Source: a virus. Taken from it: 64,000 nucleotides of DNA. Shown here piece after piece: positions 1-64,000 of the stretch. The stretch's first letter is position 1. The number at the start of each line of letters is the position of its first letter. The stretch covers positions 7,706 through 71,705 of IMG/VR virus record IMGVR_UViG_3300020576_004720. The stretch is one strand, 5' to 3'. The position numbers were made by a program, and so were the translations under genes. The notes below the pieces were generated by a model, which worked only from the letters and a program-made list of their open reading frames with translations, was not told where the DNA came from and did no database searches.

Positions 1-194
1 TAAACTCACAAAAAACCTTACTCTAGAGGGGTTTCAAATTATTTATTTCTTTGTTAACTGTCTAATAACTACCATTAATACAGTCATAAAAATCATTAAT
101 AGTAAAAGAAAAATATTTACTATAAAAGATATTAATGAACTGGAATTAAGTAAGTTTATAAATAGTAATATATCAAGTATTACAAATAGGAGTA

Positions 195-548
195 TTATAA
201 CCATATATCTTTTCTTAAATGTGGATAATTATCAAAGTAATGATTCCAAGCTTTTTCTTCAGCTTTTTTGTAATCCTCAACGCCTGTTACCGTAAATACA
301 GGAAGAGAATGAGTCTTTTCTTTAAATCTGAATTGAGCTTGAAATTCATATACGTTCCAATTTTCTTCTATAAACTTCTGACATTTATGAAGATTAACTC
401 CCTTGTAAAAAGGATCAAGATCTGTATTTCTTACTTTGTTAGCAAGATCAGGTCTATGTTTTTCAAGAAACAACATATACTCTTTTCCAGGTCTTTGCTT
501 TTTATCTCTTGAGAGATTAAATTTTTCTTCGAATTGTTTGTAGGTCAT
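195..548 (-). CDS. hypothetical protein (117 aa)
   Basis: Intact ORF in the leftward block, co-directional with its neighbours. No recognisable motif. Confidence 0.5.
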   Translation of the reverse strand: MTYKQFEEKFNLSRDKKQRPGKEYMLFLEKHRPDLANKVRNTDLDPFYKGVNLHKCQKFIEENWNVYEFQAQFRFKEKTHSLPVFTVTGVEDYKKAEEKAWNHYFDNYPHLRKDIWL

Positions 549-560
549 AGTCTTGAGTTT

Positions 561-1175
561 TTAGTGTCGAAAGCTTGTTTTTAAATCAAATCCAGCGTTA
601 AGAATACGAGTTTTGTCATCTCCAATAGGTACAGATGGTTCATTCTGAGTAACTTTATTACCTAACCATTCAGATAACATAATCCATATATCCTTTGCAT
701 CTATATGTTTATTTACTCCTAATTCTTGTAAAGAAGGATAAATTGTGTCTATACATTTTTGGTTGTTATTATATAAGAATATAGGACACTCTTTACTTAG
801 CTCTTTAACTTTAGGATAAAGATTATGTATATCATTTGAAAGTTTGGTATAATATACTCTTGTATGATCCCATCTATAAGAATAAAACATATCAGGTTTC
901 AGAATATATTCGGGTTTTGGACCTTTCCAACTACCCCATTTTTTCTGTAATTCAGATTCATAATTAAATTTAGAAATCTCCTTATCAAAGTAGAATTTAC
1001 CTTCATAACAAACAAATTCAATTACTTTTCCACATATTACAAGAATATTTAAACCTTTGTATATGTTATTAAGTTTTGATGTTCCCTTAGTCCTATCTAA
1101 GATAAGTTTCTCATCAACTCCATAGATACCTTGAAGATAGTCATAGTAATCTTTATATTTACTTATAATTTTCAT
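561..1175 (-). CDS. hypothetical protein; start trimmed to the internal Met (MKIISKYKDYYDY...)
   Basis: The listed ORF 561..1226 runs into tRNA-Met (1191-1264). The first Met that does not overlap the tRNA is at 1173-1175. Confidence 0.5.
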   Translation of the reverse strand: MKIISKYKDYYDYLQGIYGVDEKLILDRTKGTSKLNNIYKGLNILVICGKVIEFVCYEGKFYFDKEISKFNYESELQKKWGSWKGPKPEYILKPDMFYSYRWDHTRVYYTKLSNDIHNLYPKVKELSKECPIFLYNNNQKCIDTIYPSLQELGVNKHIDAKDIWIMLSEWLGNKVTQNEPSVPIGDDKTRILNAGFDLKTSFRH

Positions 1176-1190
1176 AACAATATATTTTTG

Positions 1191-1264
1191 TAGACCCCAT
1201 CGGAATCGAACCGATATATCCAACATTATGAGTGTTGTTCTCTAACCAATTGAGATAGAGGTCT
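1191..1264 (-). tRNA. tRNA-Met (anticodon CAT)
   Basis: Cloverleaf read by hand. Acceptor AGACCTC/GGGGTCT with one G-U pair, D-stem TCTC/GAGA, anticodon stem CAACA/TGTTG with loop CTCATAA, T-arm ATCGG-TTCGATT-CCGAT, discriminator A. Confidence 0.8.
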
Positions 1265-1374
1265 TAAAGTCCAGCCTTTTTAAGGCATGTTATCAATCCA
1301 TTTAATAAGATAGTATACTACAACAGTACCTACTATATAAAAAATGAATCCTTTTAAGATTAGTTTTTTCATTT

Positions 1375-1779
1375 TTAATGATTTGAGTAAACGAATATGT
1401 ATCCAATTCCCTTATCTACTTGCATCATTCTTATGTCAATAGGAGAATCTCCATTTCCAAGATAAAGAGTCCAACTACCTTCATCATTTACAACAGCTTC
1501 CCTATTATATTTTTCAACAAGGGCATTTAAAGAACCTCTTGTTTTGGGCATAGCTACTATAACCTGAGAAACACCTCTTTCTACAAACACTGTAGAGTAA
1601 GATATATTATTTACAGTAAATGTAAGATAATAATCTCCTCTTTCATATGTTTCAGTATAGTAAATATGGTCTTGAGATAGTAGATACTTATATCTTGCAA
1701 AAGAAATACCTAAATATACCTGAGATTTTACTAACAGTATACTTGATATTAGTATGAGTGTTAATATGAGTTTTTTCAT
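1375..1779 (-). CDS. secreted hypothetical protein (N-terminal signal peptide MKKLILTLILISSILLVKSQ)
   Basis: ORF with a hydrophobic N-terminal signal-like segment. Confidence 0.5.
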   Translation of the reverse strand: MKKLILTLILISSILLVKSQVYLGISFARYKYLLSQDHIYYTETYERGDYYLTFTVNNISYSTVFVERGVSQVIVAMPKTRGSLNALVEKYNREAVVNDEGSWTLYLGNGDSPIDIRMMQVDKGIGYIFVYSNH

Positions 1780-2051
1780 ACTTTGAGTTTTTGTTTGTTT
1801 AGAAAATTGATTTTGTGTTTTATGTTATTGTTTATTGAGTGAATTAATCTATCTGCGTGCTCTTTTGATTGAGCTTCATAATAGTAAATCTTTGTTCCTT
1901 CAACAGAAATACCTCTTTTCCATTTAGTACTTGAAAAATAAGTACTGATTGTAATTACTTGAGATACAATCTTTTCTGGATTTTCAGGTTTAGATACTTT
2001 TTTGAGATGAAACATTTCCATATTCCATACATTTTTGGGTGAATTTAGCAC
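1776..2051 (-). CDS. hypothetical protein (91 aa)
   Basis: ORF overlaps the upstream gene by 4 nt (ATGA-type coupling). Confidence 0.35.
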   Translation of the reverse strand: MLNSPKNVWNMEMFHLKKVSKPENPEKIVSQVITISTYFSSTKWKRGISVEGTKIYYYEAQSKEHADRLIHSINNNIKHKINFLNKQKLKV

Positions 2052-2494
2052 CCTCTTGTCTTAACCATAACTGAGAAAGTTTCCAACCATAAGTTATGTT
2101 TAAGAGTAGGGTCGTGTAAAGTGATATACCCAAGGAATACTCCTCGTTCTGCTCATACATTGCTGAGAACTCGTTCGTGTTGTAAGGATTCATTGGGCAA
2201 CCTTCTCTTATGGTGAATATTCCTTTCTCAAGGGAACAACACGCCACATATTACGATGTGGATTTTAGAATTGTAACAGTTTACATCACAAGTATAAATA
2301 CTTGCTCCTCTAGGTACAATTTCAAGGATTGTGACAACCTCGTTGATAATAATATAAGGTGGTTAATCCTTACCACCTACAAAGGTTGGGATTTTAACCC
2401 CACCAAGGACTCGAACCTCTATTTAACGTAATTATATTAGTATCAACTACACTAACTTTATGTATTATAGTTAGTGATTTTCCTTTTTAGGAAA

Positions 2495-2866
2495 TTATTG
2501 AAGCATTTTTTCCAGTTCTTCAATGCTCTTTCCTGCAAGTTCTTCATTCTTTTTGTTCTGAATGAGTTCCAGGATCTTTTGGTTATGCTCTTTTGTAGCA
2601 ATTTTCTTCCTTTCTTCTTCTTTTTCTTCTTTTCTTGTCAGATAAACATCCTTCAAAATAGCAAACCTTAATTCATTTTCCTTGTCTGCAGTCTTTGTTG
2701 CATCTAAAAATTCCAAGTCAGAGTCATCTGTTTTCTTCAGAATGGTTCTTACTCTTCTGATAGAAGTTTCTAAATCCCTCATTGTCAAACCGAAAAGTTG
2801 TTCTGTAGACAATGATCCTTTGGGAGTTTCAAATCGCAGATTTTGTTGTAATGCTTCTTTGTACAT
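2495..2866 (-). CDS. coiled-coil hypothetical protein (123 aa, Lys/Glu-rich)
   Basis: ORF with a charged, heptad-like composition. Confidence 0.5.
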   Translation of the reverse strand: MYKEALQQNLRFETPKGSLSTEQLFGLTMRDLETSIRRVRTILKKTDDSDLEFLDATKTADKENELRFAILKDVYLTRKEEKEEERKKIATKEHNQKILELIQNKKNEELAGKSIEELEKMLQ

Positions 2867-2890
2867 ATGGTTTTTGTTTTTAAAAATAAG

Positions 2891-2969
2891 TTGAGATGGA
2901 TAGAATCGAACTACCGACCTTCAGCATGTCTAATAGGAGCTGACACTCTACCAACTGAGCTACATCTCA
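2891..2969 (-). tRNA. atypical tRNA-like gene (79 nt) with an expanded 13-nt anticodon region; identity unresolved
   Basis: Acceptor TGAGATG/CATCTCA, D-arm GCTC-AGTTGGTA-GAGT, T-arm GGTAG-TTCGATT-CTATC and discriminator A are canonical. The anticodon stem TCAGC/GCTGA encloses the 13 nt TCCTATTAGACAT instead of a 7-nt loop. Confidence 0.5.
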
Positions 2970-2981
2970 ACCTATTTTGAT

Positions 2982-5090
2982 TTAAAATTTGATTTTTACT
3001 GTCCTTTTAAACGAACCCTGTAATTTTACAATGAGTTCATCTCTTACTGTAGCATTGAATCCTAAACCTGACAATTGACCTTTTGTAGATTCAATTGTAT
3101 TAGTAGCTCCTAGTACTTCCAACACTTTACGATGTTGAGCTAATTCAGGAATAAGGTTCTCATTGTGGAAACTTCTTATTGAAATAGGAGATTCGCACCC
3201 TTCAATCATAAAGAAATAATGCTTGTTGCCCACATTATCTTGCCAATGATTTGGTGATAAACAAACTAAGTTCACTTTATGAAACTGATTTGTGTCAAGA
3301 CCATAAATTTCCTTACTGGAAGATGTTTCTGGTAATAGGTGCTCTACTTGGAATACCCCATCTTTAATCGTAACATTAGCAACTTTCACATTGCCAGATA
3401 CTCTACGATCATAAGAGTAGTTATATATCTCACCATTTACCTCTATTTCTGCTTTAAAACCTTGACTGTTTCTTGCAGAGAATTGATTTACCCAGAATTC
3501 ATACTTACCATCTTTCAGTAGATTTCTGTCCTTGAAATAGATATTCTCAACAGCTAATCCATGAGGATAAGTATTATCTAAGTCAAGTTGTCCCCCGTAT
3601 TTTGAAAATCTATTTCCGTGGTCTTTTCTGAATCCTGCAGAGTAACCAATACTTTCACCATTAGGTTGTTTACACCAAGCATCCAAATCACTGGTATCTT
3701 GTCCAGTTTCATTCCAAATCATGGAAAATCTCAAAAAGCCATCTATATTTCCACCTTTGGTCTTTACAGCTTCTTTTATCTCTGATTTTCCAGCAAGATT
3801 ACCATTGTATGTCCAAGAATAGTTATTAGACCATTTCATAATAGGTTTACTCTCTTTTACATTTGCTGTGGTAAGTGTAACCATATTACGTTCATGGTTA
3901 TTCTGAAGGAATACCTCTACAGATGTGCAGGAAGGTAGTATATCCTTCATGAATTTATCAATATTGATTTCCTCAATATCTTTAAACTCACTACGTTTAT
4001 GACGAGTGGATGTAGATTTTACACCATCGAACATTGACGTAGCTTTTATCTTACTTTCTGCAGCAATGTGAAGGATTTCAGATGCACGAATATCTGAAAT
4101 TGTAGCCATCCTACGATCAAATGATTCAACATAACCATTTTCCTCAACAAATTTACGAGCTTCCTCAATTTGTTTTTTGGTAATTGGAGCTGTAGCCTTC
4201 ATGTAGTTTACAGGATCTACACGAATATTCCAAGCTTTACATGCTTCATTAAGCTCTTTTCCTTCTGCAAGCTCAGTACACAATACACCAATAAGCTCAT
4301 TTTTGAATTTAGCTATTGGGAGTTTGTATGAAGTTACCCAGCACCAGTTCTCCCTTTTGTCTGCAGATAAAGCATCGTATTGAGCCTTATATGGAATAAA
4401 CTGTTCTACTTTGAACAGGTGAGTTCTTCCATCCAACAAAGAATCTTGGTTAATAAGGTCTTTTACAAGCATTAGTGTATCCATAGGAATCTCCTGCATA
4501 GCTCTTTGAAACACATTCTTAGCATCCCTGTAACTTCCCATCAGTTGTTCTACTGAAGCACCTGACATATCAACATATTCCTTAGGAAGGTCAAGAAATA
4601 AGTGCTCAAAGGTGACAATCTCGTCAGGTTTTACAACACCAAACTTCTCAGCTTCTTCTTTTGTATACCTTTTATGGTTCTTATCAATTCCTAGACGAAA
4701 TACTGAATTTGTCTTTTTACAAGACTCATAAGGGAGAGAATTAAGCTCATCAAAAGTTTCAAAGAAAACATTCTCAATAGATGAAGCTTTGATTTTTTGA
4801 GAAAGCTCTTTTGCTGTATTCTCATACTCTCCTTCAATAATTACGTCAAAAATAGACATAAGATTAAAATTCTCATCCAAAGCAACAATATTTCCATACC
4901 TTCGTATGAAATTGTTACAGAGATTACAGTTATGAACAGAGCTATCAGGATCTCTGAACTTTGGATCTTTTCCAAATGACTGTAAATAAGCATCCCATAC
5001 TTGGGAACCTGTCATTTTTACACGAAACAGCTTTCCAGTTTTGCACATTTTGTCAAACTGCTGCTGTACTTTTTGTTGAAATGATTTCAT
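2982..5090 (-). CDS. large hypothetical protein (702 aa)
   Basis: Long intact ORF. No confident motif assignment. Confidence 0.6.
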   Translation of the reverse strand: MKSFQQKVQQQFDKMCKTGKLFRVKMTGSQVWDAYLQSFGKDPKFRDPDSSVHNCNLCNNFIRRYGNIVALDENFNLMSIFDVIIEGEYENTAKELSQKIKASSIENVFFETFDELNSLPYESCKKTNSVFRLGIDKNHKRYTKEEAEKFGVVKPDEIVTFEHLFLDLPKEYVDMSGASVEQLMGSYRDAKNVFQRAMQEIPMDTLMLVKDLINQDSLLDGRTHLFKVEQFIPYKAQYDALSADKRENWCWVTSYKLPIAKFKNELIGVLCTELAEGKELNEACKAWNIRVDPVNYMKATAPITKKQIEEARKFVEENGYVESFDRRMATISDIRASEILHIAAESKIKATSMFDGVKSTSTRHKRSEFKDIEEINIDKFMKDILPSCTSVEVFLQNNHERNMVTLTTANVKESKPIMKWSNNYSWTYNGNLAGKSEIKEAVKTKGGNIDGFLRFSMIWNETGQDTSDLDAWCKQPNGESIGYSAGFRKDHGNRFSKYGGQLDLDNTYPHGLAVENIYFKDRNLLKDGKYEFWVNQFSARNSQGFKAEIEVNGEIYNYSYDRRVSGNVKVANVTIKDGVFQVEHLLPETSSSKEIYGLDTNQFHKVNLVCLSPNHWQDNVGNKHYFFMIEGCESPISIRSFHNENLIPELAQHRKVLEVLGATNTIESTKGQLSGLGFNATVRDELIVKLQGSFKRTVKIKF

Positions 5091-5110
5091 TTTTTCTTTT
5101 TTTGTGTTTT

Positions 5111-5245
5111 TTAAAGATTTTTATTTATCCACTGGTAAAGAAAGAATAGCGAGAGTATACCTGCAGATATTCGTGTTATTCTCTGTAGATTGAATACTAT
5201 AGAAGAAAGAAAAATTCCTAGTATTATGAATCCAAATATTGTCAT
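5111..5245 (-). CDS. small hydrophobic peptide (44 aa, MTIFGFIILGIFLSSIVFNL...)
   Basis: Unlisted short ORF. Its ATG overlaps the TGA stop of the upstream gene 5242..5547 (ATGA coupling). It has two hydrophobic segments. Confidence 0.3.
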   Translation of the reverse strand: MTIFGFIILGIFLSSIVFNLQRITRISAGILSLFFLYQWINKNL

Positions 5246-5547
5246 GGTTCCGTTTCTTTTATCGCTTGTTCAATAATAGCAATTCTCTTCTCCCAACCTT
5301 TATAAGTTGTTGGAAACCAGTATAAATAACGTGATCTAGGACGGTGTTTAGCTATCTCTGGAAGTAGACTATTCTTACCTTTTAAAGCATCAATACTCTT
5401 AAAGATACTTTTTCTCCAGAAAGGATTTCTACGAATTGCAACACATAAACCATATCTAACATCAGGATCATTACAAACCTGTTTAAGTAAGGATTTGTAG
5501 AATATGTGCCTGTCTTCTTTTTTTCTAAAATTAAGATTTTTTACCAT
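5242..5547 (-). CDS. hypothetical protein (101 aa, basic)
   Basis: ORF. Confidence 0.5.
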   Translation of the reverse strand: MVKNLNFRKKEDRHIFYKSLLKQVCNDPDVRYGLCVAIRRNPFWRKSIFKSIDALKGKNSLLPEIAKHRPRSRYLYWFPTTYKGWEKRIAIIEQAIKETEP

Positions 5548-5549
5548 GT

Positions 5550-6059
5550 TTAGGAGTTGATAGGTATGAGTAATGCTTTTTCAGTAAATACCTCTGCTAC
5601 TTTGTCAGATTGCTTATCAAACTCAAGCATAACCTTTACTACAGCTTCTAAGCCACGTATCTGGTCAGCACGAATTTCTCCAGCAGTGTAATTCTTATAC
5701 TCCTTATAATAAATTGAAGTATTTGTTTCAAAAGCATATTCGATCTTTTTCAACTCTTCTTCTGTAAATTCCGTAGCTTCAATATTCTCTATAATTTTTT
5801 CCCACATCTCAGGATCATCACGAATAAAACTTAAAAAAGGTGAAGGAGTTTGATAGTTTGCTGTAGTGGAAAACAAATGACCCCATATTTGATTTGTTTT
5901 ATTACAAATAAGGGTATTACCAAATTTACTAATTGTTCCACCCATACCTTTTGCTACAAGGTTACCTACGGCACAAGCTGTACAAGTACCTTTAACCAAT
6001 GTGCCATTGTTAACAGCGTCAAGGAATGTATCAATTGCTCTTTGAATACGACCAGTCAT
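5550..6059 (-). CDS. hypothetical protein (169 aa)
   Basis: ORF. Confidence 0.55.
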   Translation of the reverse strand: MTGRIQRAIDTFLDAVNNGTLVKGTCTACAVGNLVAKGMGGTISKFGNTLICNKTNQIWGHLFSTTANYQTPSPFLSFIRDDPEMWEKIIENIEATEFTEEELKKIEYAFETNTSIYYKEYKNYTAGEIRADQIRGLEAVVKVMLEFDKQSDKVAEVFTEKALLIPINS

Positions 6060-6080
6060 AACTTTTTGAATTTTAAGGGT

Positions 6081-6353
6081 TTATAATAAATAGTAATTTG
6101 GAAGTGCAGTTAAACTATCAACCATTTCGTAGAATTCAGAAATAGATATGAGTTGTTTACTAAGATCAATATGATCTCTATACCCACATATCTCTCCACC
6201 ATCAACATGTAGTCTTTTATAACCAGCTCTAAAAGAAGCTTTTGATGTACCAAAAAATACTGGCAATCCTTTAGCTTTAGCATAATTAACAGCTCTCTGA
6301 AACTCTTCCTCATCAGGAAATGGATCTGTACAGAAATTAGGTAGTTCTTTCAT
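6081..6353 (-). CDS. hypothetical protein (90 aa)
   Basis: ORF. Confidence 0.45.
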   Translation of the reverse strand: MKELPNFCTDPFPDEEEFQRAVNYAKAKGLPVFFGTSKASFRAGYKRLHVDGGEICGYRDHIDLSKQLISISEFYEMVDSLTALPNYYLL

Positions 6354-6685
6354 TTGAATTTGACTCTTTTAGGTTTTGGGGAATAGAATTTCTGTCTAAC
6401 TATATAATATGCCTTGGAATATCTCAAGATACTATAAGTTAAGCCATCTGAAGAAAGTACAGCATATGGAAAGACTAAAGAGTATGTCTCTTCAAGTATA
6501 TGAGCTTCTAAGACAGTTCTTTTATATAGATAGATAGGGGAACCTTTTTCTCCAGGAGCAACATTTTCGAGTTCTTTTTCTAGAAGTTCTAAACCAGAAG
6601 CTCTAATAGGATACCAAAGATTAAACTGAATAGTTGTAACTAACTCGCAGAGAAGAAATATAAAGACCACAATAGCAATGTACAT
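6350..6685 (-). CDS. membrane-anchored hypothetical protein (N-terminal transmembrane segment)
   Basis: ORF with hydrophobic N-terminus MYIAIVVFIFLLCELV. Confidence 0.45.
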   Translation of the reverse strand: MYIAIVVFIFLLCELVTTIQFNLWYPIRASGLELLEKELENVAPGEKGSPIYLYKRTVLEAHILEETYSLVFPYAVLSSDGLTYSILRYSKAYYIVRQKFYSPKPKRVKFK

Positions 6686-6846
6686 ATGTTTTGATTTAGT
6701 ATATAGTGCGGTTGAGCAATTTTGTGAATTGTGTTGATTTTCAATGAGTTATGTTTTTCTTGAGGGGAAAATGCACCCTCTTTTCATCCTTATTCAATAA
6801 AAATTTATCGAATATCAATAAAAAACTAACAGTAAAGCATAAAACA

Positions 6847-6859
6847 ATTGATTATCAAT
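6847..6859. promoter_or_regulatory. 13-bp palindrome ATTGATTATCAAT (copy 1), operator-like
   Basis: Exact palindrome (ATTGAT-T-ATCAAT), read directly. An identical copy lies 89 bp downstream. Confidence 0.45.
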
Positions 6860-6935
6860 GCATTATAAAATAGGATACTAACGGTTTTTATCCTATCCAA
6901 TTTGATTTTCCTAAGAGTCCAAATTCAATTAGTTG

Positions 6936-6948
6936 ATTGATTATCAAT
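6936..6948. promoter_or_regulatory. 13-bp palindrome ATTGATTATCAAT (copy 2)
   Basis: Identical to copy 1. A 7-bp-stem hairpin TAGGATA...TATCCTA (6872-6897) lies between the two copies. Confidence 0.45.
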
Positions 6949-7010
6949 ACTTTACGTTTTTTTACTTCGTATACATACCTAACAGGTTACCTATAGACGA
7001 AGTTTTAAAA

Positions 7011-7046
7011 AGAGGGACAGTGTAGAAACACATCCCTGTTTTTTCA
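7011..7046 (+). terminator. rho-independent terminator-like hairpin, plus-strand orientation
   Basis: AGGGACAGTGT-AGAA-ACACATCCCT followed by TTTTTT. Confidence 0.4.
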
Positions 7047-7071
7047 CATATAACCCCTAAAAATGGGGTAG

Positions 7072-7143
7072 TAGCCCCGATAGGACTCGAACCTATATTA
7101 AGAGTTTAGAAAACTCCCGTTCTATCCCTTGAACTACAAGGCC
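7072..7143 (-). tRNA. tRNA-Arg (anticodon TCT)
   Basis: Acceptor GGCCTTG/CGGGGCT with three G-U pairs, D-arm GTTC-AAGGGATA-GAAC, anticodon stem GGAGT/ACTCT with loop TTTCTAA, T-arm ATAGG-TTCGAGT-CCTAT. Confidence 0.6.
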
Positions 7144-7435
7144 AAATAATTATCAGCAAAGAAAACTCCTTTCTTTTGATTATTTTTTGAAGGTTGTATG
7201 AGACCAATTTCCCTGTAGATTTTACAGGGGAAGAAATTAATAAGCCACAACTTTCCATTGTTGTTTACTCTTAGAGAATATAGCAACTTTGGATACATTG
7301 TGCTCATCCTTGAACCGTATGTAGTTTCGATCTCCCTTTTTGAAGGAGTTCTCTACAAATACTTCTTTCTTTACCTCCCCATCAAAGACAGGGATTAATC
7401 CTTTGATTGCCAGCATGTTATAAGATTTAGAGGGT

Positions 7436-7475
7436 TTAATAAAAAGAGGAAGAGAGTCATTACAACTCTCTCCCC
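7436..7475 (-). terminator. rho-independent terminator downstream of gene 7500..8018
   Basis: Minus-strand hairpin GGGGAGAGAGT...ACTCTCTTCC followed by TTTTTATT. Confidence 0.55.
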
Positions 7476-7477
7476 TT

Positions 7478-7492
7478 ACAGCCTAGGAACTG
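7478..7492. promoter_or_regulatory. CCTAGG-core motif ACAGCCTAGGAACTG (copy 3; opposite orientation to copies 1 and 2)
   Basis: Quasi-palindromic 15-mer. The same motif occurs at 8588-8602 and 9919-9933. All three copies lie between co-directional minus-strand genes. Confidence 0.45.
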
Positions 7493-7499
7493 TTTTTAC

Positions 7500-8018
7500 T
7501 TATCCAGTAACCTTCCTGGAAGAAATGGCACCACCATACACGGTACGCCTTTGTTCCAACCTGCGTTGGTTGCGATAAGACGTGGATGCATTCTTGAAGG
7601 AATCATTTGGAAGTTTAAACCATACTTCCCTTGTCCTTGCAGCCACATCCAAAATGAGGTTTTCACCAGAGTAACCACCTGTTTTGTCTTCATCGAAGTA
7701 CATTTCAGGCTCAAGTTTCTCTGCCTCTTGCTCTTTTCCAGCAGCCACTAAAGCATCGTACTTTTCATTGTACTTATCTTCCAGGGACTTAATCGTAGAT
7801 GTATGGATTTTAACTTCCTGCACATCATGTTGGTCAACAGGAATCATTTTTCCATCCAATTCCACATCCTGTGAACCCCTTACATAAGGAATAGGATCAC
7901 TGAGTTTCAGGATGAGTGTGGCACCATCACCCTCACTGTCGGGGACTTTCACAAAGGAATCCCATGTAAGCTCCATCTTATCAAATTTACTGATGGCAGC
8001 TAAGATACTTTTACGCAT
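7500..8018 (-). CDS. hypothetical protein (172 aa, acidic)
   Basis: ORF. Confidence 0.55.
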   Translation of the reverse strand: MRKSILAAISKFDKMELTWDSFVKVPDSEGDGATLILKLSDPIPYVRGSQDVELDGKMIPVDQHDVQEVKIHTSTIKSLEDKYNEKYDALVAAGKEQEAEKLEPEMYFDEDKTGGYSGENLILDVAARTREVWFKLPNDSFKNASTSYRNQRRLEQRRTVYGGAISSRKVTG

Positions 8019-8091
8019 ACGCTAAAGTTTTAAATCGTTAAATAATTAAATAACTCGACACTATACACAGTTGGTTTGTGAAGGCATAAAA

Positions 8092-8133
8092 AAAATAAGG
8101 AAGCACACATATTGTGTGCCTCCCTATTAACTA
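8092..8133 (-). terminator. rho-independent terminator downstream of gene 8139..8570
   Basis: Minus-strand hairpin GGAGGCACACA-ATA-TGTGTGCTTCC followed by TTATTTTTTTT. Confidence 0.55.
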
Positions 8134-8138
8134 CAGGA

Positions 8139-8570
8139 CTAGTTAATCCTCCTCCACCTTTCTCTTCCCCTGTCCATCCTTGAGGTCTTTGCATAGTCAC
8201 TGAGCCTTGTCTTGGTGAGCCATACCTCACCTGAAGCTGAGATATCCAAGTAGCACTTACCTTTGTAAGTACCACCATCACGAATATCATCCTCATTGGT
8301 AAGATCAAACTCACTCTCTGGAATACTCTCCAACAGGTCTCCATTAACCCTTATCTCTGTAGTAAAGACTTGATCATACTTAGGAGTAGCCATCCTGTCA
8401 TCAGGATTGTAGATAGGAGAAATACCCCTCACTTCAAGTTCAGTTTCAAGAATGAACCTGTAGTTCTGAGTTTCATCACCCTTTTCATTAATGGATACTG
8501 GGTCCTTAATGACAGTTTTGAATACAAACTCAGCATTTGGCATCTCTTTGAGATTCTTAAGAGCTTTCAT
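8139..8570 (-). CDS. hypothetical protein (143 aa)
   Basis: ORF. Confidence 0.55.
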   Translation of the reverse strand: MKALKNLKEMPNAEFVFKTVIKDPVSINEKGDETQNYRFILETELEVRGISPIYNPDDRMATPKYDQVFTTEIRVNGDLLESIPESEFDLTNEDDIRDGGTYKGKCYLDISASGEVWLTKTRLSDYAKTSRMDRGRERWRRIN

Positions 8571-8587
8571 AATAATTCATGAGTCCA

Positions 8588-8602
8588 CAGTTCCTAGGCT
8601 GT
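8588..8602. promoter_or_regulatory. CCTAGG-core motif CAGTTCCTAGGCTGT (copy 1)
   Basis: Intergenic, 18 nt upstream of the start of gene 8139..8570. Confidence 0.45.
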
Positions 8603-8713
8603 TTTTTAGTTGGACCATTGTTTTCCATAGAACATTTGGTGGATATTGGTAATATGTTATGGTTCAGGATTTTCACCTACATCACCACAAGTATTGGTCT
8701 AGCCAACATATTA

Positions 8714-9901
8714 TTAGTCAAGAAACAGTTCCAGAAGATCAACTTTATTCATATTATACACAATATCTCTGGCAATTTCTTTCTCGGTGTAAAACTTTGC
8801 ATTATCCTCATCAACGTATGCAATTCCATTGTGTACTTCTATATATGAACCTTTCAAGATTTTACCTGTTCTCACATCCAATTTACAGTTCACTGACTTG
8901 AGGTAATACTTTATCTTAGCTATATTCATATTGTCAAGCCTTGTAAAGACAAAATTTCCTGTTTTACTCAATTCCTCTTTACCTACGATTATACCTCTTG
9001 ACTTTAAATCATCATACCATTCATCAGGTATAACAATCGACTTTCCAATAAATAATGATCCAATCAATTCTTTGGCAAATGCAGGTACAAACTCTATACC
9101 TTCACTTACAGCATTTTTAAACGCTGCATATCCTATATTGGGAATATTAGCACAGAAAAAGTCAATAGGTACACTCTTAATTACTCTTATGAATATACCC
9201 TCATCATCTATTTTTGCCATGAATTTTCTGAAATAGTTGCTAATGTAGGCGCTGCTGGTAACCCTTGACTCATTTATTTCAATATTGTTAAAGTCAATAT
9301 CAAATAATCTCTTTACATCACTGTCATAGCAGCGTATCCCCTTTCTGTATACATTATAAGGAGAAGGTTCATTCTTGAAGAATATTCTTCCCACTTCATT
9401 TGCATAGTCATGCTTCCTGTCAAATGCAAAGTAATGATCCCAGTTAATCACGATGTCAGAGATTTCTTTTGACAAAGGAATGTAAATTGTGGTTTTATCA
9501 TCACAATACTCCAATTGATTCTCATCATTATAGAAGCATGTGGTCATTTCAAACCCTCCTTCATCAATAGCATTGGAGACAGTTTCCCTCAATGCCATCC
9601 ATGCTTTCCAATCCAACTCACCCATTCCTGCAGTAATGGATGTCTTTTGTCCATCAACAGTAAGAACACGAATAGGTGAATCACGGTGGAGAACAATTTC
9701 GCAGTCAATGTCTATCCTCCTTTTACCACTGTAAATAATAGGAAGAATGTCATTCCTTAGGTAATAAGCCAGAGCAAACTTATTCCCTGAACCATACTGT
9801 CCAATCTTGTCAGATGCTCCTCTCTTAGTAGAAGAACCAACAAGAGTAAGATCTTCATTGTGCATGAGACCATTGTTCACGATTTTCAGATACTTTTTCA
9901 T
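8714..9901 (-). CDS. hypothetical protein (395 aa; start moved to MKKYLKIV)
   Basis: The listed ORF 8714..9979 would contain the intergenic CCTAGG motif (9919-9933). The internal Met at 9899-9901 puts the motif upstream of the gene, as in copy 1. Confidence 0.5.
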   Translation of the reverse strand: MKKYLKIVNNGLMHNEDLTLVGSSTKRGASDKIGQYGSGNKFALAYYLRNDILPIIYSGKRRIDIDCEIVLHRDSPIRVLTVDGQKTSITAGMGELDWKAWMALRETVSNAIDEGGFEMTTCFYNDENQLEYCDDKTTIYIPLSKEISDIVINWDHYFAFDRKHDYANEVGRIFFKNEPSPYNVYRKGIRCYDSDVKRLFDIDFNNIEINESRVTSSAYISNYFRKFMAKIDDEGIFIRVIKSVPIDFFCANIPNIGYAAFKNAVSEGIEFVPAFAKELIGSLFIGKSIVIPDEWYDDLKSRGIIVGKEELSKTGNFVFTRLDNMNIAKIKYYLKSVNCKLDVRTGKILKGSYIEVHNGIAYVDEDNAKFYTEKEIARDIVYNMNKVDLLELFLD

Positions 9902-9918
9902 ATGAACTCTAAGTTTCC

Positions 9919-9933
9919 CAGTTCCTAGGCTGT
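9919..9933. promoter_or_regulatory. CCTAGG-core motif CAGTTCCTAGGCTGT (copy 2)
   Basis: Same 15-mer and flanks as copy 1: ...AGGCTGTTNTTTAGT. Confidence 0.45.
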
Positions 9934-9953
9934 TGTTTAGTGGAAACTTATTG

Positions 9954-9998
9954 AACCAGCGAGGGATTCGAACCCTCACTAAGCTCCTTAGGCTGGTT
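9954..9998 (-). ncRNA. tRNA-like minihelix (7-bp acceptor-like stem + short 5-bp/3-nt hairpin + canonical T-arm GAGGG-TTCGAAT-CCCTC); no D or anticodon arm
   Basis: Minus-strand read AACCAGC-CTAAGGAGCTTAGT-GAGGGTTCGAATCCCTC-GCTGGTT. It starts at the stop codon of gene 9998..10315. Confidence 0.5.
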
Positions 9999-10315
9999 TA
10001 TTGGTGTATTGTTTTGAGATAATGTGTGTATTCCATCATGGCATTGTCCCTTTTTATACTAAGTATTCTGATTTTAGTATCAGCAACAATCATCTGGATT
10101 CTGCATTTGTATGCCCATAATGCTTCGAAGTCCTTGTCAGACAGTTCAATATAAGCTCTACCTCTTATAAAGTTGAGCCTTGATTGAACACATGAGAAGC
10201 GTTCATGAATTTCATTAGCATAATCCCTTGGGACAGGAAATGTCATGCGATAGTTAACTACCTTTCCCCTTGCATCTACTATCGCTTCGATGCAGTTTGT
10301 TCTTACTCTTTTCAT
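9998..10315 (-). CDS. hypothetical protein (105 aa; start at MKRVRTN, ATGA-coupled to the upstream gene)
   Basis: The listed ORF 9998..10366 overlaps 10312..10533. The internal Met removes the overlap. Confidence 0.5.
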   Translation of the reverse strand: MKRVRTNCIEAIVDARGKVVNYRMTFPVPRDYANEIHERFSCVQSRLNFIRGRAYIELSDKDFEALWAYKCRIQMIVADTKIRILSIKRDNAMMEYTHYLKTIHQ

Positions 10316-10533
10316 GGTTTTGTGGTTTTGTTTAAAGTGATTGTAATATACATTGCCAGTCCACATATTCCTGCAATTAGGAACATAAACAATGTTGCCA
10401 TTGCATCTGTATTAATTCCAGGAAAAAATGGATTCTCCCCATTCTTGAGAAATAAATTCCCAAAACCTACTCCTGCAAATAATACCAGATTAAATGCAAA
10501 ATAGGAGAATAATAACCAGTCTTTTGTTTTCAT
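10312..10533 (-). CDS. small membrane protein (73 aa, two transmembrane segments)
   Basis: Two hydrophobic stretches. Confidence 0.5.
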   Translation of the reverse strand: MKTKDWLLFSYFAFNLVLFAGVGFGNLFLKNGENPFFPGINTDAMATLFMFLIAGICGLAMYITITLNKTTKP

Positions 10534-10538
10534 GTTTT

Positions 10539-10772
10539 TTAGTTTAAATGGTTGATAATCAGAACACTAGTAATATTAGCATCCTTATGTCTTTTGTAAG
10601 ACCCAATAGTCCTAAAGCCGTCATCCATGCATTTGCAGTAGATGTACGATACACTCATTGGATCTTTGAATCCAAATAAGTCTATAGGATCATTAGGTCC
10701 TATAACCTCATAGATTGCCTTATCATCTGTTTTTTCGATGGCGATGAGTTCCATCATGGCTTTGTACTTCAT
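10539..10772 (-). CDS. hypothetical protein (77 aa)
   Basis: ORF. Confidence 0.45.
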   Translation of the reverse strand: MKYKAMMELIAIEKTDDKAIYEVIGPNDPIDLFGFKDPMSVSYIYCKCMDDGFRTIGSYKRHKDANITSVLIINHLN

Positions 10773-10781
10773 TTTTACAAT

Positions 10782-10949
10782 TTATTGGTTTTCAAATTCC
10801 TTATACAGCTTCTCACTGCACAAGATTACTACTTCTTTACTAGTTGCTTGAAGATCCCAGTCTCTCAACTTTTGATCTACAAATGGTCTCCAGCAGTTAT
10901 AATACTCCTGCCAAGACATTGTCACCTTGATCATCTTTTCTGTTTTCAT
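10782..10949 (-). CDS. small hypothetical protein (55 aa, MKTEKMIKVTMSWQEYYNCWRPF...)
   Basis: Unlisted sub-60-aa ORF that fills the gap between two minus-strand genes. Translated by hand. Confidence 0.35.
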   Translation of the reverse strand: MKTEKMIKVTMSWQEYYNCWRPFVDQKLRDWDLQATSKEVVILCSEKLYKEFENQ

Positions 10950-10987
10950 TTTATATATAGGGTTTTATAACTCCTCCCAGAAGTTTA

Positions 10988-11033
10988 GAGCCAAGCTGGG
11001 GAATCGAACCCCAACCTACACTCCTACCTTGGC
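10988..11033 (-). ncRNA. tRNA-like minihelix (acceptor-like stem AGCCAAG/CTTGGCT + T-arm TGGGG-TTCGATT-CCCCA; no D or anticodon arm)
   Basis: Begins at the stop codon of gene 11033..11254. Confidence 0.45.
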
Positions 11034-11254
11034 TATTGATGAAGTTTATTCCTTAAATCAATAAGGAATTTACGCTCATCACGTAATTCGTCTAAATACC
11101 ATCCCAATTCAAGATTCTCCTGATAGTCATCACCATCATCGTCATCTCTACATAAGAATTGAGGTTTAGGACGACCTGCTTCCATTTCAGCTTGGTCAAT
11201 CTCTTTCAACCTTTGGTTGATTTGGTCTTCTGACCAGTTTGTCATGCTTTCCAT
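11033..11254 (-). CDS. acidic hypothetical protein (73 aa, DDDDGDD tract)
   Basis: ORF. Confidence 0.45.
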   Translation of the reverse strand: MESMTNWSEDQINQRLKEIDQAEMEAGRPKPQFLCRDDDDGDDYQENLELGWYLDELRDERKFLIDLRNKLHQ

Positions 11255-11293
11255 AACTTTATACAGTTTTTATAGTAGTGTCTCTACTTTAGA

Positions 11294-11340
11294 AATAAAG
11301 GCATGACTTGAACATGCAGCCAACCTAGTTGGACTTTATT
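11294..11340 (-). ncRNA. tRNA-like minihelix (stem AATAAAG/CTTTATT + hairpin CCAAC-TAG-GTTGG + T-arm GCATG-TTCAAGT-CATGC)
   Basis: Begins 2 nt after the stop of gene 11343..11657. Same architecture as the elements at 9954 and 10988. Confidence 0.4.
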
Positions 11341-11342
11341 TG

Positions 11343-11657
11343 TTACAATGCTTCTTCAATAGACTCCTCTATTGAGACGAAGACTCCTTCTCTGATATCC
11401 TTAAGAATATCAGTTAATTGCCAATAATTACTTGGCAGTTCGGATGACAACATCCGAAATTTAATTATATTTTCTTGGGTCAAACCCAAGATTGTGTATC
11501 TTGGGTCATTACCCCAATGAAATACAATTTTATTCTCATACTCTGCGTAATACGCAGGGTTTGAGTGTGAGCTACAGCTCCTGATAGTTGCGTCTTTGTG
11601 TTCTTCTATAAACTTAATTAAGTTCAAGTTTGACACATTAAAATAATTTATACTCAT
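11343..11657 (-). CDS. hypothetical protein (104 aa)
   Basis: ORF. Confidence 0.5.
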   Translation of the reverse strand: MSINYFNVSNLNLIKFIEEHKDATIRSCSSHSNPAYYAEYENKIVFHWGNDPRYTILGLTQENIIKFRMLSSELPSNYWQLTDILKDIREGVFVSIEESIEEAL

Positions 11658-11833
11658 AATACTTGTGAGGTTTTAATTAGACTCAGGTTTCCTACCTCTA
11701 AACTGAGTTTGTTTATAAATTAATATCCTTATTATAGTGGAATGAACCCTGTTTCGACTCTTTTGAGTCATCATCAGCAGCACCACACAGTGCTGGACAG
11801 GAAGCAGTTTAATGACATACTCAGGTCTTAAGA

Positions 11834-12043
11834 CTAAGGGTTCCAAATCTTTAATAATCTGGAATGCAATCTCCTAGCCTTAGCTAAGGAGATTTTATTG
11901 TTTGTCTCAATCCACCTACCATCAAGCTTTATTGCCTGATACCATGTACATGTTATAATCGCCCTGCATATACATGTTTTTGGTAGGTTGGTAACGAAAC
12001 CATCCTCGTCAATTCTTGTTTCCTGCCTTTCGGCTTTTATCAT
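11834..12043 (-). CDS. hypothetical protein (69 aa); doubtful
   Basis: ORF at the edge of the divergent region. It contains a strong hairpin at 11868-11896. Confidence 0.3.
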   Translation of the reverse strand: MIKAERQETRIDEDGFVTNLPKTCICRAIITCTWYQAIKLDGRWIETNNKISLAKARRLHSRLLKIWNP

Positions 12044-12311
12044 AGTGTTTTATTTTGTTTTTGTTTTTGTTTTGTCAACACACTTTAATATTGGCAGTGT
12101 TGTTCTCCAAATTATTCATAGTTGATTGGATTTCTACCCAAGTTGTTGATTTTCATAGGTTTAGATATGGGGGGTACTAGGCGACTTCTAACTTGACCAA
12201 GCCACCAAATCTATATATCCTCCCCAAAATCACGCATAAAAACAAAAAAAAAATAAAAATTTTTTTAATTTAAAAAGTTAATTTACCTTTGTATCACAAA
12301 ACCAAGATAGT
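12044..12311. promoter_or_regulatory. divergent control region between the leftward and rightward gene blocks
   Basis: No ORF. (TTTTG)n tract at 12046-12070. Long A and T runs at 12240-12280. TACCTTTG (a TAnnTTTG-type -7 element) at 12282-12289, just upstream of the first rightward gene. Confidence 0.5.
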
Positions 12312-12731
12312 ATGGTAACTAATTTACAAGGGACTCAATTAGCAGTTTCTCTCTTAACTCCTCAGGAAAAAGAACTAACCTCTGATGGTTATCACTCCTT
12401 TAAAGAACTCTACGAATTTAGAAAGTTATACAATGCTGCATTATTTAATGAATGGTCTACTCAAGGATCTACAGAGATAGGTAGGGACGGGGAATATTCT
12501 AGTACAAGTAAATATGATGTTCACAAATCTTGGAAACATAATGATGGAGAATTGTGTTTTGGAGGTGGGTGGTTTGTCGTTGTAGCTATGTTACCTACAG
12601 GACAGATTACAAACCACTATAAAGCAGAAGATTGGGACCTTTTTAAAATTCCTGAAACAGAGAAAGCTAAATATCCTTTTGATGGACATACTTCTCAAGA
12701 TGTATTACAAAGATTAAAAGACTTATTATGA
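12312..12731 (+). CDS. hypothetical protein (139 aa)
   Basis: First gene of the rightward block. Confidence 0.55.
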   Translation: MVTNLQGTQLAVSLLTPQEKELTSDGYHSFKELYEFRKLYNAALFNEWSTQGSTEIGRDGEYSSTSKYDVHKSWKHNDGELCFGGGWFVVVAMLPTGQITNHYKAEDWDLFKIPETEKAKYPFDGHTSQDVLQRLKDLL

Positions 12732-13390
12732 AAGATCCAAATAGGGAAAGAAAGAATGAAATAAAGTACAATGTTACTTTAAATGATGAACAGAAAGAAG
12801 CTAAAAGATTAATTGTTGAAAATCAAATAGTTATAATTACAGGTAGGGCAGGTTCTGGAAAGTCTCTTGTTGGTGCTCAGACTGCACTGGATTTTCTTAA
12901 TAAGAAGATGTGTGATAAAGTGCTGGTAACCAGAGCAATGATTGAACTGGAGGATGATTCTATGGGATTTCTTCCTGGTTCTAAGAATGAGAAATTTGCG
13001 CCTTATATGGAAGCCTTCAGAGAAAATCTGGAGAAGTGTATAGATAAGGTAAAAGTTCAAGACTTGATTACTGCAGAAAGAATCATCGCTGGTCCTATTA
13101 ATTTCATAAGAGGTAAAACAATTGATGATGTTCTAATAGTTGAAGAAGCTCAAAACTTAACAAGGTTCCAAATGCTTTCTATTCTGACGAGACTTGGAAA
13201 GACAGGAAAGATGATAATAAATGGTGATAATGACCAACAGGATATAAATTTAAAACATGAATCTCAAAATGGTCTGCAATTTGCAATAGAGCTTTCTAAA
13301 AATATTAAAGATATAAAAAGAATAAATCTTAAAGAGAATCATAGGTCAGATCTTGTAGGAAAGATTCTAGACTTTGTTTATAACAAATAA
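12728..13390 (+). CDS. phoH: PhoH-like ATPase
   Basis: Walker A GRAGSGKS and the conserved PhoH core (VLVTRAMIELEDDSMGFLPG...KFAPYM...INGDNDQQD). Confidence 0.85.
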   Translation: MKDPNRERKNEIKYNVTLNDEQKEAKRLIVENQIVIITGRAGSGKSLVGAQTALDFLNKKMCDKVLVTRAMIELEDDSMGFLPGSKNEKFAPYMEAFRENLEKCIDKVKVQDLITAERIIAGPINFIRGKTIDDVLIVEEAQNLTRFQMLSILTRLGKTGKMIINGDNDQQDINLKHESQNGLQFAIELSKNIKDIKRINLKENHRSDLVGKILDFVYNK

Positions 13391-13401
13391 AAATAAAAAC
13401 C

Positions 13402-13611
13402 ATGAAAAGTTTATTTCAGTACACTGTTATTTACCATCAGTTTGAAGAAGGAGAAAAAGGTAAAGTTTACAAAGATTCAGTATTAGTACAAGAACCTAAG
13501 TTTGTTCTTGCAGCTACTGAAAAAGAAGTAGTGTTTAGAGCAACAAGGGAGATTGATGAAAAGTATGCATCAGATCCTGATAACGTACAAATCTTAATCA
13601 GAAATTTTTAA
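13402..13611 (+). CDS. hypothetical protein (69 aa)
   Basis: ORF. Confidence 0.45.
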   Translation: MKSLFQYTVIYHQFEEGEKGKVYKDSVLVQEPKFVLAATEKEVVFRATREIDEKYASDPDNVQILIRNF

Positions 13612-13828
13612 ATCCTCCCAAATCAGTAGGAACCTCTACAAATAATAGTAGAGGATTTGGGAATGATATGTTCCGAAAAAGGAGTCCTAGTGACTGGACT
13701 TATGATAAGGGACTTACTAATATAATTGGAGTTGGAAATACAACAGGTGGATATGCAGGTATGCCTACTTCAACAGAAGTTCCTTATATTACAAATACTT
13801 ATTCATTAACATCAGCATTATCAAGTAA

Positions 13829-14254
13829 ATGAGTCAACAATATTATACACCAAATATAGAAGATATAAGAGTTGGATATGAATGTGAGGCGATGCAGAGT
13901 AATATTATAAGCAATCCTGAATGGAAAAAAATTACTATAAATTCTGAAGGATTTAGAGATCTTTTAATGTATCACGATCCTATAACAGATTACTCAAAAA
14001 TATTTAGAACTCCATATCTAACCAAAGAACAAATAGAAGCTGAAGGATGGGAATTTGGGGAATTTCAATATGGTCTTAGATTTTATGCTAAAAAGAATAA
14101 TATAATACTAGGAACAAGGGCTTTATTTTATGAAGCGAGATGGTTAGAAGTATTTAGAGAGGGAATTCCCTTAACGCATTTGTTTTCTGGACAATGTAAA
14201 TCAATAAATGAATTTAGATATATTTGTAAACTTTTAAATATTAATAATGAATAA
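13829..14254 (+). CDS. hypothetical protein (141 aa)
   Basis: ORF. Confidence 0.5.
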   Translation: MSQQYYTPNIEDIRVGYECEAMQSNIISNPEWKKITINSEGFRDLLMYHDPITDYSKIFRTPYLTKEQIEAEGWEFGEFQYGLRFYAKKNNIILGTRALFYEARWLEVFREGIPLTHLFSGQCKSINEFRYICKLLNINNE

Positions 14255-14409
14255 TATACATGACTGGATTTTTCATAAAAACTGCTACACTAATAAATGG
14301 TGTGCAGTAAAGAGGGACAATTATAATTTACTTTTTAGTAATTATAATTCTCCTTTAGTATTAAAGAGTTCATCCATTAAAACTCTTGAAGATTTAATAA
14401 ATAAAACAG

Positions 14410-14973
14410 ATGGTGATGAAAAAGCTATTTCTAAGCTTATTACTAAGTAGTTCATTTTTAATAGGTTATAGTCAGATTAAATGTGTTTTCTTTTCTGATG
14501 TACCTCCTCTTCATAGATATGCAATAATGTATGATTTGCAGAGAATGTGCAGAAGACATCTTCCAGATACAGTTTCTACTGTAAGTATAAGATTTGTAAA
14601 AGAGCCTTGGTGTGGGAATATTTTTGGTTATGATGCTAATATGTATCTTGATTATCTGGATACTAATATAAGAACATTAGGTATAACTTATAGGAGTTTA
14701 TCTCACCATTGTACTGATGAAATGTTGGATGGATTGACAGTAGAAAATAGATCTATTATAACAATATATAATGTTGGAAATGTAAGAAGATTATCAAAAT
14801 TAGCTATGCATGAGTTAGGTCATAGTTATGGTATTTATAACCACTGTAAAACGAAAGGTTGTTTTATGGAAGGTGGAGGATACTTTAATCAATTAAAAAT
14901 GTATGATAGGGAGTATTTCTTTTGTAAAAAATGTAAAAAGATATTAAATGAAAAAGTATTTAACAATAGATAG
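14410..14973 (+). CDS. secreted zinc metalloprotease, archaemetzincin-like (peptidase M54-like)
   Basis: N-terminal signal peptide MVMKKLFLSLLLSSSFLIGYSQ. Motif HELGHSYGIYNHC-x4-C ... C-x2-C matches the archaemetzincin signature HExxHxxGxxHC plus a Cys pair. Confidence 0.5.
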   Translation: MVMKKLFLSLLLSSSFLIGYSQIKCVFFSDVPPLHRYAIMYDLQRMCRRHLPDTVSTVSIRFVKEPWCGNIFGYDANMYLDYLDTNIRTLGITYRSLSHHCTDEMLDGLTVENRSIITIYNVGNVRRLSKLAMHELGHSYGIYNHCKTKGCFMEGGGYFNQLKMYDREYFFCKKCKKILNEKVFNNR

Positions 14974-15658
14974 AGTATTAATGATTTTAGCAATTATATT
15001 TTTACTGGGTTTAAATAAGTGTAGTTCTGACTATTATCAATTATCAATGTCAAAACAACAACTTGAAAATCAGAAAATAGACTCTATAAAAAATAAATAT
15101 GGAGAGACAATTCTTACTCAGGAAGCAATTATAACAAATAATAAAGATGACATTGCAAATCTTTCAGATTCTATTTTTAGACTAAAAGATAAACATAATA
15201 GAAGAATAAAAGAGTTAATTGCTTTTTATTCAACTACTTCGAATACAGGGATTAGAGATGTGGCTGTCCCTTATCTTGATAAAAAAGCCATGAAAAGGTT
15301 TACAGACTCTGTTGAGCAAAGATGTGCAGAAGTCATTAAGTTCTATAGGGATAGTGCTATTCAAGTTCCCAAAACTGTAAAGGATTCTTCTGCATACTTT
15401 GTATTCCAAGGAACAGTAGAAAAAGATTCTTTTCGAATAAATAATATTCAATTCCCTGATTCTCAATATATTAGAGTTGCAAAAGTCAAAAAAGGACTAT
15501 TTAAGAAACCTATATATGAGATTCAGATGTTTCATACAAACCCTTATGTAAAAACAACAGGTTTGAATTCTGTAATTTATAAACCACCTAAACAAAATAA
15601 ACTACCTTTGTATGCAGTACTAGTTGCACTAGGGTTAGTTGCAGGAAAATCATTATAA
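14948..15658 (+). CDS. membrane/lipoprotein-like hypothetical protein (N- and C-terminal hydrophobic segments)
   Basis: ORF with MILAIIFLLGLNKCSS at the N-terminus and LPLYAVLVALGLVAG at the C-terminus. Confidence 0.5.
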   Translation: MKKYLTIDRVLMILAIIFLLGLNKCSSDYYQLSMSKQQLENQKIDSIKNKYGETILTQEAIITNNKDDIANLSDSIFRLKDKHNRRIKELIAFYSTTSNTGIRDVAVPYLDKKAMKRFTDSVEQRCAEVIKFYRDSAIQVPKTVKDSSAYFVFQGTVEKDSFRINNIQFPDSQYIRVAKVKKGLFKKPIYEIQMFHTNPYVKTTGLNSVIYKPPKQNKLPLYAVLVALGLVAGKSL

Positions 15659-15854
15659 AATGAAACTAGATAAAATTTTACACTTTTTTGTAGGAATTGT
15701 TATATATTTGCTTTTCAATAGTTTATATCTAGTATTTTTAATAGCTGGATTAAAAGAAGGATTTGATTATTTAAAACATGGTAAACCTGATTATAAAGAT
15801 TTTATTATAACAGTTATACCAGCAATACTTATAGAAATATGGCTAAATTTATAA
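15639..15854 (+). CDS. small two-transmembrane protein (71 aa), holin-like candidate
   Basis: Two hydrophobic helices. Confidence 0.4.
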   Translation: MQENHYKMKLDKILHFFVGIVIYLLFNSLYLVFLIAGLKEGFDYLKHGKPDYKDFIITVIPAILIEIWLNL

Positions 15855-16147
15855 ATAAACAAAGTATAAAAAAGATTTTAGGGTTATTTATTGGATTCGG
15901 AGCACCTCTATTATTCTTTTTAGAGAAACAGACTGGGTCTTGGATAATATTATTGTGTATTCTTTTTTCAGTAATTGGTGCAGGATTAATTACAAAATTC
16001 TCTGATTTTAAATATGAAATCAAAGGATTAGATGGAACAGATGGAAAAGTTGATATTAATCAAACATGGGGTTTATTTTTAATATCACTTATATCAAACC
16101 TTATTATTTCAATTTTAATAATTTTTTACAATGGTAGCAGTAATTAA
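15839..16147 (+). CDS. three-transmembrane membrane protein (102 aa)
   Basis: Hydrophobic profile. Confidence 0.4.
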   Translation: MAKFINKQSIKKILGLFIGFGAPLLFFLEKQTGSWIILLCILFSVIGAGLITKFSDFKYEIKGLDGTDGKVDINQTWGLFLISLISNLIISILIIFYNGSSN

Positions 16148-16319
16148 AAAAGTTTCTCATGGTAAGAGAAAAGGTGAATTTAGATTTAATTTAGTTGGTG
16201 ATAATGGGGAAGTCATAGCAACTTCCGAGACTTATACTCAAAAACATAATGTTGCTGATGTTCTGGAAAAATACTTTAAAGACTTTAAAATAGTGGATAA
16301 ATGCAAAGATGGGATATAA
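16131..16319 (+). CDS. DUF1508 / YegP-like single-domain protein (62 aa)
   Basis: KGEFRFNLVGDNGEVIATSETY matches the YegP/DUF1508 core. Confidence 0.5.
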   Translation: MVAVIKKVSHGKRKGEFRFNLVGDNGEVIATSETYTQKHNVADVLEKYFKDFKIVDKCKDGI

Positions 16320-16912
16320 TAAATAATCTAATTAAACAAAATAAGTATAAGTCTTATCTTGAGATAGGTTACTATAAAGGTTATTCTTTTGATGAGGTAT
16401 CTTGTAAATTTAAGATTGCTGTAGATCCATACCCTTGTAAAACTATAGAACAAGAAGCTGCAAAACATGGCTCAGTTCTTAATGGTAATATTATAAAACT
16501 TACATCTGATGAGTTCTTTAGTAAGAATAAGAAGACTTTTGATATAGTTTTTATAGATGGTCTTCATACTGCTGAACAAGTATACAGAGATATCCAGAAC
16601 TCTATTACTGTACTTAATAAAGGTGGTACTATAGTACTCCATGACTGTAACCCTCCTTTATATGAACATACTACTACAGGTATAGATGGTTGCTGGACAG
16701 GAGATACTTATAAAGCAGTTTTGAAGTTTCAAATGGAATATCAGGATGGTTCATATTCTTATTTTACTCATAATACAGATTGGGGAGTAGGAATTATTAG
16801 GAAAAATGAAAATCCTATTGTAACTTTGCATAAACTTGATTATCAGAGAGCTATAGATGATTGGTCTTATTTTGATGAAAATCGGGAAAAATTATTAAAC
16901 CTTAGAATATGA
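16301..16912 (+). CDS. class I SAM-dependent methyltransferase (Methyltransf_24 / TylF-like)
   Basis: FDIVFIDGLHTAEQVYRDIQNSITVLNKGGTIVLHD resembles SAM-dependent methyltransferase family 24. Confidence 0.5.
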   Translation: MQRWDIINNLIKQNKYKSYLEIGYYKGYSFDEVSCKFKIAVDPYPCKTIEQEAAKHGSVLNGNIIKLTSDEFFSKNKKTFDIVFIDGLHTAEQVYRDIQNSITVLNKGGTIVLHDCNPPLYEHTTTGIDGCWTGDTYKAVLKFQMEYQDGSYSYFTHNTDWGVGIIRKNENPIVTLHKLDYQRAIDDWSYFDENREKLLNLRI

Positions 16913-17358
16913 ATATTGTTAAAACAGAGGAACTATTTACATTTCCAGTAATAATGATTGATCCTGATAAAGAGGATGAAAGGGATGAGCTTACTCAAAG
17001 TCTTGGTATCAAGGTACAAGAGGAAGACCCTGAGATTCTTATTGGAGAAGCAATGGTTCCTCATTGGGATTTTCTCTTTATAAGAGATAGATGGAATCTA
17101 ACAGAGGAATCTTATAAAAAAGCTCTGCTTGGAAAGTTTGAATGTTGTTTAGTTGTTTTTGATCAATGTGGTACATTTATATCACCTTTATCAAAAGAAA
17201 AATTTTTAAAGAAATTAGATGAATTTAGAGAGAGGTTACCAAAACCAGAAAGACCTCAGTTATTTATGATTGATCTAACAAAACCTGTAATGGATGCTAG
17301 TAAAGTTCAAGAAGGAGATACAGGACATACTGATCCTGAAGGAAAAGATAGAGCTTGA
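16909..17358 (+). CDS. hypothetical protein (149 aa)
   Basis: ORF. Overlaps the next ORF by 65 nt. Confidence 0.45.
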   Translation: MNIVKTEELFTFPVIMIDPDKEDERDELTQSLGIKVQEEDPEILIGEAMVPHWDFLFIRDRWNLTEESYKKALLGKFECCLVVFDQCGTFISPLSKEKFLKKLDEFRERLPKPERPQLFMIDLTKPVMDASKVQEGDTGHTDPEGKDRA

Positions 17359-17806
17359 TAATTGGGTAGATAACAAGACAATATTTGTCAATTGTTCACC
17401 TGATTATTCATCTATAGTTTGCCAGATTTTGAATCACTCATTATCTTCTGCAGACTTATTTGAAGAAATCCTTCTTGAGATGCCATATCCAGTATCAAAC
17501 CAGATATTTGATAGGTATAACTTAGAGTATAAAGACTTTGATAGGTATTTGTCAGAATGGGTAACTAAATACATAGACCCTGAATATAAATACCTTTTTA
17601 TAGACTCAGGTACATTAAGAGGTAAAAACTTTACAAGGGTTAAAAATCTCATTAAGTATAAAGCTGACTGTAGATTTGCCTCGTTATATGTGCAGGATGA
17701 CTCTATTTTTATACCTGATTACTACGTTGAGAAATTTAATTTTATAAACCAAGGAGGACTCATTTTTGAATGGGAGAATCCTAAAAACAAAAATTGGAAC
17801 TACTAA
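17294..17806 (+). CDS. hypothetical protein with a phosphoribosyltransferase-like PRPP motif
   Basis: YLFIDSGTLRGKNF resembles the type I PRTase PRPP-binding loop. Weak match. Confidence 0.4.
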   Translation: MLVKFKKEIQDILILKEKIELDNWVDNKTIFVNCSPDYSSIVCQILNHSLSSADLFEEILLEMPYPVSNQIFDRYNLEYKDFDRYLSEWVTKYIDPEYKYLFIDSGTLRGKNFTRVKNLIKYKADCRFASLYVQDDSIFIPDYYVEKFNFINQGGLIFEWENPKNKNWNY

Positions 17807-18069
17807 TGCAAAAGAATGTTAAAAAAATGCTAGATGATAGCAGAGAAATGATGAAAGCTCAAGTTATTGAGCAAGAACTTTCAGCAAGAAGCTGGAAAGC
17901 ATATTATGAAAAAATGTATTATTCTTTAGAAGCAGAAAAGCTTGAGGCTCCCTATAAAGAACTGCAAGAAAGAATGAGAATTAAAAGAGAAGCTGAAATT
18001 GAACAAATGAAAAAGCTTCAGGAAGAATTAGCTGAAAAAGAAAAAGAACTTCAAGAAACTATAAATTAA
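17794..18069 (+). CDS. coiled-coil protein (91 aa)
   Basis: ORF, Glu/Lys-rich. Confidence 0.45.
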   Translation: MELLMQKNVKKMLDDSREMMKAQVIEQELSARSWKAYYEKMYYSLEAEKLEAPYKELQERMRIKREAEIEQMKKLQEELAEKEKELQETIN

Positions 18070-18075
18070 TAAGTT

Positions 18076-18432
18076 ATGGCTGTAGATAAGAAAAGTGATT
18101 ATGTAGGAAATCATGGTGGTGCATATACAGATGTAGATGGGCAATCCAGGCAGTTTACATATGTTGACCATGACCCTAAAGTTAAAATATTCTTAGAAAG
18201 CGACTATGACAAAGATTGGCAAAGTAAATATAGAGAGGATTTGATTTCAAGAATCCTCTCTATCTCTGCTGTTTATGCTCATGAGTGGCATCAAGAATTT
18301 GTCCTAAGAGGACAAGAAGGTATTAGATGGGATGAAAAAGCTATTAGTGATCAGGGCACTCCTCTCATGACACTAAGGGATATTTGTGTAGTTTTAGAAA
18401 ATAGAGTTGAGAACAGTAAAAGAATAACTTAA
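18076..18432 (+). CDS. hypothetical protein (118 aa)
   Basis: ORF. Confidence 0.5.
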   Translation: MAVDKKSDYVGNHGGAYTDVDGQSRQFTYVDHDPKVKIFLESDYDKDWQSKYREDLISRILSISAVYAHEWHQEFVLRGQEGIRWDEKAISDQGTPLMTLRDICVVLENRVENSKRIT

Positions 18433-18476
18433 TAAATTTATTTTGTTAAGTTATTTTTTTTCATTATATTATAACA

Positions 18477-18845
18477 ATGAGAGTTAAAAGTTTGCAAGAT
18501 AAAGTCTTGTTGGGGAATATGGATGATGTTCTTAGACTTCAGCTTTATTTAAAGTTACTTCAGAACAATATAAAACCAATTGAAAGTGATATAGATATAA
18601 TCTTAGAAGTCTATAAATCAGGAGGTTATAAAAATGCTGATGAACAAGCTGAATTCATTAAGAACTGTATTTCAAAGAGATTGAGAAAAAGTGATCAGTC
18701 TCTAAGGAATACTATTTCCAAATATGTTACAAAAGGAGTCCTTCAAAAACCTAAGAATTGTACTCTCTTTTTAAGGGAAGATTTTATCCCAAAACTTGAA
18801 TGTGATAGACTTGTTGTAAATTATATTGTTAGTCATGCAGAGTGA
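18477..18845 (+). CDS. hypothetical protein (122 aa)
   Basis: ORF. Confidence 0.5.
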   Translation: MRVKSLQDKVLLGNMDDVLRLQLYLKLLQNNIKPIESDIDIILEVYKSGGYKNADEQAEFIKNCISKRLRKSDQSLRNTISKYVTKGVLQKPKNCTLFLREDFIPKLECDRLVVNYIVSHAE

Positions 18846-19242
18846 TTATAAAGAATTGGTAAAACTTACATCTTGGAGAACAGGAGTTAATGAGCAGATA
18901 TACAAGGACTTATGTAATTTCTTATTTGCAAAAACTGCAGAGGAAATGAAAAAACCTAAGAATCTGATTATTAGGCTTCGAGGTGTAGGTTCTTGGTTCT
19001 TAAGAATGAAAAGACTGAAAATAAAAATTGCACTATACGAGGAGTTTCATAGTCCTGATTGGGGACAATCTATTGGTGTGGATGGAGAAGAAATCCCAGA
19101 GATAATGAAAATATTTAGAGATAGATTAAAAGACTACGAAAAATACGTAGAGAAAAGGAAATTAATCAAAGGTTTAAGAAATGAGTATAAAGCAAATATA
19201 CAATCTTCTAACAGGGAAGATAAAAGTAAAGAAGAAAGCTAA
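18826..19242 (+). CDS. hypothetical protein (138 aa)
   Basis: ORF. Confidence 0.5.
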   Translation: MLVMQSDYKELVKLTSWRTGVNEQIYKDLCNFLFAKTAEEMKKPKNLIIRLRGVGSWFLRMKRLKIKIALYEEFHSPDWGQSIGVDGEEIPEIMKIFRDRLKDYEKYVEKRKLIKGLRNEYKANIQSSNREDKSKEES

Positions 19243-19552
19243 ACTAAGTTTCGCTAACCTAAAAGCTGTTTTTCAAGCTTTTAAAAGATCGAAGACCAAT
19301 ATACCTTATCATATAAGAGAACAGATTATATGGCGAAGACTAAAAGTTATGGATCTTGAGCCAAGATGTTGGGAATCAGGTTATTGTATTGTTTGTGGCT
19401 GTGATATACTTGGTAAGACTATGGAAGATAGAGGGTGTTCTGCAGAAGATGTTGGGGATTTTCCTTGCTATTTACCTATGATGGATCAAGAAACTTGGGA
19501 GAAATTTAAATTAGATAACCAAATAAAATTATTTACAGATGTTAGTGGTTAA
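19181..19552 (+). CDS. Cys-rich hypothetical protein (CWESGYCIVCGC...C...C)
   Basis: ORF. Overlaps the upstream gene by 62 nt. Confidence 0.45.
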   Translation: MSIKQIYNLLTGKIKVKKKAKLSFANLKAVFQAFKRSKTNIPYHIREQIIWRRLKVMDLEPRCWESGYCIVCGCDILGKTMEDRGCSAEDVGDFPCYLPMMDQETWEKFKLDNQIKLFTDVSG

Positions 19553-19841
19553 TGAAGCAGATATAGATTTAGGTAACCTTTCTTTTGGAAAACCTCACAA
19601 TTTCCAATATAAGGTTAAAAACAATTCAGATCAGAATATTAAAGTTACAAAACTTATTAAAGGGTGTGGTTCTTGTACAAAAGCATCTATTAATAAAACT
19701 GATATTGCACCTAATGAATCAGCCCTAATAAGTGTAGAATTTACACCTGGTTCTACAGGTATAAACAAAAAGACAATACAGGTATTGTATGATGATAAAG
19801 AAAACCTGACTCTGTCATTTAAAGCATTCGTACAGAAATGA
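19539..19841 (+). CDS. DUF1573-like beta-sandwich protein (100 aa)
   Basis: DLGNLSFGKP...NNSDQNIKVTKLIKGCGSCT...PNESALISVEF fits the Bacteroidetes-specific DUF1573 pattern. Confidence 0.55.
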   Translation: MLVVNEADIDLGNLSFGKPHNFQYKVKNNSDQNIKVTKLIKGCGSCTKASINKTDIAPNESALISVEFTPGSTGINKKTIQVLYDDKENLTLSFKAFVQK

Positions 19842-20620
19842 TTAAATTTATAGAAGATAGCCATAGGTATTTTACAGAAGACGATAGAGAGCTAATATCC
19901 GTATCAAAGCTATACAAGAAATTTGAACCATTTGTTGATTGGAAAGAGATTGCAAATAAGTATGCAAAAAAGATGACAAAGGCAGGTACTCCAATGACAG
20001 GTGCTCAAGTTCAAGCTATGTGGAAAGAAAAAGGAGATTGGTCAACACATGTTGGTAAGATCCTTCACTTTATAGAGGAAGAGAAGGTTATTAACTCAGA
20101 TGAAAAATTCTACAATGTCTCTTGTAAAAGAAAGACATGTGATTTTAGAGACGGTGCAAAATGGTCTATCCCTATAAACAATCTGGAAAATAATACAATA
20201 TATCCAGAACTCATGATCTATGATACTGAACACATGGTATGTGGACAAAGTGATAAGGTCATTGTAACTAATAATAGAATACATATCTGGGATTATAAAA
20301 CAGATAAAGAAATAAAATTTAAAGCTTTTTCAAATGATTGGGTAAAACCTAGAAAGCTTGAACCTCCATTATCTCATCTCGATGACTGTAATGGAAATCA
20401 ATATGCTATAAAAATGAGCATGTATATGTACATGCTCTGGAAAGCAAACAGAGGAAGGTTTATGACAGGAGACCTTATTATAGAACATAAGTCTTTACTT
20501 AGAGATGAGGATGATAGACCTGTTTTAAAAAATGGGAAACCAATTGTTGTATCCGAACAAAAAATAAAGCTACCTTACTTAAAAAAGGAAGTTGAAGCAA
20601 TACTAAAAACATTAAAATGA
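19838..20620 (+). CDS. PD-(D/E)XK nuclease (RecB/Cas4-like fold)
   Basis: N-terminal HxYF...ELISVSKL and catalytic motif IHIWDYKTDK. Confidence 0.5.
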   Translation: MIKFIEDSHRYFTEDDRELISVSKLYKKFEPFVDWKEIANKYAKKMTKAGTPMTGAQVQAMWKEKGDWSTHVGKILHFIEEEKVINSDEKFYNVSCKRKTCDFRDGAKWSIPINNLENNTIYPELMIYDTEHMVCGQSDKVIVTNNRIHIWDYKTDKEIKFKAFSNDWVKPRKLEPPLSHLDDCNGNQYAIKMSMYMYMLWKANRGRFMTGDLIIEHKSLLRDEDDRPVLKNGKPIVVSEQKIKLPYLKKEVEAILKTLK

Positions 20621-21147
20621 GTGACGTATCTATTACACCTAAAATATTTATTTATGAGGAAGGAAGAGTTTTCCTTACTCCTGAATCAATGTTTATTCCT
20701 GAAATAAAGGCTATAGTAGATAAATATGGTGAATCAGGTGCTATTCCTTATATAGGATATGTACATTTGATGAAATCAATCTCATCACCTTATAGAAACT
20801 ATCAAGACTCCGAGAAGAAAGAACTTGTGATTTTTGATGTAATTACCACAATGGGTGATTTTGATATTGATGAACCTCTTTTAGAACCTGCATTAAATAA
20901 GTTAGAGCAAATGAATAGTTCAGCTCTAACTTTGTTCTTTTTAGAGATTGAACAGGAACTTCATAGATTAAGGAATTATTTAAAAGATAATGCTATTTCT
21001 GCAGGTAAAGACGGTGATTTAACAGAGAGGTTTAGAATTCTTAAAGAGGCAGGTGCTCTAACAAACTCCTACAATAAAACAAAGTTAGCAGCCGAAGAAG
21101 AACTTAGAGTAAAAGGTAGAGGTAAGGCTGAAATTGGAGATTATTAA
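20617..21147 (+). CDS. hypothetical protein; candidate small terminase subunit by position
   Basis: Lies immediately upstream of the terminase large subunit. No motif. Confidence 0.35.
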   Translation: MSDVSITPKIFIYEEGRVFLTPESMFIPEIKAIVDKYGESGAIPYIGYVHLMKSISSPYRNYQDSEKKELVIFDVITTMGDFDIDEPLLEPALNKLEQMNSSALTLFFLEIEQELHRLRNYLKDNAISAGKDGDLTERFRILKEAGALTNSYNKTKLAAEEELRVKGRGKAEIGDY

Positions 21148-21149
21148 TT

Positions 21150-23366
21150 ATGCTATGGGATTATCCTTTAATTGTAAAATGTATTGATACAACTACAAAT
21201 GCCGAATATGAAAAGGTATTTGAAACAAAACAGGAACATATTGACTATATAAAAGCTCAATTTAAAAGACCTGGACAATACAATTTAAAAAATACAGAAC
21301 GATGGCAAGATGCAGGAAATGCATATGCCAAATCTCAATCAAAAACAGGAAGACCTAATTTTGAAGGAGGTAGATATGTCGAATATCCAAAAGATTCATA
21401 TAAGGAAAAAATATTCTTCCAGCAAGAAAAACAAAAAGTTCTTAATGGTTATATAGTAGATGGTTGGTATATTCCTGGATTCTATTCTTGGTATCTTAAC
21501 TTTTGTCCTATTGTAGATGCTGTTAAGAAGAAAAAGAAATTTGGAGACGTATGGGATAGTGACTTTTGGTTTTTCCAATATATCATGTTATGCATGCTTC
21601 TTGGTAAACATGCAGTTGTTGTAAAAGCAAGACAAAGAGGTTACTCTCTTAAAATAATGGCTCTATTATACTGGAGCTATTGTTGGTTTGAAATCAGTGT
21701 AAATACAGTAGGTGCTTACAAAGAAGAATATGTAACAAAATCATGGAGATTCCTTGACTTCTATAGAAAGCATATCAACAGTTATACAAGATGGATAAGG
21801 GGTCCTGTTATTCCTAAATCTTTACATTGGGAAGAATCTACAATGACAGATGAAGGAAAACCATATGGATTAGATAGTAAGTTATCAGGAACAACATTTA
21901 AAGTATCTCCAGAAAATGGGGTTGGTGGTTCTCAAACTATATTCTTCTATGAGGAAGCAGGTATTGCTCCAACACTATTAAAAACAGTTGGTTATGTAAG
22001 ACCAGCTCTTGAAAGAGGTAATACTATAACTGGTTTAATTATTGTATCAGGTGCAGTAGGTGAGCTTGATGATGCTCAAGATTTAAAGGAAATATTCTAT
22101 AATCCAGACAAACATAACTTTCTATCAGTAGAGAATGTCTGGGATGAAGATGAGAATAAAGGACAACAATGTGGGCTATTTGTATCTGAAGCATATAACG
22201 CAGAAGGTTTCATGGATAAAGATGGTAATTCTGATGTTGAAAGTGCTACAGCTTTTATCATAGAACATAATGAAAAGAATAAGAAAAATAAAAGAAAGGA
22301 CTTAGCTCAACTTGATGTATCTCAAAAACCTTTATCTCCAAAACAAGCTTTTGCAGAAAGAAGTCATTCTGAGTTCCCTATTGATAAGTTAAGAAGACAA
22401 CAGGAGATTATCTTACATAAGGAAAAGAATAATTTATGGGAATTTAAACCATTAAAAGGATTATTTAAAGAAGACAGTACAGGTAGAATAGTACTTGATA
22501 AAAATCATGGTCCAGAACATGCATATCCTATTAAACCAGATTGGGAAGATAAAAGAGGTTGTTGGACATTATATATGCCTATTCCTGAGACTATACCAGA
22601 GAAGTATTTATTCTTTGCTTGTGTGGACTCAGTAGAAGTAGATGAAACAGAAACTTCAGAATCTGTAGCCTCTATAGATATTTATATGGCTCCTATTTTT
22701 GTAGACTATACAGATGAAAAAGGAGTAAAAAGGCAAAGAATAGAAGGTGACAAACTTGTCGCTACATATAGAGGTAGATTTAAAACAGCGGAGCAAACAA
22801 ATGAACAAATGTGGTATGGTATTAAAGTTTTCAATGCATGGACATATGCAGAACGTAATAAACCAAACTTTATTAACTACATGAGAAAGATGGGTAGAGC
22901 TGAAAGTTACCTTGCAAAAGAATCAGATGTACCTTTATTTAAGGACATGAATATAAAAAATGGCAATATAGCTAATAATTCAAAATTTGGTTTTCATAAA
23001 GGTGATAATACGGAAATTTGGAAGTATTTTAAGAGTACAGCAAAAGAGTATTTTGCTACAGAGTACGGAAGACAAACTTTTGAAAAAGATGGACTTGAAG
23101 AAACTCTGAAATTATTTACAGGAATAGACCGTATAGATGACTACTGGTTACTTGAGGAGTTCTGTCTTTTTGTAGAAGGAAAGGGTAACTATGACCGACT
23201 TGTATCATTTATGGGAGCACTCTTTATCTGTAAAACATATCAACAAAATAGATTTGTAAAAAGAAGAGATGAGACTAAGAAACCAGAAAAGAAACAAGGG
23301 ATTCAAAAGAAACCTGTTATTAATATGTTAGGAGGAAATAACAGAGGATATAAATCATTACTATAA
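21150..23366 (+). CDS. terminase large subunit
   Basis: 738 aa. ATPase-like core (VVVKARQRGYSLKIMALLYW) and a C-terminal nuclease-like region. Followed by the portal gene. Confidence 0.75.
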   Translation: MLWDYPLIVKCIDTTTNAEYEKVFETKQEHIDYIKAQFKRPGQYNLKNTERWQDAGNAYAKSQSKTGRPNFEGGRYVEYPKDSYKEKIFFQQEKQKVLNGYIVDGWYIPGFYSWYLNFCPIVDAVKKKKKFGDVWDSDFWFFQYIMLCMLLGKHAVVVKARQRGYSLKIMALLYWSYCWFEISVNTVGAYKEEYVTKSWRFLDFYRKHINSYTRWIRGPVIPKSLHWEESTMTDEGKPYGLDSKLSGTTFKVSPENGVGGSQTIFFYEEAGIAPTLLKTVGYVRPALERGNTITGLIIVSGAVGELDDAQDLKEIFYNPDKHNFLSVENVWDEDENKGQQCGLFVSEAYNAEGFMDKDGNSDVESATAFIIEHNEKNKKNKRKDLAQLDVSQKPLSPKQAFAERSHSEFPIDKLRRQQEIILHKEKNNLWEFKPLKGLFKEDSTGRIVLDKNHGPEHAYPIKPDWEDKRGCWTLYMPIPETIPEKYLFFACVDSVEVDETETSESVASIDIYMAPIFVDYTDEKGVKRQRIEGDKLVATYRGRFKTAEQTNEQMWYGIKVFNAWTYAERNKPNFINYMRKMGRAESYLAKESDVPLFKDMNIKNGNIANNSKFGFHKGDNTEIWKYFKSTAKEYFATEYGRQTFEKDGLEETLKLFTGIDRIDDYWLLEEFCLFVEGKGNYDRLVSFMGALFICKTYQQNRFVKRRDETKKPEKKQGIQKKPVINMLGGNNRGYKSLL

Positions 23367-23369
23367 AAT

Positions 23370-26129
23370 ATGGCAAAGTTAATATGGGGAGCTGACCTTT
23401 ACAAAGGATTTAAGCTTGAACCAAATAAATTACTCGGAACAGCAATTCATGATATACTACCCTTCCAAATGTTAACAATGGAAGAAAAGACAATTGATTG
23501 GATTAAAGCTGTTGGTGACTTTTACGAAGTTGTGGGATGGAGAAATGTAGAGAAAAAAGCCGCTAAAATACAAAGAAATTTTGATATGAGAACTGGGAAA
23601 ATAACTCCCACTGATTATATTATAGACCCTAATGTAAATCCATATCACCAAGTTGTGGGTATGGTTTTACCTGAACCTGAAAGGGAATCTCCTCTTCAAC
23701 AATTTTATCCTATTGCTCCAAATCTTATAGATATCCTTCGTGGTGAATTTATAAAAAGAGATAATACTTTTACTGTAGAAGCTATAGATCAATTATCTGT
23801 TGATGAAGTATTTAATAATAAACAAGAAGAATTTTCACAGGCTATCACTCAAATAGCTTTGCTTCAGAAGCAGCAAACTCTTGCTGAGATGGGATTATCT
23901 CCAGAAGTTGATCCTCAACAATATGAAATGGAGATTCAGAAGTTCTATCAAAACTTACAAGAGATTGAACTTAAATCTAAAACATTTAGAACAACAGGTG
24001 TTAAATGGGCAGAGAAAGTAATAAAAGTACAAGAGAAAAGATACAAACTTCATGAGCTTGAACCAGATGCTTTTGAAACTGGACTTATATCAGATTCTGA
24101 GTTTTGGCATCTTGATTTATTAGATGATGATTTTAAACTAGAGTTACTTAATCCAAAGTGGTGTGATTATCATAAAGGTCCAAACGTAAAGTATGTATCT
24201 GAAGGAGACTACTTTTTATGGTTTGATTTTATGTCTGTTGGTGATATTGTAAATAAGTTTGGTAGAAGAATGGATGAAGAAGACTTGATTAAACTTAAAG
24301 ATATATATGTAAAAACAGCAAATATAATTGTACCTGATTCACAAAAAGCATTTCAGGGTTCATACTATGATACTTCTAAAAATTGGGCACAAGCAACAGA
24401 TTTAGATCCTAAAATGAATGATGCTTTATTAGGTAAAGAATTGGTTTACTCATTTATGAGAAGTCCAAACTTTGACCATAATATGGATGTGGATATATTA
24501 AATCCAATGTTTGGAAGATTTGCAACAGGTTATCCTCAGATGTTTAGAGTAATGAGGTTATACTGGAGATCATTAAAAAGAATAGGTTGGTTAACAAAGA
24601 TTGATAGAGATGGTACAGTTCATCCTCCTGAATGGATTGATGAAAACTATAGAGTTACTGTAGAACCAAAGTATGACAAATCAGTTATTAAAAAAGAAAC
24701 AAAAGATAATCTTATATATGGTGAGCACGTAGATTGGACATGGACTACAGAATGGAGACATCTTATAAAGATCTCTCCAAATATGAAACATACATTCTGG
24801 CTACACTCTACAAATAGCTTTAAATCTGTATACATAGATGGTGGACCTGTTAAGTTCCAATTTAAAGGAAAAGATAATCCTTTTGATAGTTTACCTCCTA
24901 TAGAAGGATGTGTATTTAACTGGAAAAATGCAGTGTCTCATTCTCTTATTGATAGAGTTAGACCATTCCAAATACTTTATAATATTGCTATGAATAAAGT
25001 CCCTAAGAAGATTTTAGATGACAAGGGATTAAAAGTAGCTATTGATAGAAGAGGAATGTCTCAAACAAATATGGATTCAAATGATGGAATGGACCCAATA
25101 GAAGCTTATGAAAATAAGTTAGAACAATCCTTAATTCTTGATTATACGATATCCAGAGAAACTGCTGAAGGTATGGGTCAACCAGCTATACCTCAAGTAC
25201 TTCAACTTTCTACAGTATCCGATGCTCAGTTATACTTTAGATTAGCTCAAGAGATTAAAATGGAAGCTGGAGAAATTGTTGGTATTACAAGACAAAGACA
25301 AGGAAAATCAATGGCTTCAGAGACAGCATACTCTGTAAATCAAGGTATTAACTACTCTGAAATACAAACAGAGAAATACTTTGAACAACATGCTAATGTA
25401 ATGGAAAGAGTTAGACAAAGAATGCTTGATGCTGCTCAATACTATACAACCTTTACAGAGTCATCTAGGCAGGTGTACATGAACAATATGGATGAGACAA
25501 TCATGCTTGAAATTGAAGGTATGGATAACTTATTACCTCATTACAATATTCATTTACAATCAAGGGCAAATGTAAAGGCTGCATTAAAAACAATGGCAGA
25601 TTTCTTAATTCAAGAAAATACATTACCTATAGCTCCTTCAGCAAAACTTGAAGCACTTGTAAGTTATTCTGTTCCTACGATTCTTAACCTTATTAAGACA
25701 AGTGAACTTGAGCAAGTTAAGATTCAAAGAGAACAACAAGAGGCAGAAATGCAACAACAACAGCAGCAATTCCAACAAGCTCAAGAACTTGAACTTGCAA
25801 AGATTCAAAATGAAAATCAACAAAAAGAACTTGATCGTCAAAAAGAAATTGAGATTGCTCAAATAAGAGCTTCAGGTGGTTTACAGAGTGACATCAATGC
25901 TAATGGAATGATTGATTCTCAGGAGAATATGGCAAAACTAGCTTTACAAGAAAAAGACATACAAACTTCTGCACAAATGAAGAAAGATGAGCTTTCTCAA
26001 AAGAGTCAAATTGAAAGAGAAAAACTTATTGCACAGAGAGAAAAGGCTCTTGCTGATGCTGAAGCTAAGAAGTATGTTGCTGATACTCAATTGAAAATAG
26101 CAAAAGAGAACACAAGGAAAAAAGGATAA
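23370..26129 (+). CDS. portal protein (919 aa) with a Gln-rich coiled-coil C-terminus
   Basis: Large gene directly after the terminase large subunit. Confidence 0.65.
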   Translation: MAKLIWGADLYKGFKLEPNKLLGTAIHDILPFQMLTMEEKTIDWIKAVGDFYEVVGWRNVEKKAAKIQRNFDMRTGKITPTDYIIDPNVNPYHQVVGMVLPEPERESPLQQFYPIAPNLIDILRGEFIKRDNTFTVEAIDQLSVDEVFNNKQEEFSQAITQIALLQKQQTLAEMGLSPEVDPQQYEMEIQKFYQNLQEIELKSKTFRTTGVKWAEKVIKVQEKRYKLHELEPDAFETGLISDSEFWHLDLLDDDFKLELLNPKWCDYHKGPNVKYVSEGDYFLWFDFMSVGDIVNKFGRRMDEEDLIKLKDIYVKTANIIVPDSQKAFQGSYYDTSKNWAQATDLDPKMNDALLGKELVYSFMRSPNFDHNMDVDILNPMFGRFATGYPQMFRVMRLYWRSLKRIGWLTKIDRDGTVHPPEWIDENYRVTVEPKYDKSVIKKETKDNLIYGEHVDWTWTTEWRHLIKISPNMKHTFWLHSTNSFKSVYIDGGPVKFQFKGKDNPFDSLPPIEGCVFNWKNAVSHSLIDRVRPFQILYNIAMNKVPKKILDDKGLKVAIDRRGMSQTNMDSNDGMDPIEAYENKLEQSLILDYTISRETAEGMGQPAIPQVLQLSTVSDAQLYFRLAQEIKMEAGEIVGITRQRQGKSMASETAYSVNQGINYSEIQTEKYFEQHANVMERVRQRMLDAAQYYTTFTESSRQVYMNNMDETIMLEIEGMDNLLPHYNIHLQSRANVKAALKTMADFLIQENTLPIAPSAKLEALVSYSVPTILNLIKTSELEQVKIQREQQEAEMQQQQQQFQQAQELELAKIQNENQQKELDRQKEIEIAQIRASGGLQSDINANGMIDSQENMAKLALQEKDIQTSAQMKKDELSQKSQIEREKLIAQREKALADAEAKKYVADTQLKIAKENTRKKG

Positions 26130-26223
26130 TAGCTATATTATACTATAATCGGAAATACAGCTAAAAATATTTGGTAAATTAATTTAAAATGTTTATTATC
26201 AATTTATAAAACCAAGAAAGATT

Positions 26224-27393
26224 ATGGAAGTCACAGATTTAACAAATGAGCAAGTTGCCGACATTTTTAACGATTTAGCAACTTCATCACAAAAAAGTTT
26301 TGGTAGAGGGACGGATGAACCAAATACTGATTTGACATCTTCAATAACTGAAGAAATAACACAAGCAAGTACAACTGAAACAACAACAGCTAGTACGACT
26401 GAAACAACAACTGTAGCTCCTGATTTAACAGATGAGCCAGATAATAAACCTGGAAGAAAACCTAAATATAACTTTACAGATACTGTCGGTTATTTTGAAG
26501 ATAGGGTAAAAACAGGTAAGTTCTTAAAAATAGAGGAAGAAATTGAAGGTGAGAAGAAACTCTTTATTCCTAAGACACCAGAAGAAATGGATGAATTCTT
26601 TGAAATTCAGATAAACACTAAACTGGAACAAAAGTATAAGGAAACTGAGCAACAATGGTATCAATCTAAATCTCCAGCATGGCAAGCAGTTGCTAAGTAT
26701 GCAGAGATGGTTGATGATCCTTCAGAGGTTTTACCTTTTATTCAAGGTGTTAAAACTATAAATTCAGTAAAAGATATTGACGAAAAAGATATCGAAGGTG
26801 CTGAAAAAATAATAAGAATCAGACTTCAACAAAGAGGAGAACCTGATGATATTATTGAAGATCAGATTGACTCATTGAAAACAACAGATAAACTTATAGC
26901 TACTGCTACAAAGTTTAAACCTATGATTCTTCAGGATGAAGCAGCTTATCTTCAGGAAAGAATGCAAGAAGCTAAAATCCAGCAAGATAACTATATTCAA
27001 ATGGTATCTTCTATAAGGGAAAAAGCAATTGAAACAATTGAATCTCCTTTCCTTGGAAAGCAAAAACTGAAGAATGAAGAAAAGGCAGTAGTTTATGATT
27101 TAATCGCTGCTCCTTCTGTAGAAACAGGTGGTTATAAGATCTACAATGCAATTGATAACTTATTTGAAAAAGGTGATTTCAAATTGCTAGCAAAAGTAGC
27201 TCTCTTAATTGCAAAAGAAGAAGCACTGACAAATTATTTATCTCTTGATGCAGTAAATAAAAATGCACAACAGTTAGAAAGAAAACTCAGAGTAAGTGGT
27301 CAAATGCAAGGCTCTGGTGCAGAAGAAGAGATAAATGACCAACAACCAGTAGTACAAAGAAGAAGATTTGACTCTGGTTTTAAGACTAAATAA
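26224..27393 (+). CDS. acidic scaffold-like protein (TTETTTASTTETTT repeats)
   Basis: Acidic, helical, low-complexity protein between the portal and the structural genes. Confidence 0.45.
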   Translation: MEVTDLTNEQVADIFNDLATSSQKSFGRGTDEPNTDLTSSITEEITQASTTETTTASTTETTTVAPDLTDEPDNKPGRKPKYNFTDTVGYFEDRVKTGKFLKIEEEIEGEKKLFIPKTPEEMDEFFEIQINTKLEQKYKETEQQWYQSKSPAWQAVAKYAEMVDDPSEVLPFIQGVKTINSVKDIDEKDIEGAEKIIRIRLQQRGEPDDIIEDQIDSLKTTDKLIATATKFKPMILQDEAAYLQERMQEAKIQQDNYIQMVSSIREKAIETIESPFLGKQKLKNEEKAVVYDLIAAPSVETGGYKIYNAIDNLFEKGDFKLLAKVALLIAKEEALTNYLSLDAVNKNAQQLERKLRVSGQMQGSGAEEEINDQQPVVQRRRFDSGFKTK

Positions 27394-27413
27394 ATTTTAA
27401 AATTAAAATAATT

Positions 27414-29108
27414 ATGAATAATTTTGCATCTGATCAAATGGCAGGAAAACTTGGTTTACCTGGTATTTTCATGGGTCAGGGAAAAGATTTTGGTATTAGA
27501 AACCATATTGATATTCCTTATGTGACCTCTATGGCTCCAGCTTCTAGCTTGGACCTTGGTGTACTTGATCTTTGGGCACTTAAACAAAGAACAGAATCAC
27601 CACTTTTAACAATGGCTATAGAAAATGCTCAAGTGATTTACACTGACGCAGAGTACTATACTTTTGAATTACCTTCAGCAACTGATGCTACTACAAGGTT
27701 AATCAGTGGTGGTCTTGACAAAGACAAGTTTGGTATGGACGGTGAAGAAATTCCTTTTGTTGTCTCAAAAAGAGATCTTTCAGGAGGTTCTATCTTCAAA
27801 TTTGACTTGACTTCTCCAATCTCTTTCACAGTTGTTGACAGACCAATTGAGCAAGTTGGTGAACACTTTAAGGTATGGGCAGTTCTTAATACTAACTCAA
27901 GAGTTAAGTATATTACTAAAGCTGAATTCCAACCTCAAAGACAAATCCTTAAAATGGCTGACATTAGAGGTCTCGACTTCTCAAGTTATAAATCAACTTG
28001 GTCAGTAGAATCAATGGGACTTGCTAAATACAAGAACTATCTTTCAAATGCTAGACTGCAACAATCATATAGAATGACTTCTGGTGGTGTTGAATACCTT
28101 GATATGAATACAAGGTTTGATGCTCAGAAAGCTAAGATGATGGAACAAGCAGTTATCCAATTCTATCAAGTAAAAGGTATTGCTGATAATAAAGTAATTG
28201 ACCTTAAAGATGGCGAAAGCTATAAGATGTATTGGGAAAGAGTACAAGAAGCTAAAAAGAAAGGTGTTGGACACATGGCTTTTGTAAACCTTCTTGACAA
28301 TATTGCCATCAATCTGATGATGCAACAAAATAATAACCTTCTTATTTGGTCTGATTTTATCAATATCTTAAGAGATGGTTATGATAGTACAAGACTTGTT
28401 CCTGGTGTATGGTTCCAATTAGACCTTGCAGGTTACAAGCATAGCTACTCAATTGACACATTTACACTTGATACTATCACCAATGCAATTAAGGACTTTG
28501 AATATGGTAAAGTTCCATTAAGAGAATCAATTTCTCAGAATGTCTATGTTGTTAAAACAGGTAGAGGTGGTTCTGAACTTATTTATCAAGCGTTCTTAAA
28601 ATCAGGATTCCAAATTCCTGCACAAGTTCAAAATGCAGATCATGGATTTATTACTGGTCAAGCTAATAACTTAACTTACAATGCTCCAAGATTTGTAATG
28701 TATCAAATTCCTAATATTGGTTACATTAAAGTAGAATGGGAACCAGGATTTGATCCAGTAAAAGCTGACGAATTTGTAAACCCAGTATTACCAACTGGTT
28801 ATAGACTTTCTTCTTATACAATGTTAATTGAAGATTACAATACTTCAAGAGAAAACATCCTTATTGTTAGAAAGCAAGCAGCTAACAGAATCAAAATGCA
28901 CGTTGAATCAGGTGATGAAACACATCCTCTGTTAAGACAAACTACAAATGTTGCAGGTAATAATGTGACAGTTGTTAATGGTTCTGATGAGCTTACAGGT
29001 TACCAAGTTAAATTCTCTAGTAGAGCAGATACAGCAATTGTAAAAGACCCTACAAGATTGTTAAAGCTTGTACCTAAGAACCCTAGAACTGGTATTGCAG
29101 CTCTTTAA
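27414..29108 (+). CDS. virion structural protein; candidate major capsid protein by synteny
   Basis: 564 aa. Follows the portal and scaffold-like genes. Confidence 0.4.
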   Translation: MNNFASDQMAGKLGLPGIFMGQGKDFGIRNHIDIPYVTSMAPASSLDLGVLDLWALKQRTESPLLTMAIENAQVIYTDAEYYTFELPSATDATTRLISGGLDKDKFGMDGEEIPFVVSKRDLSGGSIFKFDLTSPISFTVVDRPIEQVGEHFKVWAVLNTNSRVKYITKAEFQPQRQILKMADIRGLDFSSYKSTWSVESMGLAKYKNYLSNARLQQSYRMTSGGVEYLDMNTRFDAQKAKMMEQAVIQFYQVKGIADNKVIDLKDGESYKMYWERVQEAKKKGVGHMAFVNLLDNIAINLMMQQNNNLLIWSDFINILRDGYDSTRLVPGVWFQLDLAGYKHSYSIDTFTLDTITNAIKDFEYGKVPLRESISQNVYVVKTGRGGSELIYQAFLKSGFQIPAQVQNADHGFITGQANNLTYNAPRFVMYQIPNIGYIKVEWEPGFDPVKADEFVNPVLPTGYRLSSYTMLIEDYNTSRENILIVRKQAANRIKMHVESGDETHPLLRQTTNVAGNNVTVVNGSDELTGYQVKFSSRADTAIVKDPTRLLKLVPKNPRTGIAAL

Positions 29109-29208
29109 ATATTTTTTCGGGAGTCGAAAGACTCCTTGGTACCAAGTAAATGCCTCTACGTGGCGGTACTAGATAATCAACCAAATTTACAATAAAAACC
29201 AAGAAAAA

Positions 29209-30201
29209 ATGAGTATAAGATTTGCAATTAGGTGCACAGAAGCACCTGCCTCAAAAGAGGGAAATGACATTGTTAGATTCTCAGGAACATCTGAACCTTT
29301 TTATAGAGTTTCAGAGAGAACTGCAACAAAAGTTGGAGAAGACAAAGAAAGGAATCCAATTTTAAGATTTGTAACAGGTTTGGATGAAACAAAAGTTCCT
29401 TACTACAAATGGTTTACAGAAGCTGAGAAAGAAGAAATCTTGAAACAGCTAAAGGAATTAAAACCTACCATTGAAGATTATTACGGAGGTTCTGAAACAT
29501 TAGATCCAAGTAATAAATACTTTTGGGGACAAAGAAGGGACGTTAGTAGAGTTTCTTTGACAAATCATGACATGGACATCTTTTTAGATACAAAAGATCC
29601 TATTCATGCACTTGCCTACTTAAGTTTTATAAGTGGTGCTTTTGGGGAACTTATTGCTCCTACAAAAGAATGGGCTGAACAACATCAGATACCGCATTAT
29701 ATTGCACTTGAGACAGATAAGTTCGATGAAGAAGTTGATACAGATGTAACTAAAAGTGAGGCTCACGCAGCTCTTACTGAACTTAGAAAGAATTCAGATC
29801 CAGAAGCATTATTCATTTTAGCTTGGTGTTTACAATATGACACTAGTGCTTATGGTGCTCATTTAAGATCTACATCTTATAAAGAACTGGTTAAATATCA
29901 TATTAACTATATTGATGGAAAACTAGTTACTAAGAAAAAAAGAAATATGCCAAAAACTTTTCTTGAATATGCAGAAAAGTGGAAAGGTAAACAAACAAGA
30001 CCTCTTCTTTATGCAGAGGCTTATATTAAAGCAGGTGAATACTTTGGATTCATTAAGCAAAAAGAGAAAAAGTATGTTACCCATGCTGGTACAGTTTTAG
30101 GAAATACTATTGATGAGGCAATTCAGGAAATAGTTAAAACTAAAAATTCTCAGGATCTTGAAGCGTTGAGAGATCTTGTAGAAGCTAAATGGAAAGAATA
30201 A
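29209..30201 (+). CDS. structural-module hypothetical protein (330 aa)
   Basis: ORF. Confidence 0.45.
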   Translation: MSIRFAIRCTEAPASKEGNDIVRFSGTSEPFYRVSERTATKVGEDKERNPILRFVTGLDETKVPYYKWFTEAEKEEILKQLKELKPTIEDYYGGSETLDPSNKYFWGQRRDVSRVSLTNHDMDIFLDTKDPIHALAYLSFISGAFGELIAPTKEWAEQHQIPHYIALETDKFDEEVDTDVTKSEAHAALTELRKNSDPEALFILAWCLQYDTSAYGAHLRSTSYKELVKYHINYIDGKLVTKKKRNMPKTFLEYAEKWKGKQTRPLLYAEAYIKAGEYFGFIKQKEKKYVTHAGTVLGNTIDEAIQEIVKTKNSQDLEALRDLVEAKWKE

Positions 30202-30860
30202 TGACAATATCACAGGTGTCTGCAAAAATAGATTCGAGACTAAATAAGGCTGCAAGTGGTGACTACGATAACATTTGGAATTATCACAAGAAAGAAGCTT
30301 TTTCAAAAGCAATAAGCGAATGGGTTCGTAGACAAATTCACGGTAAGAATCAAACTCAAGAAGGCGATGAAGAAACTGCCATGAGAGTTGATGACTTACA
30401 AGTTCTTTTAAAGTCAGAAAATTTATCCTTTAGGAATAAAGGTTTATATGTAGAAACTGAGAAGTTACCAGCAGACTATTTATATTTTAAAAGACTTAGT
30501 CCATTAGTTTCAACAAGTAGATGTCCAAAAGGTAGAAATATCTTATCATACCTAAAAGAAGAAGCAAATGTTGATGTTTGGATTACAATGCCTTCTTTTA
30601 ATTTTGAAGAGACTTTCCACACATTAATAGGTAATAAAATCAGAGTTTATCATAACAATGATTTTAATATAGATAAAGTAAGTTTGACGTATTATAGAAA
30701 ACCAAAAACTTACAGTTTTAAAAATCTTGATGAAGTAGTTGAGTTTAAAGATGATGTATGTGAAATTCTTGTAGATGAAGCAGTTAAAATAATAGCTTCT
30801 GATATAGAAAGTGCAAATCAAAAAACTCTTAGTCAAGAAAGAATAGAAGTAAACAATTAA
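30189..30860 (+). CDS. structural-module hypothetical protein (223 aa)
   Basis: ORF. Confidence 0.45.
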   Translation: MERIMTISQVSAKIDSRLNKAASGDYDNIWNYHKKEAFSKAISEWVRRQIHGKNQTQEGDEETAMRVDDLQVLLKSENLSFRNKGLYVETEKLPADYLYFKRLSPLVSTSRCPKGRNILSYLKEEANVDVWITMPSFNFEETFHTLIGNKIRVYHNNDFNIDKVSLTYYRKPKTYSFKNLDEVVEFKDDVCEILVDEAVKIIASDIESANQKTLSQERIEVNN

Positions 30861-30888
30861 TTTTTTAATAAACTAAACAAAAATTTTT

Positions 30889-33102
30889 ATGGAAAATTTT
30901 AGCTATCACGTACCGTTTTACGTGGTAAATGGTGGGGTTGCCACTTCAGGTCACTCATCAGATCTTCCAGCAGGACAAGTTGGTCTTTTTGATAGAGCTA
31001 ACTTTAATGTTGCTACAGGTGTAGGAAATGGTACAGAATTCTTCTTTGCCCAAGGTAATATTGGTGGTAAAGACTGGTTTGGTGGAGCTGTTTCTGAAAC
31101 ACACAAATCTCCTTTCTTTAGAGGGAAAGACGTGGAGAACATGTATTTATCACTCCCTCATAAAATCCAAAATGAAGAGTGGGTAATTGGTTACAATGGT
31201 GCTGCTTCTTCTGTAGGTCTTAAATTCGAAGAAGGTAAGGCTTTCAAAATGCAGTTCTATTTTCATGGACAACCTACTTATAGATACTACGCTGGTCCAA
31301 AGACCTATGTAGTTTCTTATACTCCTGACCCAAGTTGCGTAGCTCCTTGTGCAGAAGGTGATTGTCCAGACCCAATTGTTGATTCATTAGAGCATACTCA
31401 AAAGGTAATTGATCTAATCAACAATCATACTGAACTTAGAAAATTTGGTGTAAGAGCTAAATTAGTAGTAGATCCATATACTGCAGCTACTCCTAATATG
31501 GAAAAATACAAACTTTGTGTTTGTGACAATGGAGATTCTGTAGCTCTTAATGCTGTTAAAGCTCAATTCCCAGGAAAAGACATTAAAAGAATTAGCAGAA
31601 GTGGTTCTACATCTTGCTATGAATTCTGTCAAAAAGACTCATTGAGTGCTCCTGCTGATTTTGCACAATCTGGTTCTGTTTCATTAGCAGTTTGTGGTGA
31701 GTGTCCAGCAGGATCTACTTTATCAGTTGGTAAAGATATCTACTATGTGAGTCGTGCTATTACACCTTCAACAGACTTAAGTACTGATAATGCTAAAGCT
31801 ACATATGCAGCAAGTATTGCTACAGCTTACTTCCCTGCAGTTACCTTTAATGGTGCAACTGATGTGGAAGTTGTAGCAGCAAGTGATGCAATCACAGTAA
31901 CAGCTCATAAATTTGTTACAGGTGAAAGAGTAACTTATGCAAATGGTGGAGGTACAAGTGTTGTAGGTTTAACTACAGCTACTGATTACTACGTTATCAA
32001 TGCTTCTGCAAATACAATTAAGCTAGCTACTACAGCAGCTAATGCTCTTGCAGGTACTGCAATTGCTATTGCAGATGGTGTTGGAGCAGCTCATACCTTA
32101 ACTCCAGTTATCAGTTCTACATTTATAAGTCAAAATGGAGCAACAGCTTTAGTAAAGCTTTCAGTTCCAACTGATGCAGTAGTTACAACATTACTTGCTG
32201 ATAGTGTAGATTTCTCACATAGTGTAGGTGCTGAGTGTAGTTTTGCTGCACCAACACCAATAGCTTGGGAATTATCAGGTACTGGTATTAGTTCACAAAG
32301 AACACTTAGAATTAATGCTCTAAATAGACCAGACTGTGATGCAGATGGAGATAGAATTGATGATCTTACATCTATTTTAGCAGATGTTCAAGGAATTCAA
32401 ATTGGTACATTAACTAAGATTGCAGGTGTTGGTTGTGTAGATGATTACACTGTTCAACAAGATTCAGAAGATTGTCTTGATGAAGATTGTCTTACTAATA
32501 ATGTAAGCTTTACTTATGATACTCTTCCTGCTTTTGAAGGAAGGTCATGGGTTGTAGTTCCTGAGACAATTGTTGAAAATGCTTCAAGAAAAACTGGTAT
32601 CAGAATAACTGCAGGATATGTTGATCCTAAGTTTGGTGATGCTAGCTTTACTCCTCAGGATTACTATGAGACAATGCCAGTTAAAATGGAACTTTCTTTA
32701 CTTACTGAAAGTGGAAGTGCTTGCGATTACGCAACATTACCTACAGTTCATCAGGCTAAAGTTGGGCAAATTGCTAGACAGTCAGGTGAGTATGTTGTAA
32801 GGGAAGTAATTATGAAAACTGACGCTTATCTTAAGCATATGCAACAGTTCTCAGTAGATACCAGAATGAGAGAAGCATTTGACCAAAATCTTCTTTCTAT
32901 GGTTGACAGAAAAGCTTTCTATAATCTTTACTATGTAACTTTCAAAGCCTCTTATGGAGCTAGCTTTAGAAAAGGCGAACAAGAGAAATTTACAGCAGTA
33001 TTTGCTTTCAAAGAAGGTGACCCTGCAGCTCAGAAGTTTGAGGCTCAAGTAATTGATACTCTTACTGCAAAATCTGGTGTTAAAATGCACATTAATTCCT
33101 AA
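30889..33102 (+). CDS. major virion structural protein (737 aa, Ala/Thr-rich repeats); sheath- or capsid/decoration-like
   Basis: Followed by the strongest terminator in the window. Confidence 0.5.
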   Translation: MENFSYHVPFYVVNGGVATSGHSSDLPAGQVGLFDRANFNVATGVGNGTEFFFAQGNIGGKDWFGGAVSETHKSPFFRGKDVENMYLSLPHKIQNEEWVIGYNGAASSVGLKFEEGKAFKMQFYFHGQPTYRYYAGPKTYVVSYTPDPSCVAPCAEGDCPDPIVDSLEHTQKVIDLINNHTELRKFGVRAKLVVDPYTAATPNMEKYKLCVCDNGDSVALNAVKAQFPGKDIKRISRSGSTSCYEFCQKDSLSAPADFAQSGSVSLAVCGECPAGSTLSVGKDIYYVSRAITPSTDLSTDNAKATYAASIATAYFPAVTFNGATDVEVVAASDAITVTAHKFVTGERVTYANGGGTSVVGLTTATDYYVINASANTIKLATTAANALAGTAIAIADGVGAAHTLTPVISSTFISQNGATALVKLSVPTDAVVTTLLADSVDFSHSVGAECSFAAPTPIAWELSGTGISSQRTLRINALNRPDCDADGDRIDDLTSILADVQGIQIGTLTKIAGVGCVDDYTVQQDSEDCLDEDCLTNNVSFTYDTLPAFEGRSWVVVPETIVENASRKTGIRITAGYVDPKFGDASFTPQDYYETMPVKMELSLLTESGSACDYATLPTVHQAKVGQIARQSGEYVVREVIMKTDAYLKHMQQFSVDTRMREAFDQNLLSMVDRKAFYNLYYVTFKASYGASFRKGEQEKFTAVFAFKEGDPAAQKFEAQVIDTLTAKSGVKMHINS

Positions 33103-33126
33103 ACTTAAGAAGAACTAATATAAAGG

Positions 33127-33166
33127 CGGTAGGCAGTTAAAAGTCTGCCGCCTTTTTCTTTTTAAC
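33127..33166 (+). terminator. rho-independent terminator
   Basis: GGCGGTAGGCAG-TTAAAAGT-CTGCCGCC followed by TTTTTCTTTTT. Confidence 0.75.
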
Positions 33167-33212
33167 ATCCAGAATTATTTTAATTTTTAGAAAATTTTCA
33201 TTATCTTATAGT

Positions 33213-33761
33213 GTGATTACAACAGAATTATCTTTAGAGGTTTCAAATAGTAATAATCCAAAGGTTATGAGGTTATTTGATACCTCTTTTTATTATAATA
33301 ATCAAACAGTAGAAAATTACTTAATTGAGGTTCTACCAGTAAATAAAACAAACTGGTATACTTTTCATGTAAGTAAGAATTTCTCATTAGTCTTAAATGC
33401 ATCTAATTTACAGTATAAAAAGGTAAATAAAGCTGAAGACCTAATGGACTTACCAGATGGTATTTATGAAATAAAACAATCTATAAAACCAAATATTTAT
33501 AGTGTTCAACACTACTATCATTTTAGAATTGTTGAATTAATTAATAAAATTAATACCGAAAAAGATAAACTTATAGATAATACTTGCAAACTTTCCCAAA
33601 AGGAATATATTGCTAATAGAGATAAACTCAGAGATATTGAGGAGTTTGCTCTTGCTGCAAAGTGGAAAGTTGAAGAATCTTTAGATAAAGTAAAAGGTAA
33701 AGAGTTGTATGATTTTGCAAAATCTTTATTAGAACAATATTCAAATGAGTGTAAATGCTAA
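33213..33761 (+). CDS. structural-module hypothetical protein (182 aa)
   Basis: ORF. Confidence 0.45.
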   Translation: MITTELSLEVSNSNNPKVMRLFDTSFYYNNQTVENYLIEVLPVNKTNWYTFHVSKNFSLVLNASNLQYKKVNKAEDLMDLPDGIYEIKQSIKPNIYSVQHYYHFRIVELINKINTEKDKLIDNTCKLSQKEYIANRDKLRDIEEFALAAKWKVEESLDKVKGKELYDFAKSLLEQYSNECKC

Positions 33762-34227
33762 AGCATCTTTTGCTAAACTAAAATTTGAGCAATTATTAAA
33801 TGATAAGTATTTTGTCGAAACATGTTTTTCAAAGAAATTTGAATCATACTCTTCTAAACAAAAGCTTATTGATATATTGTTTTCTATTAGAGAGTCTGAT
33901 AAATGTGTAACTTTTTCAGAACCAATTGAATGTTATGATGATATAGTTTTCCCTACAACTACATCAACAGAAGCTCCTATCCAAGCAACCTGTTATTGTT
34001 ATCAAGTTGAAATATTAGAAGGTGAATGTAATGTGGATTGGATTGATTGTGATGGAACACCTCAGACATCTCCAATAGGAGGAGGAAAAGCTAACCCTTC
34101 AGTTATAACAATGTGTGCTCAAGAAGGTTCTGTAAGTCCATATTGTCTGACACCAGCAAATCAGGCACAAGTATTAGGTGGAATTTATCCATGTTCAATT
34201 GTAGATGATTGTCCCTCAAATAATTAA
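33745..34227 (+). CDS. Cys-rich hypothetical protein (160 aa)
   Basis: ORF. Confidence 0.45.
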   Translation: MSVNAKASFAKLKFEQLLNDKYFVETCFSKKFESYSSKQKLIDILFSIRESDKCVTFSEPIECYDDIVFPTTTSTEAPIQATCYCYQVEILEGECNVDWIDCDGTPQTSPIGGGKANPSVITMCAQEGSVSPYCLTPANQAQVLGGIYPCSIVDDCPSNN

Positions 34228-34229
34228 AA

Positions 34230-35453
34230 ATGAAGAAAGTAAATAATTGTAATACAGATAATTGTATAGAAACACAATCTTCTTGTACTATATGGAATGG
34301 TGGAGATATTGATTATCTTGGAATATGTAATGGTCAGTCCATTAATAATGTTATTTGGGAAATAGTAACTAAACTAGAGGATATTGCAGGTGATGACTTA
34401 TCATCATTTGATATAGACTCTCTGTTAGATATATGCAATCAAAAAGCACCTACTCAAGTAACTCTAATATCAGTACTAAATATAATAAAACAGAATCAAA
34501 TATGTTTATTTGATTTTATAAAGATTCTTGAAGAAAGAATTAACGAAATAAATAGGTCTGGAGTAGTATCAGCAAACTTAAAATGTTATGCTGATTTTGA
34601 CAATCTTGGAAACTCTCTACAGTTAAATAGAGATCAATTTGATCAATTACTTATTAATATTGTATGTGAGCACAAAACAAGAATAGAAACTTTAGAAGGT
34701 AAAGTTATAGATTTACAGTCACAAATTGATACTCTTAATAACACAAGTCAAGTTGAAGAACTTTCTTTTGCAACTTGTGTAGATGCAGGTGTAAAACCTA
34801 CCTCAACTCAAGTAAAGAATATTGCTGATGCTTTTTGTGATTTTAGAGATCTTTATGGTTCAGTTGCAGAAATGCAAACAGCTCTTGGACAAGTTCCAAC
34901 AGACTTTGACACTGACTATTCTGCTGTAAATCCTGGTGCATGGATTCCTGCAAATGTAAGGAATTCTTTTGCAGATGTAATGAATAACTTGCTTATTGCA
35001 TTTGGTAACTTAACAGCAAGAGTCAAATCTATTGAAGAAACTTGTTGTCAGGTATCATGTAAAGATATTGAGCTTGGTTTCTCAACAAGATACAATGAGG
35101 ATAGAGATGGTATTATTATCACATTTACCTCAGGTTCAGGAACTTATATACCTCTTGGGTTTACAGATGCTGGATCAATGGTTACTATATCTGATGCTCA
35201 AAATGGTCAAATTACTTATAATCTAGATATTCCAGATATGTTCTATAACGGAACTGAAGTAGAGATACCTATTCTTACTTTATCAAATCTGGATGACTTA
35301 GTAATATCTATAGATGCTAAGATTACGAATGGTTCTATTACTTGTGATAAATGTCTTTCACAAACAGTTAAGAGACCAGGTTGTGCTTATTGTACTATTA
35401 CTGCTACTGAAGATGTTACTATTATTTATAAAACTTGTATTTCAAACGTATAA
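34230..35453 (+). CDS. structural-module hypothetical protein (407 aa, Cys-rich)
   Basis: ORF. Confidence 0.5.
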   Translation: MKKVNNCNTDNCIETQSSCTIWNGGDIDYLGICNGQSINNVIWEIVTKLEDIAGDDLSSFDIDSLLDICNQKAPTQVTLISVLNIIKQNQICLFDFIKILEERINEINRSGVVSANLKCYADFDNLGNSLQLNRDQFDQLLINIVCEHKTRIETLEGKVIDLQSQIDTLNNTSQVEELSFATCVDAGVKPTSTQVKNIADAFCDFRDLYGSVAEMQTALGQVPTDFDTDYSAVNPGAWIPANVRNSFADVMNNLLIAFGNLTARVKSIEETCCQVSCKDIELGFSTRYNEDRDGIIITFTSGSGTYIPLGFTDAGSMVTISDAQNGQITYNLDIPDMFYNGTEVEIPILTLSNLDDLVISIDAKITNGSITCDKCLSQTVKRPGCAYCTITATEDVTIIYKTCISNV

Positions 35454-36067
35454 TTATGGCAACAGGAACAAAATGTATATATAAATCAGTTACTTTACAA
35501 CAAGGAGAAACTTTTGTTTTACCTCCTGGAGCTGAGCTTATTGGATCAACTAATGAAACAGCAATTGTTTCTTCTTGTGATGAAGAGTTTAATCTTGAAG
35601 AGATTCAATGTTACTCTATACAAATACAAGAGTCTATATCTGATGGTGGAGATGCTGCATATAATGATGTTTATATAACTGAGGCAACTTTAAATGGAAA
35701 TACTATTATATTTAGTACTCCTATTAGTTTTTATAATTGTTCAGGTTGTATTCCTACTTCATCTATTACTCAACTACAAAATGCATTAAATGAAATGGGA
35801 ATACTAGGAGCATTTAGTGATTGGTCAGGTTATGCGGATGAAATTCCAAATTCAGGAGATGCTGCAATGGTTATAATGATATGTTTTAAAACTTTTCCTT
35901 CTATTGCACAAAATTTAATTTTTAAAGCTTATGGTGATCAAGACGGAAGTGCTCCTAATGTACCAATTATTATTCCAATATTAACAGCAGATCAAATGTT
36001 AACTCAGTATTTAGGAGGAGGAGGATATACCAATTTTGTAAATGCTTGCTCTTGTTATGATCAATAA
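35435..36067 (+). CDS. hypothetical protein (210 aa)
   Basis: ORF. Confidence 0.45.
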   Translation: MYFKRIIMATGTKCIYKSVTLQQGETFVLPPGAELIGSTNETAIVSSCDEEFNLEEIQCYSIQIQESISDGGDAAYNDVYITEATLNGNTIIFSTPISFYNCSGCIPTSSITQLQNALNEMGILGAFSDWSGYADEIPNSGDAAMVIMICFKTFPSIAQNLIFKAYGDQDGSAPNVPIIIPILTADQMLTQYLGGGGYTNFVNACSCYDQ

Positions 36068-36079
36068 TAAATTAAAAAA

Positions 36080-36511
36080 ATGGCATACTATAAATATACG
36101 TGGGAAAAACTAGAAAATACTAGTTACCCTATAATAAAAATAAAATCAGTATTATTAGATTCTACTGAGAAAAATTTTGTTGACAAATATTTTCCTTTCG
36201 ATAGTTCAAAAAAAATAGGTAATGCTATTAATGATCTAAATGATTCAGATATAAGTGCTGTTACATATAGAACTGTATCGGATTCTAATAAAGTAATACA
36301 TGAACTTGTTGTTGATATAGTACCTTTAGTTACAACTACAATGCTAAAGTTAGGTTATAGTGATATTGTAGATGATTCGAATTTATATATAGTTGGAGAA
36401 CTTATTTCATATCCTCCTATAAATCATACTATATTTAGTACATGTTCACCAATAATAACAACAACGACTACTACAACTAGTACAACAACGACTACTACTG
36501 TAGCACCTTAA
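36080..36511 (+). CDS. hypothetical protein with a C-terminal poly-Thr tail
   Basis: ORF ending in TTTTTSTTTTTTVAP. Confidence 0.45.
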   Translation: MAYYKYTWEKLENTSYPIIKIKSVLLDSTEKNFVDKYFPFDSSKKIGNAINDLNDSDISAVTYRTVSDSNKVIHELVVDIVPLVTTTMLKLGYSDIVDDSNLYIVGELISYPPINHTIFSTCSPIITTTTTTTSTTTTTTVAP

Positions 36512-36534
36512 TAACTTTTTAAAATATTTTAAAT

Positions 36535-37524
36535 ATGTCTTGTTTAGAAAATACACCTTGTAATCCTTGTTCTGAAAATAGCTATGATAATTGTGGTTGT
36601 TTAAACCCAACTACTTTTGAGTGCATAACACTTCCTGGTGTTCATTCAGCTCTTGGTATTACAAATGATATGAATGGGCTTCAAGTTTTAGAAGCTCTTG
36701 ATACTCTTATTGCAAATCTTGATATTCCTACTCCACCAAGTGGTTCAGATATATATGCAAAAGTTTCATCATCAGATGATACTGCAGATTATCTAAATAA
36801 CAAATTATTAGTAGGAAACTTCATGACTAAAACAGTCTTGAATCCTGGATTAAATGAAAAAATAAGATTTAATGTAGCTCCAGCTTCACTTATTTCAGCC
36901 GATAGTGGAAACTATCTTGAAATAGGTACAGATGGAAAATTAAGAGCAATTCCTCCAACCCCTACTATAAATATGTATGTACAAGGTGGTACAGGAGTCA
37001 CTGTAACAGGTACAGGTCCTGCAACAGATCCATTTATAGTATCAATTAATCCTTCTATTACAGCAACAAGAAAGTGCTTTGATGGAGTTTGGAGAGATGT
37101 TACATTAACAGCTACAGGAAATGCAAATGTAGTTTATGTATCTGGTACTCCTAAATATAGAGTAAGATTTGATGGAACTATAGAATTTAAAGGTTCTGCA
37201 ACATATACTGTAAATTTTGGAGCATATAGTGATCTTGCTGGAACTAGAAAAAGAACTGTTACTGTAGGAAATATTTCTACAATAACTGCTTTAGCAACTG
37301 GATGTGGTGTTTCTGCAGCGGAACTTCTTGGTACAGCAGACCTAAAATCTATTAACTATATAGACCAACCTGGAACTGGAGATCAAATAACTCAACAATA
37401 TGGTTATATTGTAAGAAAGAATGGAACAAATCTTATCTTAGAATTCCAATCAGCTTTTATAAATGCTACATCAAAACAAATTGTAGTAAATTTTGAAGGA
37501 GTAATAATTCATCCTAACATATAA
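36535..37524 (+). CDS. structural hypothetical protein (329 aa)
   Basis: ORF. Confidence 0.5.
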   Translation: MSCLENTPCNPCSENSYDNCGCLNPTTFECITLPGVHSALGITNDMNGLQVLEALDTLIANLDIPTPPSGSDIYAKVSSSDDTADYLNNKLLVGNFMTKTVLNPGLNEKIRFNVAPASLISADSGNYLEIGTDGKLRAIPPTPTINMYVQGGTGVTVTGTGPATDPFIVSINPSITATRKCFDGVWRDVTLTATGNANVVYVSGTPKYRVRFDGTIEFKGSATYTVNFGAYSDLAGTRKRTVTVGNISTITALATGCGVSAAELLGTADLKSINYIDQPGTGDQITQQYGYIVRKNGTNLILEFQSAFINATSKQIVVNFEGVIIHPNI

Positions 37525-37560
37525 TAAACTTGCAGTTTTCTTGGTTTCTGTAAAAAGTTT

Positions 37561-37590
37561 TGACCCTTGTTCTCAAGGGTCTTTTTTTAA
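37561..37590 (+). terminator. rho-independent terminator
   Basis: GACCCTTG-TTCT-CAAGGGTC followed by TTTTTTT. Confidence 0.7.
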
Positions 37591-37618
37591 AATAAATTTG
37601 GAAAATATAAAAACATTT
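37581..37618 (+). promoter_or_regulatory. promoter (AAATAAATTTGG - 20 nt - TATATTTG), family copy 1
   Basis: Matches the Bacteroidetes sigma-A consensus: -33 TTTG, -7 TAnnTTTG. Confidence 0.55.
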
Positions 37619-37637
37619 CGTATATTTGTATTCCAAA

Positions 37638-37682
37638 ACAGATTACTATGGCTTGTGGCTGTGGAAAACCTAAACCCAAACC
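37638..37682 (+). CDS. tiny ORF (14 aa, MACGCGKPKPKPKK); candidate leader peptide
   Basis: First ATG after promoter copy 1. Translated by hand. Confidence 0.25.
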
Positions 37683-37686
37683 TAAA

Positions 37687-37764
37687 AAATAAAAATATGT
37701 GGTTTATATTTGGAATCCTTTTAGGATTTTTTATAGGTAAAAATTTTGATAAGATCAAAGACTT
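37687..37764 (+). CDS. tiny hydrophobic ORF (25 aa, MWFIFGILLGFFIGKNFDKIKDLIL)
   Basis: Second short ORF between promoter copy 1 and the terminator at 37886. Confidence 0.3.
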
Positions 37765-37885
37765 AATTTTATGAAAAATAACTTTACACATACATGGCAA
37801 CCCACAACCCAGTGTCCATTTGGCATCTGCGAGGGTCTATGTATATGTATTAAAAAGTAAGCTTTTATTTTTTCCGATTCATACA

Positions 37886-37915
37886 CAAACCCTCAATAAC
37901 ATGAGGGTTTTTTAT
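37886..37915 (+). terminator. rho-independent terminator
   Basis: CCCTCA-ATAACA-TGAGGG followed by TTTTTTATTTT. Confidence 0.65.
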
Positions 37916-37961
37916 TTTATGGCGATGTAGGGAAGTCAGGTTTTTCCCACTAGCTTTGGGA

Positions 37962-38003
37962 TAAAAATAAATTTGGAAGTTCGAAAACTTTTTACTATAT
38001 TAG
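37962..38003 (+). promoter_or_regulatory. promoter family copy 2 (TTTG - 20 nt - TATATTAG) with an embedded hairpin AAGTT-CGAAA-ACTT
   Basis: Same AAATAAATTTGG leader as copy 1. It ends 4 nt before the ATG of HNH-1, so the mRNA is probably leaderless. Confidence 0.5.
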
Positions 38004-38007
38004 TAGT

Positions 38008-38571
38008 ATGAAAGTAAGTTTAATATGTCCTGTTTGTAAATCTAAATTTGAAAAGGAAGAGAAATATATAAATTTTAGTATCAAAAAAGATTGGAAAATT
38101 TATTGTTCAAATGAATGTAAGCATATAGGAAAAGCAAAAGAATATAATTATAAATGTGCAAATTGTGGTAAAGATTTGATAGTTACTCCTAGTAGAATTA
38201 AAAGGTCTAAAACAGGAAATTTATATTGTAGTAAAAAGTGTTCGACTATAAAAAACAATACTCTTTTTAAAAAATGGGAAAATCATCCTCAATATAAAAC
38301 TGGTATAGGTAGTTATAGATGGATAAAGATAAAATCAATGAAGGAATTAAAATGTGAGGAATGTAATTTTGATAACCCTTTAGCTTTAGAAGTTCATCAT
38401 AAAGATAGAAATAGAAAAAATAATAATCTTGATAACTTACAACTACTTTGTTGTAATTGTCATACAATAAAGCATAAAACAGGTAGTGGGCTAATTGGTA
38501 AGCCGCCACATTTGGGATGTGGACATCATGCAGAATCGTCCTCTGTCTACCTGACACAAAAGATTGAATAA
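38008..38571 (+). CDS. HNH homing endonuclease (HNH-1), with N-terminal Cys-rich zinc fingers
   Basis: LEVHHKDRNRKNNNLDNLQLLCCNCHTIKH (HNH motif) and CPVCKSKF...C...C. Confidence 0.8.
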   Translation: MKVSLICPVCKSKFEKEEKYINFSIKKDWKIYCSNECKHIGKAKEYNYKCANCGKDLIVTPSRIKRSKTGNLYCSKKCSTIKNNTLFKKWENHPQYKTGIGSYRWIKIKSMKELKCEECNFDNPLALEVHHKDRNRKNNNLDNLQLLCCNCHTIKHKTGSGLIGKPPHLGCGHHAESSSVYLTQKIE

Positions 38572-38625
38572 TTTAAGCGACTAAGTTATAAAATAGATGG
38601 TTCGAATCCATTCATTGCCACATAG

Positions 38626-38700
38626 GTCCATATGGCTGAGAGGTCAAAAGCAACAATCTGCAAAATTGTAAAACCGTTGGTTCAAATCCAACTATGGACT
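38626..38700 (+). tRNA. tRNA-Cys (GCA)
   Basis: Acceptor GTCCATA/TATGGAC, anticodon stem ACAAT/ATTGT with loop CTGCAAA, T-arm GTTGG-TTCAAAT-CCAAC. Confidence 0.75.
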
Positions 38701-38706
38701 CTAAAT

Positions 38707-38780
38707 GCCTCCTATGCAGATATGGTGCTGCGTCTGCCTTGTAAGCAGAAATAGAGAGTTTTCGAGTAACTCAGGAGGAT
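38707..38780 (+). tRNA. tRNA-Thr (TGT)
   Basis: D-arm GCAG/CTGC, anticodon stem TCTGC/GCAGA with loop CTTGTAA, T-arm GAGTT-TTCGAGT-AACTC. Positions 1 and 72 are a G-A mismatch. Confidence 0.65.
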
Positions 38781-38786
38781 CTAAAA

Positions 38787-38860
38787 GGTAACTAAGCAAT
38801 TGTTGGTCAATGCATCTGTTTGAAGAACAGACTAACTCAGTTCGAACCTGAGAGTTACCA
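38787..38860 (+). tRNA. tRNA-Phe (GAA)
   Basis: Acceptor GGTAACT/AGTTACC, anticodon stem TCTGT/ACAGA with loop TTGAAGA, T-arm CTCAG-TTCGAAC-CTGAG. Confidence 0.8.
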
Positions 38861-38865
38861 CAGAT

Positions 38866-38936
38866 ACCTCGTTGGTGTAATGGTAGCACAAGAGCTTCCA
38901 AACCTCTTGGAACCTTTTCGATTAGGGTACGAGGTG
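38866..38936 (+). tRNA. tRNA-Trp (CCA)
   Basis: Acceptor ACCTCGT/ACGAGGT, anticodon loop TTCCAAA (one C-C mismatch at the base of the anticodon stem), T-arm ACCTT-TTCGATT-AGGGT. Confidence 0.65.
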
Positions 38937-38959
38937 CAGGATACTGGATGAAGAAAAAT

Positions 38960-39032
38960 TCCAATATGGGGTAATTGGTAACCCGACTGACTTTGATTCA
39001 GTAGATTCTAGGTTCGAACCCTAGTATTGGAT
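38960..39032 (+). tRNA. tRNA-Gln (TTG)
   Basis: Acceptor TCCAATA/TATTGGA, anticodon stem ACTGA/TCAGT with loop CTTTGAT, T-arm CTAGG-TTCGAAC-CCTAG. Confidence 0.8.
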
Positions 39033-39034
39033 CT

Positions 39035-39107
39035 GGTGGTTATAGCTTAATGGTAGAGCGGTACATTGTGGCTGTATTATGTGAGGGTTCGAGTCCCTTT
39101 AATCACC
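39035..39107 (+). tRNA. tRNA-His (GTG), with G-1
   Basis: Acceptor GTGGTTA/TAATCAC preceded by an extra G that pairs with C73. Anticodon loop TTGTGGC. T-arm GAGGG-TTCGAGT-CCCTT. Confidence 0.75.
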
Positions 39108-39114
39108 CTGTAAA

Positions 39115-39187
39115 CCACTTTTAGTTAAACTGGAAATAACCTTTGACTACGGATCAAAAATTATCTGTTCGAATCAGATAAAGTGGT
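39115..39187 (+). tRNA. tRNA-Arg (ACG)
   Basis: Acceptor CCACTTT/AAAGTGG, anticodon stem TTTGA/TCAAA with loop CTACGGA, T-arm ATCTG-TTCGAAT-CAGAT. Confidence 0.75.
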
Positions 39188-39390
39188 CAAAAATATATAT
39201 CTTTGTAGTATGAGAAATATCACACTTTATACTGGAGTTGGTGGTTATATAATGTTTCAAGAGTCATTAGAACAAATAACTCTTGGGACTAGAAGAGTAT
39301 ATATAGGCAAAAAGGTCCCTAGAATACTAAGAAAAGTTCATAAGAAAATAGAAAAAGCAGAAAACGGAAAATATTTTTTTAGAACAAAAA

Positions 39391-39428
39391 AATAAATTTG
39401 GATTTTTAAAAAATACATTGTATATTTG
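39391..39428 (+). promoter_or_regulatory. promoter family copy 3 (AAATAAATTTGG - 20 nt - TATATTTG)
   Basis: Exact consensus. Confidence 0.55.
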
Positions 39429-39457
39429 CACTAATTAAAAGTTATAGACATTCACAA

Positions 39458-39544
39458 ATGCAATCTTTAAATATCATAGCGATGGTGAAAGGTAATATTG
39501 AGGATAGAAACTCAATAGGGTTTGTGTTGTCTTTCTGTAAGTGA
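39458..39544 (+). CDS. candidate leader peptide (28 aa, MQSLNIIAMVKGNIEDRNSIGFVLSFCK) upstream of the Lys-Val-Arg-Asn-Met...Gly-Glu-Asp-Ile tRNA array
   Basis: Short ORF between promoter copy 3 and the terminator at 39567-39600. Codons AAA/AAG, GTG, AGA, AAT/AAC, ATG, GGG/GGT, GAG, GAT and ATC/ATT/ATA correspond to the downstream tRNAs. Confidence 0.35.
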   Translation: MQSLNIIAMVKGNIEDRNSIGFVLSFCK

Positions 39545-39566
39545 GAGTTAAGAAAATAAAATACAC

Positions 39567-39600
39567 AAGCCCTTCCCAAAAAGAAGGGCTTTTTTATTTC
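39567..39600 (+). terminator. rho-independent terminator / attenuator immediately 5' of tRNA-Lys
   Basis: AAGCCCTTC-CCAAAAA-GAAGGGCTT followed by TTTTTATTTC. tRNA-Lys starts at the next base. Confidence 0.65.
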
Positions 39601-39674
39601 TCCTCTTAACTCAGTTGGCTAGAGTAGTAAACTTTTAATTTACGAGTCGTGGGTTCGAGTCCCTCAGGGGAGAC
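39601..39674 (+). tRNA. tRNA-Lys (TTT)
   Basis: Acceptor CTCCTCT/AGGGGAG with a G-U pair, D-arm ACTC/GAGT, anticodon stem GTAAA/TTTAC with loop CTTTTAA, T-arm GTGGG-TTCGAGT-CCCTC with one U-U mismatch. Confidence 0.7.
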
Positions 39675-39679
39675 ATATA

Positions 39680-39752
39680 GAGGATTAACTCAGTTGGCAG
39701 AGTGCTTGTATTACAAACAAGAAGTCAGGATCTCGGAATTCCTATCCTCTAC
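39680..39752 (+). tRNA. tRNA-Val (TAC), non-canonical T-loop
   Basis: Acceptor AGAGGAT/ATCCTCT, anticodon stem CTTGT/ACAAG with loop ATTACAA. T-arm AGGAT-CTCGGAA-TTCCT lacks the usual TTC. Confidence 0.6.
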
Positions 39753-39757
39753 ACAAG

Positions 39758-39830
39758 TCCTTGTAACTCAACGGATAGAGTATTTGCCTTCTAAGCAAAA
39801 AGTTGTAAGTTCGATTCTTACCAAGGATAC
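39758..39830 (+). tRNA. tRNA-Arg (TCT)
   Basis: Acceptor GTCCTTG/CAAGGAT, anticodon stem TTTGC/GCAAA with loop CTTCTAA, T-arm GTAAG-TTCGATT-CTTAC. Confidence 0.75.
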
Positions 39831-39871
39831 AGGTGGGTTACCTTTCCCCGTGGAGTTAAAAAAGGAGATGT

Positions 39872-39945
39872 GGGAAGTTAGCTCATGTTGGTAGAGCAAA
39901 TGACTGTTAATCATTAGGTGAAGGGATCGTCACCCTTACTTCCCT
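39872..39945 (+). tRNA. tRNA-Asn (GTT), unusual T-loop ATCGTCA
   Basis: Acceptor GGGAAGT/ACTTCCC, D-arm GCTC/GAGC, anticodon stem AATGA/TCATT with loop CTGTTAA, T-stem AAGGG/CCCTT. Confidence 0.7.
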
Positions 39946-39950
39946 CATAA

Positions 39951-40022
39951 TGTGAGGTAATGCAGCGGTAGCAGAAAAGGCTCATACCCTTTTAGTCGGG
40001 AGTTCGAATCTCCCCCTCGCAA
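39951..40022 (+). tRNA. tRNA-Met (CAT)
   Basis: Acceptor TGTGAGG/CCTCGCA, anticodon stem AAAGG/CCTTT with loop CTCATAC, T-arm GGGAG-TTCGAAT-CTCCC. Confidence 0.75.
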
Positions 40023-40046
40023 CAGAAAAATTACTATCTTTGCAAT

Positions 40047-40511
40047 ATGGAAAAATATTTTCGGACACAAGATGGTAAAATAGTAAATATCATCGAACAT
40101 ACGCTAGATCAGATTGAAAAATTCAATCATCTAGAAATATCTATCGGAACAGATAGTCAAGACTGGGGACAAGATACCGTTTATGTAACTTGTATAGCTT
40201 ATAGATATGGAAGAAGAGGTGCTCATTTTATTTACTTAAAAGAAGTTGTATCAAGAATAAAAGATTTTAGTCAATTTACAAGATTATATGGAGAAGGATT
40301 AAGAACTCTTGAAATACATGATACTTTGACTCAAGATATCCCTATTGCTGTTAAAGCTTTGGAATTTGATTTTGCAGATGCAAAGAAAACTATAAGTTCT
40401 AAATTAGTTTCTGCGTTTAAAGGTTATGCAAACTCAACTTTTAAAACTGGAGAAATGATAGCATGTAAGGCTGCAGATCACGTCATAAGACACCCTTCTG
40501 TATATAAATAA
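40047..40511 (+). CDS. hypothetical protein (154 aa) embedded in the tRNA island; weak RNase H-like/DUF458-like GTDSQ motif
   Basis: ORF. ISIGTDSQDWGQDTVYVTCIAY is the only suggestive motif. Confidence 0.45.
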   Translation: MEKYFRTQDGKIVNIIEHTLDQIEKFNHLEISIGTDSQDWGQDTVYVTCIAYRYGRRGAHFIYLKEVVSRIKDFSQFTRLYGEGLRTLEIHDTLTQDIPIAVKALEFDFADAKKTISSKLVSAFKGYANSTFKTGEMIACKAADHVIRHPSVYK

Positions 40512-40634
40512 GTGTTACTGATGTACACAGTGTCGTAGTCCCTCTTAAGCCTCTGATTCAAGCTCAAATGAAGAGTGTAATCGTAAAGTACACATAGTTA
40601 ATAGGTTCTATCGGGCGTACAAAAACCTAAACCT

Positions 40635-40708
40635 GCAGTAGTAGTTCAATTGGTAGAATGCCGTCCTTCCAAGTCGGAGGTTTGCAAGTTCGAGTCTTGT
40701 CTACTGCA
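40635..40708 (+). tRNA. tRNA-Gly (TCC)
   Basis: Acceptor GCAGTAG/CTACTGC, D-arm GTTC-AATTGGTA-GAAT, anticodon loop CTTCCAA, T-arm GCAAG-TTCGAGT-CTTGT. Confidence 0.7.
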
Positions 40709-40711
40709 CAT

Positions 40712-40785
40712 GCCATGTTTGACTAGCGGTCTAGGTCAACACTCTTTCACGGTGTTATTCATGGGTTCGAATCCCATACATGGTA
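40712..40785 (+). tRNA. tRNA-Glu (TTC)
   Basis: Acceptor GCCATGT/ACATGGT with G1-U72, anticodon stem ACACT/GGTGT with loop CTTTCAC, T-arm ATGGG-TTCGAAT-CCCAT. Confidence 0.75.
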
Positions 40786-40789
40786 CTAA

Positions 40790-40864
40790 CGCCTATTAGG
40801 GGAGTTGGTCGTCCCTGTTCCTCTGTCTAAGGAAAGATCCTCGGTTCGAATCCGTGATAGGCGA
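40790..40864 (+). tRNA. tRNA-Asp (GTC)
   Basis: Acceptor CGCCTAT/ATAGGCG, D-stem GGGG/CCCT, anticodon stem TTCCT/AGGAA with loop CTGTCTA, T-arm CTCGG-TTCGAAT-CCGTG. Confidence 0.7.
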
Positions 40865-40867
40865 CAT

Positions 40868-40944
40868 GCTGATGTATCCTCTCTGGCTTATATCCAGTTG
40901 AAAAGGTAGTTGGTTACACATTAGTTCGAATCTAATCATCAGTA
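40868..40944 (+). tRNA. irregular tRNA-like gene (77 nt), possible tRNA-Ile(TAT)-like; D-arm missing or displaced
   Basis: Acceptor GCTGATG/CATCAGT and T-arm ATTAG-TTCGAAT-CTAAT are clear. The only anticodon-like hairpin is CTGG-CTTATAT-CCAG, which gives TAT. A D-loop-like GTAGTTGGTTAC sits where the variable region should be. Confidence 0.4.
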
Positions 40945-40947
40945 CAA

Positions 40948-40984
40948 AATAAATTTGATAAATTCGAACTTTTATCTTATATTG
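40948..40984 (+). promoter_or_regulatory. promoter family copy 4 (TTTG - 20 nt - TATATTG) with an embedded TTCGAAC hairpin; drives HNH-2
   Basis: AAATAAATTTGATAAATTCGAACTTTTATCTTATATTG is homologous to the HNH-1 promoter region. Confidence 0.5.
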
Positions 40985-41004
40985 TATATATAAAGTATAC
41001 AATA

Positions 41005-41550
41005 ATGGTTAAAAAGACAAAAATTTTGGAACTTTTTCATAAAGGATTTAGTTCTGCTGAAATATCTAAACAGTTAAGATGCTCTAAATCAACAGTAAGT
41101 TATCATTGTTCAAAATTTATTAACAAAGTTGATAAATATACACCTGAATTATTAAAAATATATCAGGATGCTTATGATCAAGGATTATCTTTTAAAGGTG
41201 TTGCTGATAAATTTAAAGTATCAAGACAATTATTAGGTAAAAAATTAAAAGCAAGAAAACTTACAAAACTTCAAATTAAACAAAAAGCTGACAAAAGAAA
41301 AAAAGGCTATAGGTTAAAAGTAAAAGAACAATGTGTAGAATATAAAGGAGGGAAATGTTGTAAATGTGGATATAATAAATGTCTTGCTGCTTTAGAATTT
41401 CATCATATTGATCCTAATAAAAAAGATTATACTATAAGTGGTGGAACTAAAAGTTTTCAAAACTTAAAGTCTGAATTAGATAAATGTATTTTAGTGTGTA
41501 AAAATTGTCATGCAGAGATACATTTTCAAATAATTAATAATGACTTGTAG
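41005..41550 (+). CDS. HNH homing endonuclease (HNH-2) with an N-terminal helix-turn-helix
   Basis: LEFHHIDPNKKDY...CKNCHAEIH (HNH motif) and AEISKQLRCSKSTVSYH (HTH-like). Confidence 0.8.
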   Translation: MVKKTKILELFHKGFSSAEISKQLRCSKSTVSYHCSKFINKVDKYTPELLKIYQDAYDQGLSFKGVADKFKVSRQLLGKKLKARKLTKLQIKQKADKRKKGYRLKVKEQCVEYKGGKCCKCGYNKCLAALEFHHIDPNKKDYTISGGTKSFQNLKSELDKCILVCKNCHAEIHFQIINNDL

Positions 41551-41613
41551 CTCAAATGGTAGAGCGTTACACTGATAATGTAAAGGTAGTGAGATCGTTA
41601 CTCACCAAGTCAA
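41541..41613 (+). tRNA. tRNA-Ile (GAT), overlapping the last 10 nt of HNH-2
   Basis: Acceptor TGACTTG/CAAGTCA, D-arm GCTC-AAATGGTA-GAGC, anticodon stem TTACA/TGTAA with loop CTGATAA, T-arm GTGAG-ATCGTTA-CTCAC. Confidence 0.75.
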
Positions 41614-41770
41614 CTAAGGGGGTGCATGTTCCAAGGCTGGCGAAGTAGTTTTGCAAACTATTTGAGAAGATTTCGATTATCTTCATCTCCACAAAATAAA
41701 TTTTGGAAGAAAAAAGAAAAGTTGTATTTTTGCCTTGGTTTTTATAGGCATCATTGTCACGGAATAGAAA

Positions 41771-41805
41771 GTCCTTCTAGAAATAGAAGGATTTTTTATT
41801 TTGAC
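41771..41805 (+). terminator. rho-independent terminator
   Basis: AGTCCTTCTA-GAAA-TAGAAGGATT followed by TTTTTATTTT. Confidence 0.65.
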
Positions 41806-42178
41806 TAATATCCCTTATTTTTGCCAAAAGGTTTTTTCCAACTTTTATCCTTTAGCACAATAAAAGTTATCTATTAAAACTAGTATGAAAGTAACTAATT
41901 CATACGATAGGATGTATAAATATCAAGCAATGTCTATCCGTGACAACTTGTACCTGCAAGAAAAAACCAAGTAGGCTAAAATACATTCCTCCGTGAAAAT
42001 ATAAAGTCCTCATAATCAACAGCCTACATGGTGAAAAGATGAGGCACAGGGACACGGGAGTTTTAGGTTAGATGAGTCTATCTAAATGCTTGAAGATAGA
42101 AACCCTACTTGCAGGGATAAACGGAGGTGTGTTTGGTAATATCAGAAATATTTAGTATATTATAATAAAAGTATAAAA

Positions 42179-43978
42179 ATGGCAATATATTACGTAGATT
42201 CCAGTTACACTGGTTCAACATCTAATGGTGGTATAAATACACCTTGGAAGTCTCTATCAAATGTAAATTCAAATATGAGTTTACTTCAACCTGGAGACCA
42301 AGTCTTATTAAAAAGAGGACAGAGTTATTCAGGAACTCTAAATATAACAAGATCTGGTAATTCATCAGCAAGAATTATTTTTGGTGCATATGGAACAGGG
42401 GCACAACCTAAATTATTAGGTACAGGTGCATCTATTAATGTTCTTATATCTATGTATAATAGATCATATATTACACTGCAAGACTGGACTATAGTAGATG
42501 AGTCTATATCTGCAGTAGATAGAACAATACAGGCAAAAATTCAAAGAGCTATTGTTCCAGATTCATCTACTAATATTACTATTACAAGATGTAATTTTGA
42601 TAGAACTGGTTGTGCGTTGTATACTACTGGTGATAATACAACTTTTACATATTCTACAGTACAGAATATGAGGATGATTAAAAACACCAAAGATGGTCCG
42701 CCTCCCGGAAATGATGATGACTATGGTGCTAATGGTGTAATTATATCTTCTTCTAATAATATTATTACAAATAATATATTTGAAGGGTGTTGGGCAGATT
42801 CATATGATTATGAATATGATGGTGGAGCAGTAGATATTTACGCTGATGTAGATTGTAGTAATAACCTTATAGCATACAATAGTTTTAATGATTGCAATGG
42901 TGTTATTGAAATTGGTGGTTCAGGTGGACGTACTGTAACCGGAACTGTATTAGCATACAATAAATGTACAAATAATGGGTCTTTTATGTATGTGAGTAAT
43001 TCAGGCACTTTTGCTACAAATGTAATTAATACAAGTATACTTAATAATGTTATTGTCGAAACTCAACCATTTAGAGTATCAAGTAATGCAATGATAGGAT
43101 ATAAGAGCACTCCTACTACAGCAGCTACTTTAACTGTAAAGAATAATATATTTCAATTATATGGTACTGTAGATGTCTATAGAGCACAGTGGAATAATAC
43201 TACTCTTATTCATGAAAATAATGTATACAAATTAAATACATCAGGAACAGGTTCATTATTAAATATTACAGCAAACCCTAGTGAGATTGTAACAAGTGCT
43301 AACTTTTGGACCTCAACTTCAGGAAATGCAAAAGATTGGAACTTCTCTCCTTTAGTTGGCAGTGTATTAATAAATGCAGGAACAAATGTGGGGTACTCTG
43401 TAGATTTTGCAGGTGTTGCTGTTAGTAATCCTCCTGAAATAGGTATTTTAGAATATGTTGCTGGTACAACAACTACTACAAGTTCTACTTCAAGTACAAG
43501 TAGTACAAGTACAACTTCTACTTCAAGTACAAGTACAACTACAACTACAACTTTAGTTCCTACTACAACAACTACTACTTCAAGTACATCAACAACATCA
43601 ACAAGTAGTACAACTACCACTAGTTCAACAACTACAACTACAAGTTCTAGTACAACTACGACTACAACTATAAATGAACCTATTCAAGGAACTATTTCTT
43701 TATCAGGAACATTACCAAGAAGAAGAGTTTCAAATATTTGTTGGAATATAAATACAAATGTACCTGTAGTAAAATATATTGAAAGAATGACAAATAATGT
43801 ATTTACAACTATTTACACTATTCCTGGTGGTTATAGTACTACAGCATCTAACTGTAGGGATATCAAATTAAGTTTAACCATTAATACTTTTAGAATTAAA
43901 GTAGTAGATAGTTATGGAAATATAAAATACTCTCAGACTATAAGTTATAATAATCAGGGATTTTTAATAGATGTTTAA
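42179..43978 (+). CDS. tailspike / polysaccharide-depolymerase-like protein (right-handed parallel beta-helix + Ser/Thr-rich linker + C-terminal domain)
   Basis: Repeated NxxIxxNxF-type pectate-lyase-fold repeats (ITITRCNFDRTGCALYTTGDN..., IISSSNNIITNNIFEGCW...). About 70-aa linker made only of Thr/Ser. Confidence 0.55.
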   Translation: MAIYYVDSSYTGSTSNGGINTPWKSLSNVNSNMSLLQPGDQVLLKRGQSYSGTLNITRSGNSSARIIFGAYGTGAQPKLLGTGASINVLISMYNRSYITLQDWTIVDESISAVDRTIQAKIQRAIVPDSSTNITITRCNFDRTGCALYTTGDNTTFTYSTVQNMRMIKNTKDGPPPGNDDDYGANGVIISSSNNIITNNIFEGCWADSYDYEYDGGAVDIYADVDCSNNLIAYNSFNDCNGVIEIGGSGGRTVTGTVLAYNKCTNNGSFMYVSNSGTFATNVINTSILNNVIVETQPFRVSSNAMIGYKSTPTTAATLTVKNNIFQLYGTVDVYRAQWNNTTLIHENNVYKLNTSGTGSLLNITANPSEIVTSANFWTSTSGNAKDWNFSPLVGSVLINAGTNVGYSVDFAGVAVSNPPEIGILEYVAGTTTTTSSTSSTSSTSTTSTSSTSTTTTTTLVPTTTTTTSSTSTTSTSSTTTTSSTTTTTSSSTTTTTTINEPIQGTISLSGTLPRRRVSNICWNINTNVPVVKYIERMTNNVFTTIYTIPGGYSTTASNCRDIKLSLTINTFRIKVVDSYGNIKYSQTISYNNQGFLIDV

Positions 43979-44016
43979 AATAAATTTGGTTTTTGTAAAT
44001 TATTATACTATATTTG
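43979..44016 (+). promoter_or_regulatory. promoter family copy 5 (AAATAAATTTGG - 20 nt - TATATTTG)
   Basis: Exact consensus. The ATG of the leader ORF lies 5 nt downstream. Confidence 0.55.
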
Positions 44017-44020
44017 CATC

Positions 44021-44092
44021 ATGAAAAATAACAAACTATATAGTTCCTTATCGTATCTCTTACAAAGTAAGAGCAGGGATTATATTGTTTAA
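44021..44092 (+). CDS. candidate leader peptide (23 aa, MKNNKLYSSLSYLLQSKSRDYIV) of the Leu-Leu-Ser-Ser-Tyr tRNA operon
   Basis: 12 of 23 codons are Leu/Ser/Tyr (CTA, TTA x2, CTC, TAT x3, AGT x2, AGC, TCC, TCG). This matches the five downstream tRNAs. A terminator follows 25 nt after the stop. Confidence 0.4.
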   Translation: MKNNKLYSSLSYLLQSKSRDYIV

Positions 44093-44117
44093 AAATAATT
44101 ATATTGTTTACAATAAA

Positions 44118-44149
44118 ACCCTGCCAATTTTGGTGGGGTTTTTCTTTTT
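44118..44149 (+). terminator. rho-independent terminator / attenuator abutting tRNA-Leu
   Basis: ACCCTGCCAA-TT-TTGGTGGGGT (10-bp stem with two G-U pairs) followed by TTTTTCTTTTT. tRNA-Leu starts at the next base. Confidence 0.65.
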
Positions 44150-44235
44150 GGGGATGTGGTGGAATTGATAGACACCCTAGACTTAGGATCTAGTGTTAAT
44201 AAACTGGCGTGAGAGTTTGAATCTCTCCATCCCTA
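44150..44235 (+). tRNA. tRNA-Leu (TAG), type II with long variable arm
   Basis: 86 nt. Acceptor GGGGATG/CATCCCT, anticodon stem CTAGA/TCTAG with loop CTTAGGA, T-arm GAGAG-TTTGAAT-CTCTC. Confidence 0.7.
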
Positions 44236-44240
44236 CAAAT

Positions 44241-44314
44241 GGTCTAGTAAGCTAACTGGGAAAGCTATAAAACTTAAAATTTTATGTTTGTGAGTTCGAA
44301 TCTCACCTAGACTA
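44241..44314 (+). tRNA. tRNA with anticodon TAA (Leu UUA) but short type I architecture (74 nt)
   Basis: Acceptor GGTCTAG/CTAGACT, anticodon stem TAAAA/TTTTA with loop CTTAAAA, T-arm GTGAG-TTCGAAT-CTCAC. Variable region is only 5 nt. Confidence 0.6.
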
Positions 44315-44318
44315 CAAT

Positions 44319-44405
44319 GGTAAGGTGCTCAAGTGGTCATAAGAGCCTCGCTTTGAAAGCCTGTGTGATGTAAAAGTCCCGTGGGTTCGAATCCCACCCT
44401 TGCCT
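44319..44405 (+). tRNA. tRNA-Ser (TGA), type II
   Basis: 87 nt. Acceptor GGTAAGG/CCTTGCC, anticodon loop TTTGAAA (imperfect stem), 17-nt variable arm, T-arm GTGGG-TTCGAAT-CCCAC. Confidence 0.6.
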
Positions 44406-44410
44406 CAAAT

Positions 44411-44494
44411 GGAGAGTTGCAGGAATTGGTAAACTGTTCTGTTTGCTAAACAGAAGATGTAAAAGTCGCAAGAGTTCGAATCTTGTACTCTCCT
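44411..44494 (+). tRNA. tRNA-Ser (GCT), type II
   Basis: 84 nt. Acceptor GGAGAGT/ACTCTCC, anticodon stem TCTGT/ACAGA with loop TTGCTAA. Its 15-nt variable arm resembles that of the neighbouring Ser tRNA. Confidence 0.65.
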
Positions 44495-44504
44495 CATAAT
44501 CAAT

Positions 44505-44576
44505 GGGATAGAAAGCAGGGCACTTAGCAACGTCTGTAAAACGTAGGCTCGTGAGTTTCGAGTACTCCCTATCCCA
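44505..44576 (+). tRNA. tRNA-Tyr (GTA)-like, short (72 nt) with a weak D-arm
   Basis: Acceptor GGGATAG/CTATCCC, anticodon stem ACGT/ACGT with loop CTGTAAA, T-arm TGAGT-TTCGAGT-ACTCC. No long variable arm. Confidence 0.5.
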
Positions 44577-44675
44577 CTTTTTCTTTTTATCATCTAATGA
44601 TTAAATATTGTTTACTTCAATAATTAATGTAAAAAATTATTTTTTTATATGAATACTTTTTCATAATTTTGTATT

Positions 44676-45308
44676 ATGATAGATTCAGATTTAAAAAGAT
44701 GTGGAGTTTATAAAATTACAAACTTAAAAAATAATAAGGTATATATCGGTAGTACTACAAAAACATTATATAGTAGAAAAAGGTCCCATTTTTTAAAATT
44801 AAAAAATAATATTCATTTCAATACACATCTTCAGTTGTCATTTAATAAATATGGCGAGAATTTCTTTACATTTGAAATATTGGCAATATGTAAAGAAGAA
44901 CATACAGTAATATTAGAAAATTTCTTTATTAAATTATACTCTTCGCATTTAAAAGATAAAGGTTATAATATGGCTATTCCATTAGAATTACCAGTTCCAA
45001 ATATTTCAAATAAAGGTAAAAAATTTTCTGAAGATCATAAAGAGAAAATATCATATTCATTAAAAAGAAATTGCTATTGGAAAAATAAAAAACAGCCTCA
45101 ATCTATGATCTCTAAAAGATCTGAAAAAAATAAAAAACTTATTCAACAAATATGTAAAAGTACTGGTAAAATTTTAAATACCTGGAGTTTTGAAGAAGCC
45201 AAGAAGAATGGTTATTATCCTTCTGCTGCTAGAAATTATATACAGGGCAAGAGAAAGTCTTATAAAGGATTTGATTGGAAAATAATAAAAAAATTATATG
45301 ATAAGTAA
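44676..45308 (+). CDS. GIY-YIG homing endonuclease
   Basis: GVYKITNLKNNKVYIGSTT (GIY-...-YIG) near the N-terminus. Confidence 0.75.
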   Translation: MIDSDLKRCGVYKITNLKNNKVYIGSTTKTLYSRKRSHFLKLKNNIHFNTHLQLSFNKYGENFFTFEILAICKEEHTVILENFFIKLYSSHLKDKGYNMAIPLELPVPNISNKGKKFSEDHKEKISYSLKRNCYWKNKKQPQSMISKRSEKNKKLIQQICKSTGKILNTWSFEEAKKNGYYPSAARNYIQGKRKSYKGFDWKIIKKLYDK

Positions 45309-46143
45309 AAAGGAAATAGAAAAATTTATTTTGGTTCGTAAGGGGTATCTTAAAAAATCTCCACATGTTACATTAGAGGCAATTTGGAAAAGTCTTCCAA
45401 AAACTACTGCTAAAACTATAAAAGAAGCACAAAAAGAACTAGAACTTGTAAAAAGTGTTCAATCTGAGCTTAGAGAAGCTGATAAAATTATTCATTCTAC
45501 ATCAGATCTTGCCTTATTAGAAACCTACAATTTAATACATAAAGAAAGAGAAAGACCTAAAAGAAAACTATTCTTTGACATAGAGGTTAGTCCAAATATT
45601 GTAACTTCTTGGAGAATTGGTTCAGATATAAAACTTTCACATGAAAATATTATACAAGAAAGGGCGGTCATATGTATTTGTTGGAAATGGTCAGATTCTG
45701 ATAAAGTAGAATCTTTACAATGGAAAGATGGAGATGATTATGAAATGTTAGTAAAATTTGCTAAAATCATAGATTCTGCAGATGAAACAGTTACTCAAAA
45801 TGGAGATTCTTTTGATATTAAATGGTTGAGAACTAGATGTTTATATCATAGAATTGAACTCTCTCCAAAGTTTAACTCTATAGATACTTTAAAAATGGCA
45901 AGAGCAGGTTTTAAATTTAATTCAAATAAACTTGATTATATGGGACAATTCCTAGGTCTTGGTGAAAAAATTAAAACTGAACCAGATTTATGGAAAAATA
46001 TTGTACTAAAGAATTGTAAAGTATCTATGAAAAAAATGATAGATTATTGTAAACAGGATGTAAATCTTTTAGAACTAGTTTATAATGAATTACAAAGTTA
46101 CTCACCTATTAAAAAGTTTAAATATAAGATCCCTCTGAAGTGA
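45298..46143 (+). CDS. DEDDy-type 3'-5' exonuclease (DnaQ/family-B proofreading-like), standalone
   Basis: Exo I LFFDIEV, Exo II NGDSFDIKWL, Exo III YCKQDVNLLELVY. Confidence 0.6.
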   Translation: MISKKEIEKFILVRKGYLKKSPHVTLEAIWKSLPKTTAKTIKEAQKELELVKSVQSELREADKIIHSTSDLALLETYNLIHKERERPKRKLFFDIEVSPNIVTSWRIGSDIKLSHENIIQERAVICICWKWSDSDKVESLQWKDGDDYEMLVKFAKIIDSADETVTQNGDSFDIKWLRTRCLYHRIELSPKFNSIDTLKMARAGFKFNSNKLDYMGQFLGLGEKIKTEPDLWKNIVLKNCKVSMKKMIDYCKQDVNLLELVYNELQSYSPIKKFKYKIPLK

Positions 46144-46222
46144 GGGATTTTTAATATATCAAATTAATTTTGATTATACACTAAAAATCACTATATTATA
46201 CTAGGAAATTTTAATATTTAGG

Positions 46223-46714
46223 ATGAAAAGAACAGGAAAAAAAGAATTCTCTATAAACATAGTATGTAAGGAGAATTTTGAAGAATTTATAAAAGAATAT
46301 CCAGAACATAAAGATCTGAATTATTCAGATTTCTTACAGAGATGGAAAGAGTTAACAGAAACCCTTCATAGTGAGGTTATTACAAACCCACTTGGAGTAA
46401 AACTTGGTTCTTATTTAGGGGAGTTAAAATACCAATATTTACCTTATAAATTTAAGGCAACTGGACATAATACATTCTCTGAAACAGGTGAAGAAAATAA
46501 TTTTGTAAACCTGAATACAAAAGGAAAAATTGGGGTTATTAAATGGGAAAGAAGGTGGGCTGTAAAGTTTAATAAGATTTTACAGTTTTATGCTTTTGAC
46601 CCATTCAGAAAAATGAATACTATGGCAAAAGCTCATACTGATGAAAACCCTCATATGATAAGAATGTCAAGAATTACAACTGGTGGAAAAAGTGTCTGGA
46701 GACAAAAAATATAA
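46223..46714 (+). CDS. hypothetical protein (163 aa)
   Basis: ORF. Confidence 0.5.
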   Translation: MKRTGKKEFSINIVCKENFEEFIKEYPEHKDLNYSDFLQRWKELTETLHSEVITNPLGVKLGSYLGELKYQYLPYKFKATGHNTFSETGEENNFVNLNTKGKIGVIKWERRWAVKFNKILQFYAFDPFRKMNTMAKAHTDENPHMIRMSRITTGGKSVWRQKI

Positions 46715-46716
46715 AA

Positions 46717-47406
46717 ATGAGTACAAAAAGAAAACATATTGATACCTTTAGACAAATGTTAAAGGAACGAAATATAGATACTAATTACACCAATCAGTAT
46801 TTATATAATGTACTTTTCGACCAAGCAAAATGGTTGATAAAAAGAGAAATAAATAATGGAAATGTTCATAAAAATCCAAAGTTTTTACAAACTTTATCTT
46901 GTTGGGATATAGTTCCATCTTCAACTATTGAAGAGTGTTGTCCAGTAACAGTTAATTGTAAAATATATAGGACTAAGCATCAATTGCCTGAAATGTGGCA
47001 AACTGCAAATGGTCCAGCAATATTCTCAGTTACCTCTGTAGACAACACAACAAACTTTTTTATAACAAACTATAGAACATGGCAGTCCAAAAGACAAGAT
47101 CCTTATCATAAATTACAACCTACAAAGTATGTTTTTTATGAAAATGGTTATTTATGGTTTCCAGAATTTAATCCTCACAAGGTAAATATAAGAGTATTTG
47201 CAGTAGATGACGTTAGATTAATGGATATTAAATGTGAGGATTGTGATACTAATGAGAATGAGTGTATACAATTTCTTGAAACTGAGTTTTTAATACCAGA
47301 TTGGGTTGAAGCAGAAATGTATGCAAAAGCACTTCAGTTACTTGTTCCATTAAAACAGATACCTGAAGACCAACAAATTGATAAAAATGCAAACCGTAAG
47401 CTATAA
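46717..47406 (+). CDS. hypothetical protein (229 aa)
   Basis: ORF. Confidence 0.5.
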   Translation: MSTKRKHIDTFRQMLKERNIDTNYTNQYLYNVLFDQAKWLIKREINNGNVHKNPKFLQTLSCWDIVPSSTIEECCPVTVNCKIYRTKHQLPEMWQTANGPAIFSVTSVDNTTNFFITNYRTWQSKRQDPYHKLQPTKYVFYENGYLWFPEFNPHKVNIRVFAVDDVRLMDIKCEDCDTNENECIQFLETEFLIPDWVEAEMYAKALQLLVPLKQIPEDQQIDKNANRKL

Positions 47407-48248
47407 TGGTAAATAATAAAACAATAGATCATAAACCTATTCAGGAGCTTATAGCCATTGTTAAAAATGACTTTAAGAAATTTGATCTTGAAGGATTAAT
47501 TGATGATGGAAACCTCATCAAATCAGTAATGTATTGTAATGATAAACTTGGTTTAAATATTAGAGAGATAAGAGAAATAGCAATTCCTGTAAATGAGTAT
47601 AAAGCTAAATTACCTCTTGATTTTGAGAAGATGTTTTATGTATGTGCGTTAGAAGCTACAAATACACAAAATGTAACACTTACAAATCCTTTTGATAATA
47701 ATGTAGACCAAGATATTATATATGAAGCATCTTTAGATAGAGAATCTCTTGGATGTGTAGATAACTATAGGGTCCAAATTAAAAGAGAATCTAAACATGT
47801 TGTATATCAATATGGTAATTGGGTTCAACTTGAGGTTGATCCAAGTACTAGTTACTGTCATATAGACTGTCCAAATAAAACAAAGAAAGGTAGGTATAAA
47901 GTAGAGATTGATGGTGAATATATACATACTCCTTTTAGGTCTGGTACTTTATATCTTGTATATATAGGTATGATGAAGGATGAGAATGGTAATATTACAT
48001 TTCCTTTTCATCCATTAATTACACCATATTACGAATGGACTTTGAAAGAAAGTATAGTTAGTACTGCTTTATTTAATAGTGACTCTCCTAATCTTGGTGA
48101 GTTATGGAAATTAGCAAATAGACAAAGACAACTTGCTTGGTTGGATGCATATAATTTTACGACTGAAAAGTCTTATAATGAAACACTCCAAAGAGAAAAG
48201 AAAAAACAATTAGGTTGGTATCATCAATGGTTTAGATATTTTCAATAA
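47406..48248 (+). CDS. hypothetical protein (280 aa)
   Basis: ORF. ATGA-coupled to the upstream gene. Confidence 0.5.
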   Translation: MVNNKTIDHKPIQELIAIVKNDFKKFDLEGLIDDGNLIKSVMYCNDKLGLNIREIREIAIPVNEYKAKLPLDFEKMFYVCALEATNTQNVTLTNPFDNNVDQDIIYEASLDRESLGCVDNYRVQIKRESKHVVYQYGNWVQLEVDPSTSYCHIDCPNKTKKGRYKVEIDGEYIHTPFRSGTLYLVYIGMMKDENGNITFPFHPLITPYYEWTLKESIVSTALFNSDSPNLGELWKLANRQRQLAWLDAYNFTTEKSYNETLQREKKKQLGWYHQWFRYFQ

Positions 48249-48778
48249 TGTTTGATAAACTTGTAGACTTTTTACTAAATTTTATAGAAGATGTTCTTCC
48301 ACTTGTTATTGTGAAAGAATACGATAGAGGTGTACATTTTAGAGGTGGAAAGTTTTTAAAGATTGTTGAGCCAGGAATTTGTTGGAAGATTCCATTTTTA
48401 GATAAAGTAGAAACGAGAACTGTTGTTACTACAACATTAAGTATCCCTACACAATCTTTAACAACAAAAGATGGTAAACAAATAGTTGCAAAGGCAGTTG
48501 TAAAATATAATATCTCTTCTATAAAAGATGTTATATTGGAAGTATATGACCCTGTTGACGCAATATCGGATACTACCCAAGCAATAATAAAAGAACAGGT
48601 TACATCAAGAGCATGGGAAGATGTTACAGACAATGAAACAGATAACACTATTACAAAAAAAGTAAGAGTTGAAGTAAAGAAATGGGGAATAAATGTTGAG
48701 AAAGTAACACTTACAGATATAGGTATAATAAAATCATTAAGATTATTTAATGAGATGTCAAATATTGTAAATGGATAA
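48248..48778 (+). CDS. SPFH / band-7 (stomatin/HflC-like) domain protein
   Basis: VKEYDRGVHFRGGKFLKIVEPGICWKIPFLDKVE...IVAKAVVKYNI matches the SPFH core. Confidence 0.5.
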   Translation: MFDKLVDFLLNFIEDVLPLVIVKEYDRGVHFRGGKFLKIVEPGICWKIPFLDKVETRTVVTTTLSIPTQSLTTKDGKQIVAKAVVKYNISSIKDVILEVYDPVDAISDTTQAIIKEQVTSRAWEDVTDNETDNTITKKVRVEVKKWGINVEKVTLTDIGIIKSLRLFNEMSNIVNG

Positions 48779-51700
48779 TAATTTAAATAAAGTAGATACT
48801 AATGCATTAAATAAACCAGGTCTAGTTACAGACCTGGATTCTTCTTATGTAAATGGTGAATCTTATTCACATGCAAGGAATATTATAAGAGCCAGTAAAG
48901 AAGGTAGTCTTGGAACACTTGGTAACGAACCATCTACTATAAAATCATATTCAGCACCTTACAAAATAATAGGAATAATAGATTTACCAGATGGTAAACA
49001 TCTTGTATTTTCTACAGATAACATTAATTCAGAAATAGGAATAGGAGATCCTTCTACAGATACATATACAAAACTTCTTAATAAAAGTTGTTTAAATTTT
49101 AATACCGATTACCAAATTACAGGTAAAGCTAGAAAGGATTTTAATAAAAGTACTATTGTATATTTTACTGATAAATATAATCCTTTTAGAAGAATAGATT
49201 TATTAACATTACCAAAAATCAAAGATTGCGATGAAATTCTTCTTTTTAAGAATATACAACATCCTTGTATATCAACCAAACAAGGTTTTATTGGAAATTT
49301 ACCAAATGGCGCATATTCCGCTGCTATAGCATATACAATTGATGGAAAAATATATTCTGATTGGTATTCTATTTCTAATAGAAAACTTCTTTATTCTGAC
49401 AATAATACATGTTCATTAGATGTATCTATATCAGATATTGATACAGAATTTGATGAATTTGCATTATGTATAGTAGCGAACTATATTGACCCAGTTACTA
49501 AAGGAGCTACAAAAGTAGCAAAGATAGTAGGATACTATTCTACAAAAGTAAAATCTATAACAGTAACAGATATAAATAATACAACATTTGAGACAATTAA
49601 TTTATCAGATCTTGTTATTAAGAAAAATACATGGGTTAAAGGGGGTATTATTTCTTCTAACTCCAATACTCTTATATTAGGAGACTTGGTAAGAAGGGAT
49701 GAAGAAAATTATCAACTTAAGGCTTTTGAAATAGAAGCAGAATATGTAGTTACTCAAGCACCTATTGATTATTATGAAAATGATGGTGATAATATTGGAT
49801 ACTATAGAGATGAGAACTACGACTTTTATATACAAGGTGTTTATAAAACAGGTGAGTTAACAGATAAATATCACATAGCAGGAAGAAAAGCAAATGCAAA
49901 AGATAGAGACGCTGTCTCCTCTGCAGATGTTTATGAATTAGATAAAAACGTAAAAGATTGTGATATTCCAGAGAAAATCCAAAGATGGATGATAGAAAAT
50001 ACTGCTGGAAAAATGAGGTCTGAAAATAATGAATTTTCTTGTGGTATTAGAGTTATAGGTAGAGGAGAGATGGGGTATTTTGAGAGTACTGACCTCTATC
50101 CTGATAATGAGGAAGTTTATGGAGAAAATGCTAATAAACCAATTAGATACCACAAATTTCCAGATGAGGAGAAAGTTCCTAGATATTCTATAGTTGATGG
50201 AAAAACTTATATTAATATTCTAGGTGTAAGGTTTAAAAATATACCAAAATTTAGTGACCCTGATATAATAGGTTACAAAATCACAAGGTCTGATAGAAAA
50301 GGAGGAAATGGAACAGTTGTATCTAGAGGACTTATAACAAACATGAGAGCTTATGTTGACAAACAAACCAATGAAGAAATACTCTACTCAAACTATACAG
50401 TCAACGACTTATCACCAGATGTATACATATCTGCAAAACAGACAGTGTACAAAAGTGGACGAGAAACTAATTTTGTTCCTCTTTCTGAATATAAAAAAGA
50501 TACCTTTACATTCTATTCACCACATACTTTATTCGAACCTAGATACTCAATCGGGAATGAACTAAAAGTTGAATGTGAAGAAGTTGCAGAGATAACTGGA
50601 CAGTTTGAGATTGTAAAAAATCATCCTAAATTAAAACTTTTAAATCAGTTTTCATTTTGGGCTGCTCTTGCTATTGGTTCATTAGAAGCTTTTTATCAAG
50701 CAAAAGGTTTAGATAAACAAGTTACAGAATCTGTTGATCAAGCTAGTTTTGGGAATGTTCCTACAACAGGAACAGTTGGTGATATAAATTTTGGATTTAA
50801 TTTTCAAACATCTAATTTAAAAACTCAAGGTACAAACATATCAAACCAATATACTTTACTTTCATTATCTTTTAAAGGTATTGCAGATATAATTCAAGAA
50901 CTAAGTAAAGTAAAAGACCTTCCTAAAAAAGGAAGATTATTAAAACAAATAAAATTAGTATTACAGCTTATTGGAAGCGTAGGAATTTCTGTTACTTTAC
51001 TAGCACTAACTGCAATAAAATATGCTAACGAGGTTCTAGATATAATTAATGGTTTTACAGCAAATACTGACTATGTACTCCAATATAATGCATCAGCAGA
51101 ATTTAGAAAATCTACTGCTGCTAAAACAGGAAACAAAAGGAGGGCTATTATTCAATCGAAATATTTACCCTCACAAGTTGTAAGTATTGATAATGAAACA
51201 ATTAATAACTTTAAAAGAGAAAAAGGGGTATATTTAAAATTAAATAAAGAGATTATAGACCCAAGTACTAAAGATAATTCAAGGAATACAATATCTGGAT
51301 TTGGAATATGTAATGATATTAATCAGAAAGTAAAATCACAAGGTTCTGCATACTATGTTACTAACAAAGTAAATAATAGAAATCAATATGGTAGACTTGG
51401 TTCAAGTTCACCTGTATCTATGCACTCTTGTGTATTAAATGATTTTAAAGAAAGTCCAGTATTATATGGAGGAGATTGTATTATTGCAAGAATGTATTTT
51501 TTAAAAAAGATGCAATTCTTTAATCAGAATCTTGCAAACGCAAATTTCCCTGATGGAATAGAATATGATTACAGACTTTATAGAAATATAGGATATCCCA
51601 GATATTGGTTAGATAGCACAAAATATGATTTTTCAGAAATATTTACATTAAAAACTGTAAACTTTTCTACTTTTAATAGAACAACTGCAAATAAACATAA

Positions 51701-53375
51701 TCTTGATTGTAAAAAATCTAAGGATGGAAAAACATTATCTAGAATAGATGATGCTTATATGTATTTGTCAAATAATTGTGCTATTGATTTTATATGTGAA
51801 GCTGACTACAATATTTCATTTAGAGAAGAAAGTGAGCATCCTTTTTATTATCAAAAGAACAAAACATTATCAAAAATATTTGCATCAGATAAACTTGACT
51901 TTGATGAGGAGTTCAAAATAAATAGAGTATACTCTGATTTATATACAACCGAAATATTTGCACCTCAACAAAGGTCAGACTTTGATCCAAAAAACCCTAT
52001 ACCAGTAAATGAACCAAATTCTGTCATATACAGTCTTCCTGCATACAATTTACAGAAGATTGACAACTGGCAGTACTTTTTACCTCTGAACTTTTTTAAC
52101 TTCAGTGAAACTGATTTTGGAAAATTAACAGGTATTCATCCTATAGATCAGGATAGATTAATGTTTTTGTTTACAAAAGCTTCTCCATTTGTATCAATGG
52201 GTAGAAGTTTATTAGAATTATCAGGACAAACTGTAACTATAGGGGATGGTGGTTTATTTGCTCAAGATCCAAGAGAAATAATGCCAACGACAAACAATTT
52301 TGGTGCATCATCTAGTAGACTAGCTTTTGCATCAAATCAGTTTGGAAGATTTTATATCTCTGAAAAGCAAGGAAAAATACTTTCTTTTGGAGAAAATCTT
52401 GATGATATTTCAATGAAAGGAATATCTTTTTGGTGCAAAAATTATATGCCAATATTCTTATATAAATACTTTCCATCTTATACTAAAGATGAAAATACAA
52501 TATCAGGAGTTGGTTACCAAATAGTTTTTGATAACTTTTATGAAACATTGTATATCTCAAAAAGAGATTTTGTACCAGTATCAAATGAAATTATTTGTGA
52601 AAACAATGAATTTTTCTTTAGAGGTGTAAAAGTCTCTTTAAGAGATAGTAAATATTTTAAAGATGTATCATGGACACTCTCTTATTCACCAATGGATAAA
52701 GCATTTGTTTCATGGCATGACTGGCATCCAGACTTAGTTGTTCAAGGGGAAAATCACTTTTATTCTGTAAAAGATAAAACTTTATGGAAACATAATGAAT
52801 CATATGAATCTTTTTGTAATTTCTATGATGTAGAATATCCTTTTGAGATTGAACCTATTTCGGCTACAGGTCAAAATGTAGAGATAATAAGAAGTCTTGA
52901 GTACATATTAGAAGTATACAAATATAAGAACTTTGGAAGAGATAGATTTCATGTTCATCATGAGAACTTTAGTAATTTAATTGTTCATAATTCAGAACAA
53001 ATATCACCATTATTAAATCTCTCATATGGTAATCCTGATCCAGAACAGAATCTAAAATACCCTAAGAAGAGTACAAATTTATCATATGATATTGTATTTT
53101 TTAAAGAAGAGAATAAATATAGAGTAAATCAGTTCTGGGATATAACAAAAGATAGAGGTGAATTTACAAATAATGAGTATCATTTATTCCCTACAGATGA
53201 ATCTGGTTATAAGAATGTAATCAATCCAGTAGCTATAAATATAGATAAACCAGAAGAACAAAGAAAGAAATTTAGACATTACTTTACAAAATTCAGATTG
53301 ATAAAATCTATATCTGGTTCACATAAATTTATATTTAAAATAATAAATATCAAGAAGTTAATAAGCTTACGATGA
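48771..53375 (+). CDS. giant virion-associated protein (1534 aa)
   Basis: Long intact ORF in the second structural block. Confidence 0.55.
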   Translation: MDNNLNKVDTNALNKPGLVTDLDSSYVNGESYSHARNIIRASKEGSLGTLGNEPSTIKSYSAPYKIIGIIDLPDGKHLVFSTDNINSEIGIGDPSTDTYTKLLNKSCLNFNTDYQITGKARKDFNKSTIVYFTDKYNPFRRIDLLTLPKIKDCDEILLFKNIQHPCISTKQGFIGNLPNGAYSAAIAYTIDGKIYSDWYSISNRKLLYSDNNTCSLDVSISDIDTEFDEFALCIVANYIDPVTKGATKVAKIVGYYSTKVKSITVTDINNTTFETINLSDLVIKKNTWVKGGIISSNSNTLILGDLVRRDEENYQLKAFEIEAEYVVTQAPIDYYENDGDNIGYYRDENYDFYIQGVYKTGELTDKYHIAGRKANAKDRDAVSSADVYELDKNVKDCDIPEKIQRWMIENTAGKMRSENNEFSCGIRVIGRGEMGYFESTDLYPDNEEVYGENANKPIRYHKFPDEEKVPRYSIVDGKTYINILGVRFKNIPKFSDPDIIGYKITRSDRKGGNGTVVSRGLITNMRAYVDKQTNEEILYSNYTVNDLSPDVYISAKQTVYKSGRETNFVPLSEYKKDTFTFYSPHTLFEPRYSIGNELKVECEEVAEITGQFEIVKNHPKLKLLNQFSFWAALAIGSLEAFYQAKGLDKQVTESVDQASFGNVPTTGTVGDINFGFNFQTSNLKTQGTNISNQYTLLSLSFKGIADIIQELSKVKDLPKKGRLLKQIKLVLQLIGSVGISVTLLALTAIKYANEVLDIINGFTANTDYVLQYNASAEFRKSTAAKTGNKRRAIIQSKYLPSQVVSIDNETINNFKREKGVYLKLNKEIIDPSTKDNSRNTISGFGICNDINQKVKSQGSAYYVTNKVNNRNQYGRLGSSSPVSMHSCVLNDFKESPVLYGGDCIIARMYFLKKMQFFNQNLANANFPDGIEYDYRLYRNIGYPRYWLDSTKYDFSEIFTLKTVNFSTFNRTTANKHNLDCKKSKDGKTLSRIDDAYMYLSNNCAIDFICEADYNISFREESEHPFYYQKNKTLSKIFASDKLDFDEEFKINRVYSDLYTTEIFAPQQRSDFDPKNPIPVNEPNSVIYSLPAYNLQKIDNWQYFLPLNFFNFSETDFGKLTGIHPIDQDRLMFLFTKASPFVSMGRSLLELSGQTVTIGDGGLFAQDPREIMPTTNNFGASSSRLAFASNQFGRFYISEKQGKILSFGENLDDISMKGISFWCKNYMPIFLYKYFPSYTKDENTISGVGYQIVFDNFYETLYISKRDFVPVSNEIICENNEFFFRGVKVSLRDSKYFKDVSWTLSYSPMDKAFVSWHDWHPDLVVQGENHFYSVKDKTLWKHNESYESFCNFYDVEYPFEIEPISATGQNVEIIRSLEYILEVYKYKNFGRDRFHVHHENFSNLIVHNSEQISPLLNLSYGNPDPEQNLKYPKKSTNLSYDIVFFKEENKYRVNQFWDITKDRGEFTNNEYHLFPTDESGYKNVINPVAINIDKPEEQRKKFRHYFTKFRLIKSISGSHKFIFKIINIKKLISLR

Positions 53376-56008
53376 AAAATAAATATAGACCTAAATATCA
53401 ATTAGGTAAAAATAAAGTACCTCCATTATCTCAGGAAGAGATGCCATATCATGTTTTAACAAATCCAACTGGTTATAAAACACCAGTTAGCACTGTGTTA
53501 AATAATGCTAAAAAAGTTAAAGAACCAGAGACTAAATCTATAAGAAAGAGGATTTATGATGGTAGTAAACTAGCAATGAATGCTGAAATGCCAAAAGGAT
53601 TAGGTATTCTTCGTGATATAATGTTAGGTCCAGGTGCATCTGTAGCAAATCTATTAAATCCAGAAGAAGCCTATAAAGGACAAAGTATGCTGGAATCAAT
53701 GGGTAGTAGTGCAGTTGATATGTTTAATGCAGGTATTACACCTAATGTAGTTTTTAGACCTATAGAAAAAGTTTATTCAAAACTATCAAATTTAGGAACT
53801 AAAGCATTAGATAAACTTACTACTAAAATGTTTAGACCTAGATTCTCAACTGCTGTTGATGATTTAGGTTATCATAGTCTTGATTCAAAAACAGGTAAAC
53901 AAGTGTATGAACTTACAGATGAAGAAATGTTTACACCTGACTATGAACCTCATTTTTCCAGTGAACAATATAAAAAATTTTTAGAAGAAGATACTCCTTT
54001 ATCTAGAGATGCTAGAAGAGTACTATATAATGAAGACTACCATGTTAATCAACTTATTGATAATATGCAAGTTCCAATTCCTAATTCATGGATTCCATCT
54101 AGAGCAATGAAGGTTGCAGAGGCTGAGAATAGTGAAACTATTGGTAAAATACTAGGAAAGTATTTTTCATCACCTTCTTATCAAAAGAAAGGAGGACTAA
54201 TAAAAGCTCAAATTGGATTAAATGGAACACCTTTACAAGGAGTTAGAAGACAAGGTAATTACTTATGGGATAATCCTATTGAAATAAATCAACCTTATCC
54301 TCAAGTAAAATTTTCTGATACAGGAGTACAAATACCAGAAGAAATACAAAATGATTTAATTGCAGAAGATAGGTGGAGTATGATTCCAGGATTTGACCAA
54401 TTTTCTGAAAGAATGAATCCTGCAAATCCTATTCAGAAAGGAAGAACTGCAGTTGGTCAACCTATAACAAGAAGTCCTCAAACTCAAAAGAAAGAACCTT
54501 TTAATCCTTACTTTATGTTAAGAGGAGCTACAACTGGACTTTCATGGTTGGCAAATAATAAAGAAATGAATAGGCAGAATCAATATATGTATAATCAATA
54601 TAGTACTCTTGGGCAAATGGAACCAGCAAACATTGAAGATTTTCAACCGAATTATTACTCCTTATATGCAAGATTTGGTGGTAAAGTAAGTAAACAAATG
54701 GGTGGTGAGCAATCTAATATTCCAATTGCTCAAAAAGGTGGTAGAGCACCTATTACGGTAACAGATAAAAACGACCCAAGACTTAGAGCTTATAATGATA
54801 GTTTGATTTTGTACAAGAATCAGATTTTAAAAGATAATTTTTATAAAAATAATCCAAACTATATAAAGAGAGAGAAAAGTGGCACTTCTAATGACAATAT
54901 TCCAAATTTAATACAAGGAATAGAGAAATTTAAAAAAAACCTTTCTACAAAACAATATGAATACTTATTGGAAAAATTATCTATTGATGCAAATTTTGGT
55001 TCAGATATAGTGTTCTCTCCAAAACAAGAAAAGAATTTTAATAATAGATATAGAAAAGTTAATAATAATATTTATTCATCGGGAGATATATTAGATGGAG
55101 CTATTGATTACTATTTTGACCCTAAAGCCCCAGTTTCTCTATTCAGTGACAATATACTACCTCAAAAATGGGAATCATATATAGCTTCTAATAATAAAGA
55201 TAAAACCAGAAAAATTGATATTACTGATGTTCCTATATATGATAGAGATTTGATAAAACCAGTACAACCAGTAGTATATCAGAAACCACAACCTAAAACT
55301 CAAGAGAGAGTCCCTATTGTTGTTACCAATCCTAATGACCCTCGTTTAAAAGCTTATAATGATAGTTTGAGTTTATATAATAGCTTTTATAAACCTAAAA
55401 TAACTAATTCTTCAGCATATAGCGATTGGATTTTAAAAGAAGAAGATTTAAATAAAGAATATTTTAAAAATCAAGAGAGAATAATACAAAATCCTAATAA
55501 TACAAATAAAAAAATAAAACCTGTAGATAAACAATTAAGTGTTTCAAAAGCTGGACCTTTATATCAAAAAGATTTTTATAAAAAACCAGTACAACCAGTA
55601 GTATATAAAGAAGAACCAAAAGATTATCCAATAGTAACCAGACCTAAAGGACAAGTAAGAGGTACTATAAGTGGTGGAGAAATGAGTCCAGATACAACAA
55701 AAAGTGGTGCTTCAGTTTTTGGCCCTGCTAATAGTTTAATTGGTTATTGGAAAGATGGTCAATTTTGGCCAACTGATGGTGCTGCTGGAAAAGTAAATCA
55801 AGCTGATTTAGATTTAAAGAATAATCCAGAAGAACTTTCTAAATTTCTAAGAGGTAAAGGTTTACAAATGAAAAAGGGTGGATTTATGGGAATTAATCCA
55901 GAACATAAAGGATATTGTACGCCAATGACAAAATCAACTTGTACACCACATAGAAAAGCACTTGCTAAGACTTTAAAAAAATATCACGGATTTCATAAAA
56001 AAAAATAA
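53372..56008 (+). CDS. large repeat-containing virion protein (878 aa)
   Basis: Contains the RAPITVTDKNDPRLRAYNDSL, KPVQPVVY and KKGG repeat modules shared with the next gene. Confidence 0.55.
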   Translation: MKNKYRPKYQLGKNKVPPLSQEEMPYHVLTNPTGYKTPVSTVLNNAKKVKEPETKSIRKRIYDGSKLAMNAEMPKGLGILRDIMLGPGASVANLLNPEEAYKGQSMLESMGSSAVDMFNAGITPNVVFRPIEKVYSKLSNLGTKALDKLTTKMFRPRFSTAVDDLGYHSLDSKTGKQVYELTDEEMFTPDYEPHFSSEQYKKFLEEDTPLSRDARRVLYNEDYHVNQLIDNMQVPIPNSWIPSRAMKVAEAENSETIGKILGKYFSSPSYQKKGGLIKAQIGLNGTPLQGVRRQGNYLWDNPIEINQPYPQVKFSDTGVQIPEEIQNDLIAEDRWSMIPGFDQFSERMNPANPIQKGRTAVGQPITRSPQTQKKEPFNPYFMLRGATTGLSWLANNKEMNRQNQYMYNQYSTLGQMEPANIEDFQPNYYSLYARFGGKVSKQMGGEQSNIPIAQKGGRAPITVTDKNDPRLRAYNDSLILYKNQILKDNFYKNNPNYIKREKSGTSNDNIPNLIQGIEKFKKNLSTKQYEYLLEKLSIDANFGSDIVFSPKQEKNFNNRYRKVNNNIYSSGDILDGAIDYYFDPKAPVSLFSDNILPQKWESYIASNNKDKTRKIDITDVPIYDRDLIKPVQPVVYQKPQPKTQERVPIVVTNPNDPRLKAYNDSLSLYNSFYKPKITNSSAYSDWILKEEDLNKEYFKNQERIIQNPNNTNKKIKPVDKQLSVSKAGPLYQKDFYKKPVQPVVYKEEPKDYPIVTRPKGQVRGTISGGEMSPDTTKSGASVFGPANSLIGYWKDGQFWPTDGAAGKVNQADLDLKNNPEELSKFLRGKGLQMKKGGFMGINPEHKGYCTPMTKSTCTPHRKALAKTLKKYHGFHKKK
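54737..54804 (+). repeat. 68-nt direct repeat, copy 1 (identical to 60432-60499)
   Basis: Exact 68-nt identity, read directly. About 85 nt at near identity with the flanks. Encodes GGRAPITVTDKNDPRLRAYNDSL. Confidence 0.8.
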
Positions 56009-56009
56009 T

Positions 56010-59000
56010 ATGGATTTAAAATCAATACTTGGATATAGTCAAGGTTCACCATTTGCAAATAACCCTTATTTAAATATACAGGGTAATAATATCACTATGC
56101 AAAATACTGATATTCCTTTACTTTTGCAACCAATGAAGAAAGGTAAAAAGTTTGGAAAACCAAAAATGGGAATACCATTTGATAAAAATCCATACTTGTT
56201 CCCTTCTGCAGATTCTGTAATGGAAATTCCTTTAATGCAAAAAGGGGGTATTAGTTATGAAGATTGGAAGAAAAAATATAACCTGAAAGAAAGTAATGAC
56301 TATAGATTACAAAGAGCTTGGGAATTGGGTTATGTTCCTGATAATCAAGGTCATTTACCAAGTGTAGATAATCAAACTTTAGAATTTTTAAAAGCTCCGA
56401 ATCATCCTAGTATTAAGTCAGAATTAGAATGGTATAATAGTCCTGAAGCACAGGGTTTTAAAAGTAAGTATGACATAGATTCTACAGGACTGTTTTGGAA
56501 ATATGTTCCAAAAATGCAAAGTGGAGGAAAAGGAGGGTTTTCTTGGATGCAACCAATTCCAAGACCTTCATCTGAAAGTACAAGTATGGGAGTAGATGTT
56601 CTAAGAAGAAATCCCGAACTTGAACGTAAAGTTGCTAATCAAAGAGCTATTCAGGAAAGTCTTGAAAAACAAGGACAAATTAAACAAGCTGAGCCAAAAA
56701 GATCTGCTAAATCTAAAGCATGGGCTATTGCTACACATCCCATGACAGCTCTTAAATATAAACTGCATGGACAAGATATTCCAGAAAACTTTGAAAGAGG
56801 GGAAGTTAACCCTTTAGAACATGCTGTCAATATAGTTAATCCTTTTGCATATGGAGATATTGCTGCTTCTATTCCAGGAAATATCAGAAGAGGAGAATAT
56901 CTTCAAGCTGGATTAAATACAGCTAGTATATTACCATTTGCTGCAGAATTTCGTCCACAATTAAAAAATATAACAAAAACACTTATAGATATTCCAAGAG
57001 CTGAAAGTTTAAAAGAAGCGATGGGAAGAGTTGCTGGTATTCCTCTAAAGAAGGATCTTCCAAGAATGGCTGCTGAGGATGTTAAAGCTCTTAGGCAAGT
57101 TCAGGAAATAGGAAGACTTAGGGCAACAAATGTTTCAATGGCTGAACAAATGAAATATGGTTTGGAGAGTAATCTTCCAGAAGAACACTTCCAACAAGTA
57201 TTTAGAAAATCTAGACAAGAAGCTCAAGATTTATTAAATGAAGGATTTGGTCAACAGAAAGCTGCTAGATTTGCTGATATAAGAGGTAGAATAAATTTAC
57301 AAAGACCATCTAGAGGAAGAGATTTAGATATTGATGTAACAGGTATTACAGATGAAAGATTTCAAAGAGCTTATAATGATTTAATTAGTTCAGGAAGAGT
57401 AAGTAGAACAATTATTCCAGGACAAGAGAGTTCTAGAATACCTCTATCCATGCAATTAAAACAAGATATTAATCTTGGAGTAAATAAACTTAGTAATAAA
57501 TTAGAAGACTTTGTAGGTAATGTAGCACAAAACTATCCATTCTACAGTGGAGAGGTTCTTGAAAAAGTTCCTTCTCTTTCCCTATCTGGTTCAGGAAATT
57601 TATTTGCCACAAATTACCATCGTTTGCACAGGATGCAAAAAGAAGTTTCTAAAAAAGTTAGTTTTGCACCAGAAGGTATTAAATCAGGAGATGTATTTAC
57701 AGGAAGTACAAATACATCACACAGTTCATATCTTCCTCAGTTAAAACAAGTATTTAAATACACTAAAGGAGATCCTCAGTTCCTTGGATATAGACCTATG
57801 AATACACTTGGTTTTCTATCAGGGTATGGGTATGAAGGAAAAGATATTGCTAAATATTTAAATAGTGAAATAGATGAACAAATTAAAAGAGGCATACTTC
57901 CAAAAAATATACAAAGACCTTTTGTAAAAGGAGAATATGTTATACTTCCTCATTATGGAGTGAAGCAACATAAGAAAGGTGGTGTAATAAAAGCCCAAAA
58001 TGGAATAGAAGGAACTATGGGAGGATATACAGACATTCCTTTTAAATACAATAGTGCTTGGGGTGGACAGTTTCAAATGGGTGGTTCTCTTCCTGGTTCT
58101 GTAGGATTTACATACGCACGTACACAAGGTATTCCTTCTGAAGGACCTTATGCTAAGAAGACTATGCCTAGTGCACAGAATGGAAAAGTTCATAAAAAAT
58201 ATTTACCTGAAAAAGTTGAAAATTGGCAAGAACCTAAATATGTCGCAGGATTAAATTCTGAAGGACACTATGGATATGATGGCAAAGGCACAATTAATTA
58301 TGATCCAAATAGTCAGATAGAAAACATAAATAATCCTTGGTGGGTTGAGCATGAGAAATATCATCATTTCCAAACATTATCTGGAAGGAATCCAAAAGAA
58401 AGAAGACAGCAAGAGGTAGATAATCAAGTGAATGAAATGATTAAGTCTAATCCAGGATTGCAGTTTATTCCAAAAAGTAAATTAATAAGTGGATCAAAAC
58501 CTAATGAGAAAGGTCAAAAGTCTTTTGTAGGTGCTGAAGATCTCATATATGAAAATCCTTCTACTCTTGAAGGAGAGGCTAGACTATATGAAGATTATAT
58601 TAATAGTGGTGGTAAATCTATTTTTCCAAAACAAGAAAATGGTGGTATGTCCTACTACCAACATGGACTAGACTGGAAACCAAAGAGTATTAGTAAAAAA
58701 GGATCTAAAGTTCCAAAAGCTCAAGTGGGCATTAAGTATGTAATGCCTAGAGCAGCTTCTGAAAGCACTGCTATAATGTTCTTTGATCCTGTAACAAAAA
58801 GAATGGTTAGTACAGCCACTACAGGACAAAAGAAAGAAGATGTAAAAGCTTCTACAGAAGCTATGGGGAAAGCTAAAAGAAGAGAAGAACAAGAGAAAAA
58901 ACAAAGAATAGCTGAGAGAAAAGCTGCTAAAGCTTTTAATGAGGGCAAATCTAAAACCTTCACATTCCCTACAGGAGAAACTAAATCTCTAGACCAAATG

Positions 59001-61874
59001 GACTGGAGAGAGAAAGCTTATGTTTCTGGTAAATCTGTTGAAGGTAAAGGTAGATTTAATGAAAATGATGAAGCCTGGTATGATGATTGGTTAAATCCTT
59101 TTGGTATAATAGGTAATATGAGTGGAGCATTAGGAACAGCTCCTTATGAGGCTAAACAATCTGATTCCAATCTTCCTTACATTGGAGCTGTAGCAAGTCC
59201 ACTACTTATGGGAAGAATGGCAGGTTCTGGAAAGATTAACCCCCTTAGTAAAAAGTTTTGGACTAATGAGGTTTCCAATCGTGAGTTTATTTCTAATTTA
59301 GGATTTGGTCCTGTTGGAATGATTGGTGGTATTTCTAAAGTTCCTGGTAAGATAGCTCAGTCTATGGAATCAGGACTTCTTTCTAATATACCTGGTCCCA
59401 AAACTATTACTCTATCTAAAATGTTGAATAATAGTAAACTGAATAAAACATTAGCTGATAATCTTTATGCCAATCGTATTCTTGAGGAAGAATTAATAGC
59501 TCCTAATATATCATATAGAGGGACACCTAATTTTCCAGAAGGTAAAATAATAAACCACTATGGTGCTCCTTTTCTACAGAAAGATGGTAGAATGTACTAT
59601 ATGGCAGAATTTGAAAATGGTTTTGGACTTAACGATGCTACATATGATTTTATGCCAAGACCAGATTATAAATATCCCTCTAAACATATAAAAAACTTAC
59701 AAAAAAAATATAATGTTTCGGATGCTGCTGAATCTGAATTTAATAGCATATCCACACCATATGATAACTATTATCCTTTTGATCAAACTGTCACTCCTGT
59801 AGATGATTGGATTATTCATAATGATTTTGGACAAATAAAAGGAGATAAAACATGGTGGAAAAAAAGTAGTCCATATAAAGGAACTACTGCAAGGACTTTA
59901 TTTGATAAACCTGTTGGTAGACATTTATTTACAAAACAATCATCTTTGGAGTCTTTTTTAAAAAAACCGCTTGACCAACACAGAGAGTTGATAGGAGATG
60001 TAATTAATAAAGGAAATGTACCAAGAGAGGGTATTACAATAACACCTAATGTTGAAAAATCTTTAGAAGATATAGAAGGGTTAAAGTCATTTACATATAA
60101 TCCTATTACAAAATCAATGGAAAGAGGTATATACGATCCATTGGTAAGAAGTCGTATTAGAACTAATCCTGAAGTTATTCAAAATTGGTTAGAAACATTT
60201 AAAAAAGTTACTAAACAAAAACAAGGTGGTGTAGTAAAAGATAATATGGGATATTGGAATCCAGAGAATTGGGGAAAGGTGGTGGAAATAAATTCTCCAG
60301 ATATAACAATGCAGGGAGTAAATCAACCTCTCTTAGGAATCTCAGATGAAGGAGATATTCAATACATGGAACCGGGAAAAGATTATAAATTTAAGGGTAA
60401 GAAGGTGACAGAATATCCAATAGCTCAACAAGGTGGTAGAGCACCTATTACGGTAACAGATAAAAACGACCCAAGACTTAGAGCTTATAATGATAGTTTA
60501 GCTTTGTATAATAGTATTAAAAAATATAGTTTAGATACTAAAAAACCTATCACGGCATATTCTCAAGATGATGCTAATTATCTTAAATTACTATACCCAA
60601 ATAACAAAGTAACTACAGTAGAAAATATTAAGTTAGACCCATACACTAAAAGTACTTTTGAGGAATATGGTCGTAAAACTAATTTTGTTGTAGGAAAGAA
60701 TTATTCTCAAAAAGAATTAAATTTAGAATCAAATAAAGCAGAACAATACCGTAATAAAGTTGCTATTACACCTTTTACCCATAATAGAGGTAATATGATT
60801 ACTGATGATAAAGGAGTTGCTTTAAGAAACACAAAAATAGCACCAATAGGTTCAGGATATGGTGATATGTCTGATAAAGATAATTGGAATAGTGGACTTG
60901 TAACACTATATAAAAAACCAGTACAACCATATATTTTTCAAGAACAACCTGGATTACAAAAAAGAGTAGGTAAAGTAAATCCTATAACTACTCCAGACAA
61001 TATGTATGGATTTCCTGATAGATTACAAGGTGTTGGAACTCAAAAACTTCCACCAGTTCCTCAAGGGAATTATATGGTGGGATACTTTGATGAAAGTAAT
61101 CAAGGAGTGGATAGAGGGTTTCCAACTAAAGAAGCAGCAGATGATTTCATAAAGATACTTAATCAGCGTAATTTAAATTCTGTTGCTCCTTATCGTGGAA
61201 GTATAACACAATATACAAAATTACAAGATGGTGGACAAATAGATGACAATGATGAATTCTTTAACTTCTTATTTAGTGATGAAGAGGTAGAACAAGAACA
61301 AGAAGACGATATGCAGGTAGGTTCTATTTGGAATCAGGTAGATACAGTTGCTCAAAGTAGAGATGAAAAAACTGATGCAAAAAGACAAAGAGAGTATTAT
61401 ATTCAAAGTTATAATGCTTCTCAATTTGGAGGTGGGGAAAATAAAGCACAATATGCTTATAACTTTTTTAAATCTAGAGGATTAGCATCTCATCAGGCTG
61501 CAGGAGTTGTTAATAATTTAATACAAGAATCTGGAAATTTTAGAGATGATGTTATATCTTTTGAAACAACTGGAGACAATAACTTAAAAGATAAGGCTTA
61601 TGGAGTTGCTCAATGGAAAGGCGAAAGAAAAAATAACTTTTTAAAATTTGCATCCTCAAATGGTTTAAATCCTTATAGTTTAGACACTCAATTGATGTTT
61701 GTTGAAATAGAGGCAAAACAAAGAGGTGACTGGGATAAGTTATTAAATACTAAAGATATACCTGAAGCAACACATGTATTTAACTATAATTATGAAGTTT
61801 CGGCAGATTCAAGAAATCCAGCTACAAGATACTTAAGATTAAAACACACTAACAAATATAATATATGGGAGTAG
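56010..61874 (+). CDS. giant protein (1954 aa) with a C-terminal phage tail-lysozyme-like domain; tape-measure or ejection-protein candidate
   Basis: C-terminal HQAAGVVNNLIQESGNF...AYGVAQWKGERK...LDTQLMFVEIE resembles the phage tail lysozyme domain family. Shares the internal repeat modules with the 878-aa protein. Confidence 0.5.
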   Translation: MDLKSILGYSQGSPFANNPYLNIQGNNITMQNTDIPLLLQPMKKGKKFGKPKMGIPFDKNPYLFPSADSVMEIPLMQKGGISYEDWKKKYNLKESNDYRLQRAWELGYVPDNQGHLPSVDNQTLEFLKAPNHPSIKSELEWYNSPEAQGFKSKYDIDSTGLFWKYVPKMQSGGKGGFSWMQPIPRPSSESTSMGVDVLRRNPELERKVANQRAIQESLEKQGQIKQAEPKRSAKSKAWAIATHPMTALKYKLHGQDIPENFERGEVNPLEHAVNIVNPFAYGDIAASIPGNIRRGEYLQAGLNTASILPFAAEFRPQLKNITKTLIDIPRAESLKEAMGRVAGIPLKKDLPRMAAEDVKALRQVQEIGRLRATNVSMAEQMKYGLESNLPEEHFQQVFRKSRQEAQDLLNEGFGQQKAARFADIRGRINLQRPSRGRDLDIDVTGITDERFQRAYNDLISSGRVSRTIIPGQESSRIPLSMQLKQDINLGVNKLSNKLEDFVGNVAQNYPFYSGEVLEKVPSLSLSGSGNLFATNYHRLHRMQKEVSKKVSFAPEGIKSGDVFTGSTNTSHSSYLPQLKQVFKYTKGDPQFLGYRPMNTLGFLSGYGYEGKDIAKYLNSEIDEQIKRGILPKNIQRPFVKGEYVILPHYGVKQHKKGGVIKAQNGIEGTMGGYTDIPFKYNSAWGGQFQMGGSLPGSVGFTYARTQGIPSEGPYAKKTMPSAQNGKVHKKYLPEKVENWQEPKYVAGLNSEGHYGYDGKGTINYDPNSQIENINNPWWVEHEKYHHFQTLSGRNPKERRQQEVDNQVNEMIKSNPGLQFIPKSKLISGSKPNEKGQKSFVGAEDLIYENPSTLEGEARLYEDYINSGGKSIFPKQENGGMSYYQHGLDWKPKSISKKGSKVPKAQVGIKYVMPRAASESTAIMFFDPVTKRMVSTATTGQKKEDVKASTEAMGKAKRREEQEKKQRIAERKAAKAFNEGKSKTFTFPTGETKSLDQMDWREKAYVSGKSVEGKGRFNENDEAWYDDWLNPFGIIGNMSGALGTAPYEAKQSDSNLPYIGAVASPLLMGRMAGSGKINPLSKKFWTNEVSNREFISNLGFGPVGMIGGISKVPGKIAQSMESGLLSNIPGPKTITLSKMLNNSKLNKTLADNLYANRILEEELIAPNISYRGTPNFPEGKIINHYGAPFLQKDGRMYYMAEFENGFGLNDATYDFMPRPDYKYPSKHIKNLQKKYNVSDAAESEFNSISTPYDNYYPFDQTVTPVDDWIIHNDFGQIKGDKTWWKKSSPYKGTTARTLFDKPVGRHLFTKQSSLESFLKKPLDQHRELIGDVINKGNVPREGITITPNVEKSLEDIEGLKSFTYNPITKSMERGIYDPLVRSRIRTNPEVIQNWLETFKKVTKQKQGGVVKDNMGYWNPENWGKVVEINSPDITMQGVNQPLLGISDEGDIQYMEPGKDYKFKGKKVTEYPIAQQGGRAPITVTDKNDPRLRAYNDSLALYNSIKKYSLDTKKPITAYSQDDANYLKLLYPNNKVTTVENIKLDPYTKSTFEEYGRKTNFVVGKNYSQKELNLESNKAEQYRNKVAITPFTHNRGNMITDDKGVALRNTKIAPIGSGYGDMSDKDNWNSGLVTLYKKPVQPYIFQEQPGLQKRVGKVNPITTPDNMYGFPDRLQGVGTQKLPPVPQGNYMVGYFDESNQGVDRGFPTKEAADDFIKILNQRNLNSVAPYRGSITQYTKLQDGGQIDDNDEFFNFLFSDEEVEQEQEDDMQVGSIWNQVDTVAQSRDEKTDAKRQREYYIQSYNASQFGGGENKAQYAYNFFKSRGLASHQAAGVVNNLIQESGNFRDDVISFETTGDNNLKDKAYGVAQWKGERKNNFLKFASSNGLNPYSLDTQLMFVEIEAKQRGDWDKLLNTKDIPEATHVFNYNYEVSADSRNPATRYLRLKHTNKYNIWE
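60432..60499 (+). repeat. 68-nt direct repeat, copy 2
   Basis: Identical to 54737-54804. Confidence 0.8.
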
Positions 61875-63535
61875 GAGATAACAAATCGTACAAAAATATG
61901 TACCATTTTACAGGAAAGTACTATCAGAACGATCCTAGTAAATTACCATCATTACATAATGATAATCCAAAAATCAATGATTCTATTGATGAGAATCCTT
62001 ATGCAGCTAATGTAGAAGTAGAGGAAGGAGAGATAATACTCAATCCTGATTTATCTGCATTATTCAAAGCAAAGGGTAAAAAGCACTCTCAAGGTGGTAC
62101 AGATGTATACCTTAAAGGAGGATCTTTTGTATTTTCTGATCATAAGTCAATGAATATATCTAATGATGAACAAGAAATGTTTGAACTAAAAACAGGCAAA
62201 AAGAATACTCCTGCAGAGGTACTTAAAAGAAATATTGATACTAAGCATTATAATGCATTGGTTCAGAACCTTTTAGATCCTAAAAAGGATGATTTAGCTA
62301 AAAGAAGTTCATCTATGATGTTAGAAAAGTATGTTGAAAAACTAGGACAAATAGGATACATACAAGAATCCAAAAAAGGATTTCCAGATGGTACTCCTGC
62401 ATTTTCTACAAATACTGCACCTGTATTTGACAAAGATATAAAAGAAGATATTATGGAAAGTAAACAATATATGAAGTACGGTGGAAGAATTCTTCCTAAG
62501 TTTCAAGTGGCAGGTGGTTGGGGAAGATTATCTACATTTTTTGACCAAAAGAAAGAAGTGATCCCAGAAGGATATAGATTAAATCCATTAGCTGGATTTA
62601 GAGGTATGCCAAGATATATTCCTACAGGTACTCAGTCAGTAACTACACAGACAACAACTCCTCCCGTAGCAACTACTCCTCCACAAACTAGTACTAATAC
62701 AAAAGTTTCTGGTGTTCCTGAAAAAACTTCAGGTAATCCATATAATAAACAGTTAGAAATAAAAATAACTCCTGGGGAAATTGGATATGCTACTCCAGAT
62801 ATAGGAGTTGGTAAAATAGATGAAAAACCAGATTCATTTATGAAAATTCCGTGGGAGTTTACTCCTTATCAAAAGGAAAGTCAAGCTTATAATGCACTAA
62901 AAGCAGCCTCTGTAAAAAGGTATATGCCTATGAGAAGTAGATTTAATACTACTTACATGGACCCTTCTTTACTTAATCCAGAGCAAACTATAGCAGACAT
63001 GAAAGGTCTTGCTAATCAACAAGTTGGAGCTACATCTGCATTAAATCCTATACTTGGTAATGCACAGGCAAATGATATATGGGCATCTTTACTGGATAAA
63101 GCTCCAACTATAAGAAACCAATATGATAATCAAAACTCACAGATTATAAATAGTTCTAGACAATTTAATACTCAATTAAAAACTCAGAAAACCCTTACAG
63201 ATATGCAGAATGATCAGAATTACTATAGAGAGTCTATAACTGGTCAACAGAACTATGATAACATGAAGAACTACATGTGGGATCAGTTTATGAATAATAG
63301 AATGAGAGATGTAGAGACTAATCAATCTTTAGCATATATGATGGCTACTCAAAAGAATCCAGCTTGGAGATTTGATTATAAAACAGGTCAATTCTTAAGA
63401 AATAAGAAAGATTTTAGAGATGTTGATGATGATCAATTCTCAAAGCTTTTAAATGAGATGATTGGAAATTATAAATCATATGATCCAAAGGTACAAGTTG
63501 CAATTCTGTCACTTTTAAAATCTAAATTAACATAA
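61865..63535 (+). CDS. large virion-associated protein (556 aa) with a Thr/Pro-rich linker
   Basis: ORF overlapping the giant gene by 10 nt. Contains a YGG/KKGG-type motif. Confidence 0.5.
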   Translation: MGVGDNKSYKNMYHFTGKYYQNDPSKLPSLHNDNPKINDSIDENPYAANVEVEEGEIILNPDLSALFKAKGKKHSQGGTDVYLKGGSFVFSDHKSMNISNDEQEMFELKTGKKNTPAEVLKRNIDTKHYNALVQNLLDPKKDDLAKRSSSMMLEKYVEKLGQIGYIQESKKGFPDGTPAFSTNTAPVFDKDIKEDIMESKQYMKYGGRILPKFQVAGGWGRLSTFFDQKKEVIPEGYRLNPLAGFRGMPRYIPTGTQSVTTQTTTPPVATTPPQTSTNTKVSGVPEKTSGNPYNKQLEIKITPGEIGYATPDIGVGKIDEKPDSFMKIPWEFTPYQKESQAYNALKAASVKRYMPMRSRFNTTYMDPSLLNPEQTIADMKGLANQQVGATSALNPILGNAQANDIWASLLDKAPTIRNQYDNQNSQIINSSRQFNTQLKTQKTLTDMQNDQNYYRESITGQQNYDNMKNYMWDQFMNNRMRDVETNQSLAYMMATQKNPAWRFDYKTGQFLRNKKDFRDVDDDQFSKLLNEMIGNYKSYDPKVQVAILSLLKSKLT

Positions 63536-63580
63536 AAGATTAATTGGAAATCATACAATTAATCAATATCTTTGTAGTTT

Positions 63581-64000
63581 ATGAAACATAATATAAAGGA
63601 AAAAGTTTGTAAAATATGTAAAATTCAGAAAACAATATCTGAATTTTATCCTAAATCAGATGGATATTTTACAGGTTCCTGTAAAGAATGTTTATGTCAA
63701 AAGCAAAAGTCCTACCCTAAAAGTAGGAAAATTTATCCTAAAGAGTACTATAGAGAAAAATTTGTCATAAGTAAGTATAATCTTACAAAGAAAGAATATG
63801 ACAAAATATACTTTGAACAAGTAGGAAAATGTGCTATTTGTGGTACTCCAGAATCAGAACTAAATAAGAGTTTATGTGTAGATCATGATCATAAAACAGG
63901 AAAAGTACGAGGCTTACTCTGTTCTTTGTGTAATAAAGGTTTAGGTTCATTTAAAGATAATCAATCAAATATAGAAAACGCATTGTATTATCTAATATCA
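63581..64000 (+). CDS. endonuclease VII-like (T4 gp49-type His-Me finger) protein, 3'-truncated by the window end
   Basis: Hand translation gives ...CAICGTPESELNKSLCVDHDHKTGKVRGLLCSLCNKGLG..., the Endonuclease_7 signature. Confidence 0.55.
   Translation, partial: MKHNIKEKVCKICKIQKTISEFYPKSDGYFTGSCKECLCQKQKSYPKSRKIYPKEYYREKFVISKYNLTKKEYDKIYFEQVGKCAICGTPESELNKSLCVDHDHKTGKVRGLLCSLCNKGLGSFKDNQSNIENALYYLIS

Follow-up and report, generated by a model that had tools for sequence, protein, structure and literature searches.

The question raised by this locus is what tRNA-like sequences that lack an anticodon arm do at the ends of protein-coding genes in a phage genome. The initial annotation of a 64,000-nt stretch of phage DNA (this whole stretch is called the window below) had described three such elements on the minus strand, and all three are present. 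They are named here el1, el2 and el3. Each combines a 12-bp acceptor/T-stem stack with a canonical T-loop, the top half of a tRNA; all are intergenic, lie on the coding strand and fall inside 1.4 kb.

El1 occupies positions 9954-9998 of the minus strand. Read from 9998 to 9954, it comprises the 5′ acceptor strand (AACCAGC, 9998-9992), a D-like connector hairpin (CTAAG GAG CTTAG T, 9991-9978), the T arm (GAGGG TTCGAAT CCCTC, 9977-9961) and the 3′ acceptor strand (GCTGGTT, 9960-9954), with a discriminator C at 9953. The acceptor stem has seven Watson-Crick pairs and the T loop is TTCGAAT. In el2 (10990-11033, minus strand), the order from 11033 to 10990 is GCCAAGG, TAGGAGTGTAGGT, TGGGG TTCGATT CCCCA and GCTTGGC. 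The acceptor (GCCAAGG/GCTTGGC) makes six Watson-Crick pairs and a G.G at pair 7-66, and a 12-bp stack can still form as 6+6 through a U.G pair; the connector, TAGGAGTGTAGGT, contains two GG and no hairpin. El3 (11294-11340, minus strand), read from 11340 to 11294, is AATAAAG, T CCAAC TAG GTTGG CT, GCATG TTCAAGT CATGC and CTTTATT, with AATAAAG/CTTTATT as the acceptor and CCAA(C) TAG (G)TTGG as the connector hairpin. These sequences agree with the earlier description of a connector hairpin in el1 and el3 and none in el2. Both el2 and el3 are followed by the trailer T C TAAA (10989-10984 and 11293-11288, respectively). A fourth element, el4, whose T stem contains a G.U pair, lies about 4.3 kb past the left end of the window, so that the genome holds at least four of one design, counted over the window and about 10 kb to either side of it. 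The bases immediately 3′ are CAATAAG in el1, TCTAAAC in el2 and CCTAAAA in el4, and element size across the family is 44-52 nt.

As initially proposed, the elements begin at stop codons, with offsets of -1, -1 and +2 nt. El1 starts on the last A of the TAA (9998-10000) of a 105-aa gene (9998-10315, minus strand), and el2 on the G of the TAG (11033-11035) of a 73-aa gene (11033-11254, minus strand). El3 begins 2 nt past the TAA (11343-11345) of a 104-aa orphan gene (11343-11657, minus strand). The 105-aa gene is under purifying selection, hence a real gene, since 20 of the 27 strain SNPs in 10082-10234 fall at third codon positions. The 73-aa gene is called in 10 metagenomic contigs, and the 104-aa gene has no homologue outside its own strain cluster. 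A distance of about 40 nt to the next gene applies to el2 (40 nt) and el3 (39 nt); el1 lies 52 nt from the next ATG, with a 395-aa gene (8714-9901, minus strand) downstream. Contrary to the initial annotation, the genes carrying the elements are not all consecutive, four genes separating el2 from el1. No significant structure was found in the intergenic region 11658-11833.

The elements are non-random. A strict scan (TTCRANN loop, 5-bp T stem, 7-bp acceptor with at most one mismatch and no G-U, connector of 5-25 nt) yielded exactly three matches in the window after exclusion of true tRNAs, and these are el1, el2 and el3. In 100 dinucleotide shuffles the mean was 0.23 and the maximum 1; the random frequency considered in the initial annotation is thus exceeded. 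With relaxed motif settings the counts in the window did not rise above those of the shuffles, and no convincing extra member appeared. A covariance model retrieved nothing beyond the members found by simple scanning and missed el2, el4 and the copy in relative L030. Positions 9000-13000 had no DNA match among 50,697 phage records, and no match was found in IMG/VR by protein-anchored scans or by scans with the 3′ halves of the elements. In 813 kb from more distant relatives only about two matches appeared, both dubious and AT-rich.

To what class do these elements belong? The cloverleaf of canonical tRNAs (Rfam RF00005), with its anticodon stem-loop, is absent: only 10-19 nt separate the acceptor from the T stem. 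The RF00005 pattern of a 7-bp acceptor on a 5-bp T stem is there, with G53-C61 and T54 T55 C56 R57 A58 invariant in 12 distinct copies. ARAGORN and Rfam place 23-26 tRNAs in the window and none at the elements. A permissive cmscan of 9700-11900 brought no Rfam family, Y RNAs included, even to the permissive threshold on the elements; it gave a 19-bit tRNA-Sec match (E = 1.4) spanning el2, and no tRNA match for el1 or el3. ARAGORN reports no tmRNA, and pair 3-70 is C-G, U-A or A-U in the aligned copies, never G.U. A terminator scan flags only the T arm of el3, a 5-bp stem, which does not make the elements intrinsic terminators; nor are they tRNA 3′ fragments of the att type, both acceptor strands being present and complementary in every copy. 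What they do share is the defining feature of t-elements, a tRNA-like fold with a T-arm motif beside or within an mRNA coding region (PMC1920247).

Full tRNAs occupy inter-gene slots of the same leftward block and strand, as the initial annotation had noted: tRNA-Met at 1190-1264, tRNA-Arg(TCT) at 7071-7143 and an atypical full-length tRNA-like gene at 2890-2969 (all minus strand). The latter, called Arg-CCT by ARAGORN, has an irregular anticodon arm and lies 12 nt past the stop of a 702-aa gene and 23 nt before the next start. A decayed tRNA-like fold seen by eye at 8632-8711 was supported by neither folding nor Rfam.

Relatives were located with the 395-aa gene as anchor, and nine further element variants were found in relatives. 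El1 is identical in contigs L027 and L028, where the flanking protein is only 88% and 76% identical. Copies in the el1 slot of L029 and L059 show six and five double compensatory changes, respectively, with no single-sided change and no broken pair, next to proteins that are 74% and 39% identical. The el3 versions of L027, L028 and L029 show compensatory changes, in the connector hairpin as well as the acceptor stem, and a copy related to el2 (L029, 3083-3126) has the acceptor ACCAAGG/TCTTGGT. In the family alignment 99.3% of cells pair, a value partly built in because the scan that found the members demanded pairing; double changes occur at 10 of the 12 pairs, and the covariation score is 0.82, compared with 0.19 after shuffling and 0.03-0.15 after sliding. 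The stack still totals 12 bp where it is split 5+7 (L030) or 6+6 (el2). The pattern of substitutions indicates that pairing is kept by selection in close relatives; the conservation in related phages that would be expected of functional elements is found, compensatory changes included. The same-slot copies could be swapped paralogues rather than strict orthologues. In near-identical strains the elements are unchanged inside invariant blocks, and such strains say nothing on selection because the region is invariant anyway.

The segment joining acceptor and T arm is conserved in its own way. GG is present in all 14 connectors, with a joint chance of about 6e-6 when nine lineages are treated as independent. 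In the el1 and el3 subfamilies the connector forms a covarying hairpin of 4 bp with a 5-nt loop ending in GG (el3-type variants are CCAA/TTGG, CTAG/CTAG and CCAG/CTGG), and the connectors of el2, the L029 copy at 3083 and L030 have no stem. By these features the connector appears to be more than a spacer and to behave like a miniature D arm. The initial annotation was right that the anticodon arm is missing and probably too strong in denying any D arm. The GG-bearing loop could form an elbow with the T-loop. G.U pairs occur in the T stem of el4 and in the L029 copies at 475 and 3083; these are workable only on the gene-sense strand, which points to an RNA structure rather than a DNA one. Three other folds were considered and rejected. 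For el1 and el2 the minimum-free-energy fold is an extended T-hairpin; in that fold only 53.5% of cells pair, the background level. The T arm does not qualify as an anticodon arm, its stem adjoining the 3′ acceptor strand with no spacer. A class II tRNA whose long variable arm is the connector, and which might be serylated, is disfavoured by acceptor and discriminator identity elements that are not shared, and by the GG, which fits a D-loop better.

These data bear on a possible origin of the elements as tRNA pseudogenes that arose by internal deletion, are decaying and have no present function. The genome is rich in tRNAs, there are aberrant tRNA-like genes at 2890-2969 and in the same slot of relative L031, and most relatives dispense with the family. 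Decay would not be expected to leave same-slot copies that differ by five or six double compensatory changes without one broken pair, an invariant T-loop and a covarying connector hairpin, nor an el1 that stays identical in contigs whose flanking protein is 76-88% identical, nor at least four elements of one design in one genome. We consider this explanation, already disfavoured, very improbable.

The family is restricted to a small clade and is no general trait of this phage group. It is absent at 79 of 80 loci of more distant relatives; phages of this type can do without it. No element was found in 216 kb from relatives located through the 702-aa DUF8224 gene, among them LR756500.1 and Cellulophaga phage phi17:2. 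Within the clade, el2 and the 73-aa gene are missing as a block from L027, in which the body of el3 is joined straight to the downstream flank of el2 at the common TCTAAA. In L029 the 395-aa gene is followed by an element that the window lacks, and L007 has a different gene upstream of the el1 slot (the L007 contig has a chimeric or divergent tail). The el1 slot of L031 holds a terminator and an 86-nt tRNA-like gene whose acceptor, D and T arms are good and whose anticodon arm is poor, and terminator-like hairpins fill neighbouring gaps in L030. From this comparison the elements appear to mark the 3′ edge of small exchangeable gene cassettes, a place where other relatives have intrinsic terminators or tRNAs, full or decaying.

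Such an arrangement would suit 3′-end hairpins and cassette-junction sequences that act independently of tRNA enzymes, their likeness to tRNA being only inherited from the source tRNA genes. As RNA, they would keep 3′ exonucleases off the upstream message or act as weak terminators of transcription; as DNA, they would provide short common sequences where phages swap small genes. The L027 junction at TCTAAA, the additional element of L029, the different gene in L007 and the terminator hairpins found in the same slots of L030 and L031 all agree with this, and the T arm of el3, followed by CTTTATTTCT, scores as a weak terminator. Still, there is no U tract after el1, el2 or el4, the family does not conserve the extended-hairpin fold, and a plain protective hairpin needs no invariant TTCRA T-loop, G53-C61, GG connector or fixed 12-bp stack. 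We regard this explanation as unlikely.

The interpretation we favour, by analogy with the t-elements of plant mitochondria and with about even confidence, is that the elements serve as cis signals for RNase P and for RNase Z or the CCA-adding enzyme. Structure, selection, tRNA invariants, position and sense-strand polarity are the observations from which we infer every enzymatic step below, cleavage included. What is kept is what RNase P, RNase Z and the CCA-adding enzyme recognise in a tRNA, namely the 12-bp stack, the invariant T-loop and the GG-bearing D-like loop. Bacterial RNase P and the CCA-adding enzyme both accept minihelices made of acceptor and T arm. CCA is not encoded in any of the 26 tRNAs here, which all read N73-C74-A/T, and the N73-C74-TAAA trailer of el2, el3, el4 and L030 is that of the phage's tRNA-Cys and tRNA-Thr. 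Scans of 30 window proteins with Pfam and PHROG revealed no RNase, ligase or CCA-adding enzyme.

According to this proposal, the elements would be a small clade-restricted family of tRNA-derived top-half RNAs transcribed within the leftward early-gene mRNA. Each would fold into a 12-bp coaxial acceptor/T-stem helix with its T-loop and a miniature D-like hairpin or loop, the GG docking on the T-loop; with the anticodon arm missing, they cannot decode. RNase Z, or trimming exonucleases and then the CCA-adding enzyme, would act just past the discriminator. After the 3′ cut the freed downstream cistron would begin with a defined leader of about 40-50 nt, and the upstream message would gain a compact, exonuclease-resistant 3′ end. 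Between el1 and the next ATG lies a leader hairpin (9911-9949, minus strand), whose stem, AAGTTTCC/GGAAACTT, encloses the conserved loop ACTAAACAACAGCCTAGGAACTG; RNAalifold on six copies finds 8 of the 10 pairs kept via double changes. RNase P could also cut at +1, releasing a minihelix of 45-50 nt.

This last step meets a difficulty. The +1 base belongs to the stop codon in el1, el2 and L030, and in three further copies (L029 at 1791, L059 at 5751 and 6115) the 5′ acceptor strand takes in the stop and the two sense codons before it, so that an RNase P cut would yield messages without a stop codon. The upstream stop would be partly or wholly lost in at least six family members, and production of monocistronic mRNAs by simple cleavage is therefore not the full account. 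Cleavage at the 5′ side might be avoided, be coupled to translation, or serve to inactivate the upstream message. Two further features count against recognition by tRNA enzymes: position +1 is A in 11 of the 12 distinct copies, A1-U72 being unusual for bacterial tRNAs, and the el1 subfamily has C-A-A after the stem instead of N-C-T.

Were the minihelix released, it might be the product itself, a stable tRNA-like small RNA acting in trans for which the position in the mRNA is only the way of expression. It might titrate host defence toxins directed at tRNA, or nucleases reading the elbow or acceptor end, as a decoy or sponge; it might also compete for the CCA-adding enzyme or for T-loop modification enzymes. 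Retention of the full elbow and acceptor end with the decoding part discarded is what such a role would predict, as are several different acceptor sequences per genome, and comparable free-standing minihelices exist elsewhere (L129 and C. difficile phages). Yet the acceptor stems have no common identity set (no G3.U70, no common discriminator), the close coupling to stop codons and cassette borders would not be required, and the window encodes no recognisable partner enzyme. We judge a role in trans rather unlikely.

Similar unannotated elements were found in unrelated phages. In L129 a free-standing minihelix with an encoded CCA lies beside a tRNA array, and in C. difficile phages a minihelix has a hairpin on one side and a terminator on the other, an arrangement resembling that of a small RNA gene. 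GC-rich contigs carrying similar elements have no match among cultured phages. The lineages with such elements comprise AT-rich phages related to Flavobacteriia phages, GC-rich contigs and large Clostridioides phages. It is a doubtful extension that tRNA top halves without anticodon arm form a general, unnamed class of phage RNA that hands polycistronic mRNA to the host tRNA-processing machinery in unrelated lineages. If so, the cut would often fall at or inside a stop codon, implying either that processing is coupled to termination or that messages without stops are made deliberately, as in mitochondria.

The claim of novelty made for the elements needs narrowing: tRNA-like processing elements in mRNAs are known (PMC1920247, PMC11693755), and it is in phages that a full-text literature search found no description of them. 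They are missed both by tRNA finders and by Rfam, which matters for annotation, and their processing would be one concrete explanation for the persistence of phage tRNA-like genes that do not decode. Their overlap with stop codons raises questions about the coupling of translation termination, ribosome rescue and RNase P, and their place at cassette borders ties RNA processing signals to mosaic gene exchange.

Among known systems, the YrlA-type Y RNAs, some of them in phages, likewise contain a tRNA-like module whose T arm and D arm form an elbow, but they are independent genes with a Ro60-binding helix (PMC4201824). The mascRNA and menRNA of MALAT1 and MEN-beta are tRNA mimics at the 3′ end of long transcripts, and their recognition by RNase P and RNase Z makes the upstream 3′ end and frees a small tRNA-like RNA (PMC11693755); these differ from the phage elements in being eukaryotic and nuclear, with a full cloverleaf of reduced anticodon loop and one copy per transcript. 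The tRNA-like domain of tmRNA also joins an acceptor stem and a T arm to a short D-loop analogue with GG and has no anticodon arm. That GG is YUGGA-like. Unlike tmRNA, the phage elements have no mRNA-like reading frame, no pseudoknots and no G3.U70, and their halves are contiguous in about 46 nt.

In animal mitochondria, as here, tRNA-shaped units lie directly between the cistrons of a polycistronic RNA, and the 5′ tRNA cut leaves an incomplete stop (U or UA), as it would in el1 and el2. There, however, the units are full functional tRNAs and the stop is completed by polyadenylation; the phage elements have no anticodon arm, and we know of no stop-completing mechanism for the host of this phage. 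The closest likeness is to t-elements, which occur in haloarchaea as well as in plant mitochondria. The plant t-elements (Forner et al. 2007, PMC1920247) are tRNA-like structures found in the flanks of mRNAs, where they combine an acceptor-like stem with a T arm of conserved sequence GGTTCRANYCC; the 5′ or 3′ termini of the mRNAs map to their borders, and they are processed by RNase P and RNase Z. As with the phage elements, some fall within a reading frame or at its end, and full tRNAs take equivalent places elsewhere. By comparison, the phage elements are more uniform and smaller (44-52 nt), have a defined mini D-hairpin, abut or overlap stops and mark exchangeable cassettes, their cleavage being a prediction. 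Their processing would mean that tRNA-shaped punctuation exists in bacteriophages too, having been known until now, to our knowledge, in organelles (animal mitochondria and plant t-elements) and in two eukaryotic nuclear transcripts. The smallest tRNA-like unit that selection keeps for such processing would then be a 12-bp stack, a T-loop and a GG loop.

Three elements resembling the top half of a tRNA, with an acceptor stem, a short connector and a T arm with a TTCRANN loop, were found when the 9800-11800 region was read on both strands. All three are on the minus strand, as are the local genes. Written as 5′ acceptor strand, connector, T arm and 3′ acceptor strand, el1 (9998 to 9954) reads AACCAGC, CTAAG GAG CTTAG T, GAGGG TTCGAAT CCCTC, GCTGGTT; el2 (11033 to 10990) reads GCCAAGG, TAGGAGTGTAGGT, TGGGG TTCGATT CCCCA, GCTTGGC; and el3 (11340 to 11294) reads AATAAAG, T CCAAC TAG GTTGG CT, GCATG TTCAAGT CATGC, CTTTATT. 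The acceptors of el1 and el3 each form 7 Watson-Crick pairs. That of el2 has 6 plus a G.G, and a 12-bp stack is still possible as 6+6 via a U.G pair. As the initial annotation had proposed, each element sits at the stop codon of an upstream gene: el1 begins on the final A of the TAA that ends gene 9998-10315, el2 begins on the G of the TAG that ends gene 11033-11254, and el3 starts 2 nt past the TAA of gene 11343-11657. The next ATG follows at 52, 40 and 39 nt, respectively. The elements occupy the sole sizeable gaps in gene runs that are packed tightly elsewhere. Upstream of el1, the 105-aa gene is real, since 20 of 27 SNPs in a strain comparison (10082-10234) fall at third codon positions.

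ARAGORN and Rfam confirmed the three full tRNAs described in the same leftward block and identified a large tRNA array on the opposite strand; neither made a call at el1, el2 or el3, and no Rfam family matches the elements. One tRNA-like gene of the block (2890-2969, minus strand) is aberrant, being 80 nt long with an irregular anticodon arm. Aberrant tRNA-like genes also occur on the plus strand at 39679-39751, 40868-40944 and 41618-41691; ARAGORN called none of them, one being called by Rfam only and two seen in the scan for the element design only. The array harbors two HNH and one GIY-YIG homing-endonuclease-like genes (38008-38568, 41005-41547 and 44676-45305, plus strand), recalling the seg genes of the T4 tRNA region.

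The possibility that such structures occur at random frequency was assessed with a scanner for a TTCRANN loop on a 5-bp T stem directly abutting a 7-bp acceptor, with a short connector. Under strict settings, and true tRNAs aside, the window yielded exactly 3 sites, el1, el2 and el3, against a mean of 0.23 (maximum 1) in 100 dinucleotide shuffles. Extra matches appeared solely under relaxed settings, at shuffle frequency. The three sites share one strand, are all intergenic and span less than 1.4 kb.

Contigs encoding homologues of the 395-aa protein, whose gene (8714-9901, minus strand) lies downstream of el1, were fetched over a range of identities from 96% down to 36%. Strains at 97-100% identity are uninformative because the elements, unchanged there, lie inside blocks without any variation. 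Sequence el1 is identical in contigs L027 and L028 despite 88% and 76% identity of the 395-aa protein. The same slot, upstream of the 395-aa gene, holds AACAGTA, AGTTGTTGGAGCTTTA, GGTGG TTCGATT CCACC, TACTGTT in L029 (protein 74% identical) and AACAGTA, AGCTGTTGGAGCTTGTA, GATGG TTCGATT CCATC, TACTGTT in L059 (39% identical). Relative to el1, these copies carry 6 and 5 double compensatory changes, respectively, with no single-sided change and no broken pair; conservation in related phages, which the initial annotation had named as a check on its reading, is borne out. The versions of el3 in L027, L028 and L029 also show compensatory acceptor changes. A fourth element (el4; L021 9345-9390, on the strand of the leftward genes) was found in contigs extending past the window, about 4.3 kb beyond its left end and 7 nt past the stop codon of a 249-aa gene. 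It reads TCCCACA, GTAAGACGGTACAAA, TGAGG TTCGAAT CCTTA, TGTGGGA, then C CTAAAAA, and is identical in L021, L023 and L024. Further copies lie at L029 68-117 and 3083-3126, L059 5751-5797, L033 13106-13148 and L030 1323-1364, the last with its stack split 5+7 bp.

A covariance model built from 5 copies and run over 842 kb recovered only the elements already found. In the family alignment 99.3% of cells are paired, a value partly built in because the scan that supplied the members demands pairing and the model was used to fit the alignment. Both-sided changes affect 10 of the 12 pairs, and the covariation score is 0.82, versus 0.19 for shuffled and 0.03-0.15 for slid partners. In tRNA numbering, the G53-C61 pair is invariant across the alignment, as are T54, T55, C56, R57 and A58 across copies. 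The same-slot comparisons are cleaner evidence than the family pair counts. The structure is under selection; the alternative that the elements are neutral pseudogenes is disfavored, countered as it is by the compensatory changes. An extended T hairpin, the energy-minimum fold of el1 and el2, was rejected because no more than 53.5% of cells pair in its extra helix, a background level.

The initial annotation had described minihelices lacking both D and anticodon arms. The anticodon arm is indeed absent, but the connector fits a miniature D arm. It consists of a 4-bp stem and a 5-nt loop in the el3 subfamily (CCAA[ATAGG]TTGG, CTAG[ATAGG]CTAG, CCAG[AATGG]CTGG), with AGTT[GTTGG]AGCT, AGCT[GTTGG]AGCT and ATCT[GCTGG]AGAT in the el1 subfamily; in both, the stems change compensatorily and the loops end in GG. 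This dinucleotide is present in 14/14 connectors (joint chance about 6e-6, nine lineages being taken as independent) and would provide the equivalents of G18 and G19, docking on T55 and C56 to form a tRNA elbow. RNase P, RNase Z and the CCA-adding enzyme all recognize this elbow (reviews PMC4810234 and PMC4919913). Since the connector fits an elbow-forming D arm, tRNAs lacking an anticodon arm is a more apt description of the elements than bare minihelices.

The 3′ ends bear further resemblance to tRNAs. In 26/26 window tRNA genes (1190-1264, 2890-2969, 7071-7143 and 38480-44495) the discriminator is followed by C, then A or T; none encodes CCA or has C or G at position 75, a pattern that suggests one uniform 3′ maturation route. 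An N-C-TAA(A) trailer is common to el2, el3, el4 and the L030 copy, and tRNA-Cys and tRNA-Thr carry exactly the trailers seen in el2 and el3; in the el1 subfamily, C-A-A takes its place. Some copies contain G.U pairs that work on the gene-sense strand only, which points to the elements acting as RNA. One rival reading is a trans-acting, tRNA-like small RNA. The best-supported reading is that the elements may serve as cis signals for the host's tRNA-maturation enzymes; a processing function is plausible. If the transcript were cut after the discriminator, the cistrons would come apart and the upstream message would end in a compact structure resembling a tRNA. RNase P might also cut at +1. This step presents a difficulty because the stop codon would be lost wholly or partly: in el1, el2 and the L030 copy just the UA of the stop would be left, and in L029 1791 and both L059 elements the stop would be taken off together with the two sense codons before it. 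Cleavage at the 5′ side would be either avoided, or coupled to translation, or inactivating for the upstream message.

The elements mark cassette borders. Compared to window 10950-11342, L027 (1160-1290) has neither el2 nor the 73-aa gene, and its el3 body is joined to el2's downstream flank (TCTAAAACTTCTGGGAGGAGTTATAAAACCC) at the common trailer TCTAAA; this looks like gain or loss of an element-bounded cassette. L007 diverges completely from the window beyond 10310 and has another gene upstream of the el1 slot. A rival reading takes the elements as protective hairpins and recombination junctions, independent of tRNA enzymes. L029 bears a clean element following the 395-aa gene, a position without one in the window: a decayed tRNA-like fold drawn by eye at 8632-8711 (minus strand; ATATGTT/AACATAT, loop TGAAAAT), 2 nt after the stop, is supported neither by folding (z = -1.1, not significant) nor by Rfam (no match). 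At about 39% protein identity, the el1 slot of L031 (9886-9971, equal to L032 1589-1674) contains an intrinsic terminator and, after it, a tRNA-like gene of 86 nt. The acceptor, D and T arms of this gene are sound, but it has a defective anticodon arm and an extra arm; it may represent a stage between a tRNA and the short elements. L030 has terminator-like hairpins in neighboring gaps.

Another conserved module is located immediately upstream of start codons, one copy falling between el1 and the next ATG (window 9911-9949 and ~8578-8620, minus strand; L028 1186-1240; L029 1838-1895 and 3127-3192). Its loop is conserved (CTAAA[AC]AACAGC[CG]TAGGAAC) and its stems vary (AAGTTTCC/GGAAACTT, AAGTTCTC/GAGAACTT, AGGTATCCA/TGGATACTT, TCTATGGGTC/GATCTATAGA) in a covarying manner, 8 of 10 predicted pairs being kept via double changes. 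In relatives, a second leader type, CAAATGGGGGACAGC....ATCTGAACA, distinct from the CAGCCTAGGAAC type, recurs 10-15 nt ahead of several start codons (L030 795-840 and 2485-2527; L029 120-160).

A DNA search of 50,697 phage records gave no match to the window (32% GC). Its 702-aa DUF8224 protein shares 65% identity with a protein of LR756500.1, a 462-kb uncultured phage, and 52-53% with proteins from the Cellulophaga phages phi17:2 and phi4:1; on account of these matches the host is probably a member of the Flavobacteriia. The element family is confined to a small clade, since a canonical T arm occurs in just 5/74 slots upstream of 395-aa gene homologues and the element is absent from 79/80 metagenome loci.

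An IMG/VR scan with the motif GGAGMTT, a 4-8-nt gap and GGTTCGAWTCC gave 118 pattern matches, 76 of them tRNAs, and also revealed, in unrelated phages, clean elements of this design that are not tRNAs; the sample is motif-biased and therefore shows the existence of such elements, not their frequency. Three viral contigs of 60-66% GC, unrelated to the window, carry two each on the coding strand: L120 (3297-3341 and 4045-4086, minus), L187 (2483-2529 and 3689-3731, minus) and L196 (4579-4619 and ~5615-5660, plus). The L196 4579 element overlaps a TAG stop, and in L196 each copy precedes a similar leader, ...CAACCGAAGG, and then an ATG. Cultured phages yielded no match to L196 or L120. An element adjoining a tRNA array (L129 6093-6143, plus strand, equal to L137) combines acceptor CGTGCCG, a D arm (GCTCC GGTAGG GGAGC), a T arm and encoded CCA. 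Rfam has no family for the elements of these four contigs. Finally, an unannotated minihelix (L132 10364-10406, minus strand; MF547662.1, Clostridioides phage LIBA6276, at ~129.5 kb) reads GGAGAT, ACAGGAGATTA, TTAATGG TTCGATT CCATTAA, ATCTCC. The Clostridioides difficile phages bearing it are about 132-134 kb; it is flanked by a hairpin and a terminator-like run, and a gene for a DNA-binding protein lies upstream.

These findings confirm and extend the original observation. Full-text searches of literature outside subscription journals found no description of such elements in phages; the element kind is known from organelles and, on the evidence of those searches, new for phages. Kindred systems in the literature include t-elements, mitochondrial punctuation, mascRNA, Y RNAs and the tRNA-like domain of tmRNA. 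The t-elements of plant mitochondria, tRNA-like mRNA processing signals, constitute an analogous system (PMC1920247), which the phage elements would resemble as proposed cis signals for tRNA-maturation enzymes.

Follow-up and report, generated by a model that had tools for sequence, protein, structure and literature searches.

In the window, a 64-kb stretch of DNA from a crAss-like phage, a recurrent motif precedes short open reading frames (ORFs), terminators and tRNA genes that together form a tRNA island. We consider it likely that the island combines promoters of the host type with ribosome-mediated attenuators of the tRNA arrays. We found no published precedent for attenuators of tRNA arrays in the literature.

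The promoter motif of the tRNA island

The 12-mer AAATAAATTTGG occurs exactly at positions 37590, 37965, 39390 and 43978 of the window (n = 4) and with one mismatch at 40947 (…TTTGA) and 41694 (…TTTTG) (n = 2). Dinucleotide-preserving shuffles yield 0.10 expected exact copies against the 4 observed, and 0.01 expected composites AAATAAATTTG-N19-21-TAnnTT against the 5 observed. All six copies are intergenic, lie on the + strand within 37590-44016 and are co-directional with the downstream genes. Thus, the family proposed in the initial annotation is real, although it was described as having five members, the copy at 41694 being missed, and the copies were placed 1-9 nt off. The 20-bp spacing also proposed there holds for five of the six copies, with 20 nt between TTTG and the -7 box, while at 41694 the spacer is 19 nt long. 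Four of the -7 boxes (37621, 39421, 41725 and 44009) match TAnnTTTG perfectly, while the box at 37996 (TATATTAG) deviates from it in one position and that at 40978 (TATATTGT) in two; these degenerate boxes, belonging to promoters P2 and P4, count against the promoter reading. Across the six copies the consensus promoter positions are common and the spacers are unrelated.

A strict search for TTTG-N17-23-TAnnTTTG gives 13 matches in the 64-kb window, among which only the tRNA-island copies have an A-rich upstream block, and bare TAnnTTTG is not enriched overall in the window (118 observed vs 97±11 expected). Outside the tRNA island the window has no copy of the extended motif, and its structural genes are preceded instead by another common motif, AAAACCAAGA.

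By their sequence, the six sites are primary-sigma promoters of the Bacteroidota sigma-A type (-33 TTTG, 19-20 nt, -7 TAnnTTTG), which the A-rich block AAAATAAA upstream would strengthen. They are thus of the Bacteroidetes type, as had been proposed. They match the sigma-ABfr consensus, -33 TTTG / -7 TAnnTTTG, of Bayley et al. 2000, which PMC7366714 summarises. They share with the sigma-ABfr promoters (PMC7366714) both elements, the 19-20-nt spacing, occurrence mostly in one phylum and a location before host tRNA genes; the putative promoter copies described here are phage-borne and add the conserved AAAATAAA and a G after TTTG. The identical extended pattern occurs in at least 120 genome stretches dominated by Bacteroidota (75 of the 80 titles listed), 12-32 nt upstream of host tRNA genes in 9 of 122 genome matches, and in at least 120 viral contigs, where the 20-nt spacer is dominant (98 of 130 matches). 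Thus, the string is a generic strong host promoter and not a phage-specific regulon signal, and the suggestion of a distinct regulon is not upheld.

The TTCGAA-centred operator that had been suggested for the spacers of the two HNH promoters is likewise weak and unsupported. TTCGA(A) is present in 5 of 11 HNH-promoter spacers across relatives. It resembles a TT(C/A)AAA preference one base downstream in unrelated phage promoters. In one of the two HNH families the nuclease is the sole DNA-binding domain.

The middle/late promoter motif of the crAss-like Cellulophaga phage phi14:2 was reportedly described by Drobysheva et al. in Nature in 2021. The phi14:2 middle promoters P070, P075, P108 and P110 have the same architecture as the sites described here, an extended multi-block motif with -35/-10-like blocks, in a phage of the same host phylum; middle and late transcription of phi14:2 is rifampicin-sensitive and ascribed to host RNA polymerase, and promoters of this kind are also used by the E. 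coli sigma-70 holoenzyme in vitro (bioRxiv 10.1101/2020.03.07.982082). Such a motif lies upstream of at least one tRNA gene in 12 of 14 crAss-like phages scanned, and Drobysheva et al. describe it before tRNA genes without describing leader ORFs or attenuators (bioRxiv 10.1101/2020.03.07.982082). The sites in the window share with those of phi14:2 (bioRxiv 10.1101/2020.03.07.982082) the frequent position upstream of tRNA genes and, as we infer, dependence on host polymerase, whereas the window represents another crAss-like lineage, with genomes of ~155-170 kb. By analogy with phi14:2, where the same design marks the rifampicin-sensitive middle class transcribed by host polymerase, the tRNA-island units, which sit inside the late structural module, probably belong to the middle class, in agreement with the initial guess; their transcription start sites and temporal class are predictions.

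Organization of the island

All features given below are on the + strand. As was originally noted, the promoters stand beside tRNA arrays, where they precede two HNH genes and short units made up of a leader and a terminator. P1 (37590-37628, AAATAAATTTGG-N19-TATATTTG) lies right behind the terminator (37562-37581) of a tail-fibre-like gene and is followed by two conserved small ORFs, MACGCGKPKPKPKK (37648-37692) and the membrane-like MWFIFGILLGFFIGKNFDKIKDLIL (37697-37774), then by Leader 1, MKNNFTHTWQPTTQCPFGICEGLCICIKK (37771-37860), and Terminator 1 (37887-37910), AAACCCTCA-ataaca-TGAGGGTTT with a T run. Next come a tRNA-Pro pseudogene (37921-37963), which compared with the tRNA-Pro gene at 38480-38555 comprises the 5' half to the anticodon loop (…TTTGGGATA), and P2 (37965-38003), the HNH-1 promoter, with GGAAGTTCGAAAAC in its spacer and an ATG 5 nt downstream. 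The HNH-1 homing-endonuclease gene (38008-38571, PF01844) overruns tRNA-Pro with its 3' end. Array 1 (38480-39188) comprises Pro(tgg), Cys(gca), Thr(tgt), Phe(gaa), Trp(cca), Gln(ttg), His(gtg) and Arg(acg). In the window the HNH-1 cassette, which brings a promoter of its own, lies between attenuator 1 and array 1, and the tRNA-Pro half-gene is, judging by its sequence, the mark of the insertion point. An HNH gene also occupies the equivalent position in the relative L387.

A -7-only promoter, TATCTTTGtagtATG, with a 61-aa basic ORF (39210-39395), occupies 39198-39395; the 39198 site is identical to phi14:2 P110 over TATCTTTGTAGTATG. P3 (39390-39428) precedes Leader 2, MQSLNIIAMVKGNIEDRNSIGFVLSFCK (39458-39544), and Terminator 2 (39567-39591), which ends 8 nt before the start of tRNA-Lys. 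Array 2 (39600-40023) contains Lys(ttt), a tRNA found by Rfam only (39679-39751), Arg(tct), Asn(gtt) and Met(cat). The segment 40035-40511 holds another -7-only promoter, TATCTTTGcaatATG, which precedes an RNaseH-like gene (40047-40511) that relatives keep at this position. In array 3 (40635-40944), Gly(tcc), Glu(ttc) and Asp(gtc) are accompanied by a tRNA at 40868-40944 that scores weakly (Rfam 30.6 bits) and is, from synteny, probably Ile(tat). P4 (40947-40985), the HNH-2 promoter AAATAAATTTGA, has AAATTCGAAC in its spacer. The region 41005-41693 holds the HTH-HNH-2 gene (41005-41550), overlapping tRNA-Ile(gat) (41541-41614), and a tRNA-Ala(tgc)-like sequence (41618-41693) recognised by eye only, without an ARAGORN or Rfam call. 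P5 (AAATAAATTTTG-N-TATTTTTG), with a predicted ORF-less transcript of ~40 nt and a terminator at 41772-41791 (together 41694-41791), has no recognisable leader in the window; at the equivalent position in L244, Leader 3 comes directly after a promoter-like AAATAAATTTGG site.

P6 (43978-44016, -7 box 44009-44016) has an ATG 5 nt downstream, as in leaderless transcripts, and precedes Leader 3, MKNNKLYSSLSYLLQSKSRDYIV (44021-44092), and Terminator 3 (44115-44142), which ends 7 nt before the start of tRNA-Leu. Array 5 (44150-44578) comprises Leu(tag), Leu(taa), Ser(tga), Ser(gct) and a tRNA-Tyr(gta)-like gene (44505-44578) detected via nhmmer similarity to the tRNA-Tyr of relatives. Farther downstream, at 44664-45308, the -7-only promoter TAATTTTGtattATG precedes a gene for a GIY-YIG endonuclease (44676-45308). 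The tRNA cluster of phage T4 holds the free-standing homing endonuclease SegB; free-standing homing-endonuclease genes thus lie among phage tRNA genes in both cases, whereas here HNH and GIY-YIG genes have their own host-type promoters, and one adjoins half a tRNA-Pro gene.

Relatives with ~50-57% protein identity retain aaaataaaTTTGG…TATATTTG in the syntenic tRNA island. Positional orthologues of P1 are present in L244 (3175) and L246 (1451), with the same motif in L248 (2096), and equivalents of P3 in L244 (4417), L248 (3066), L249 (1189), L377 and L387. The GCGCGKPKP peptide of the P1 operon is kept in L244, L246, L248 and L377, while an equivalent of the Terminator 1 hairpin adjoins tRNA-Pro in L244, L248, L249 and L377. 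Among the relatives, arrays repeatedly have a terminator 0-10 nt before their first tRNA; in the window, terminators 2 and 3 adjoin their arrays and HNH-1 intervenes between Terminator 1 and array 1.

Leaders, arrays and terminators

P1, P3 and P6 each precede a short ORF followed by a terminator, and the ORF matches the tRNAs downstream. The Leader 1 core, FTHTWQPTTQCPF, contains only residues served by array 1 and precedes Pro/Cys/Thr/Phe/Trp/Gln/His; the Leader 2 core, NIIAMVKGNIEDRN, precedes Lys…Ala and includes each of the ten amino acids that arrays 2-4 serve (K,V,R,N,M,G,E,D,I,A); the Leader 3 core, LYSSLSYLL, precedes Leu/Ser/Tyr. Within 14 aa, Leader 1 includes 7-8 of the 8 set members in 6/6 phages and Leader 2 includes 9-10 of 10 in 8/8 phages, counts matched by only 0.023% of the 14-residue segments taken from the phage's proteins (12,973 aa). 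For Leader 2, whose set makes up 58% of ordinary protein composition, the evidence is the coverage of all ten residues and not their fraction. In Leader 3, uninterrupted stretches of L, S and Y span 6-11 residues in 9/9 phages, the longest such stretch in the phage's own proteins being 5.

The match holds in three further phage lineages with other tRNA groupings. In L092, TYTYYQPKTQ precedes Pro/Gln/Tyr/Thr and LVLCLCVLVL precedes Cys/Val/Leu; in L034, FDFNIEAAEADF precedes Asp/Ala/Phe/Glu. In the cultured Cellulophaga phage phi17:2, QRLHLQELEQP precedes Pro/Glu/Gln/His/Leu/Arg and TGITVID…GARAY…DTVIG precedes Ala/Ile/Gly/Met/Asp/Thr/Val/Arg/Tyr; its third array has no clear leader. When eight modules from the four lineages are compared in an 8x8 leader-array matrix, every leader scores best with its own array, and the cognate sum is reached by 1 of 40,320 permutations.

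Residue order varies between phages, and the leaders show synonymous codon swaps and 3-nt indels, which suggests that they are translated. Codons that the phage seldom uses are strongly favoured in the leaders (z = -6.3, -10.9 and -10.2), and codons read by the phage's own anticodons are not enriched in leaders relative to phage genes.

Near the end of each leader, region 2 (CGAGGGTC at 37830-37837, TAGGGTTTG at 39516-39524 and AGAGCAGGGA at 44070-44079) could form an antiterminator by pairing with the terminator's 5' arm, to which that of Leader 1 is complementary. For the 3' part of the leader, pairing is better with the terminator arm of the same unit than with arms from other phages, the observed pairing total being matched in 168, 10 and 8 of 20,000 permutations. 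In the 21 units with a correctly assigned terminator, the distance from the end of region 2 to the stop codon is 1-28 nt. The pairing covaries with each terminator, and the conserved 'CEG' and 'GSG' codons fall on the pairing strand and covary likewise. The antiterminator is present in the minimum-free-energy fold of the nascent RNA in only ~12 of the 21 units, and no 1:2 'anti-antiterminator' hairpin was clearly established in the folds of these units. Taken with the leader/array match, the covariation backs the initial labelling of these units as leader/attenuators.

Alternative explanations and proposed mechanism

It could be supposed that the motif marks a phage-specific regulon read via a phage-encoded factor or polymerase rather than by the unmodified host holoenzyme, given its confinement to the island, the use of AAAACCAAGA by the structural genes and the unusually good preservation of AAAATAAA across relatives. 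We regard this as very improbable, as the same 19-base pattern abounds on Bacteroidota chromosomes, where some copies stand directly before host tRNA genes, and also in many phages that are unrelated, all conserved positions are those of the sigma-ABfr consensus, and the phi14:2 equivalents are used by host polymerase and even by the E. coli holoenzyme. Hardly any credence can be given to the idea that the copies are scars of recombination or of mobile cassettes, at homing-endonuclease insertions or cassette boundaries: two copies do precede mobile HNH genes, and P5 and P6 flank a ~2.2-kb stretch, absent at the L244 junction, that could be a duplication, but only consensus promoter positions are shared, orientation and start-codon distance are promoter-like, and relatives with diverged flanks still have the motif at syntenic sites.

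Alternatively, the promoters could be real while the ORFs encode micro-proteins or the transcripts are small RNAs, the tRNAs arising by unregulated read-through and RNase P, and the hairpins being ordinary terminators or 3'-end stabilisers that sense nothing. The conserved Cys-rich C-terminus of Leader 1, whose CEGxCxC could be a functional peptide, the two further conserved small proteins of the P1 operon, the resemblance of LVLCLCVLVL to a signal peptide and the codon/anticodon matching, no better than background, fit this explanation. It is nevertheless unlikely, since composition follows the downstream tRNA set in 8/8 modules while the residues change order between phages, the leaders are strongly enriched in rare codons and the 'CEG'/'GSG' codons coincide with the terminator-pairing strand; the Ser/Leu codon-family switches and the 3-nt indels contradict the idea that the transcripts act purely as small RNAs.

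T-box riboswitches bind uncharged tRNA directly, without translation, and regulate aminoacyl-tRNA synthetase and amino-acid genes. The logic is alike in that scarcity of charged cognate tRNA raises the expression of translation-supply genes via a choice between terminator and antiterminator; an Rfam search found no T-box here. The general model of ribosome-mediated attenuation comes from the trp, his, leu, thr, ilv and phe leaders and pheST (PMC1183508). In contrast to these systems (PMC1183508), the targets here are tRNA arrays and not enzymes, the leaders each sample 3-10 different amino acids, with one or a few codons for each, rather than carrying a single-residue run, and the system is phage-borne, in Bacteroidota and without an evident 1:2 hairpin. 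The mycobacterial polycysteine short ORFs (bioRxiv 10.1101/834739) are similar in that a leaderless or near-leaderless ORF behind a promoter serves as a translation sensor, whereas they sense one amino acid, in another phylum, and control protein-coding operons.

Under attenuation by the ribosome, the tRNA island would consist of self-contained units, each transcribed by the host polymerase. P2 and P4 would express the inserted HNH homing-endonuclease genes and, by read-through, the following tRNAs, while P1, P3 and P6 would drive leader ORFs that each end in an intrinsic terminator. If the ribosome passes smoothly to the stop codon, it would cover the antiterminator strand, the terminator would form and the tRNA genes would stay off; if a charged cognate tRNA is scarce, the ribosome would stall in the sampler codons, the antiterminator would form and the polymerase would enter the array. 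Internal promoters (40035 and P4) could bypass attenuator 2 for arrays 3-4. This possibility, the HNH-1 cassette in front of array 1, the lack of a recognisable leader behind P5 and that of a clear leader before the third array of phi17:2 count against the scheme. Read-through would thus be regulated, and the phage probably senses which tRNAs are scarce and makes more of those. If true, this would amount to a homeostatic supply of phage tRNAs.

Predicted promoters of the tRNA island

The exact 12-mer AAATAAATTTGG was found in the window at 37590, 37965, 39390 and 43978, and single-mismatch copies at 40947 and 41694; the six sites, denoted P1–P6 in the order of position, all lie on the + strand. 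Dinucleotide-preserving shuffles yield 0.10 expected occurrences of the exact 12-mer against the four observed, and 0.01 against five for the 12-mer combined with a -7-like box. The -33 element TTTG is present in all six copies, separated by a spacer of 20 nt (19 nt in P5, the copy at 41694) from the -7 element TAnnTTTG, which is exact in P1, P3, P5 and P6 and has one mismatch in P2 (TATATTAG) and two in P4 (TATATTGT). Otherwise the spacer sequences are not related to each other, so simple duplication does not account for the copies. The strict pattern TTTG-N17-23-TAnnTTTG has 13 sites in the window, and the A-rich upstream block is confined there to P1–P6. Thus, the motif of the five-member family proposed in the initial annotation is real, but its coordinates were 1–9 nt off and the copy at 41694 had been overlooked.

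The upstream ("leader") block of the motif contains the -33 TTTG, and the -7 element makes up the second; the consensus of sigma-ABfr, the primary sigma factor of Bacteroidota, comprises -33 TTTG and -7 TAnnTTTG (PMC7366714). The pattern AAATAAATTTG(G)-N19-21-TATATTTG was searched for in public collections of viruses and genomes. Among viruses it gave at least 120 stretches, with a 20-nt spacer in 98 of 130 and G after TTTG in 71% among the matches listed. The genome scan likewise gave at least 120 stretches; 75 of the 80 records listed belonged to Bacteroidota, and a host tRNA gene was situated 12–32 nt downstream of 9 of the 122 matches listed. This spread argues that the extended motif, judged by its sequence, is a generic strong host promoter rather than a phage-private signal, and the proposal of a distinct regulon is not sustained, the same pattern being widespread in Bacteroidota genomes and in other viruses.

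The phage itself is crAss-like, as it encodes CrAss_Ring_1 and CrAss_Ring_2 tail proteins and the crAss-type terminase and portal PHROGs; the DFDxD motif of the crAss virion RNA polymerase is absent from the large proteins within the window. In the Cellulophaga phage phi14:2, the injected virion polymerase transcribes the early genes, which share no common motif; middle and late transcription is rifampicin-sensitive and attributed to the host polymerase, and middle genes have an extended three-part motif that includes -35/-10-like blocks; in 12 of 14 other crAss-like phages at least one tRNA gene is preceded by a similar motif (Drobysheva et al., bioRxiv 10.1101/2020.03.07.982082). Comparing directly the upstream regions of phi14:2 P070, P075, P108 and P110, we observed the A-rich block, (T)TTG, a spacer of about 20 nt and TAnnTTTG; moreover, TATCTTTGTAGTATG is common to P110 and window position 39198, being identical over 15 nt. 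By their multi-block design P1–P6 resemble middle promoters of the phi14:2 type, and hence form a promoter family of a known type, for which the middle temporal class is a reasonable guess. Taken alone, the family is ordinary: a host consensus promoter already described for crAss-like phages.

Boxes with the -7 element only (TATCTTTG, TAATTTTG) are located at 39198–39212, 40035–40049, 44664–44678 and 63567. The first three are followed, 5 nt downstream, by the ATG of a 61-aa ORF, an RNaseH-like gene and a GIY-YIG gene, respectively, and the short ORF behind P6 (Leader 3) also starts 5 nt past its -7 box; such spacing implies leaderless or near-leaderless mRNAs. The RNaseH-like gene (PF04308; 40047–40511) lies between the Met and Gly tRNAs both in the window and in five relatives (L242, L244, L248, L249, L250), and a role in tRNA processing is conceivable. 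A separate motif, AAAACCAAGA, was seen 5–7 nt upstream of the ATG of three genes (12299, 26209 and 29196, + strand), namely the first gene of the + strand block and two genes in the capsid-gene region; for AAACCAAGW, 8 matches were counted where 2.65 are expected. The motif may serve late genes as a 5'-UTR, translation or promoter signal.

Leader ORFs and the tRNA arrays downstream

All units predicted to be driven by P1–P6 are on the + strand. Three of them contain a short leader ORF and a terminator hairpin: Leader 1 (37771–37860) with terminator 1 (37887–37910) behind P1, Leader 2 (39458–39544) with terminator 2 (39567–39591) behind P3, followed by tRNA-Lys from 39600, and Leader 3 (44021–44092) with terminator 3 (44115–44142) behind P6, followed by tRNA-Leu from 44150. 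P2 and P4 would drive homing-endonuclease genes: HNH-1, whose ORF runs into tRNA-Pro and array 1, the first tRNA group of the island, and the HTH-HNH-2 gene, which overlaps tRNA-Ile. The P5 unit is a predicted transcript of about 40 nt, lacking an ORF and not conserved in relatives, with a terminator at 41772–41791; behind it, upstream of a 599-aa ORF, is a non-coding stretch of about 380 nt with higher G+C, and for the whole region (41694–42178) neither an Rfam match nor conservation in the fetched relatives was found. Four tRNA or tRNA-like genes were missed by ARAGORN (39679–39751, 40868–40944, 41618–41693 and 44505–44578): two were called by Rfam only, one of them at 30.6 bits and probably Ile(tat), a tRNA-Ala(tgc)-like sequence was identified by eye only, and a tRNA-Tyr(gta)-like gene via similarity to relatives. 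The two tail-fibre-like proteins adjoining the island (36080–36511, 42179–43978) have long Thr/Ser-rich linkers (TTTTTSTT…).

Leader 1 is preceded by two conserved small ORFs (37648–37774), one encoding a peptide with the invariant core GCGCGKPKP (MACGCGKPKPKPKK) and the other a hydrophobic peptide of 25 aa. Both are also present in four relatives (L244, L246, L248, L377), and their Pro/Lys-rich stretch could be another translational sensor.

Among GenBank phages, megablast gave tRNA-sized matches alone, and the Ring-2 protein as a single query had no match in IMG/VR; relatives were obtained via the protein database, contig look-ups and one metagenome scan. Their Ring-2 homologues (50–66% identity) are on contigs of 150–170 kb, and the 10 kb upstream contain the tRNA island with its gene order retained: Pro Thr Cys Phe Trp Gln His Arg, then Lys Lys Val Arg Arg Asn Met, Gly Glu Asp, Ile Ile Ala, and Leu Leu Leu Ser Ser Tyr. 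Despite diverged flanks these islands keep aaaataaaTTTGG-N19-TATATTTG sites. One relative (L246, 3451–3523) has a tRNA with the anticodon CTA (an amber suppressor, labelled 'Pyl' by ARAGORN), which hints at stop-codon recoding in a part of the lineage; no sign of recoding was seen in the window itself.

The composition of each leader follows that of the tRNA genes behind it. The core of Leader 1, FTHTWQPTTQCPF, consists exclusively of array 1 amino acids, and in all six phages 7–8 of the eight set members occur within 14 residues; seven are reached by 0.023% of 14-residue windows across the proteins of the phage itself (12,973 aa). In Leader 2 the core, NIIAMVKGNIEDRN, includes every one of the ten amino acids served by arrays 2–4, which form one unit, as no + strand terminator is predicted between 39592 and the P5 terminator (41772). 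In all eight phages 9–10 of these ten are present, and ten are reached by 0.023% of windows in the phage's proteome. Leader 3, with the core LYSSLSYLL, is situated upstream of Leu, Leu, Ser, Ser and Tyr; pure L/S/Y runs of 6–11 residues were observed in nine of nine phages, the longest run in the phage's proteins being 5. Together, in the window's lineage, the three leader sets comprise all 20 amino acids, partitioned as the tRNA arrays are.

The residue order varies among phages (e.g. MIVRNILGADEK, NMIVDRINAGGNEK, NIIGIVMEADRK), which favours selection acting on the composition over a folded peptide. The P6 and P3 transcripts could also be read as small structured RNAs, given the conserved 5' part and the covarying hairpin. 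As the main reading this was rejected in view of Ser/Leu codon-family switches (AGT CTC TTG versus TCG TTA TTG), 3-nt indels and conservation at the amino-acid level; the same features indicate, at the level of sequence comparison, that the leader ORFs are translated. Searches against Rfam 15, at gathering or permissive thresholds, revealed no known leader, riboswitch or small RNA, only tRNA passing; matches to the Phe, Thr and rnk leaders scored 20–28 bits against thresholds of 55 and covered the terminators only. The Leader 3 element, used as a degenerate DNA pattern in IMG/VR, gave chance matches alone. The leader codons are strongly skewed towards those rare in the phage (e.g. CTC, TCC, TCG, TTG, ACG, GCG, GGG; z = -6 to -11), and codons read by the phage's anticodons are not enriched in them over the phage's genes.

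In other phage lineages the tRNAs are grouped differently, and the leaders match accordingly. On a 233-kb contig (L092), a leader with MKKTYTYYQPKTQ… precedes a terminator and Pro Pro Gln Gln Gln Tyr Thr, and a leader with …ILVLCLCVLVL… precedes a terminator and Cys, three Val and six Leu; on another contig (L034), …FDFNIEAAEADF… precedes Asp Asp ? Ala Phe Phe Glu. In the cultured Cellulophaga phage phi17:2, a leader behind TTTG-N20-TATGTTTGccaaATG starts MKIQRLHLQELEQP… and precedes a terminator and Pro Glu Gln His Leu Leu Arg; downstream of the annotated gp077 (…TGITVIDKTKGARAYLGDTVIG) come a terminator and Ala Ile Gly Met Asp Thr Val Arg Met Tyr. For the third array of this phage (Ser, Asn, Trp, Phe), neither a leader nor a terminator was convincing. 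In the 8x8 matrix of leaders and arrays, the own array had the best score for eight of eight leaders, proteome controls being far lower, and of the 40,320 permutations only the identity reached the cognate sum. The leaders of L250 (6977–7066) and L092 (reverse strand, approximately 13060–13160 in reverse-complement coordinates) share the C-terminus …EEDDCK-stop in phages that are otherwise different, which suggests a possible shared 3' leader module or RNA element.

Terminators, predicted antiterminators and inserted HNH genes

A GC-rich hairpin with a T run is situated 0–10 nt upstream of the first tRNA, and this arrangement recurs in relatives; in the Leader 3 terminator helix 4 of 10 pairs show compensatory changes. 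The 5' arm of the terminator is complementary to the 3' part of the leader ORF (region 2; CGAGGGTC, TAGGGTTTG and AGAGCAGGGA in the window), and in relatives the leader segment and the terminator change together (GTCAGGG/CCCTGAC, GCTAGGAT/ATCCCTAGC, GGAGAAGG/CCCTTCTC). A column-wise count of covariation was abandoned, as MAFFT-aligned sequences differ in their pairing register; instead, cognate and non-cognate duplex energies were compared in an alignment-free manner. Leaders formed stronger duplexes with their own arms than with the arms from other phages, the observed total being reached by 168, 10 and 8 of 20,000 permutations for Leaders 1, 2 and 3, respectively. Two Leader 2 units (L249, L377) were mis-assigned by the automatic terminator finder, an error acting against the observed effect.

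Region 2 ends 1–28 nt before the stop codon in the 21 units for which the terminator was assigned correctly. In approximately 12 of 21 units the nascent RNA, prior to synthesis of the 3' arm, has the antiterminator pairing as its minimum-free-energy fold. This predicted pairing would explain the conserved 'CEG' (…GAGGG…) and 'GSG' (…GGCTCTGGG…) codons. A covarying hairpin is present just 5' of region 2 in Leader 3, region 2 not being clearly sequestered, and no clear 1:2 hairpin was found in the leader units examined.

In four relatives (L244, L248, L249, L377) tRNA-Pro directly follows terminator 1. An HNH cassette that brings its own promoter is inserted between terminator 1 and array 1 in the window as well as in L387; thus, in the window the HNH-1/P2 cassette now separates the putative attenuator 1 from array 1. 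Adjoining the cassette, upstream of HNH-1, is the 5' half of a tRNA-Pro gene (37921–37963), cut at the anticodon loop. HNH genes are repeatedly found directly upstream of a tRNA gene, with the 3' end of the ORF entering the tRNA (window, 38008–38571 and 41005–41550; L387, 2440; L378, 565; L244, 5273; L249, 2028), which suggests that tRNA genes may be homing targets of these endonucleases. The two HNH proteins of the window have the nuclease motif alone in common. The TTCGAA-centred hairpin in the spacers of their promoters had been considered a possible operator. This role is unsupported, though still conceivable: TTCGA(A) is present in the spacer of 5 of 11 HNH promoters (both in the window, L387, L244 and L249) and resembles the generic TT(C/A)AAA spacer preference seen in unrelated phage promoters one base downstream of the TTCGAA position.

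Proposed attenuation of tRNA arrays

As far as sequence can tell, the leader units of the tRNA islands have the leader ORF, the terminator and the antiterminator of a ribosome-mediated attenuator. Under the proposed mechanism, host sigma-A polymerase would initiate at the P sites, and a ribosome would load where the 5' UTR is short or missing. With fast decoding it would arrive at the stop codon and mask region 2, the terminator would form, and only a short leader RNA would be made. Vice versa, if any of the sampled codons is decoded slowly, region 2 would pair with the 5' arm of the terminator, allowing the polymerase to enter the tRNA array. The logic is that of trp/his attenuation, here applied to tRNA genes; the difference is that the window system is multiplexed over 3–10 amino acids.

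We consider it fairly probable that the large tRNA arrays of Bacteroidota phages are governed by such multiplexed leader-peptide attenuators, the scope of this reading being the crAss-like lineage of the window, the 233-kb IMG/VR contig and cultured Cellulophaga phages of the phi17:2/phi4:1 type. Each array would have a host-type promoter, a mini-ORF sampling the array's amino acids and a terminator/antiterminator switch. Exceptions to this pattern are P5 and the third phi17:2 array, and internal promoters could allow for a bypass of attenuator 2. Given the match between leaders and arrays and the switch, the phage would thus measure the decoding capacity of the cell and turn on its own tRNAs when decoding falters, possibly due to codon-usage mismatch, host shut-off or tRNA-cleaving defence systems.

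A full-text literature search, with incomplete coverage and hence yielding absence of evidence only, retrieved no case of leader-peptide or attenuation control of phage tRNA genes, and we know of no report of leader-peptide attenuation of tRNA arrays. If true, this would be the first known case of tRNA genes under ribosome-mediated attenuation and also the first known attenuator sampling many amino acids simultaneously. The proposal can be tested directly, since the architecture is also present in a cultured pair, Cellulophaga baltica and phi17:2, and it would provide small programmable parts that sense codons, for use in the engineering of Bacteroidota. The proposed attenuators would give phages a feedback sensor of translational capacity, bearing on the adaptation of codon usage and on the evasion of tRNA-targeting host defences.

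Follow-up and report, generated by a model that had tools for sequence, protein, structure and literature searches.

The tRNA island and its genes

The window, a 64-kb stretch of DNA, belongs to a contig of at least 122 kb from a crAss-like phage, and its positions 38008-41613 correspond to the main tRNA island, which is absent altogether in relative L023. The 17 tRNA genes called by hand in the initial annotation are supported on the plus strand by ARAGORN and Rfam RF00005, and 17/17 reach the Rfam cut-off of 29 bits, tRNA-Thr and the TAT-like gene being marginal. The features downstream of the first HNH gene are as follows (bits for tRNAs are Rfam scores).

38626..39188, +, sub-array 1a: Cys, Thr, Phe, Trp, Gln, His, Arg(ACG)
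38626-38701, +, tRNA-Cys, 63.6 bits
38707-38781, +, tRNA-Thr, 30.8 bits (threshold 29), match only in a single-gene search
38787-38861, +, tRNA-Phe, 46.8 bits
38866-38937, +, tRNA-Trp, 45.9 bits
38960-39033, +, tRNA-Gln, 66.7 bits
39036-39108, +, tRNA-His, 61.9 bits, G-1 encoded at 39035
39115-39188, +, tRNA-Arg(ACG), 54.5 bits
39210..39395, +, 61-aa ORF, predicted as a gene in every related contig
39391..39591, +, island promoter (AATAAATTTG...TATATTTG), leader and terminator-like hairpin
39600..40023, +, sub-array 1b: Lys, Val(TAC), Arg(TCT), Asn, Met
39600-39674, +, tRNA-Lys, 58.9 bits
39679-39751, +, tRNA-Val(TAC), Rfam only, 46 bits, odd T-loop
39757-39830, +, tRNA-Arg(TCT), 70 bits
39872-39946, +, tRNA-Asn, 53.7 bits
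39951-40023, +, tRNA-Met, 59.5 bits
40047..40511, +, 154-aa ORF, RNaseH_like (Pfam PF04308)
40635..40865, +, sub-array 1c, first part: Gly, Glu, Asp
40635-40709, +, tRNA-Gly, 63 bits
40712-40786, +, tRNA-Glu, 54.6 bits
40790-40865, +, tRNA-Asp, 47 bits
40868-40944, +, TAT-like tRNA gene, 30.6 bits with alignment
40948..41004, +, HNH-2 promoter: AATAAATTTG, TTTG at 40954-40957, TTCGAA at 40963-40968
41005..41550, +, HNH-2 ORF, 181 aa, Pfam GerE/HTH and PF01844 (22.8 bits versus 21.4), phrog_2255
41541-41614, +, tRNA-Ile(GAT), 62.2 bits, T-loop ATCGTTA

Counting over the whole window gives 24 tRNAs that are firm, plus the TAT-like gene and a single split pseudogene. The TAT-like gene has a good acceptor, anticodon arm (CTTATAT loop) and T-arm; in the Rfam alignment its D-arm is missing, with 4 nt in place, and the variable region carries an 18-nt insert. 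Judging from sequence and position, it is an aberrant tRNA-Ile(UAU)-like gene, the positional orthologue of the canonical Ile(TAT) gene in L030 and L031. The 61-aa ORF had no match in Pfam or PHROG, and the RNaseH_like ORF is kept within the tRNA islands of L013, L025, L030 and L031.

A tRNA-Pro gene split by a cassette with HNH-1 and a second tRNA-Pro

At the upstream edge of the island, a resident tRNA-Pro(UGG) gene, designated Pro(A), is interrupted by an insertion that carries the first HNH gene and a complete tRNA-Pro(UGG), designated Pro(B):

37887..37910, +, terminator-like hairpin and T-run directly 5' of Pro(A), found by scan
37921..37961, +, orphan 5' half of Pro(A), ARAGORN split call
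37966..38003, +, cassette (HNH-1) promoter: AATAAATTTG, -33 TTTG at 37972-37975, -7-like TATATTAG at 37996-38003
38008..38571, +, HNH-1 ORF, 187 aa, Pfam PF01844 (26.0 bits versus a cut-off of 21.4)
38480..38555, +, Pro(B), complete and cassette-borne, ARAGORN and Rfam (45.5 bits)
38556..38595, +, 40-nt spacer, last part of the insertion, 100% identical in L018
38596..38620, +, orphan 3' fragment of Pro(A): T-arm GATGG-TTCGAAT-CCATT, acceptor CATTGCC, discriminator A

The 5' half of Pro(A) comprises the acceptor GGCGATG, the D-arm GGGA/TCCC, the anticodon stem CTAGC and the loop TTTGGGA, and terminates at tRNA nt 38; its acceptor strand (37921-37927) pairs 7/7 with that of the 3' fragment, with one G-U, and ARAGORN with long introns allowed (-io) reported 37921-38621 as one split tRNA-Pro. 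Around 9-10 nt were lost, corresponding to the 3' anticodon-stem strand and the variable loop, and a reconstruction borrowing these 9-10 nt (GCTAG+AAGA(G)) from L024 restored a perfect cloverleaf. The 3' fragment had already been noticed as an orphan T-arm/acceptor piece directly following HNH-1; it is indeed present, but starts 24 nt past the stop codon, and its 5' partner, upstream of HNH-1 and outside the interval initially considered, had been overlooked.

The insertion (37962-38595), immediately 3' of the anticodon loop, is a 634-bp cassette with its own promoter, which is Bacteroidota-type, HNH-1 and Pro(B); the HNH-1 ORF is joined at its end to the 5' end of Pro(B). Pro(B) (C1:G72, A73, T-loop ATCGTCC) is an 18th tRNA gene, also missed previously, lying wholly inside the 3' end of this ORF. 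The A and B sequences are very different, yet they have the same TTTGGGA anticodon loop. Intron_gpI was matched neither in the window (at E<=5) nor at the places where eight related loci carry their HNH genes; with no ribozyme, the Pro(A) gene is therefore dead and its halves are flanking remnants, tRNA-Pro function being supplied by Pro(B). The earlier proposal that endonuclease genes had inserted next to, or into, tRNA genes consequently gains in strength, with HNH-1 and a spare tRNA-Pro sitting within a split tRNA-Pro.

Both predicted HNH genes pass the PF01844 threshold. HNH-1 combines two zinc-ribbon-like CxxC...CSxxC modules with the HNH domain, and the Cys4/His/Asn columns are invariant across its homologues, which stop 4-9 aa past the motif CCNCHTIxH. 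The final 30 aa of the ORF are a read-through of Pro(B), and in a structure model this tail has pLDDT values <50 and the domains fold confidently. From the alignment and the model, the nuclease looks intact.

Promoters of the AATAAATTTG type occur in five copies in the window, all of them within 37.6-44.0 kb, and the one preceding sub-array 1b is followed by a terminator-like hairpin (39567-39591) directly 5' of tRNA-Lys. The homologous promoters with a TTCGAA motif initially ascribed to the two HNH genes are both present, but the promoter type is island-wide and only the TTCGAA spacer is HNH-specific. This motif (37980-37985 in the cassette) is kept upstream of HNH-1 homologues in other phages, TTTGGAAGTTCGA(A/C)A being conserved at this location in L030, L031, L231 and L232; nevertheless, because it lies between the -33 and -7 boxes, it is an untranscribed DNA palindrome rather than an RNA hairpin.

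Empty site, lateral transfer and linkage to tRNA genes

Comparison with HNH-free relatives, as had been advised, identified an empty site: L024 has an uninterrupted tRNA-Pro at the position of HNH-1 and no HNH gene, and its neighbouring 329-aa protein is 74% identical to that of the window. This intact tRNA-Pro lies directly 3' of a matching terminator hairpin and 4 nt before tRNA-Cys, and has the same A-CTAGC-TTTGGGA anticodon arm as Pro(A). L024 is the sole empty-site relative and is diverged, and its tRNA-Pro matches Pro(A) in the anticodon arm and T-loop but nowhere else. No intact A-type tRNA-Pro allele turned up when IMG/VR and JGI metagenomes were scanned for exact patterns.

The whole split unit (37915-38624) is identical in 708/710 positions (99.7%) in L018, where the flanking genes are 74-75% identical to those of the window, the 330 nt upstream are 78.9% identical, and the downstream neighbour is tRNA-Thr instead of tRNA-Cys. 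These levels of nucleotide identity show that the split unit was laterally transferred recently. The two differences map to the anticodon stem of Pro(A), 8-9 nt from the junction. Likewise, L105 and L107 share a 675-nt block with 99.3% identity and both flanks unalignable; its right boundary is within the T-arm of tRNA-His, so that the tRNA in L107 is chimeric, and its left boundary is outside any recognisable tRNA half.

In the eight lineages of the HNH-1 subfamily examined (window, L018, L030, L031, L033, L231, L232 and L235), the ORF end was always associated with tRNA-Pro(UGG), ending 0-20 nt inside or abutting it, and reading right through it in the window and L018. The conserved C-terminal ENVV* of L031 and L231 is encoded by tRNA nt 1-16, and these end residues are common to many other HNH-1 homologues. 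Additionally, an orphan 5' half of a tRNA-Pro, independent and stopping at the anticodon, is present in L031.

A wider set of 160 full-length homologues, all more distant (30-42% identity), was retrieved from metagenome contigs and from GTDB genomes of CPR, Omnitrophota and Planctomycetales. Of these, 107/160 adjoin tRNA-His(GTG) and 39/160 have no adjacent tRNA. Sequences resembling a tRNA-His 5' half precede 43/97 unique ORFs, being orphan in 32 of those 43, and most stop at the anticodon, at a distance of about 49-57 nt from the ATG. The three-piece layout, with an orphan 3' fragment too, was found at four loci (L076, L097, L110 and L119), and the 3' fragment is absent in most family members.

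Proposed homing into tRNA genes and alternative explanations

We assign a probability of about 0.7 to the whole of our best reading, namely that the tRNA island was colonised by free-standing HNH homing-endonuclease genes and that the HNH-1 cassette is a homing element of this type, targeting tRNA genes and bringing a replacement tRNA. In co-infecting relatives, HNH-1 would cut or nick tRNA-Pro genes that lack HNH, close to the anticodon arm, and the break would be repaired using the cassette-bearing genome as source, with the tRNA-derived flanks serving as short, context-independent homology arms; the recipient would gain the nuclease gene together with a tRNA-Pro that is intact and presumably resists cleavage. 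We infer here the DNase activity of HNH-1, its target and cleavage site, the self-immunity of Pro(B) and the repair pathway. A precedent is SegB of phage T4, a homing endonuclease that cleaves tRNA genes and is itself encoded in a cluster of them (PMC2330249), and the association of SegB with tRNAs is widespread (PMC13096335). Other phages and many uncultured bacteria show the same layout, which looks like a way for a selfish nuclease gene to enter tRNA genes harmlessly without an intron. Several observations count against homing: the proposed arms are short (41 and 25 nt), the left boundary shared by L105 and L107 is not tRNA-derived in any recognisable way, and conversion should be complete so near the junction, where L018 differs by 2 nt. 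The same holds for the 39 homologues with no neighbouring tRNA, for the divergence of L024 as the single empty-site relative and for the failure of the exact-pattern scans to retrieve an intact A-type allele. Moreover, if recognition centres on the anticodon loop, the immunity of Pro(B) must rest on other differences, none of which was identified.

It is rather unlikely that the HNH genes are domesticated instead of selfish, promoting tRNA-gene recombination or amplification as SegB does in phage T6, so that the phage can replace or multiply tRNAs hit by host anticodon nucleases, with the split tRNA as a by-product. SegB drives tRNA-Tyr amplification and thereby escape from Septu (PMC13096335). 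Two further points speak for this explanation: the island is mosaic among close relatives (entire tRNA blocks have been exchanged between L013 and the window, with HNH genes at the boundaries), and a GIY-YIG gene follows island 2 in the window. However, tandem amplification of the cassette was seen in none of about 12 contigs of the lineage, an anti-defence role is not evident for the family members beside tRNA-His in many bacterial genomes, and domestication is in any case compatible with homing.

The Pro(A) remnants could instead be kept for a function, pairing over 650 nt into a minihelix for RNase P/RNase Z that would release the HNH-1/Pro(B) transcript in one piece or regulate it, which we regard as improbable. 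An acceptor stem plus T-arm is the minimal RNase P substrate, exactly the pieces retained; their acceptor complementarity is intact, those of L018 are identical save two changes in the dispensable anticodon stem, and the three-piece layout recurs at the four loci mentioned above. Yet recent transfer accounts for the L018 identity, so that this identity is no evidence of selection on the remnants; the cassette promoter is downstream of the Pro(A) 5' half and a terminator-like hairpin just upstream of it, so the pieces may not share one transcript; and most family members lack the 3' fragment.

Also improbable is a one-off tandem duplication or illegitimate recombination of tRNA-Pro with a chance HNH insertion, followed by vertical inheritance and no homing. 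tRNA arrays are prone to recombination, A and B could in principle stem from neighbouring tRNA-Pro genes, and the constant distance of about 49-50 nt that separates the orphan half from the ATG in the His-type elements speaks for one ancestral junction; nonetheless, A and B diverge widely in sequence, and vertical descent fits poorly with the near-identical unit in L018 amid diverged flanks and a different neighbour, the element shared by L105 and L107 in unrelated contexts, the presence/absence polymorphism exemplified by L024, and the different orphan half of L031 at the matching position.

A group I intron, or another self-splicing one, that would leave Pro(A) functional after splicing can practically be dismissed. 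The insertion point does coincide with the position of group I introns in bacterial tRNA genes (the 3' edge of the anticodon loop), ARAGORN formally fits an intron to the region, and HNH genes exist within group I introns of tRNA-Asn in Patescibacteria and tRNA-Leu(UAA) in Bacteroidota (PMC13011429). Against this, Intron_gpI was not matched at E<=5 in the window, only ~70 nt of the 634-nt insert are outside the ORF and Pro(B), the ARAGORN fit requires a mismatched stem and a 12-nt variable loop, exon ligation would yield no tRNA because the 3' anticodon-stem strand and variable loop are absent, and the insert itself holds a second complete tRNA-Pro.

HNH-2, with an N-terminal helix-turn-helix and an HNH domain, is a second free-standing HNH gene, distantly related to HNH-1. 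It has inserted between the Ile(UAU)-like gene and Ile(GAT), and in L030 and L031, where HNH-2 is missing from this spot, Ile(TAT) directly neighbours Ile(GAT). Its reported 10-nt overlap with tRNA-Ile is exact (41541-41550), the TAG stop being nt 8-10 of the tRNA, and its homologues in phages Muenster and WPEC5 likewise flank tRNAs.

The split tRNA-Pro gene and its HNH cassette

A complete tRNA-Pro(UGG) gene, designated Pro(B) and absent from the initial annotation of tRNA island 1, was called by ARAGORN and Rfam (45.5 bits) wholly inside the 3′ end of the ORF for the HNH endonuclease HNH-1. When long introns were allowed, ARAGORN also linked a sequence upstream of this ORF to an orphan T-arm/acceptor fragment, as a single tRNA-Pro designated Pro(A); the fragment, already noticed by hand after HNH-1, is indeed present. 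The locus contains the following elements:

37921–37961: 5′ half of the resident tRNA-Pro(UGG), Pro(A)
37962–38595: 634-bp insert in Pro(A), comprising a promoter, HNH-1, Pro(B) and a 40-nt spacer
38008–38571: HNH-1 ORF
38480–38555: complete tRNA-Pro(UGG), Pro(B)
38596–38620: orphan T-arm/acceptor fragment, the 3′ part of Pro(A)

The 5′ half of Pro(A) reads GGCGATG-TA-GGGA...TCCC-A-CTAGC-TTTGGGA, and the acceptor strands (37921–37927 and 38613–38619) are paired at 7/7 positions, with one G-U. The anticodon-stem 3′ strand and the variable loop, 9–10 nt, are absent, and a perfect cloverleaf is obtained only once GCTAGAAGA(G) (GCTAG+AAGA(G)) from the related contig L024 is added. The matching halves and this reconstruction indicate that Pro(A) is split right after the anticodon loop by the 634-bp insert. 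The initial annotation had favored the insertion of endonuclease genes next to, or into, tRNA genes, and the latter is what we found: HNH-1 and the complete Pro(B) lie inside the split Pro(A), a nuclease gene and a tRNA that occupy a fixed insertion point within a resident tRNA of matching isotype.

A group I intron in Pro(A), for which we looked for a detectable catalytic core (P1–P9) and for exon joining that restores a complete tRNA, was rejected because there is no Rfam match and too little non-coding RNA: Intron_gpI was found neither in the window at E ≤ 5 nor at the HNH sites of related loci, and only ~70 nt of the insert lie outside the ORF and the tRNA. Likewise, the joined Pro(A) exons do not rebuild a tRNA, since 9–10 nt are gone. 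The HNH-1 ORF is also out of frame with any host protein, and with no intron match either, it is neither intron- nor intein-embedded. From the lack of an intron match, the scarcity of non-coding RNA and the failure of exon joining we conclude that Pro(A) is a two-piece pseudogene and Pro(B) the working gene. The acceptor end is G1:C72 in Pro(A) and C1:G72 with A73 in Pro(B) and in all the other tRNA-Pro genes examined (from L024 and the related loci L030, L031, and L033); C1:G72 with A73 is the usual bacterial proline identity set. Overall, we estimate a probability of roughly 0.85–0.9 that the cassette sits in a now-dead tRNA-Pro gene and provides the working copy.

Separately, in the IMG/VR phages L065–L068 (around 2640–3690) ARAGORN makes one tRNA-Leu(UAA) out of an orphan 5′ and an orphan 3′ part separated by ~964 nt; the span between them holds a distant HNH homolog and no complete tRNA-Leu. 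The two cases tested, L065 and L067, gave no Rfam group I intron match, and this tRNA-Leu(UAA) may contain a divergent intron or be another split tRNA.

The window derives from a putative crAss-like phage, to judge from Pfam matches in neighboring genes: exact-protein look-ups showed that neighboring genes on matching metagenomic contigs carry CrAss_Ring_1/2, the precomputed match to CrAss_Ring_2 (strong) falling, in identical contigs, on the product that corresponds to window ORF 46717–47406 and that to CrAss_Ring_1 (weak) on the counterpart of window ORF 47406–48248. A flanking 329-aa protein was found on a 122-kb JGI contig. Among deposited phages there was no close relative, with only the 3′ half of HNH-2 (the second HNH gene of the island) giving matches, at 70–75%; a search of IMG/VR with the RNaseH-like ORF of the island retrieved no relatives, and one with the 329-aa neighbor retrieved only L023, where the flanking genes are present and the tRNA island is wholly absent. 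The empty site is found in L024, whose 329-aa protein is 74% identical: an uninterrupted tRNA-Pro(UGG), without any HNH gene, immediately follows the same terminator hairpin and precedes tRNA-Cys by 4 nt, and its anticodon arm (A-CTAGC-TTTGGGA-GCTAG-AAGAG) agrees with the 5′ half of Pro(A) and gives the missing bases. Gapped exact-pattern scans of IMG/VR and JGI metagenomes found no intact A-type allele.

Contig L018 is identical to the window at 708/710 positions over 37915–38624, which span the split tRNA and its contents, compared with 74–75% for the genes on its flanks and 78.9% for the upstream 330 nt; past 38624 it cannot be aligned, because its next gene is tRNA-Thr instead of tRNA-Cys. 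Both limits of the identical block fall a few bases at most from the ends of Pro(A), and both differences are in the dead Pro(A) anticodon stem. This pattern indicates a recent transfer of the unit.

HNH-1 proteins, their tRNA partners and a proposed homing model

HNH assignments required a PF01844 score above the curated cut-off (21.4 bits) plus the conserved His/Asn/His and Cys4 zinc ligands; both genes called by hand as HNH endonucleases pass this Pfam model, HNH-1 with 26.0 and HNH-2 with 22.8 bits, and they share phrog_2255. Residues C116, C119, H130, H131, N143, C148, C151, H152, and H156 are invariant in 15 HNH-1 homologs, and the AlphaFold model of HNH-1 contains a beta-beta-alpha element at 127–158, the HNH unit and two N-terminal zinc-ribbon-like modules being confident. 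Structure comparisons (PDB sequence search and Foldseek) returned only generic HNH/zinc-finger matches, with E > 0.2 by fold. The homologs stop 4–9 residues past CCNCHTIxH and the window protein is 30 residues longer; this tail (pLDDT 31–39) is Pro(B) read in frame, the nuclease gene, its active-site signature intact, being fused here to a complete tRNA. As translation of HNH-1 needs an mRNA extending into or through the tRNA, processing by RNase P would leave a stop-less message, which, as a speculation, may limit nuclease expression.

For the crAss subfamily, the search gave 35 HNH-1 homologs, and we inspected seven further genomic contexts. In L030, L031, L033, L231, L232/L233, and L235 (45–70% identity) the ORF ends 0–20 nt into, or abuts, a tRNA-Pro(UGG). 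The C-terminal ENVV* of L031 and L231 is encoded by tRNA nt 1–16 (CGAGAATGTGGTGTAA), and many homologs have the same final residues, indicating that the overlap of ORF and tRNA is old. Additionally, L031 has a different orphan tRNA-Pro 5′ half, which ends at the anticodon, directly before the promoter. More distant IMG/VR phage homologs often have an adjacent tRNA-Leu or tRNA-Met, and a search upstream of these for sequences similar to the downstream tRNA detected no orphan halves.

Distant homologs (30–42% identity) were collected from JGI metagenomes and GTDB genomes (Patescibacteria/CPR, Omnitrophota, Planctomycetales, Dependentiae, and others), and 107 of the 160 full-length ones have a tRNA-His(GTG) from −45 to +60 nt downstream. 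A profile of tRNA-His nt 1–38 identified a 5′-half-like sequence upstream of 43/97 unique ORFs, orphan in 32 of the 43; most of these orphan halves stop at the anticodon, and the ~49–57 nt between them and the ATG contain a sigma-70-like promoter. At four loci the complete tRNA-His is also followed by an orphan 3′ fragment, which is the architecture of the window. The metagenome contigs L105 (130–804) and L107 (31–705) have in common a 675-nt HNH/tRNA-His block that is 99.3% identical, ends inside the tRNA-His T-arm and has unalignable flanks on both sides. The tRNA-His of L107 is visibly a chimera: its acceptor stem is mismatched at two positions at the base and its T-stem at one, giving the appearance of a fresh recombination scar.

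Homing-gene tests revealed presence/absence polymorphism for HNH-1 (L024) and HNH-2 (L030 and L031), and elements far more alike than their flanks in the window/L018 and L105/L107 pairs, with discontinuities of identity at tRNA borders. As a mechanism, the predicted nuclease HNH-1 would break nuclease-free tRNA genes near the anticodon arm, and repair, with the tRNA-derived flanks serving as arms of homology, would copy the cassette. When the incoming and resident 3′ halves are alike, crossover would take place inside the tRNA, as in L107, and the orphan 5′ half alone would remain; when they are too unlike, as A and B, the resident 3′ fragment would be left after a slight resection, which would account for the 9–10 nt missing from Pro(A). 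We lean, with some reserve, toward this homing mechanism.

The chances are about even that HNH-1 represents an undescribed class of intron-less, isotype-specific homing elements that invade tRNA genes with a replacement tRNA and portable tRNA-derived arms. Members would enter just 3′ of the anticodon and offset the damage without splicing, by means of a complete or 5′-portion replacement tRNA fused to the end of the ORF; their tRNA-derived flanks would let them home into any genome that has a comparable tRNA, whatever its context, and the net effect would be a replacement of tRNA alleles driven across phages and bacteria. The isotypes would be tRNA-Pro(UGG) in crAss-like phages and tRNA-His(GUG) in CPR/Patescibacteria, Omnitrophota, and Planctomycetales; elsewhere, Leu, Met, Ser, and Ala are possible.

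Comparison with known elements

Integrase-mediated islands and prophages take tRNA genes as integration sites and bring along a copy of the tRNA end that they displace. They resemble the HNH-1 cassette in having a tRNA gene as target, in preserving viability through duplicate tRNA sequence and in the partial tRNA repeat at the far end; however, they are kilobases long and rely on a tyrosine integrase that recombines site-specifically in the 3′ part of the tRNA, whereas the cassette is ~0.6 kb long, has no recombinase and has its junction after the anticodon loop. Also unlike these islands, HNH-1-type elements duplicate either the 5′ half of the tRNA or all of it. The free-standing HNH endonuclease gene mobE reportedly splits nrdA of Aeh1 ("genes in pieces"), and is likewise an intron-less HNH homing gene that splits a conserved gene while the phage survives, but there the two protein halves reassemble, whereas here the split tRNA is non-functional and the replacement is in the cassette. 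The tRNA region of phage T5 contains the HNH endonucleases F-TflI, F-TflII, and F-TflIV, similarly interspersed among phage tRNA genes; we know of no split target tRNA with a replacement copy described for them.

SegB of T4/T6 is a free-standing GIY-YIG homing endonuclease in a tRNA gene cluster (PMC2330249; PMC13096335); that of T4 cuts tRNA genes at a T-arm motif (PMC2330249), and the association of SegB with tRNAs is widespread and statistically strong across phages (PMC13096335). As is seen or proposed for HNH-1, it is a selfish nuclease gene residing in a phage tRNA cluster, has tRNA gene DNA as its target, is missing from otherwise homologous clusters of relatives and drives co-conversion of neighboring tRNA genes. 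Nevertheless, it has a GIY-YIG fold instead of HNH plus zinc-ribbon modules, and it is intergenic, neither inside nor overlapping a tRNA and with no split-tRNA remnants, whereas the HNH-1 cassette splits a tRNA; moreover, SegB has no reported isotype partnership, unlike the HNH-1 family, with Pro in the crAss subfamily and His in the bacterial one. HNH genes also occur in group I introns of tRNA-Asn(GUU) from Patescibacteria and tRNA-Leu(UAA) from Bacteroidota (PMC13011429). These share with the HNH-1 family the insertion in the region of the anticodon loop and the presence in Patescibacteria and Bacteroidota-associated genomes; there, however, the tRNA is restored by RNA splicing, whereas here part of it is deleted and its function is made good in the DNA itself, by a spare complete tRNA of matching isotype.

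Phage tRNA clusters with homing endonucleases and tRNA group I introns with HNH genes are already known; in the limited collection of literature searched, we found no description of an intron-less HNH layout with a split tRNA plus a replacement tRNA and isotype-specific phage and bacterial subfamilies. Homing endonucleases are thought to persist in essential genes via self-splicing introns or inteins, or else between genes. The locus suggests a third solution for RNA genes, which is to break the target and bring a replacement. If confirmed, this would bear on why HNH genes so often abut tRNA genes in phage arrays, on the shuffling of tRNA alleles and blocks between phages, relevant to the evasion of tRNA-targeting defenses, and on the HNH gene plus half-tRNA found beside tRNA-His in many CPR, Omnitrophota, and Planctomycetales genomes, as well as on whether the HNH-1 family yields small nucleases naturally specific for tRNA genes.

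Other genes and signals of the tRNA island

We considered as tRNA genes those with an RF00005 covariance score at or above the gathering threshold of 29 bits and a cloverleaf. ARAGORN called 23 tRNAs in the window and the Rfam tRNA model, at gathering threshold, 21; the default runs of each lacked some of the tRNA genes. All 17 genes called by hand in the island reached 29 bits in Rfam, using permissive filters or searching the gene singly, and together with Pro(B) they scored 30.6–70 bits, with marginal values for tRNA-Thr (38707–38781; 30.8 bits) and for the TAT-like gene (40868–40944; 30.6 bits). Val(TAC) (39679–39751) was called by Rfam only, and the G-1 of tRNA-His is encoded, at 39035. 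The 10-nt overlap noted between HNH-2 (41005–41550) and tRNA-Ile(GAT) was also upheld (41541–41550), the HNH-2 stop codon TAG being tRNA nt 8–10. With its tRNAs, HNH genes, overlap, and orphan fragment all confirmed, the hand annotation was accurate; as a caution, tRNAs within ORF ends and split tRNA pseudogenes escape hand calling. Toward the left of the window, tRNA-Met (1190–1264, minus strand) overlaps by 37 nt the annotated start of a 221-aa ORF (561–1226, minus strand), and tRNA-Arg(CCT) (2890–2969, minus strand) follows the stop codon of a 702-aa ORF by 12 nt; no Pfam match was obtained for either ORF.

The TAT-like gene (plus strand), a tRNA-Ile(UAU)-like sequence, has good acceptor, anticodon, and T arms; in the Rfam alignment it shows 4 nt in place of the D-arm and an 18-nt insert in the variable region, where a D-arm-like GTAGTTGGTTAC is located. 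The same sequence is present in the close variant L013, and it is syntenic with the canonical Ile(TAT) of L030 and L031. A possible degenerate tRNA-Ala(UGC) (41622–41692, plus strand), with G3:U70, good anticodon and T arms and a poor D-arm, was called by ARAGORN at relaxed threshold only and not by Rfam; its site matches that of a canonical tRNA-Ala directly 3′ of Ile(GAT) in L025 and L026. Three of 23 tRNAs have an ATCGTNN T-loop, with A54/U58 swapped with respect to TTCGANN: Pro(B), Asn (39872–39946), and Ile(GAT) (41541–41614), all on the plus strand, two of which, Pro(B) and Ile(GAT), are those fused to HNH genes; L026 has this loop in its tRNA-Ile(GAT) and L030 in its tRNA-Asp. A role in protection from a nuclease reading the T-arm was discarded, because the HNH-linked tRNA-Pro genes of other phages (L030, L031, and L232) have canonical T-loops and the pattern is therefore not general.

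HNH-2 contains an N-terminal helix-turn-helix besides the HNH domain (Pfam) and separates the Ile(UAU)-like gene from Ile(GAT), two genes that adjoin in L030 and L031, without HNH-2; its DNA-level relatives in jumbo phages likewise flank tRNAs. Neither HNH-1 nor HNH-2 matched GIY-YIG in Pfam. A GIY-YIG homing-endonuclease-like ORF (44676–45308, plus strand; 210 aa; PF01541, 3.1e-10; weak SegE_GIY-YIG; phrog_314) lies ~180 nt past tRNA island 2 (Leu, Leu, Ser, Ser; 44150–44495), as a third tRNA-side nuclease gene. The close variants L013, L015, and L019 have two additional HNH genes, each ending in or at a tRNA (Met and Gly(GCC)). A swapped block between Arg(TCT) and Asp (L013, 11860–14000; also in L015, L019, and L020) has other Asn, Met, Gly, and Glu alleles and an additional Gly(GCC), and its HNH genes code for 183 aa (PF13391), ending in tRNA-Met nt 8–10, and 128 aa, ending 1 nt into tRNA-Gly(GCC). 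At the same island position of a 70% relative (L025, 12463–13361), a 279-aa ORF without a Pfam match extends over the 5′ end of a 91-nt tRNA-Pro(UGG); its motifs (..PDFYL..LDPK..) suggest a PD-(D/E)XK nuclease, and a different type of nuclease may occupy the same niche there.

The ORF intervening between the sub-arrays (40047–40511, plus strand) is PF04308 RNaseH_like (Pfam); this ORF of ~154 aa, without a PHROG family, is within the tRNA islands of all the crAss-like relatives examined (L013, L025, L030, and L031), usually just before tRNA-Gly, and may act in tRNA or RNA metabolism.

Window promoters are of the Bacteroidota type (TTTG...TAnnTTTG), and all five copies of AATAAATTTG in the window are at 37.6–44.0 kb. 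The two HNH genes had been credited with homologous promoters containing TTCGAA; the TTCGAA spacer palindrome is specific to them, but the promoter itself is island-wide. The motif TTTGGAAGTTCGA(A/C)A is conserved upstream of the crAss-subfamily HNH-1 homologs. We discarded as unsupported speculation that the promoter is a collapsed tRNA-Pro remnant, with TTTGGAAGTTCGA as the anticodon loop joined to the T-loop, an idea for which the 11-nt repeat ATTTGGAAGTT of L031 was cited. Four units on the plus strand (37591–37910, 39391–39591, 43979–44142, and 41695–41800) are built alike, with a promoter AAAATAAATTTGG-N19-TATATTTG, a non-conserved leader of 100–300 nt and, last, a terminator-like hairpin followed by a T-run; in three, the end lies 8–11 nt 5′ of the tRNA that opens a sub-array (Pro(A), Lys, and Leu), and the hairpin may be an attenuator, a small RNA or a site of processing. 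The ORFs flanking the island (36080–36511 and 42179–43978, plus strand), the 599-aa one without a Pfam match, contain long Thr/Ser runs (TTTTTTSTTTTTT...) and probably code for tail-fiber-like proteins with low-complexity linkers.
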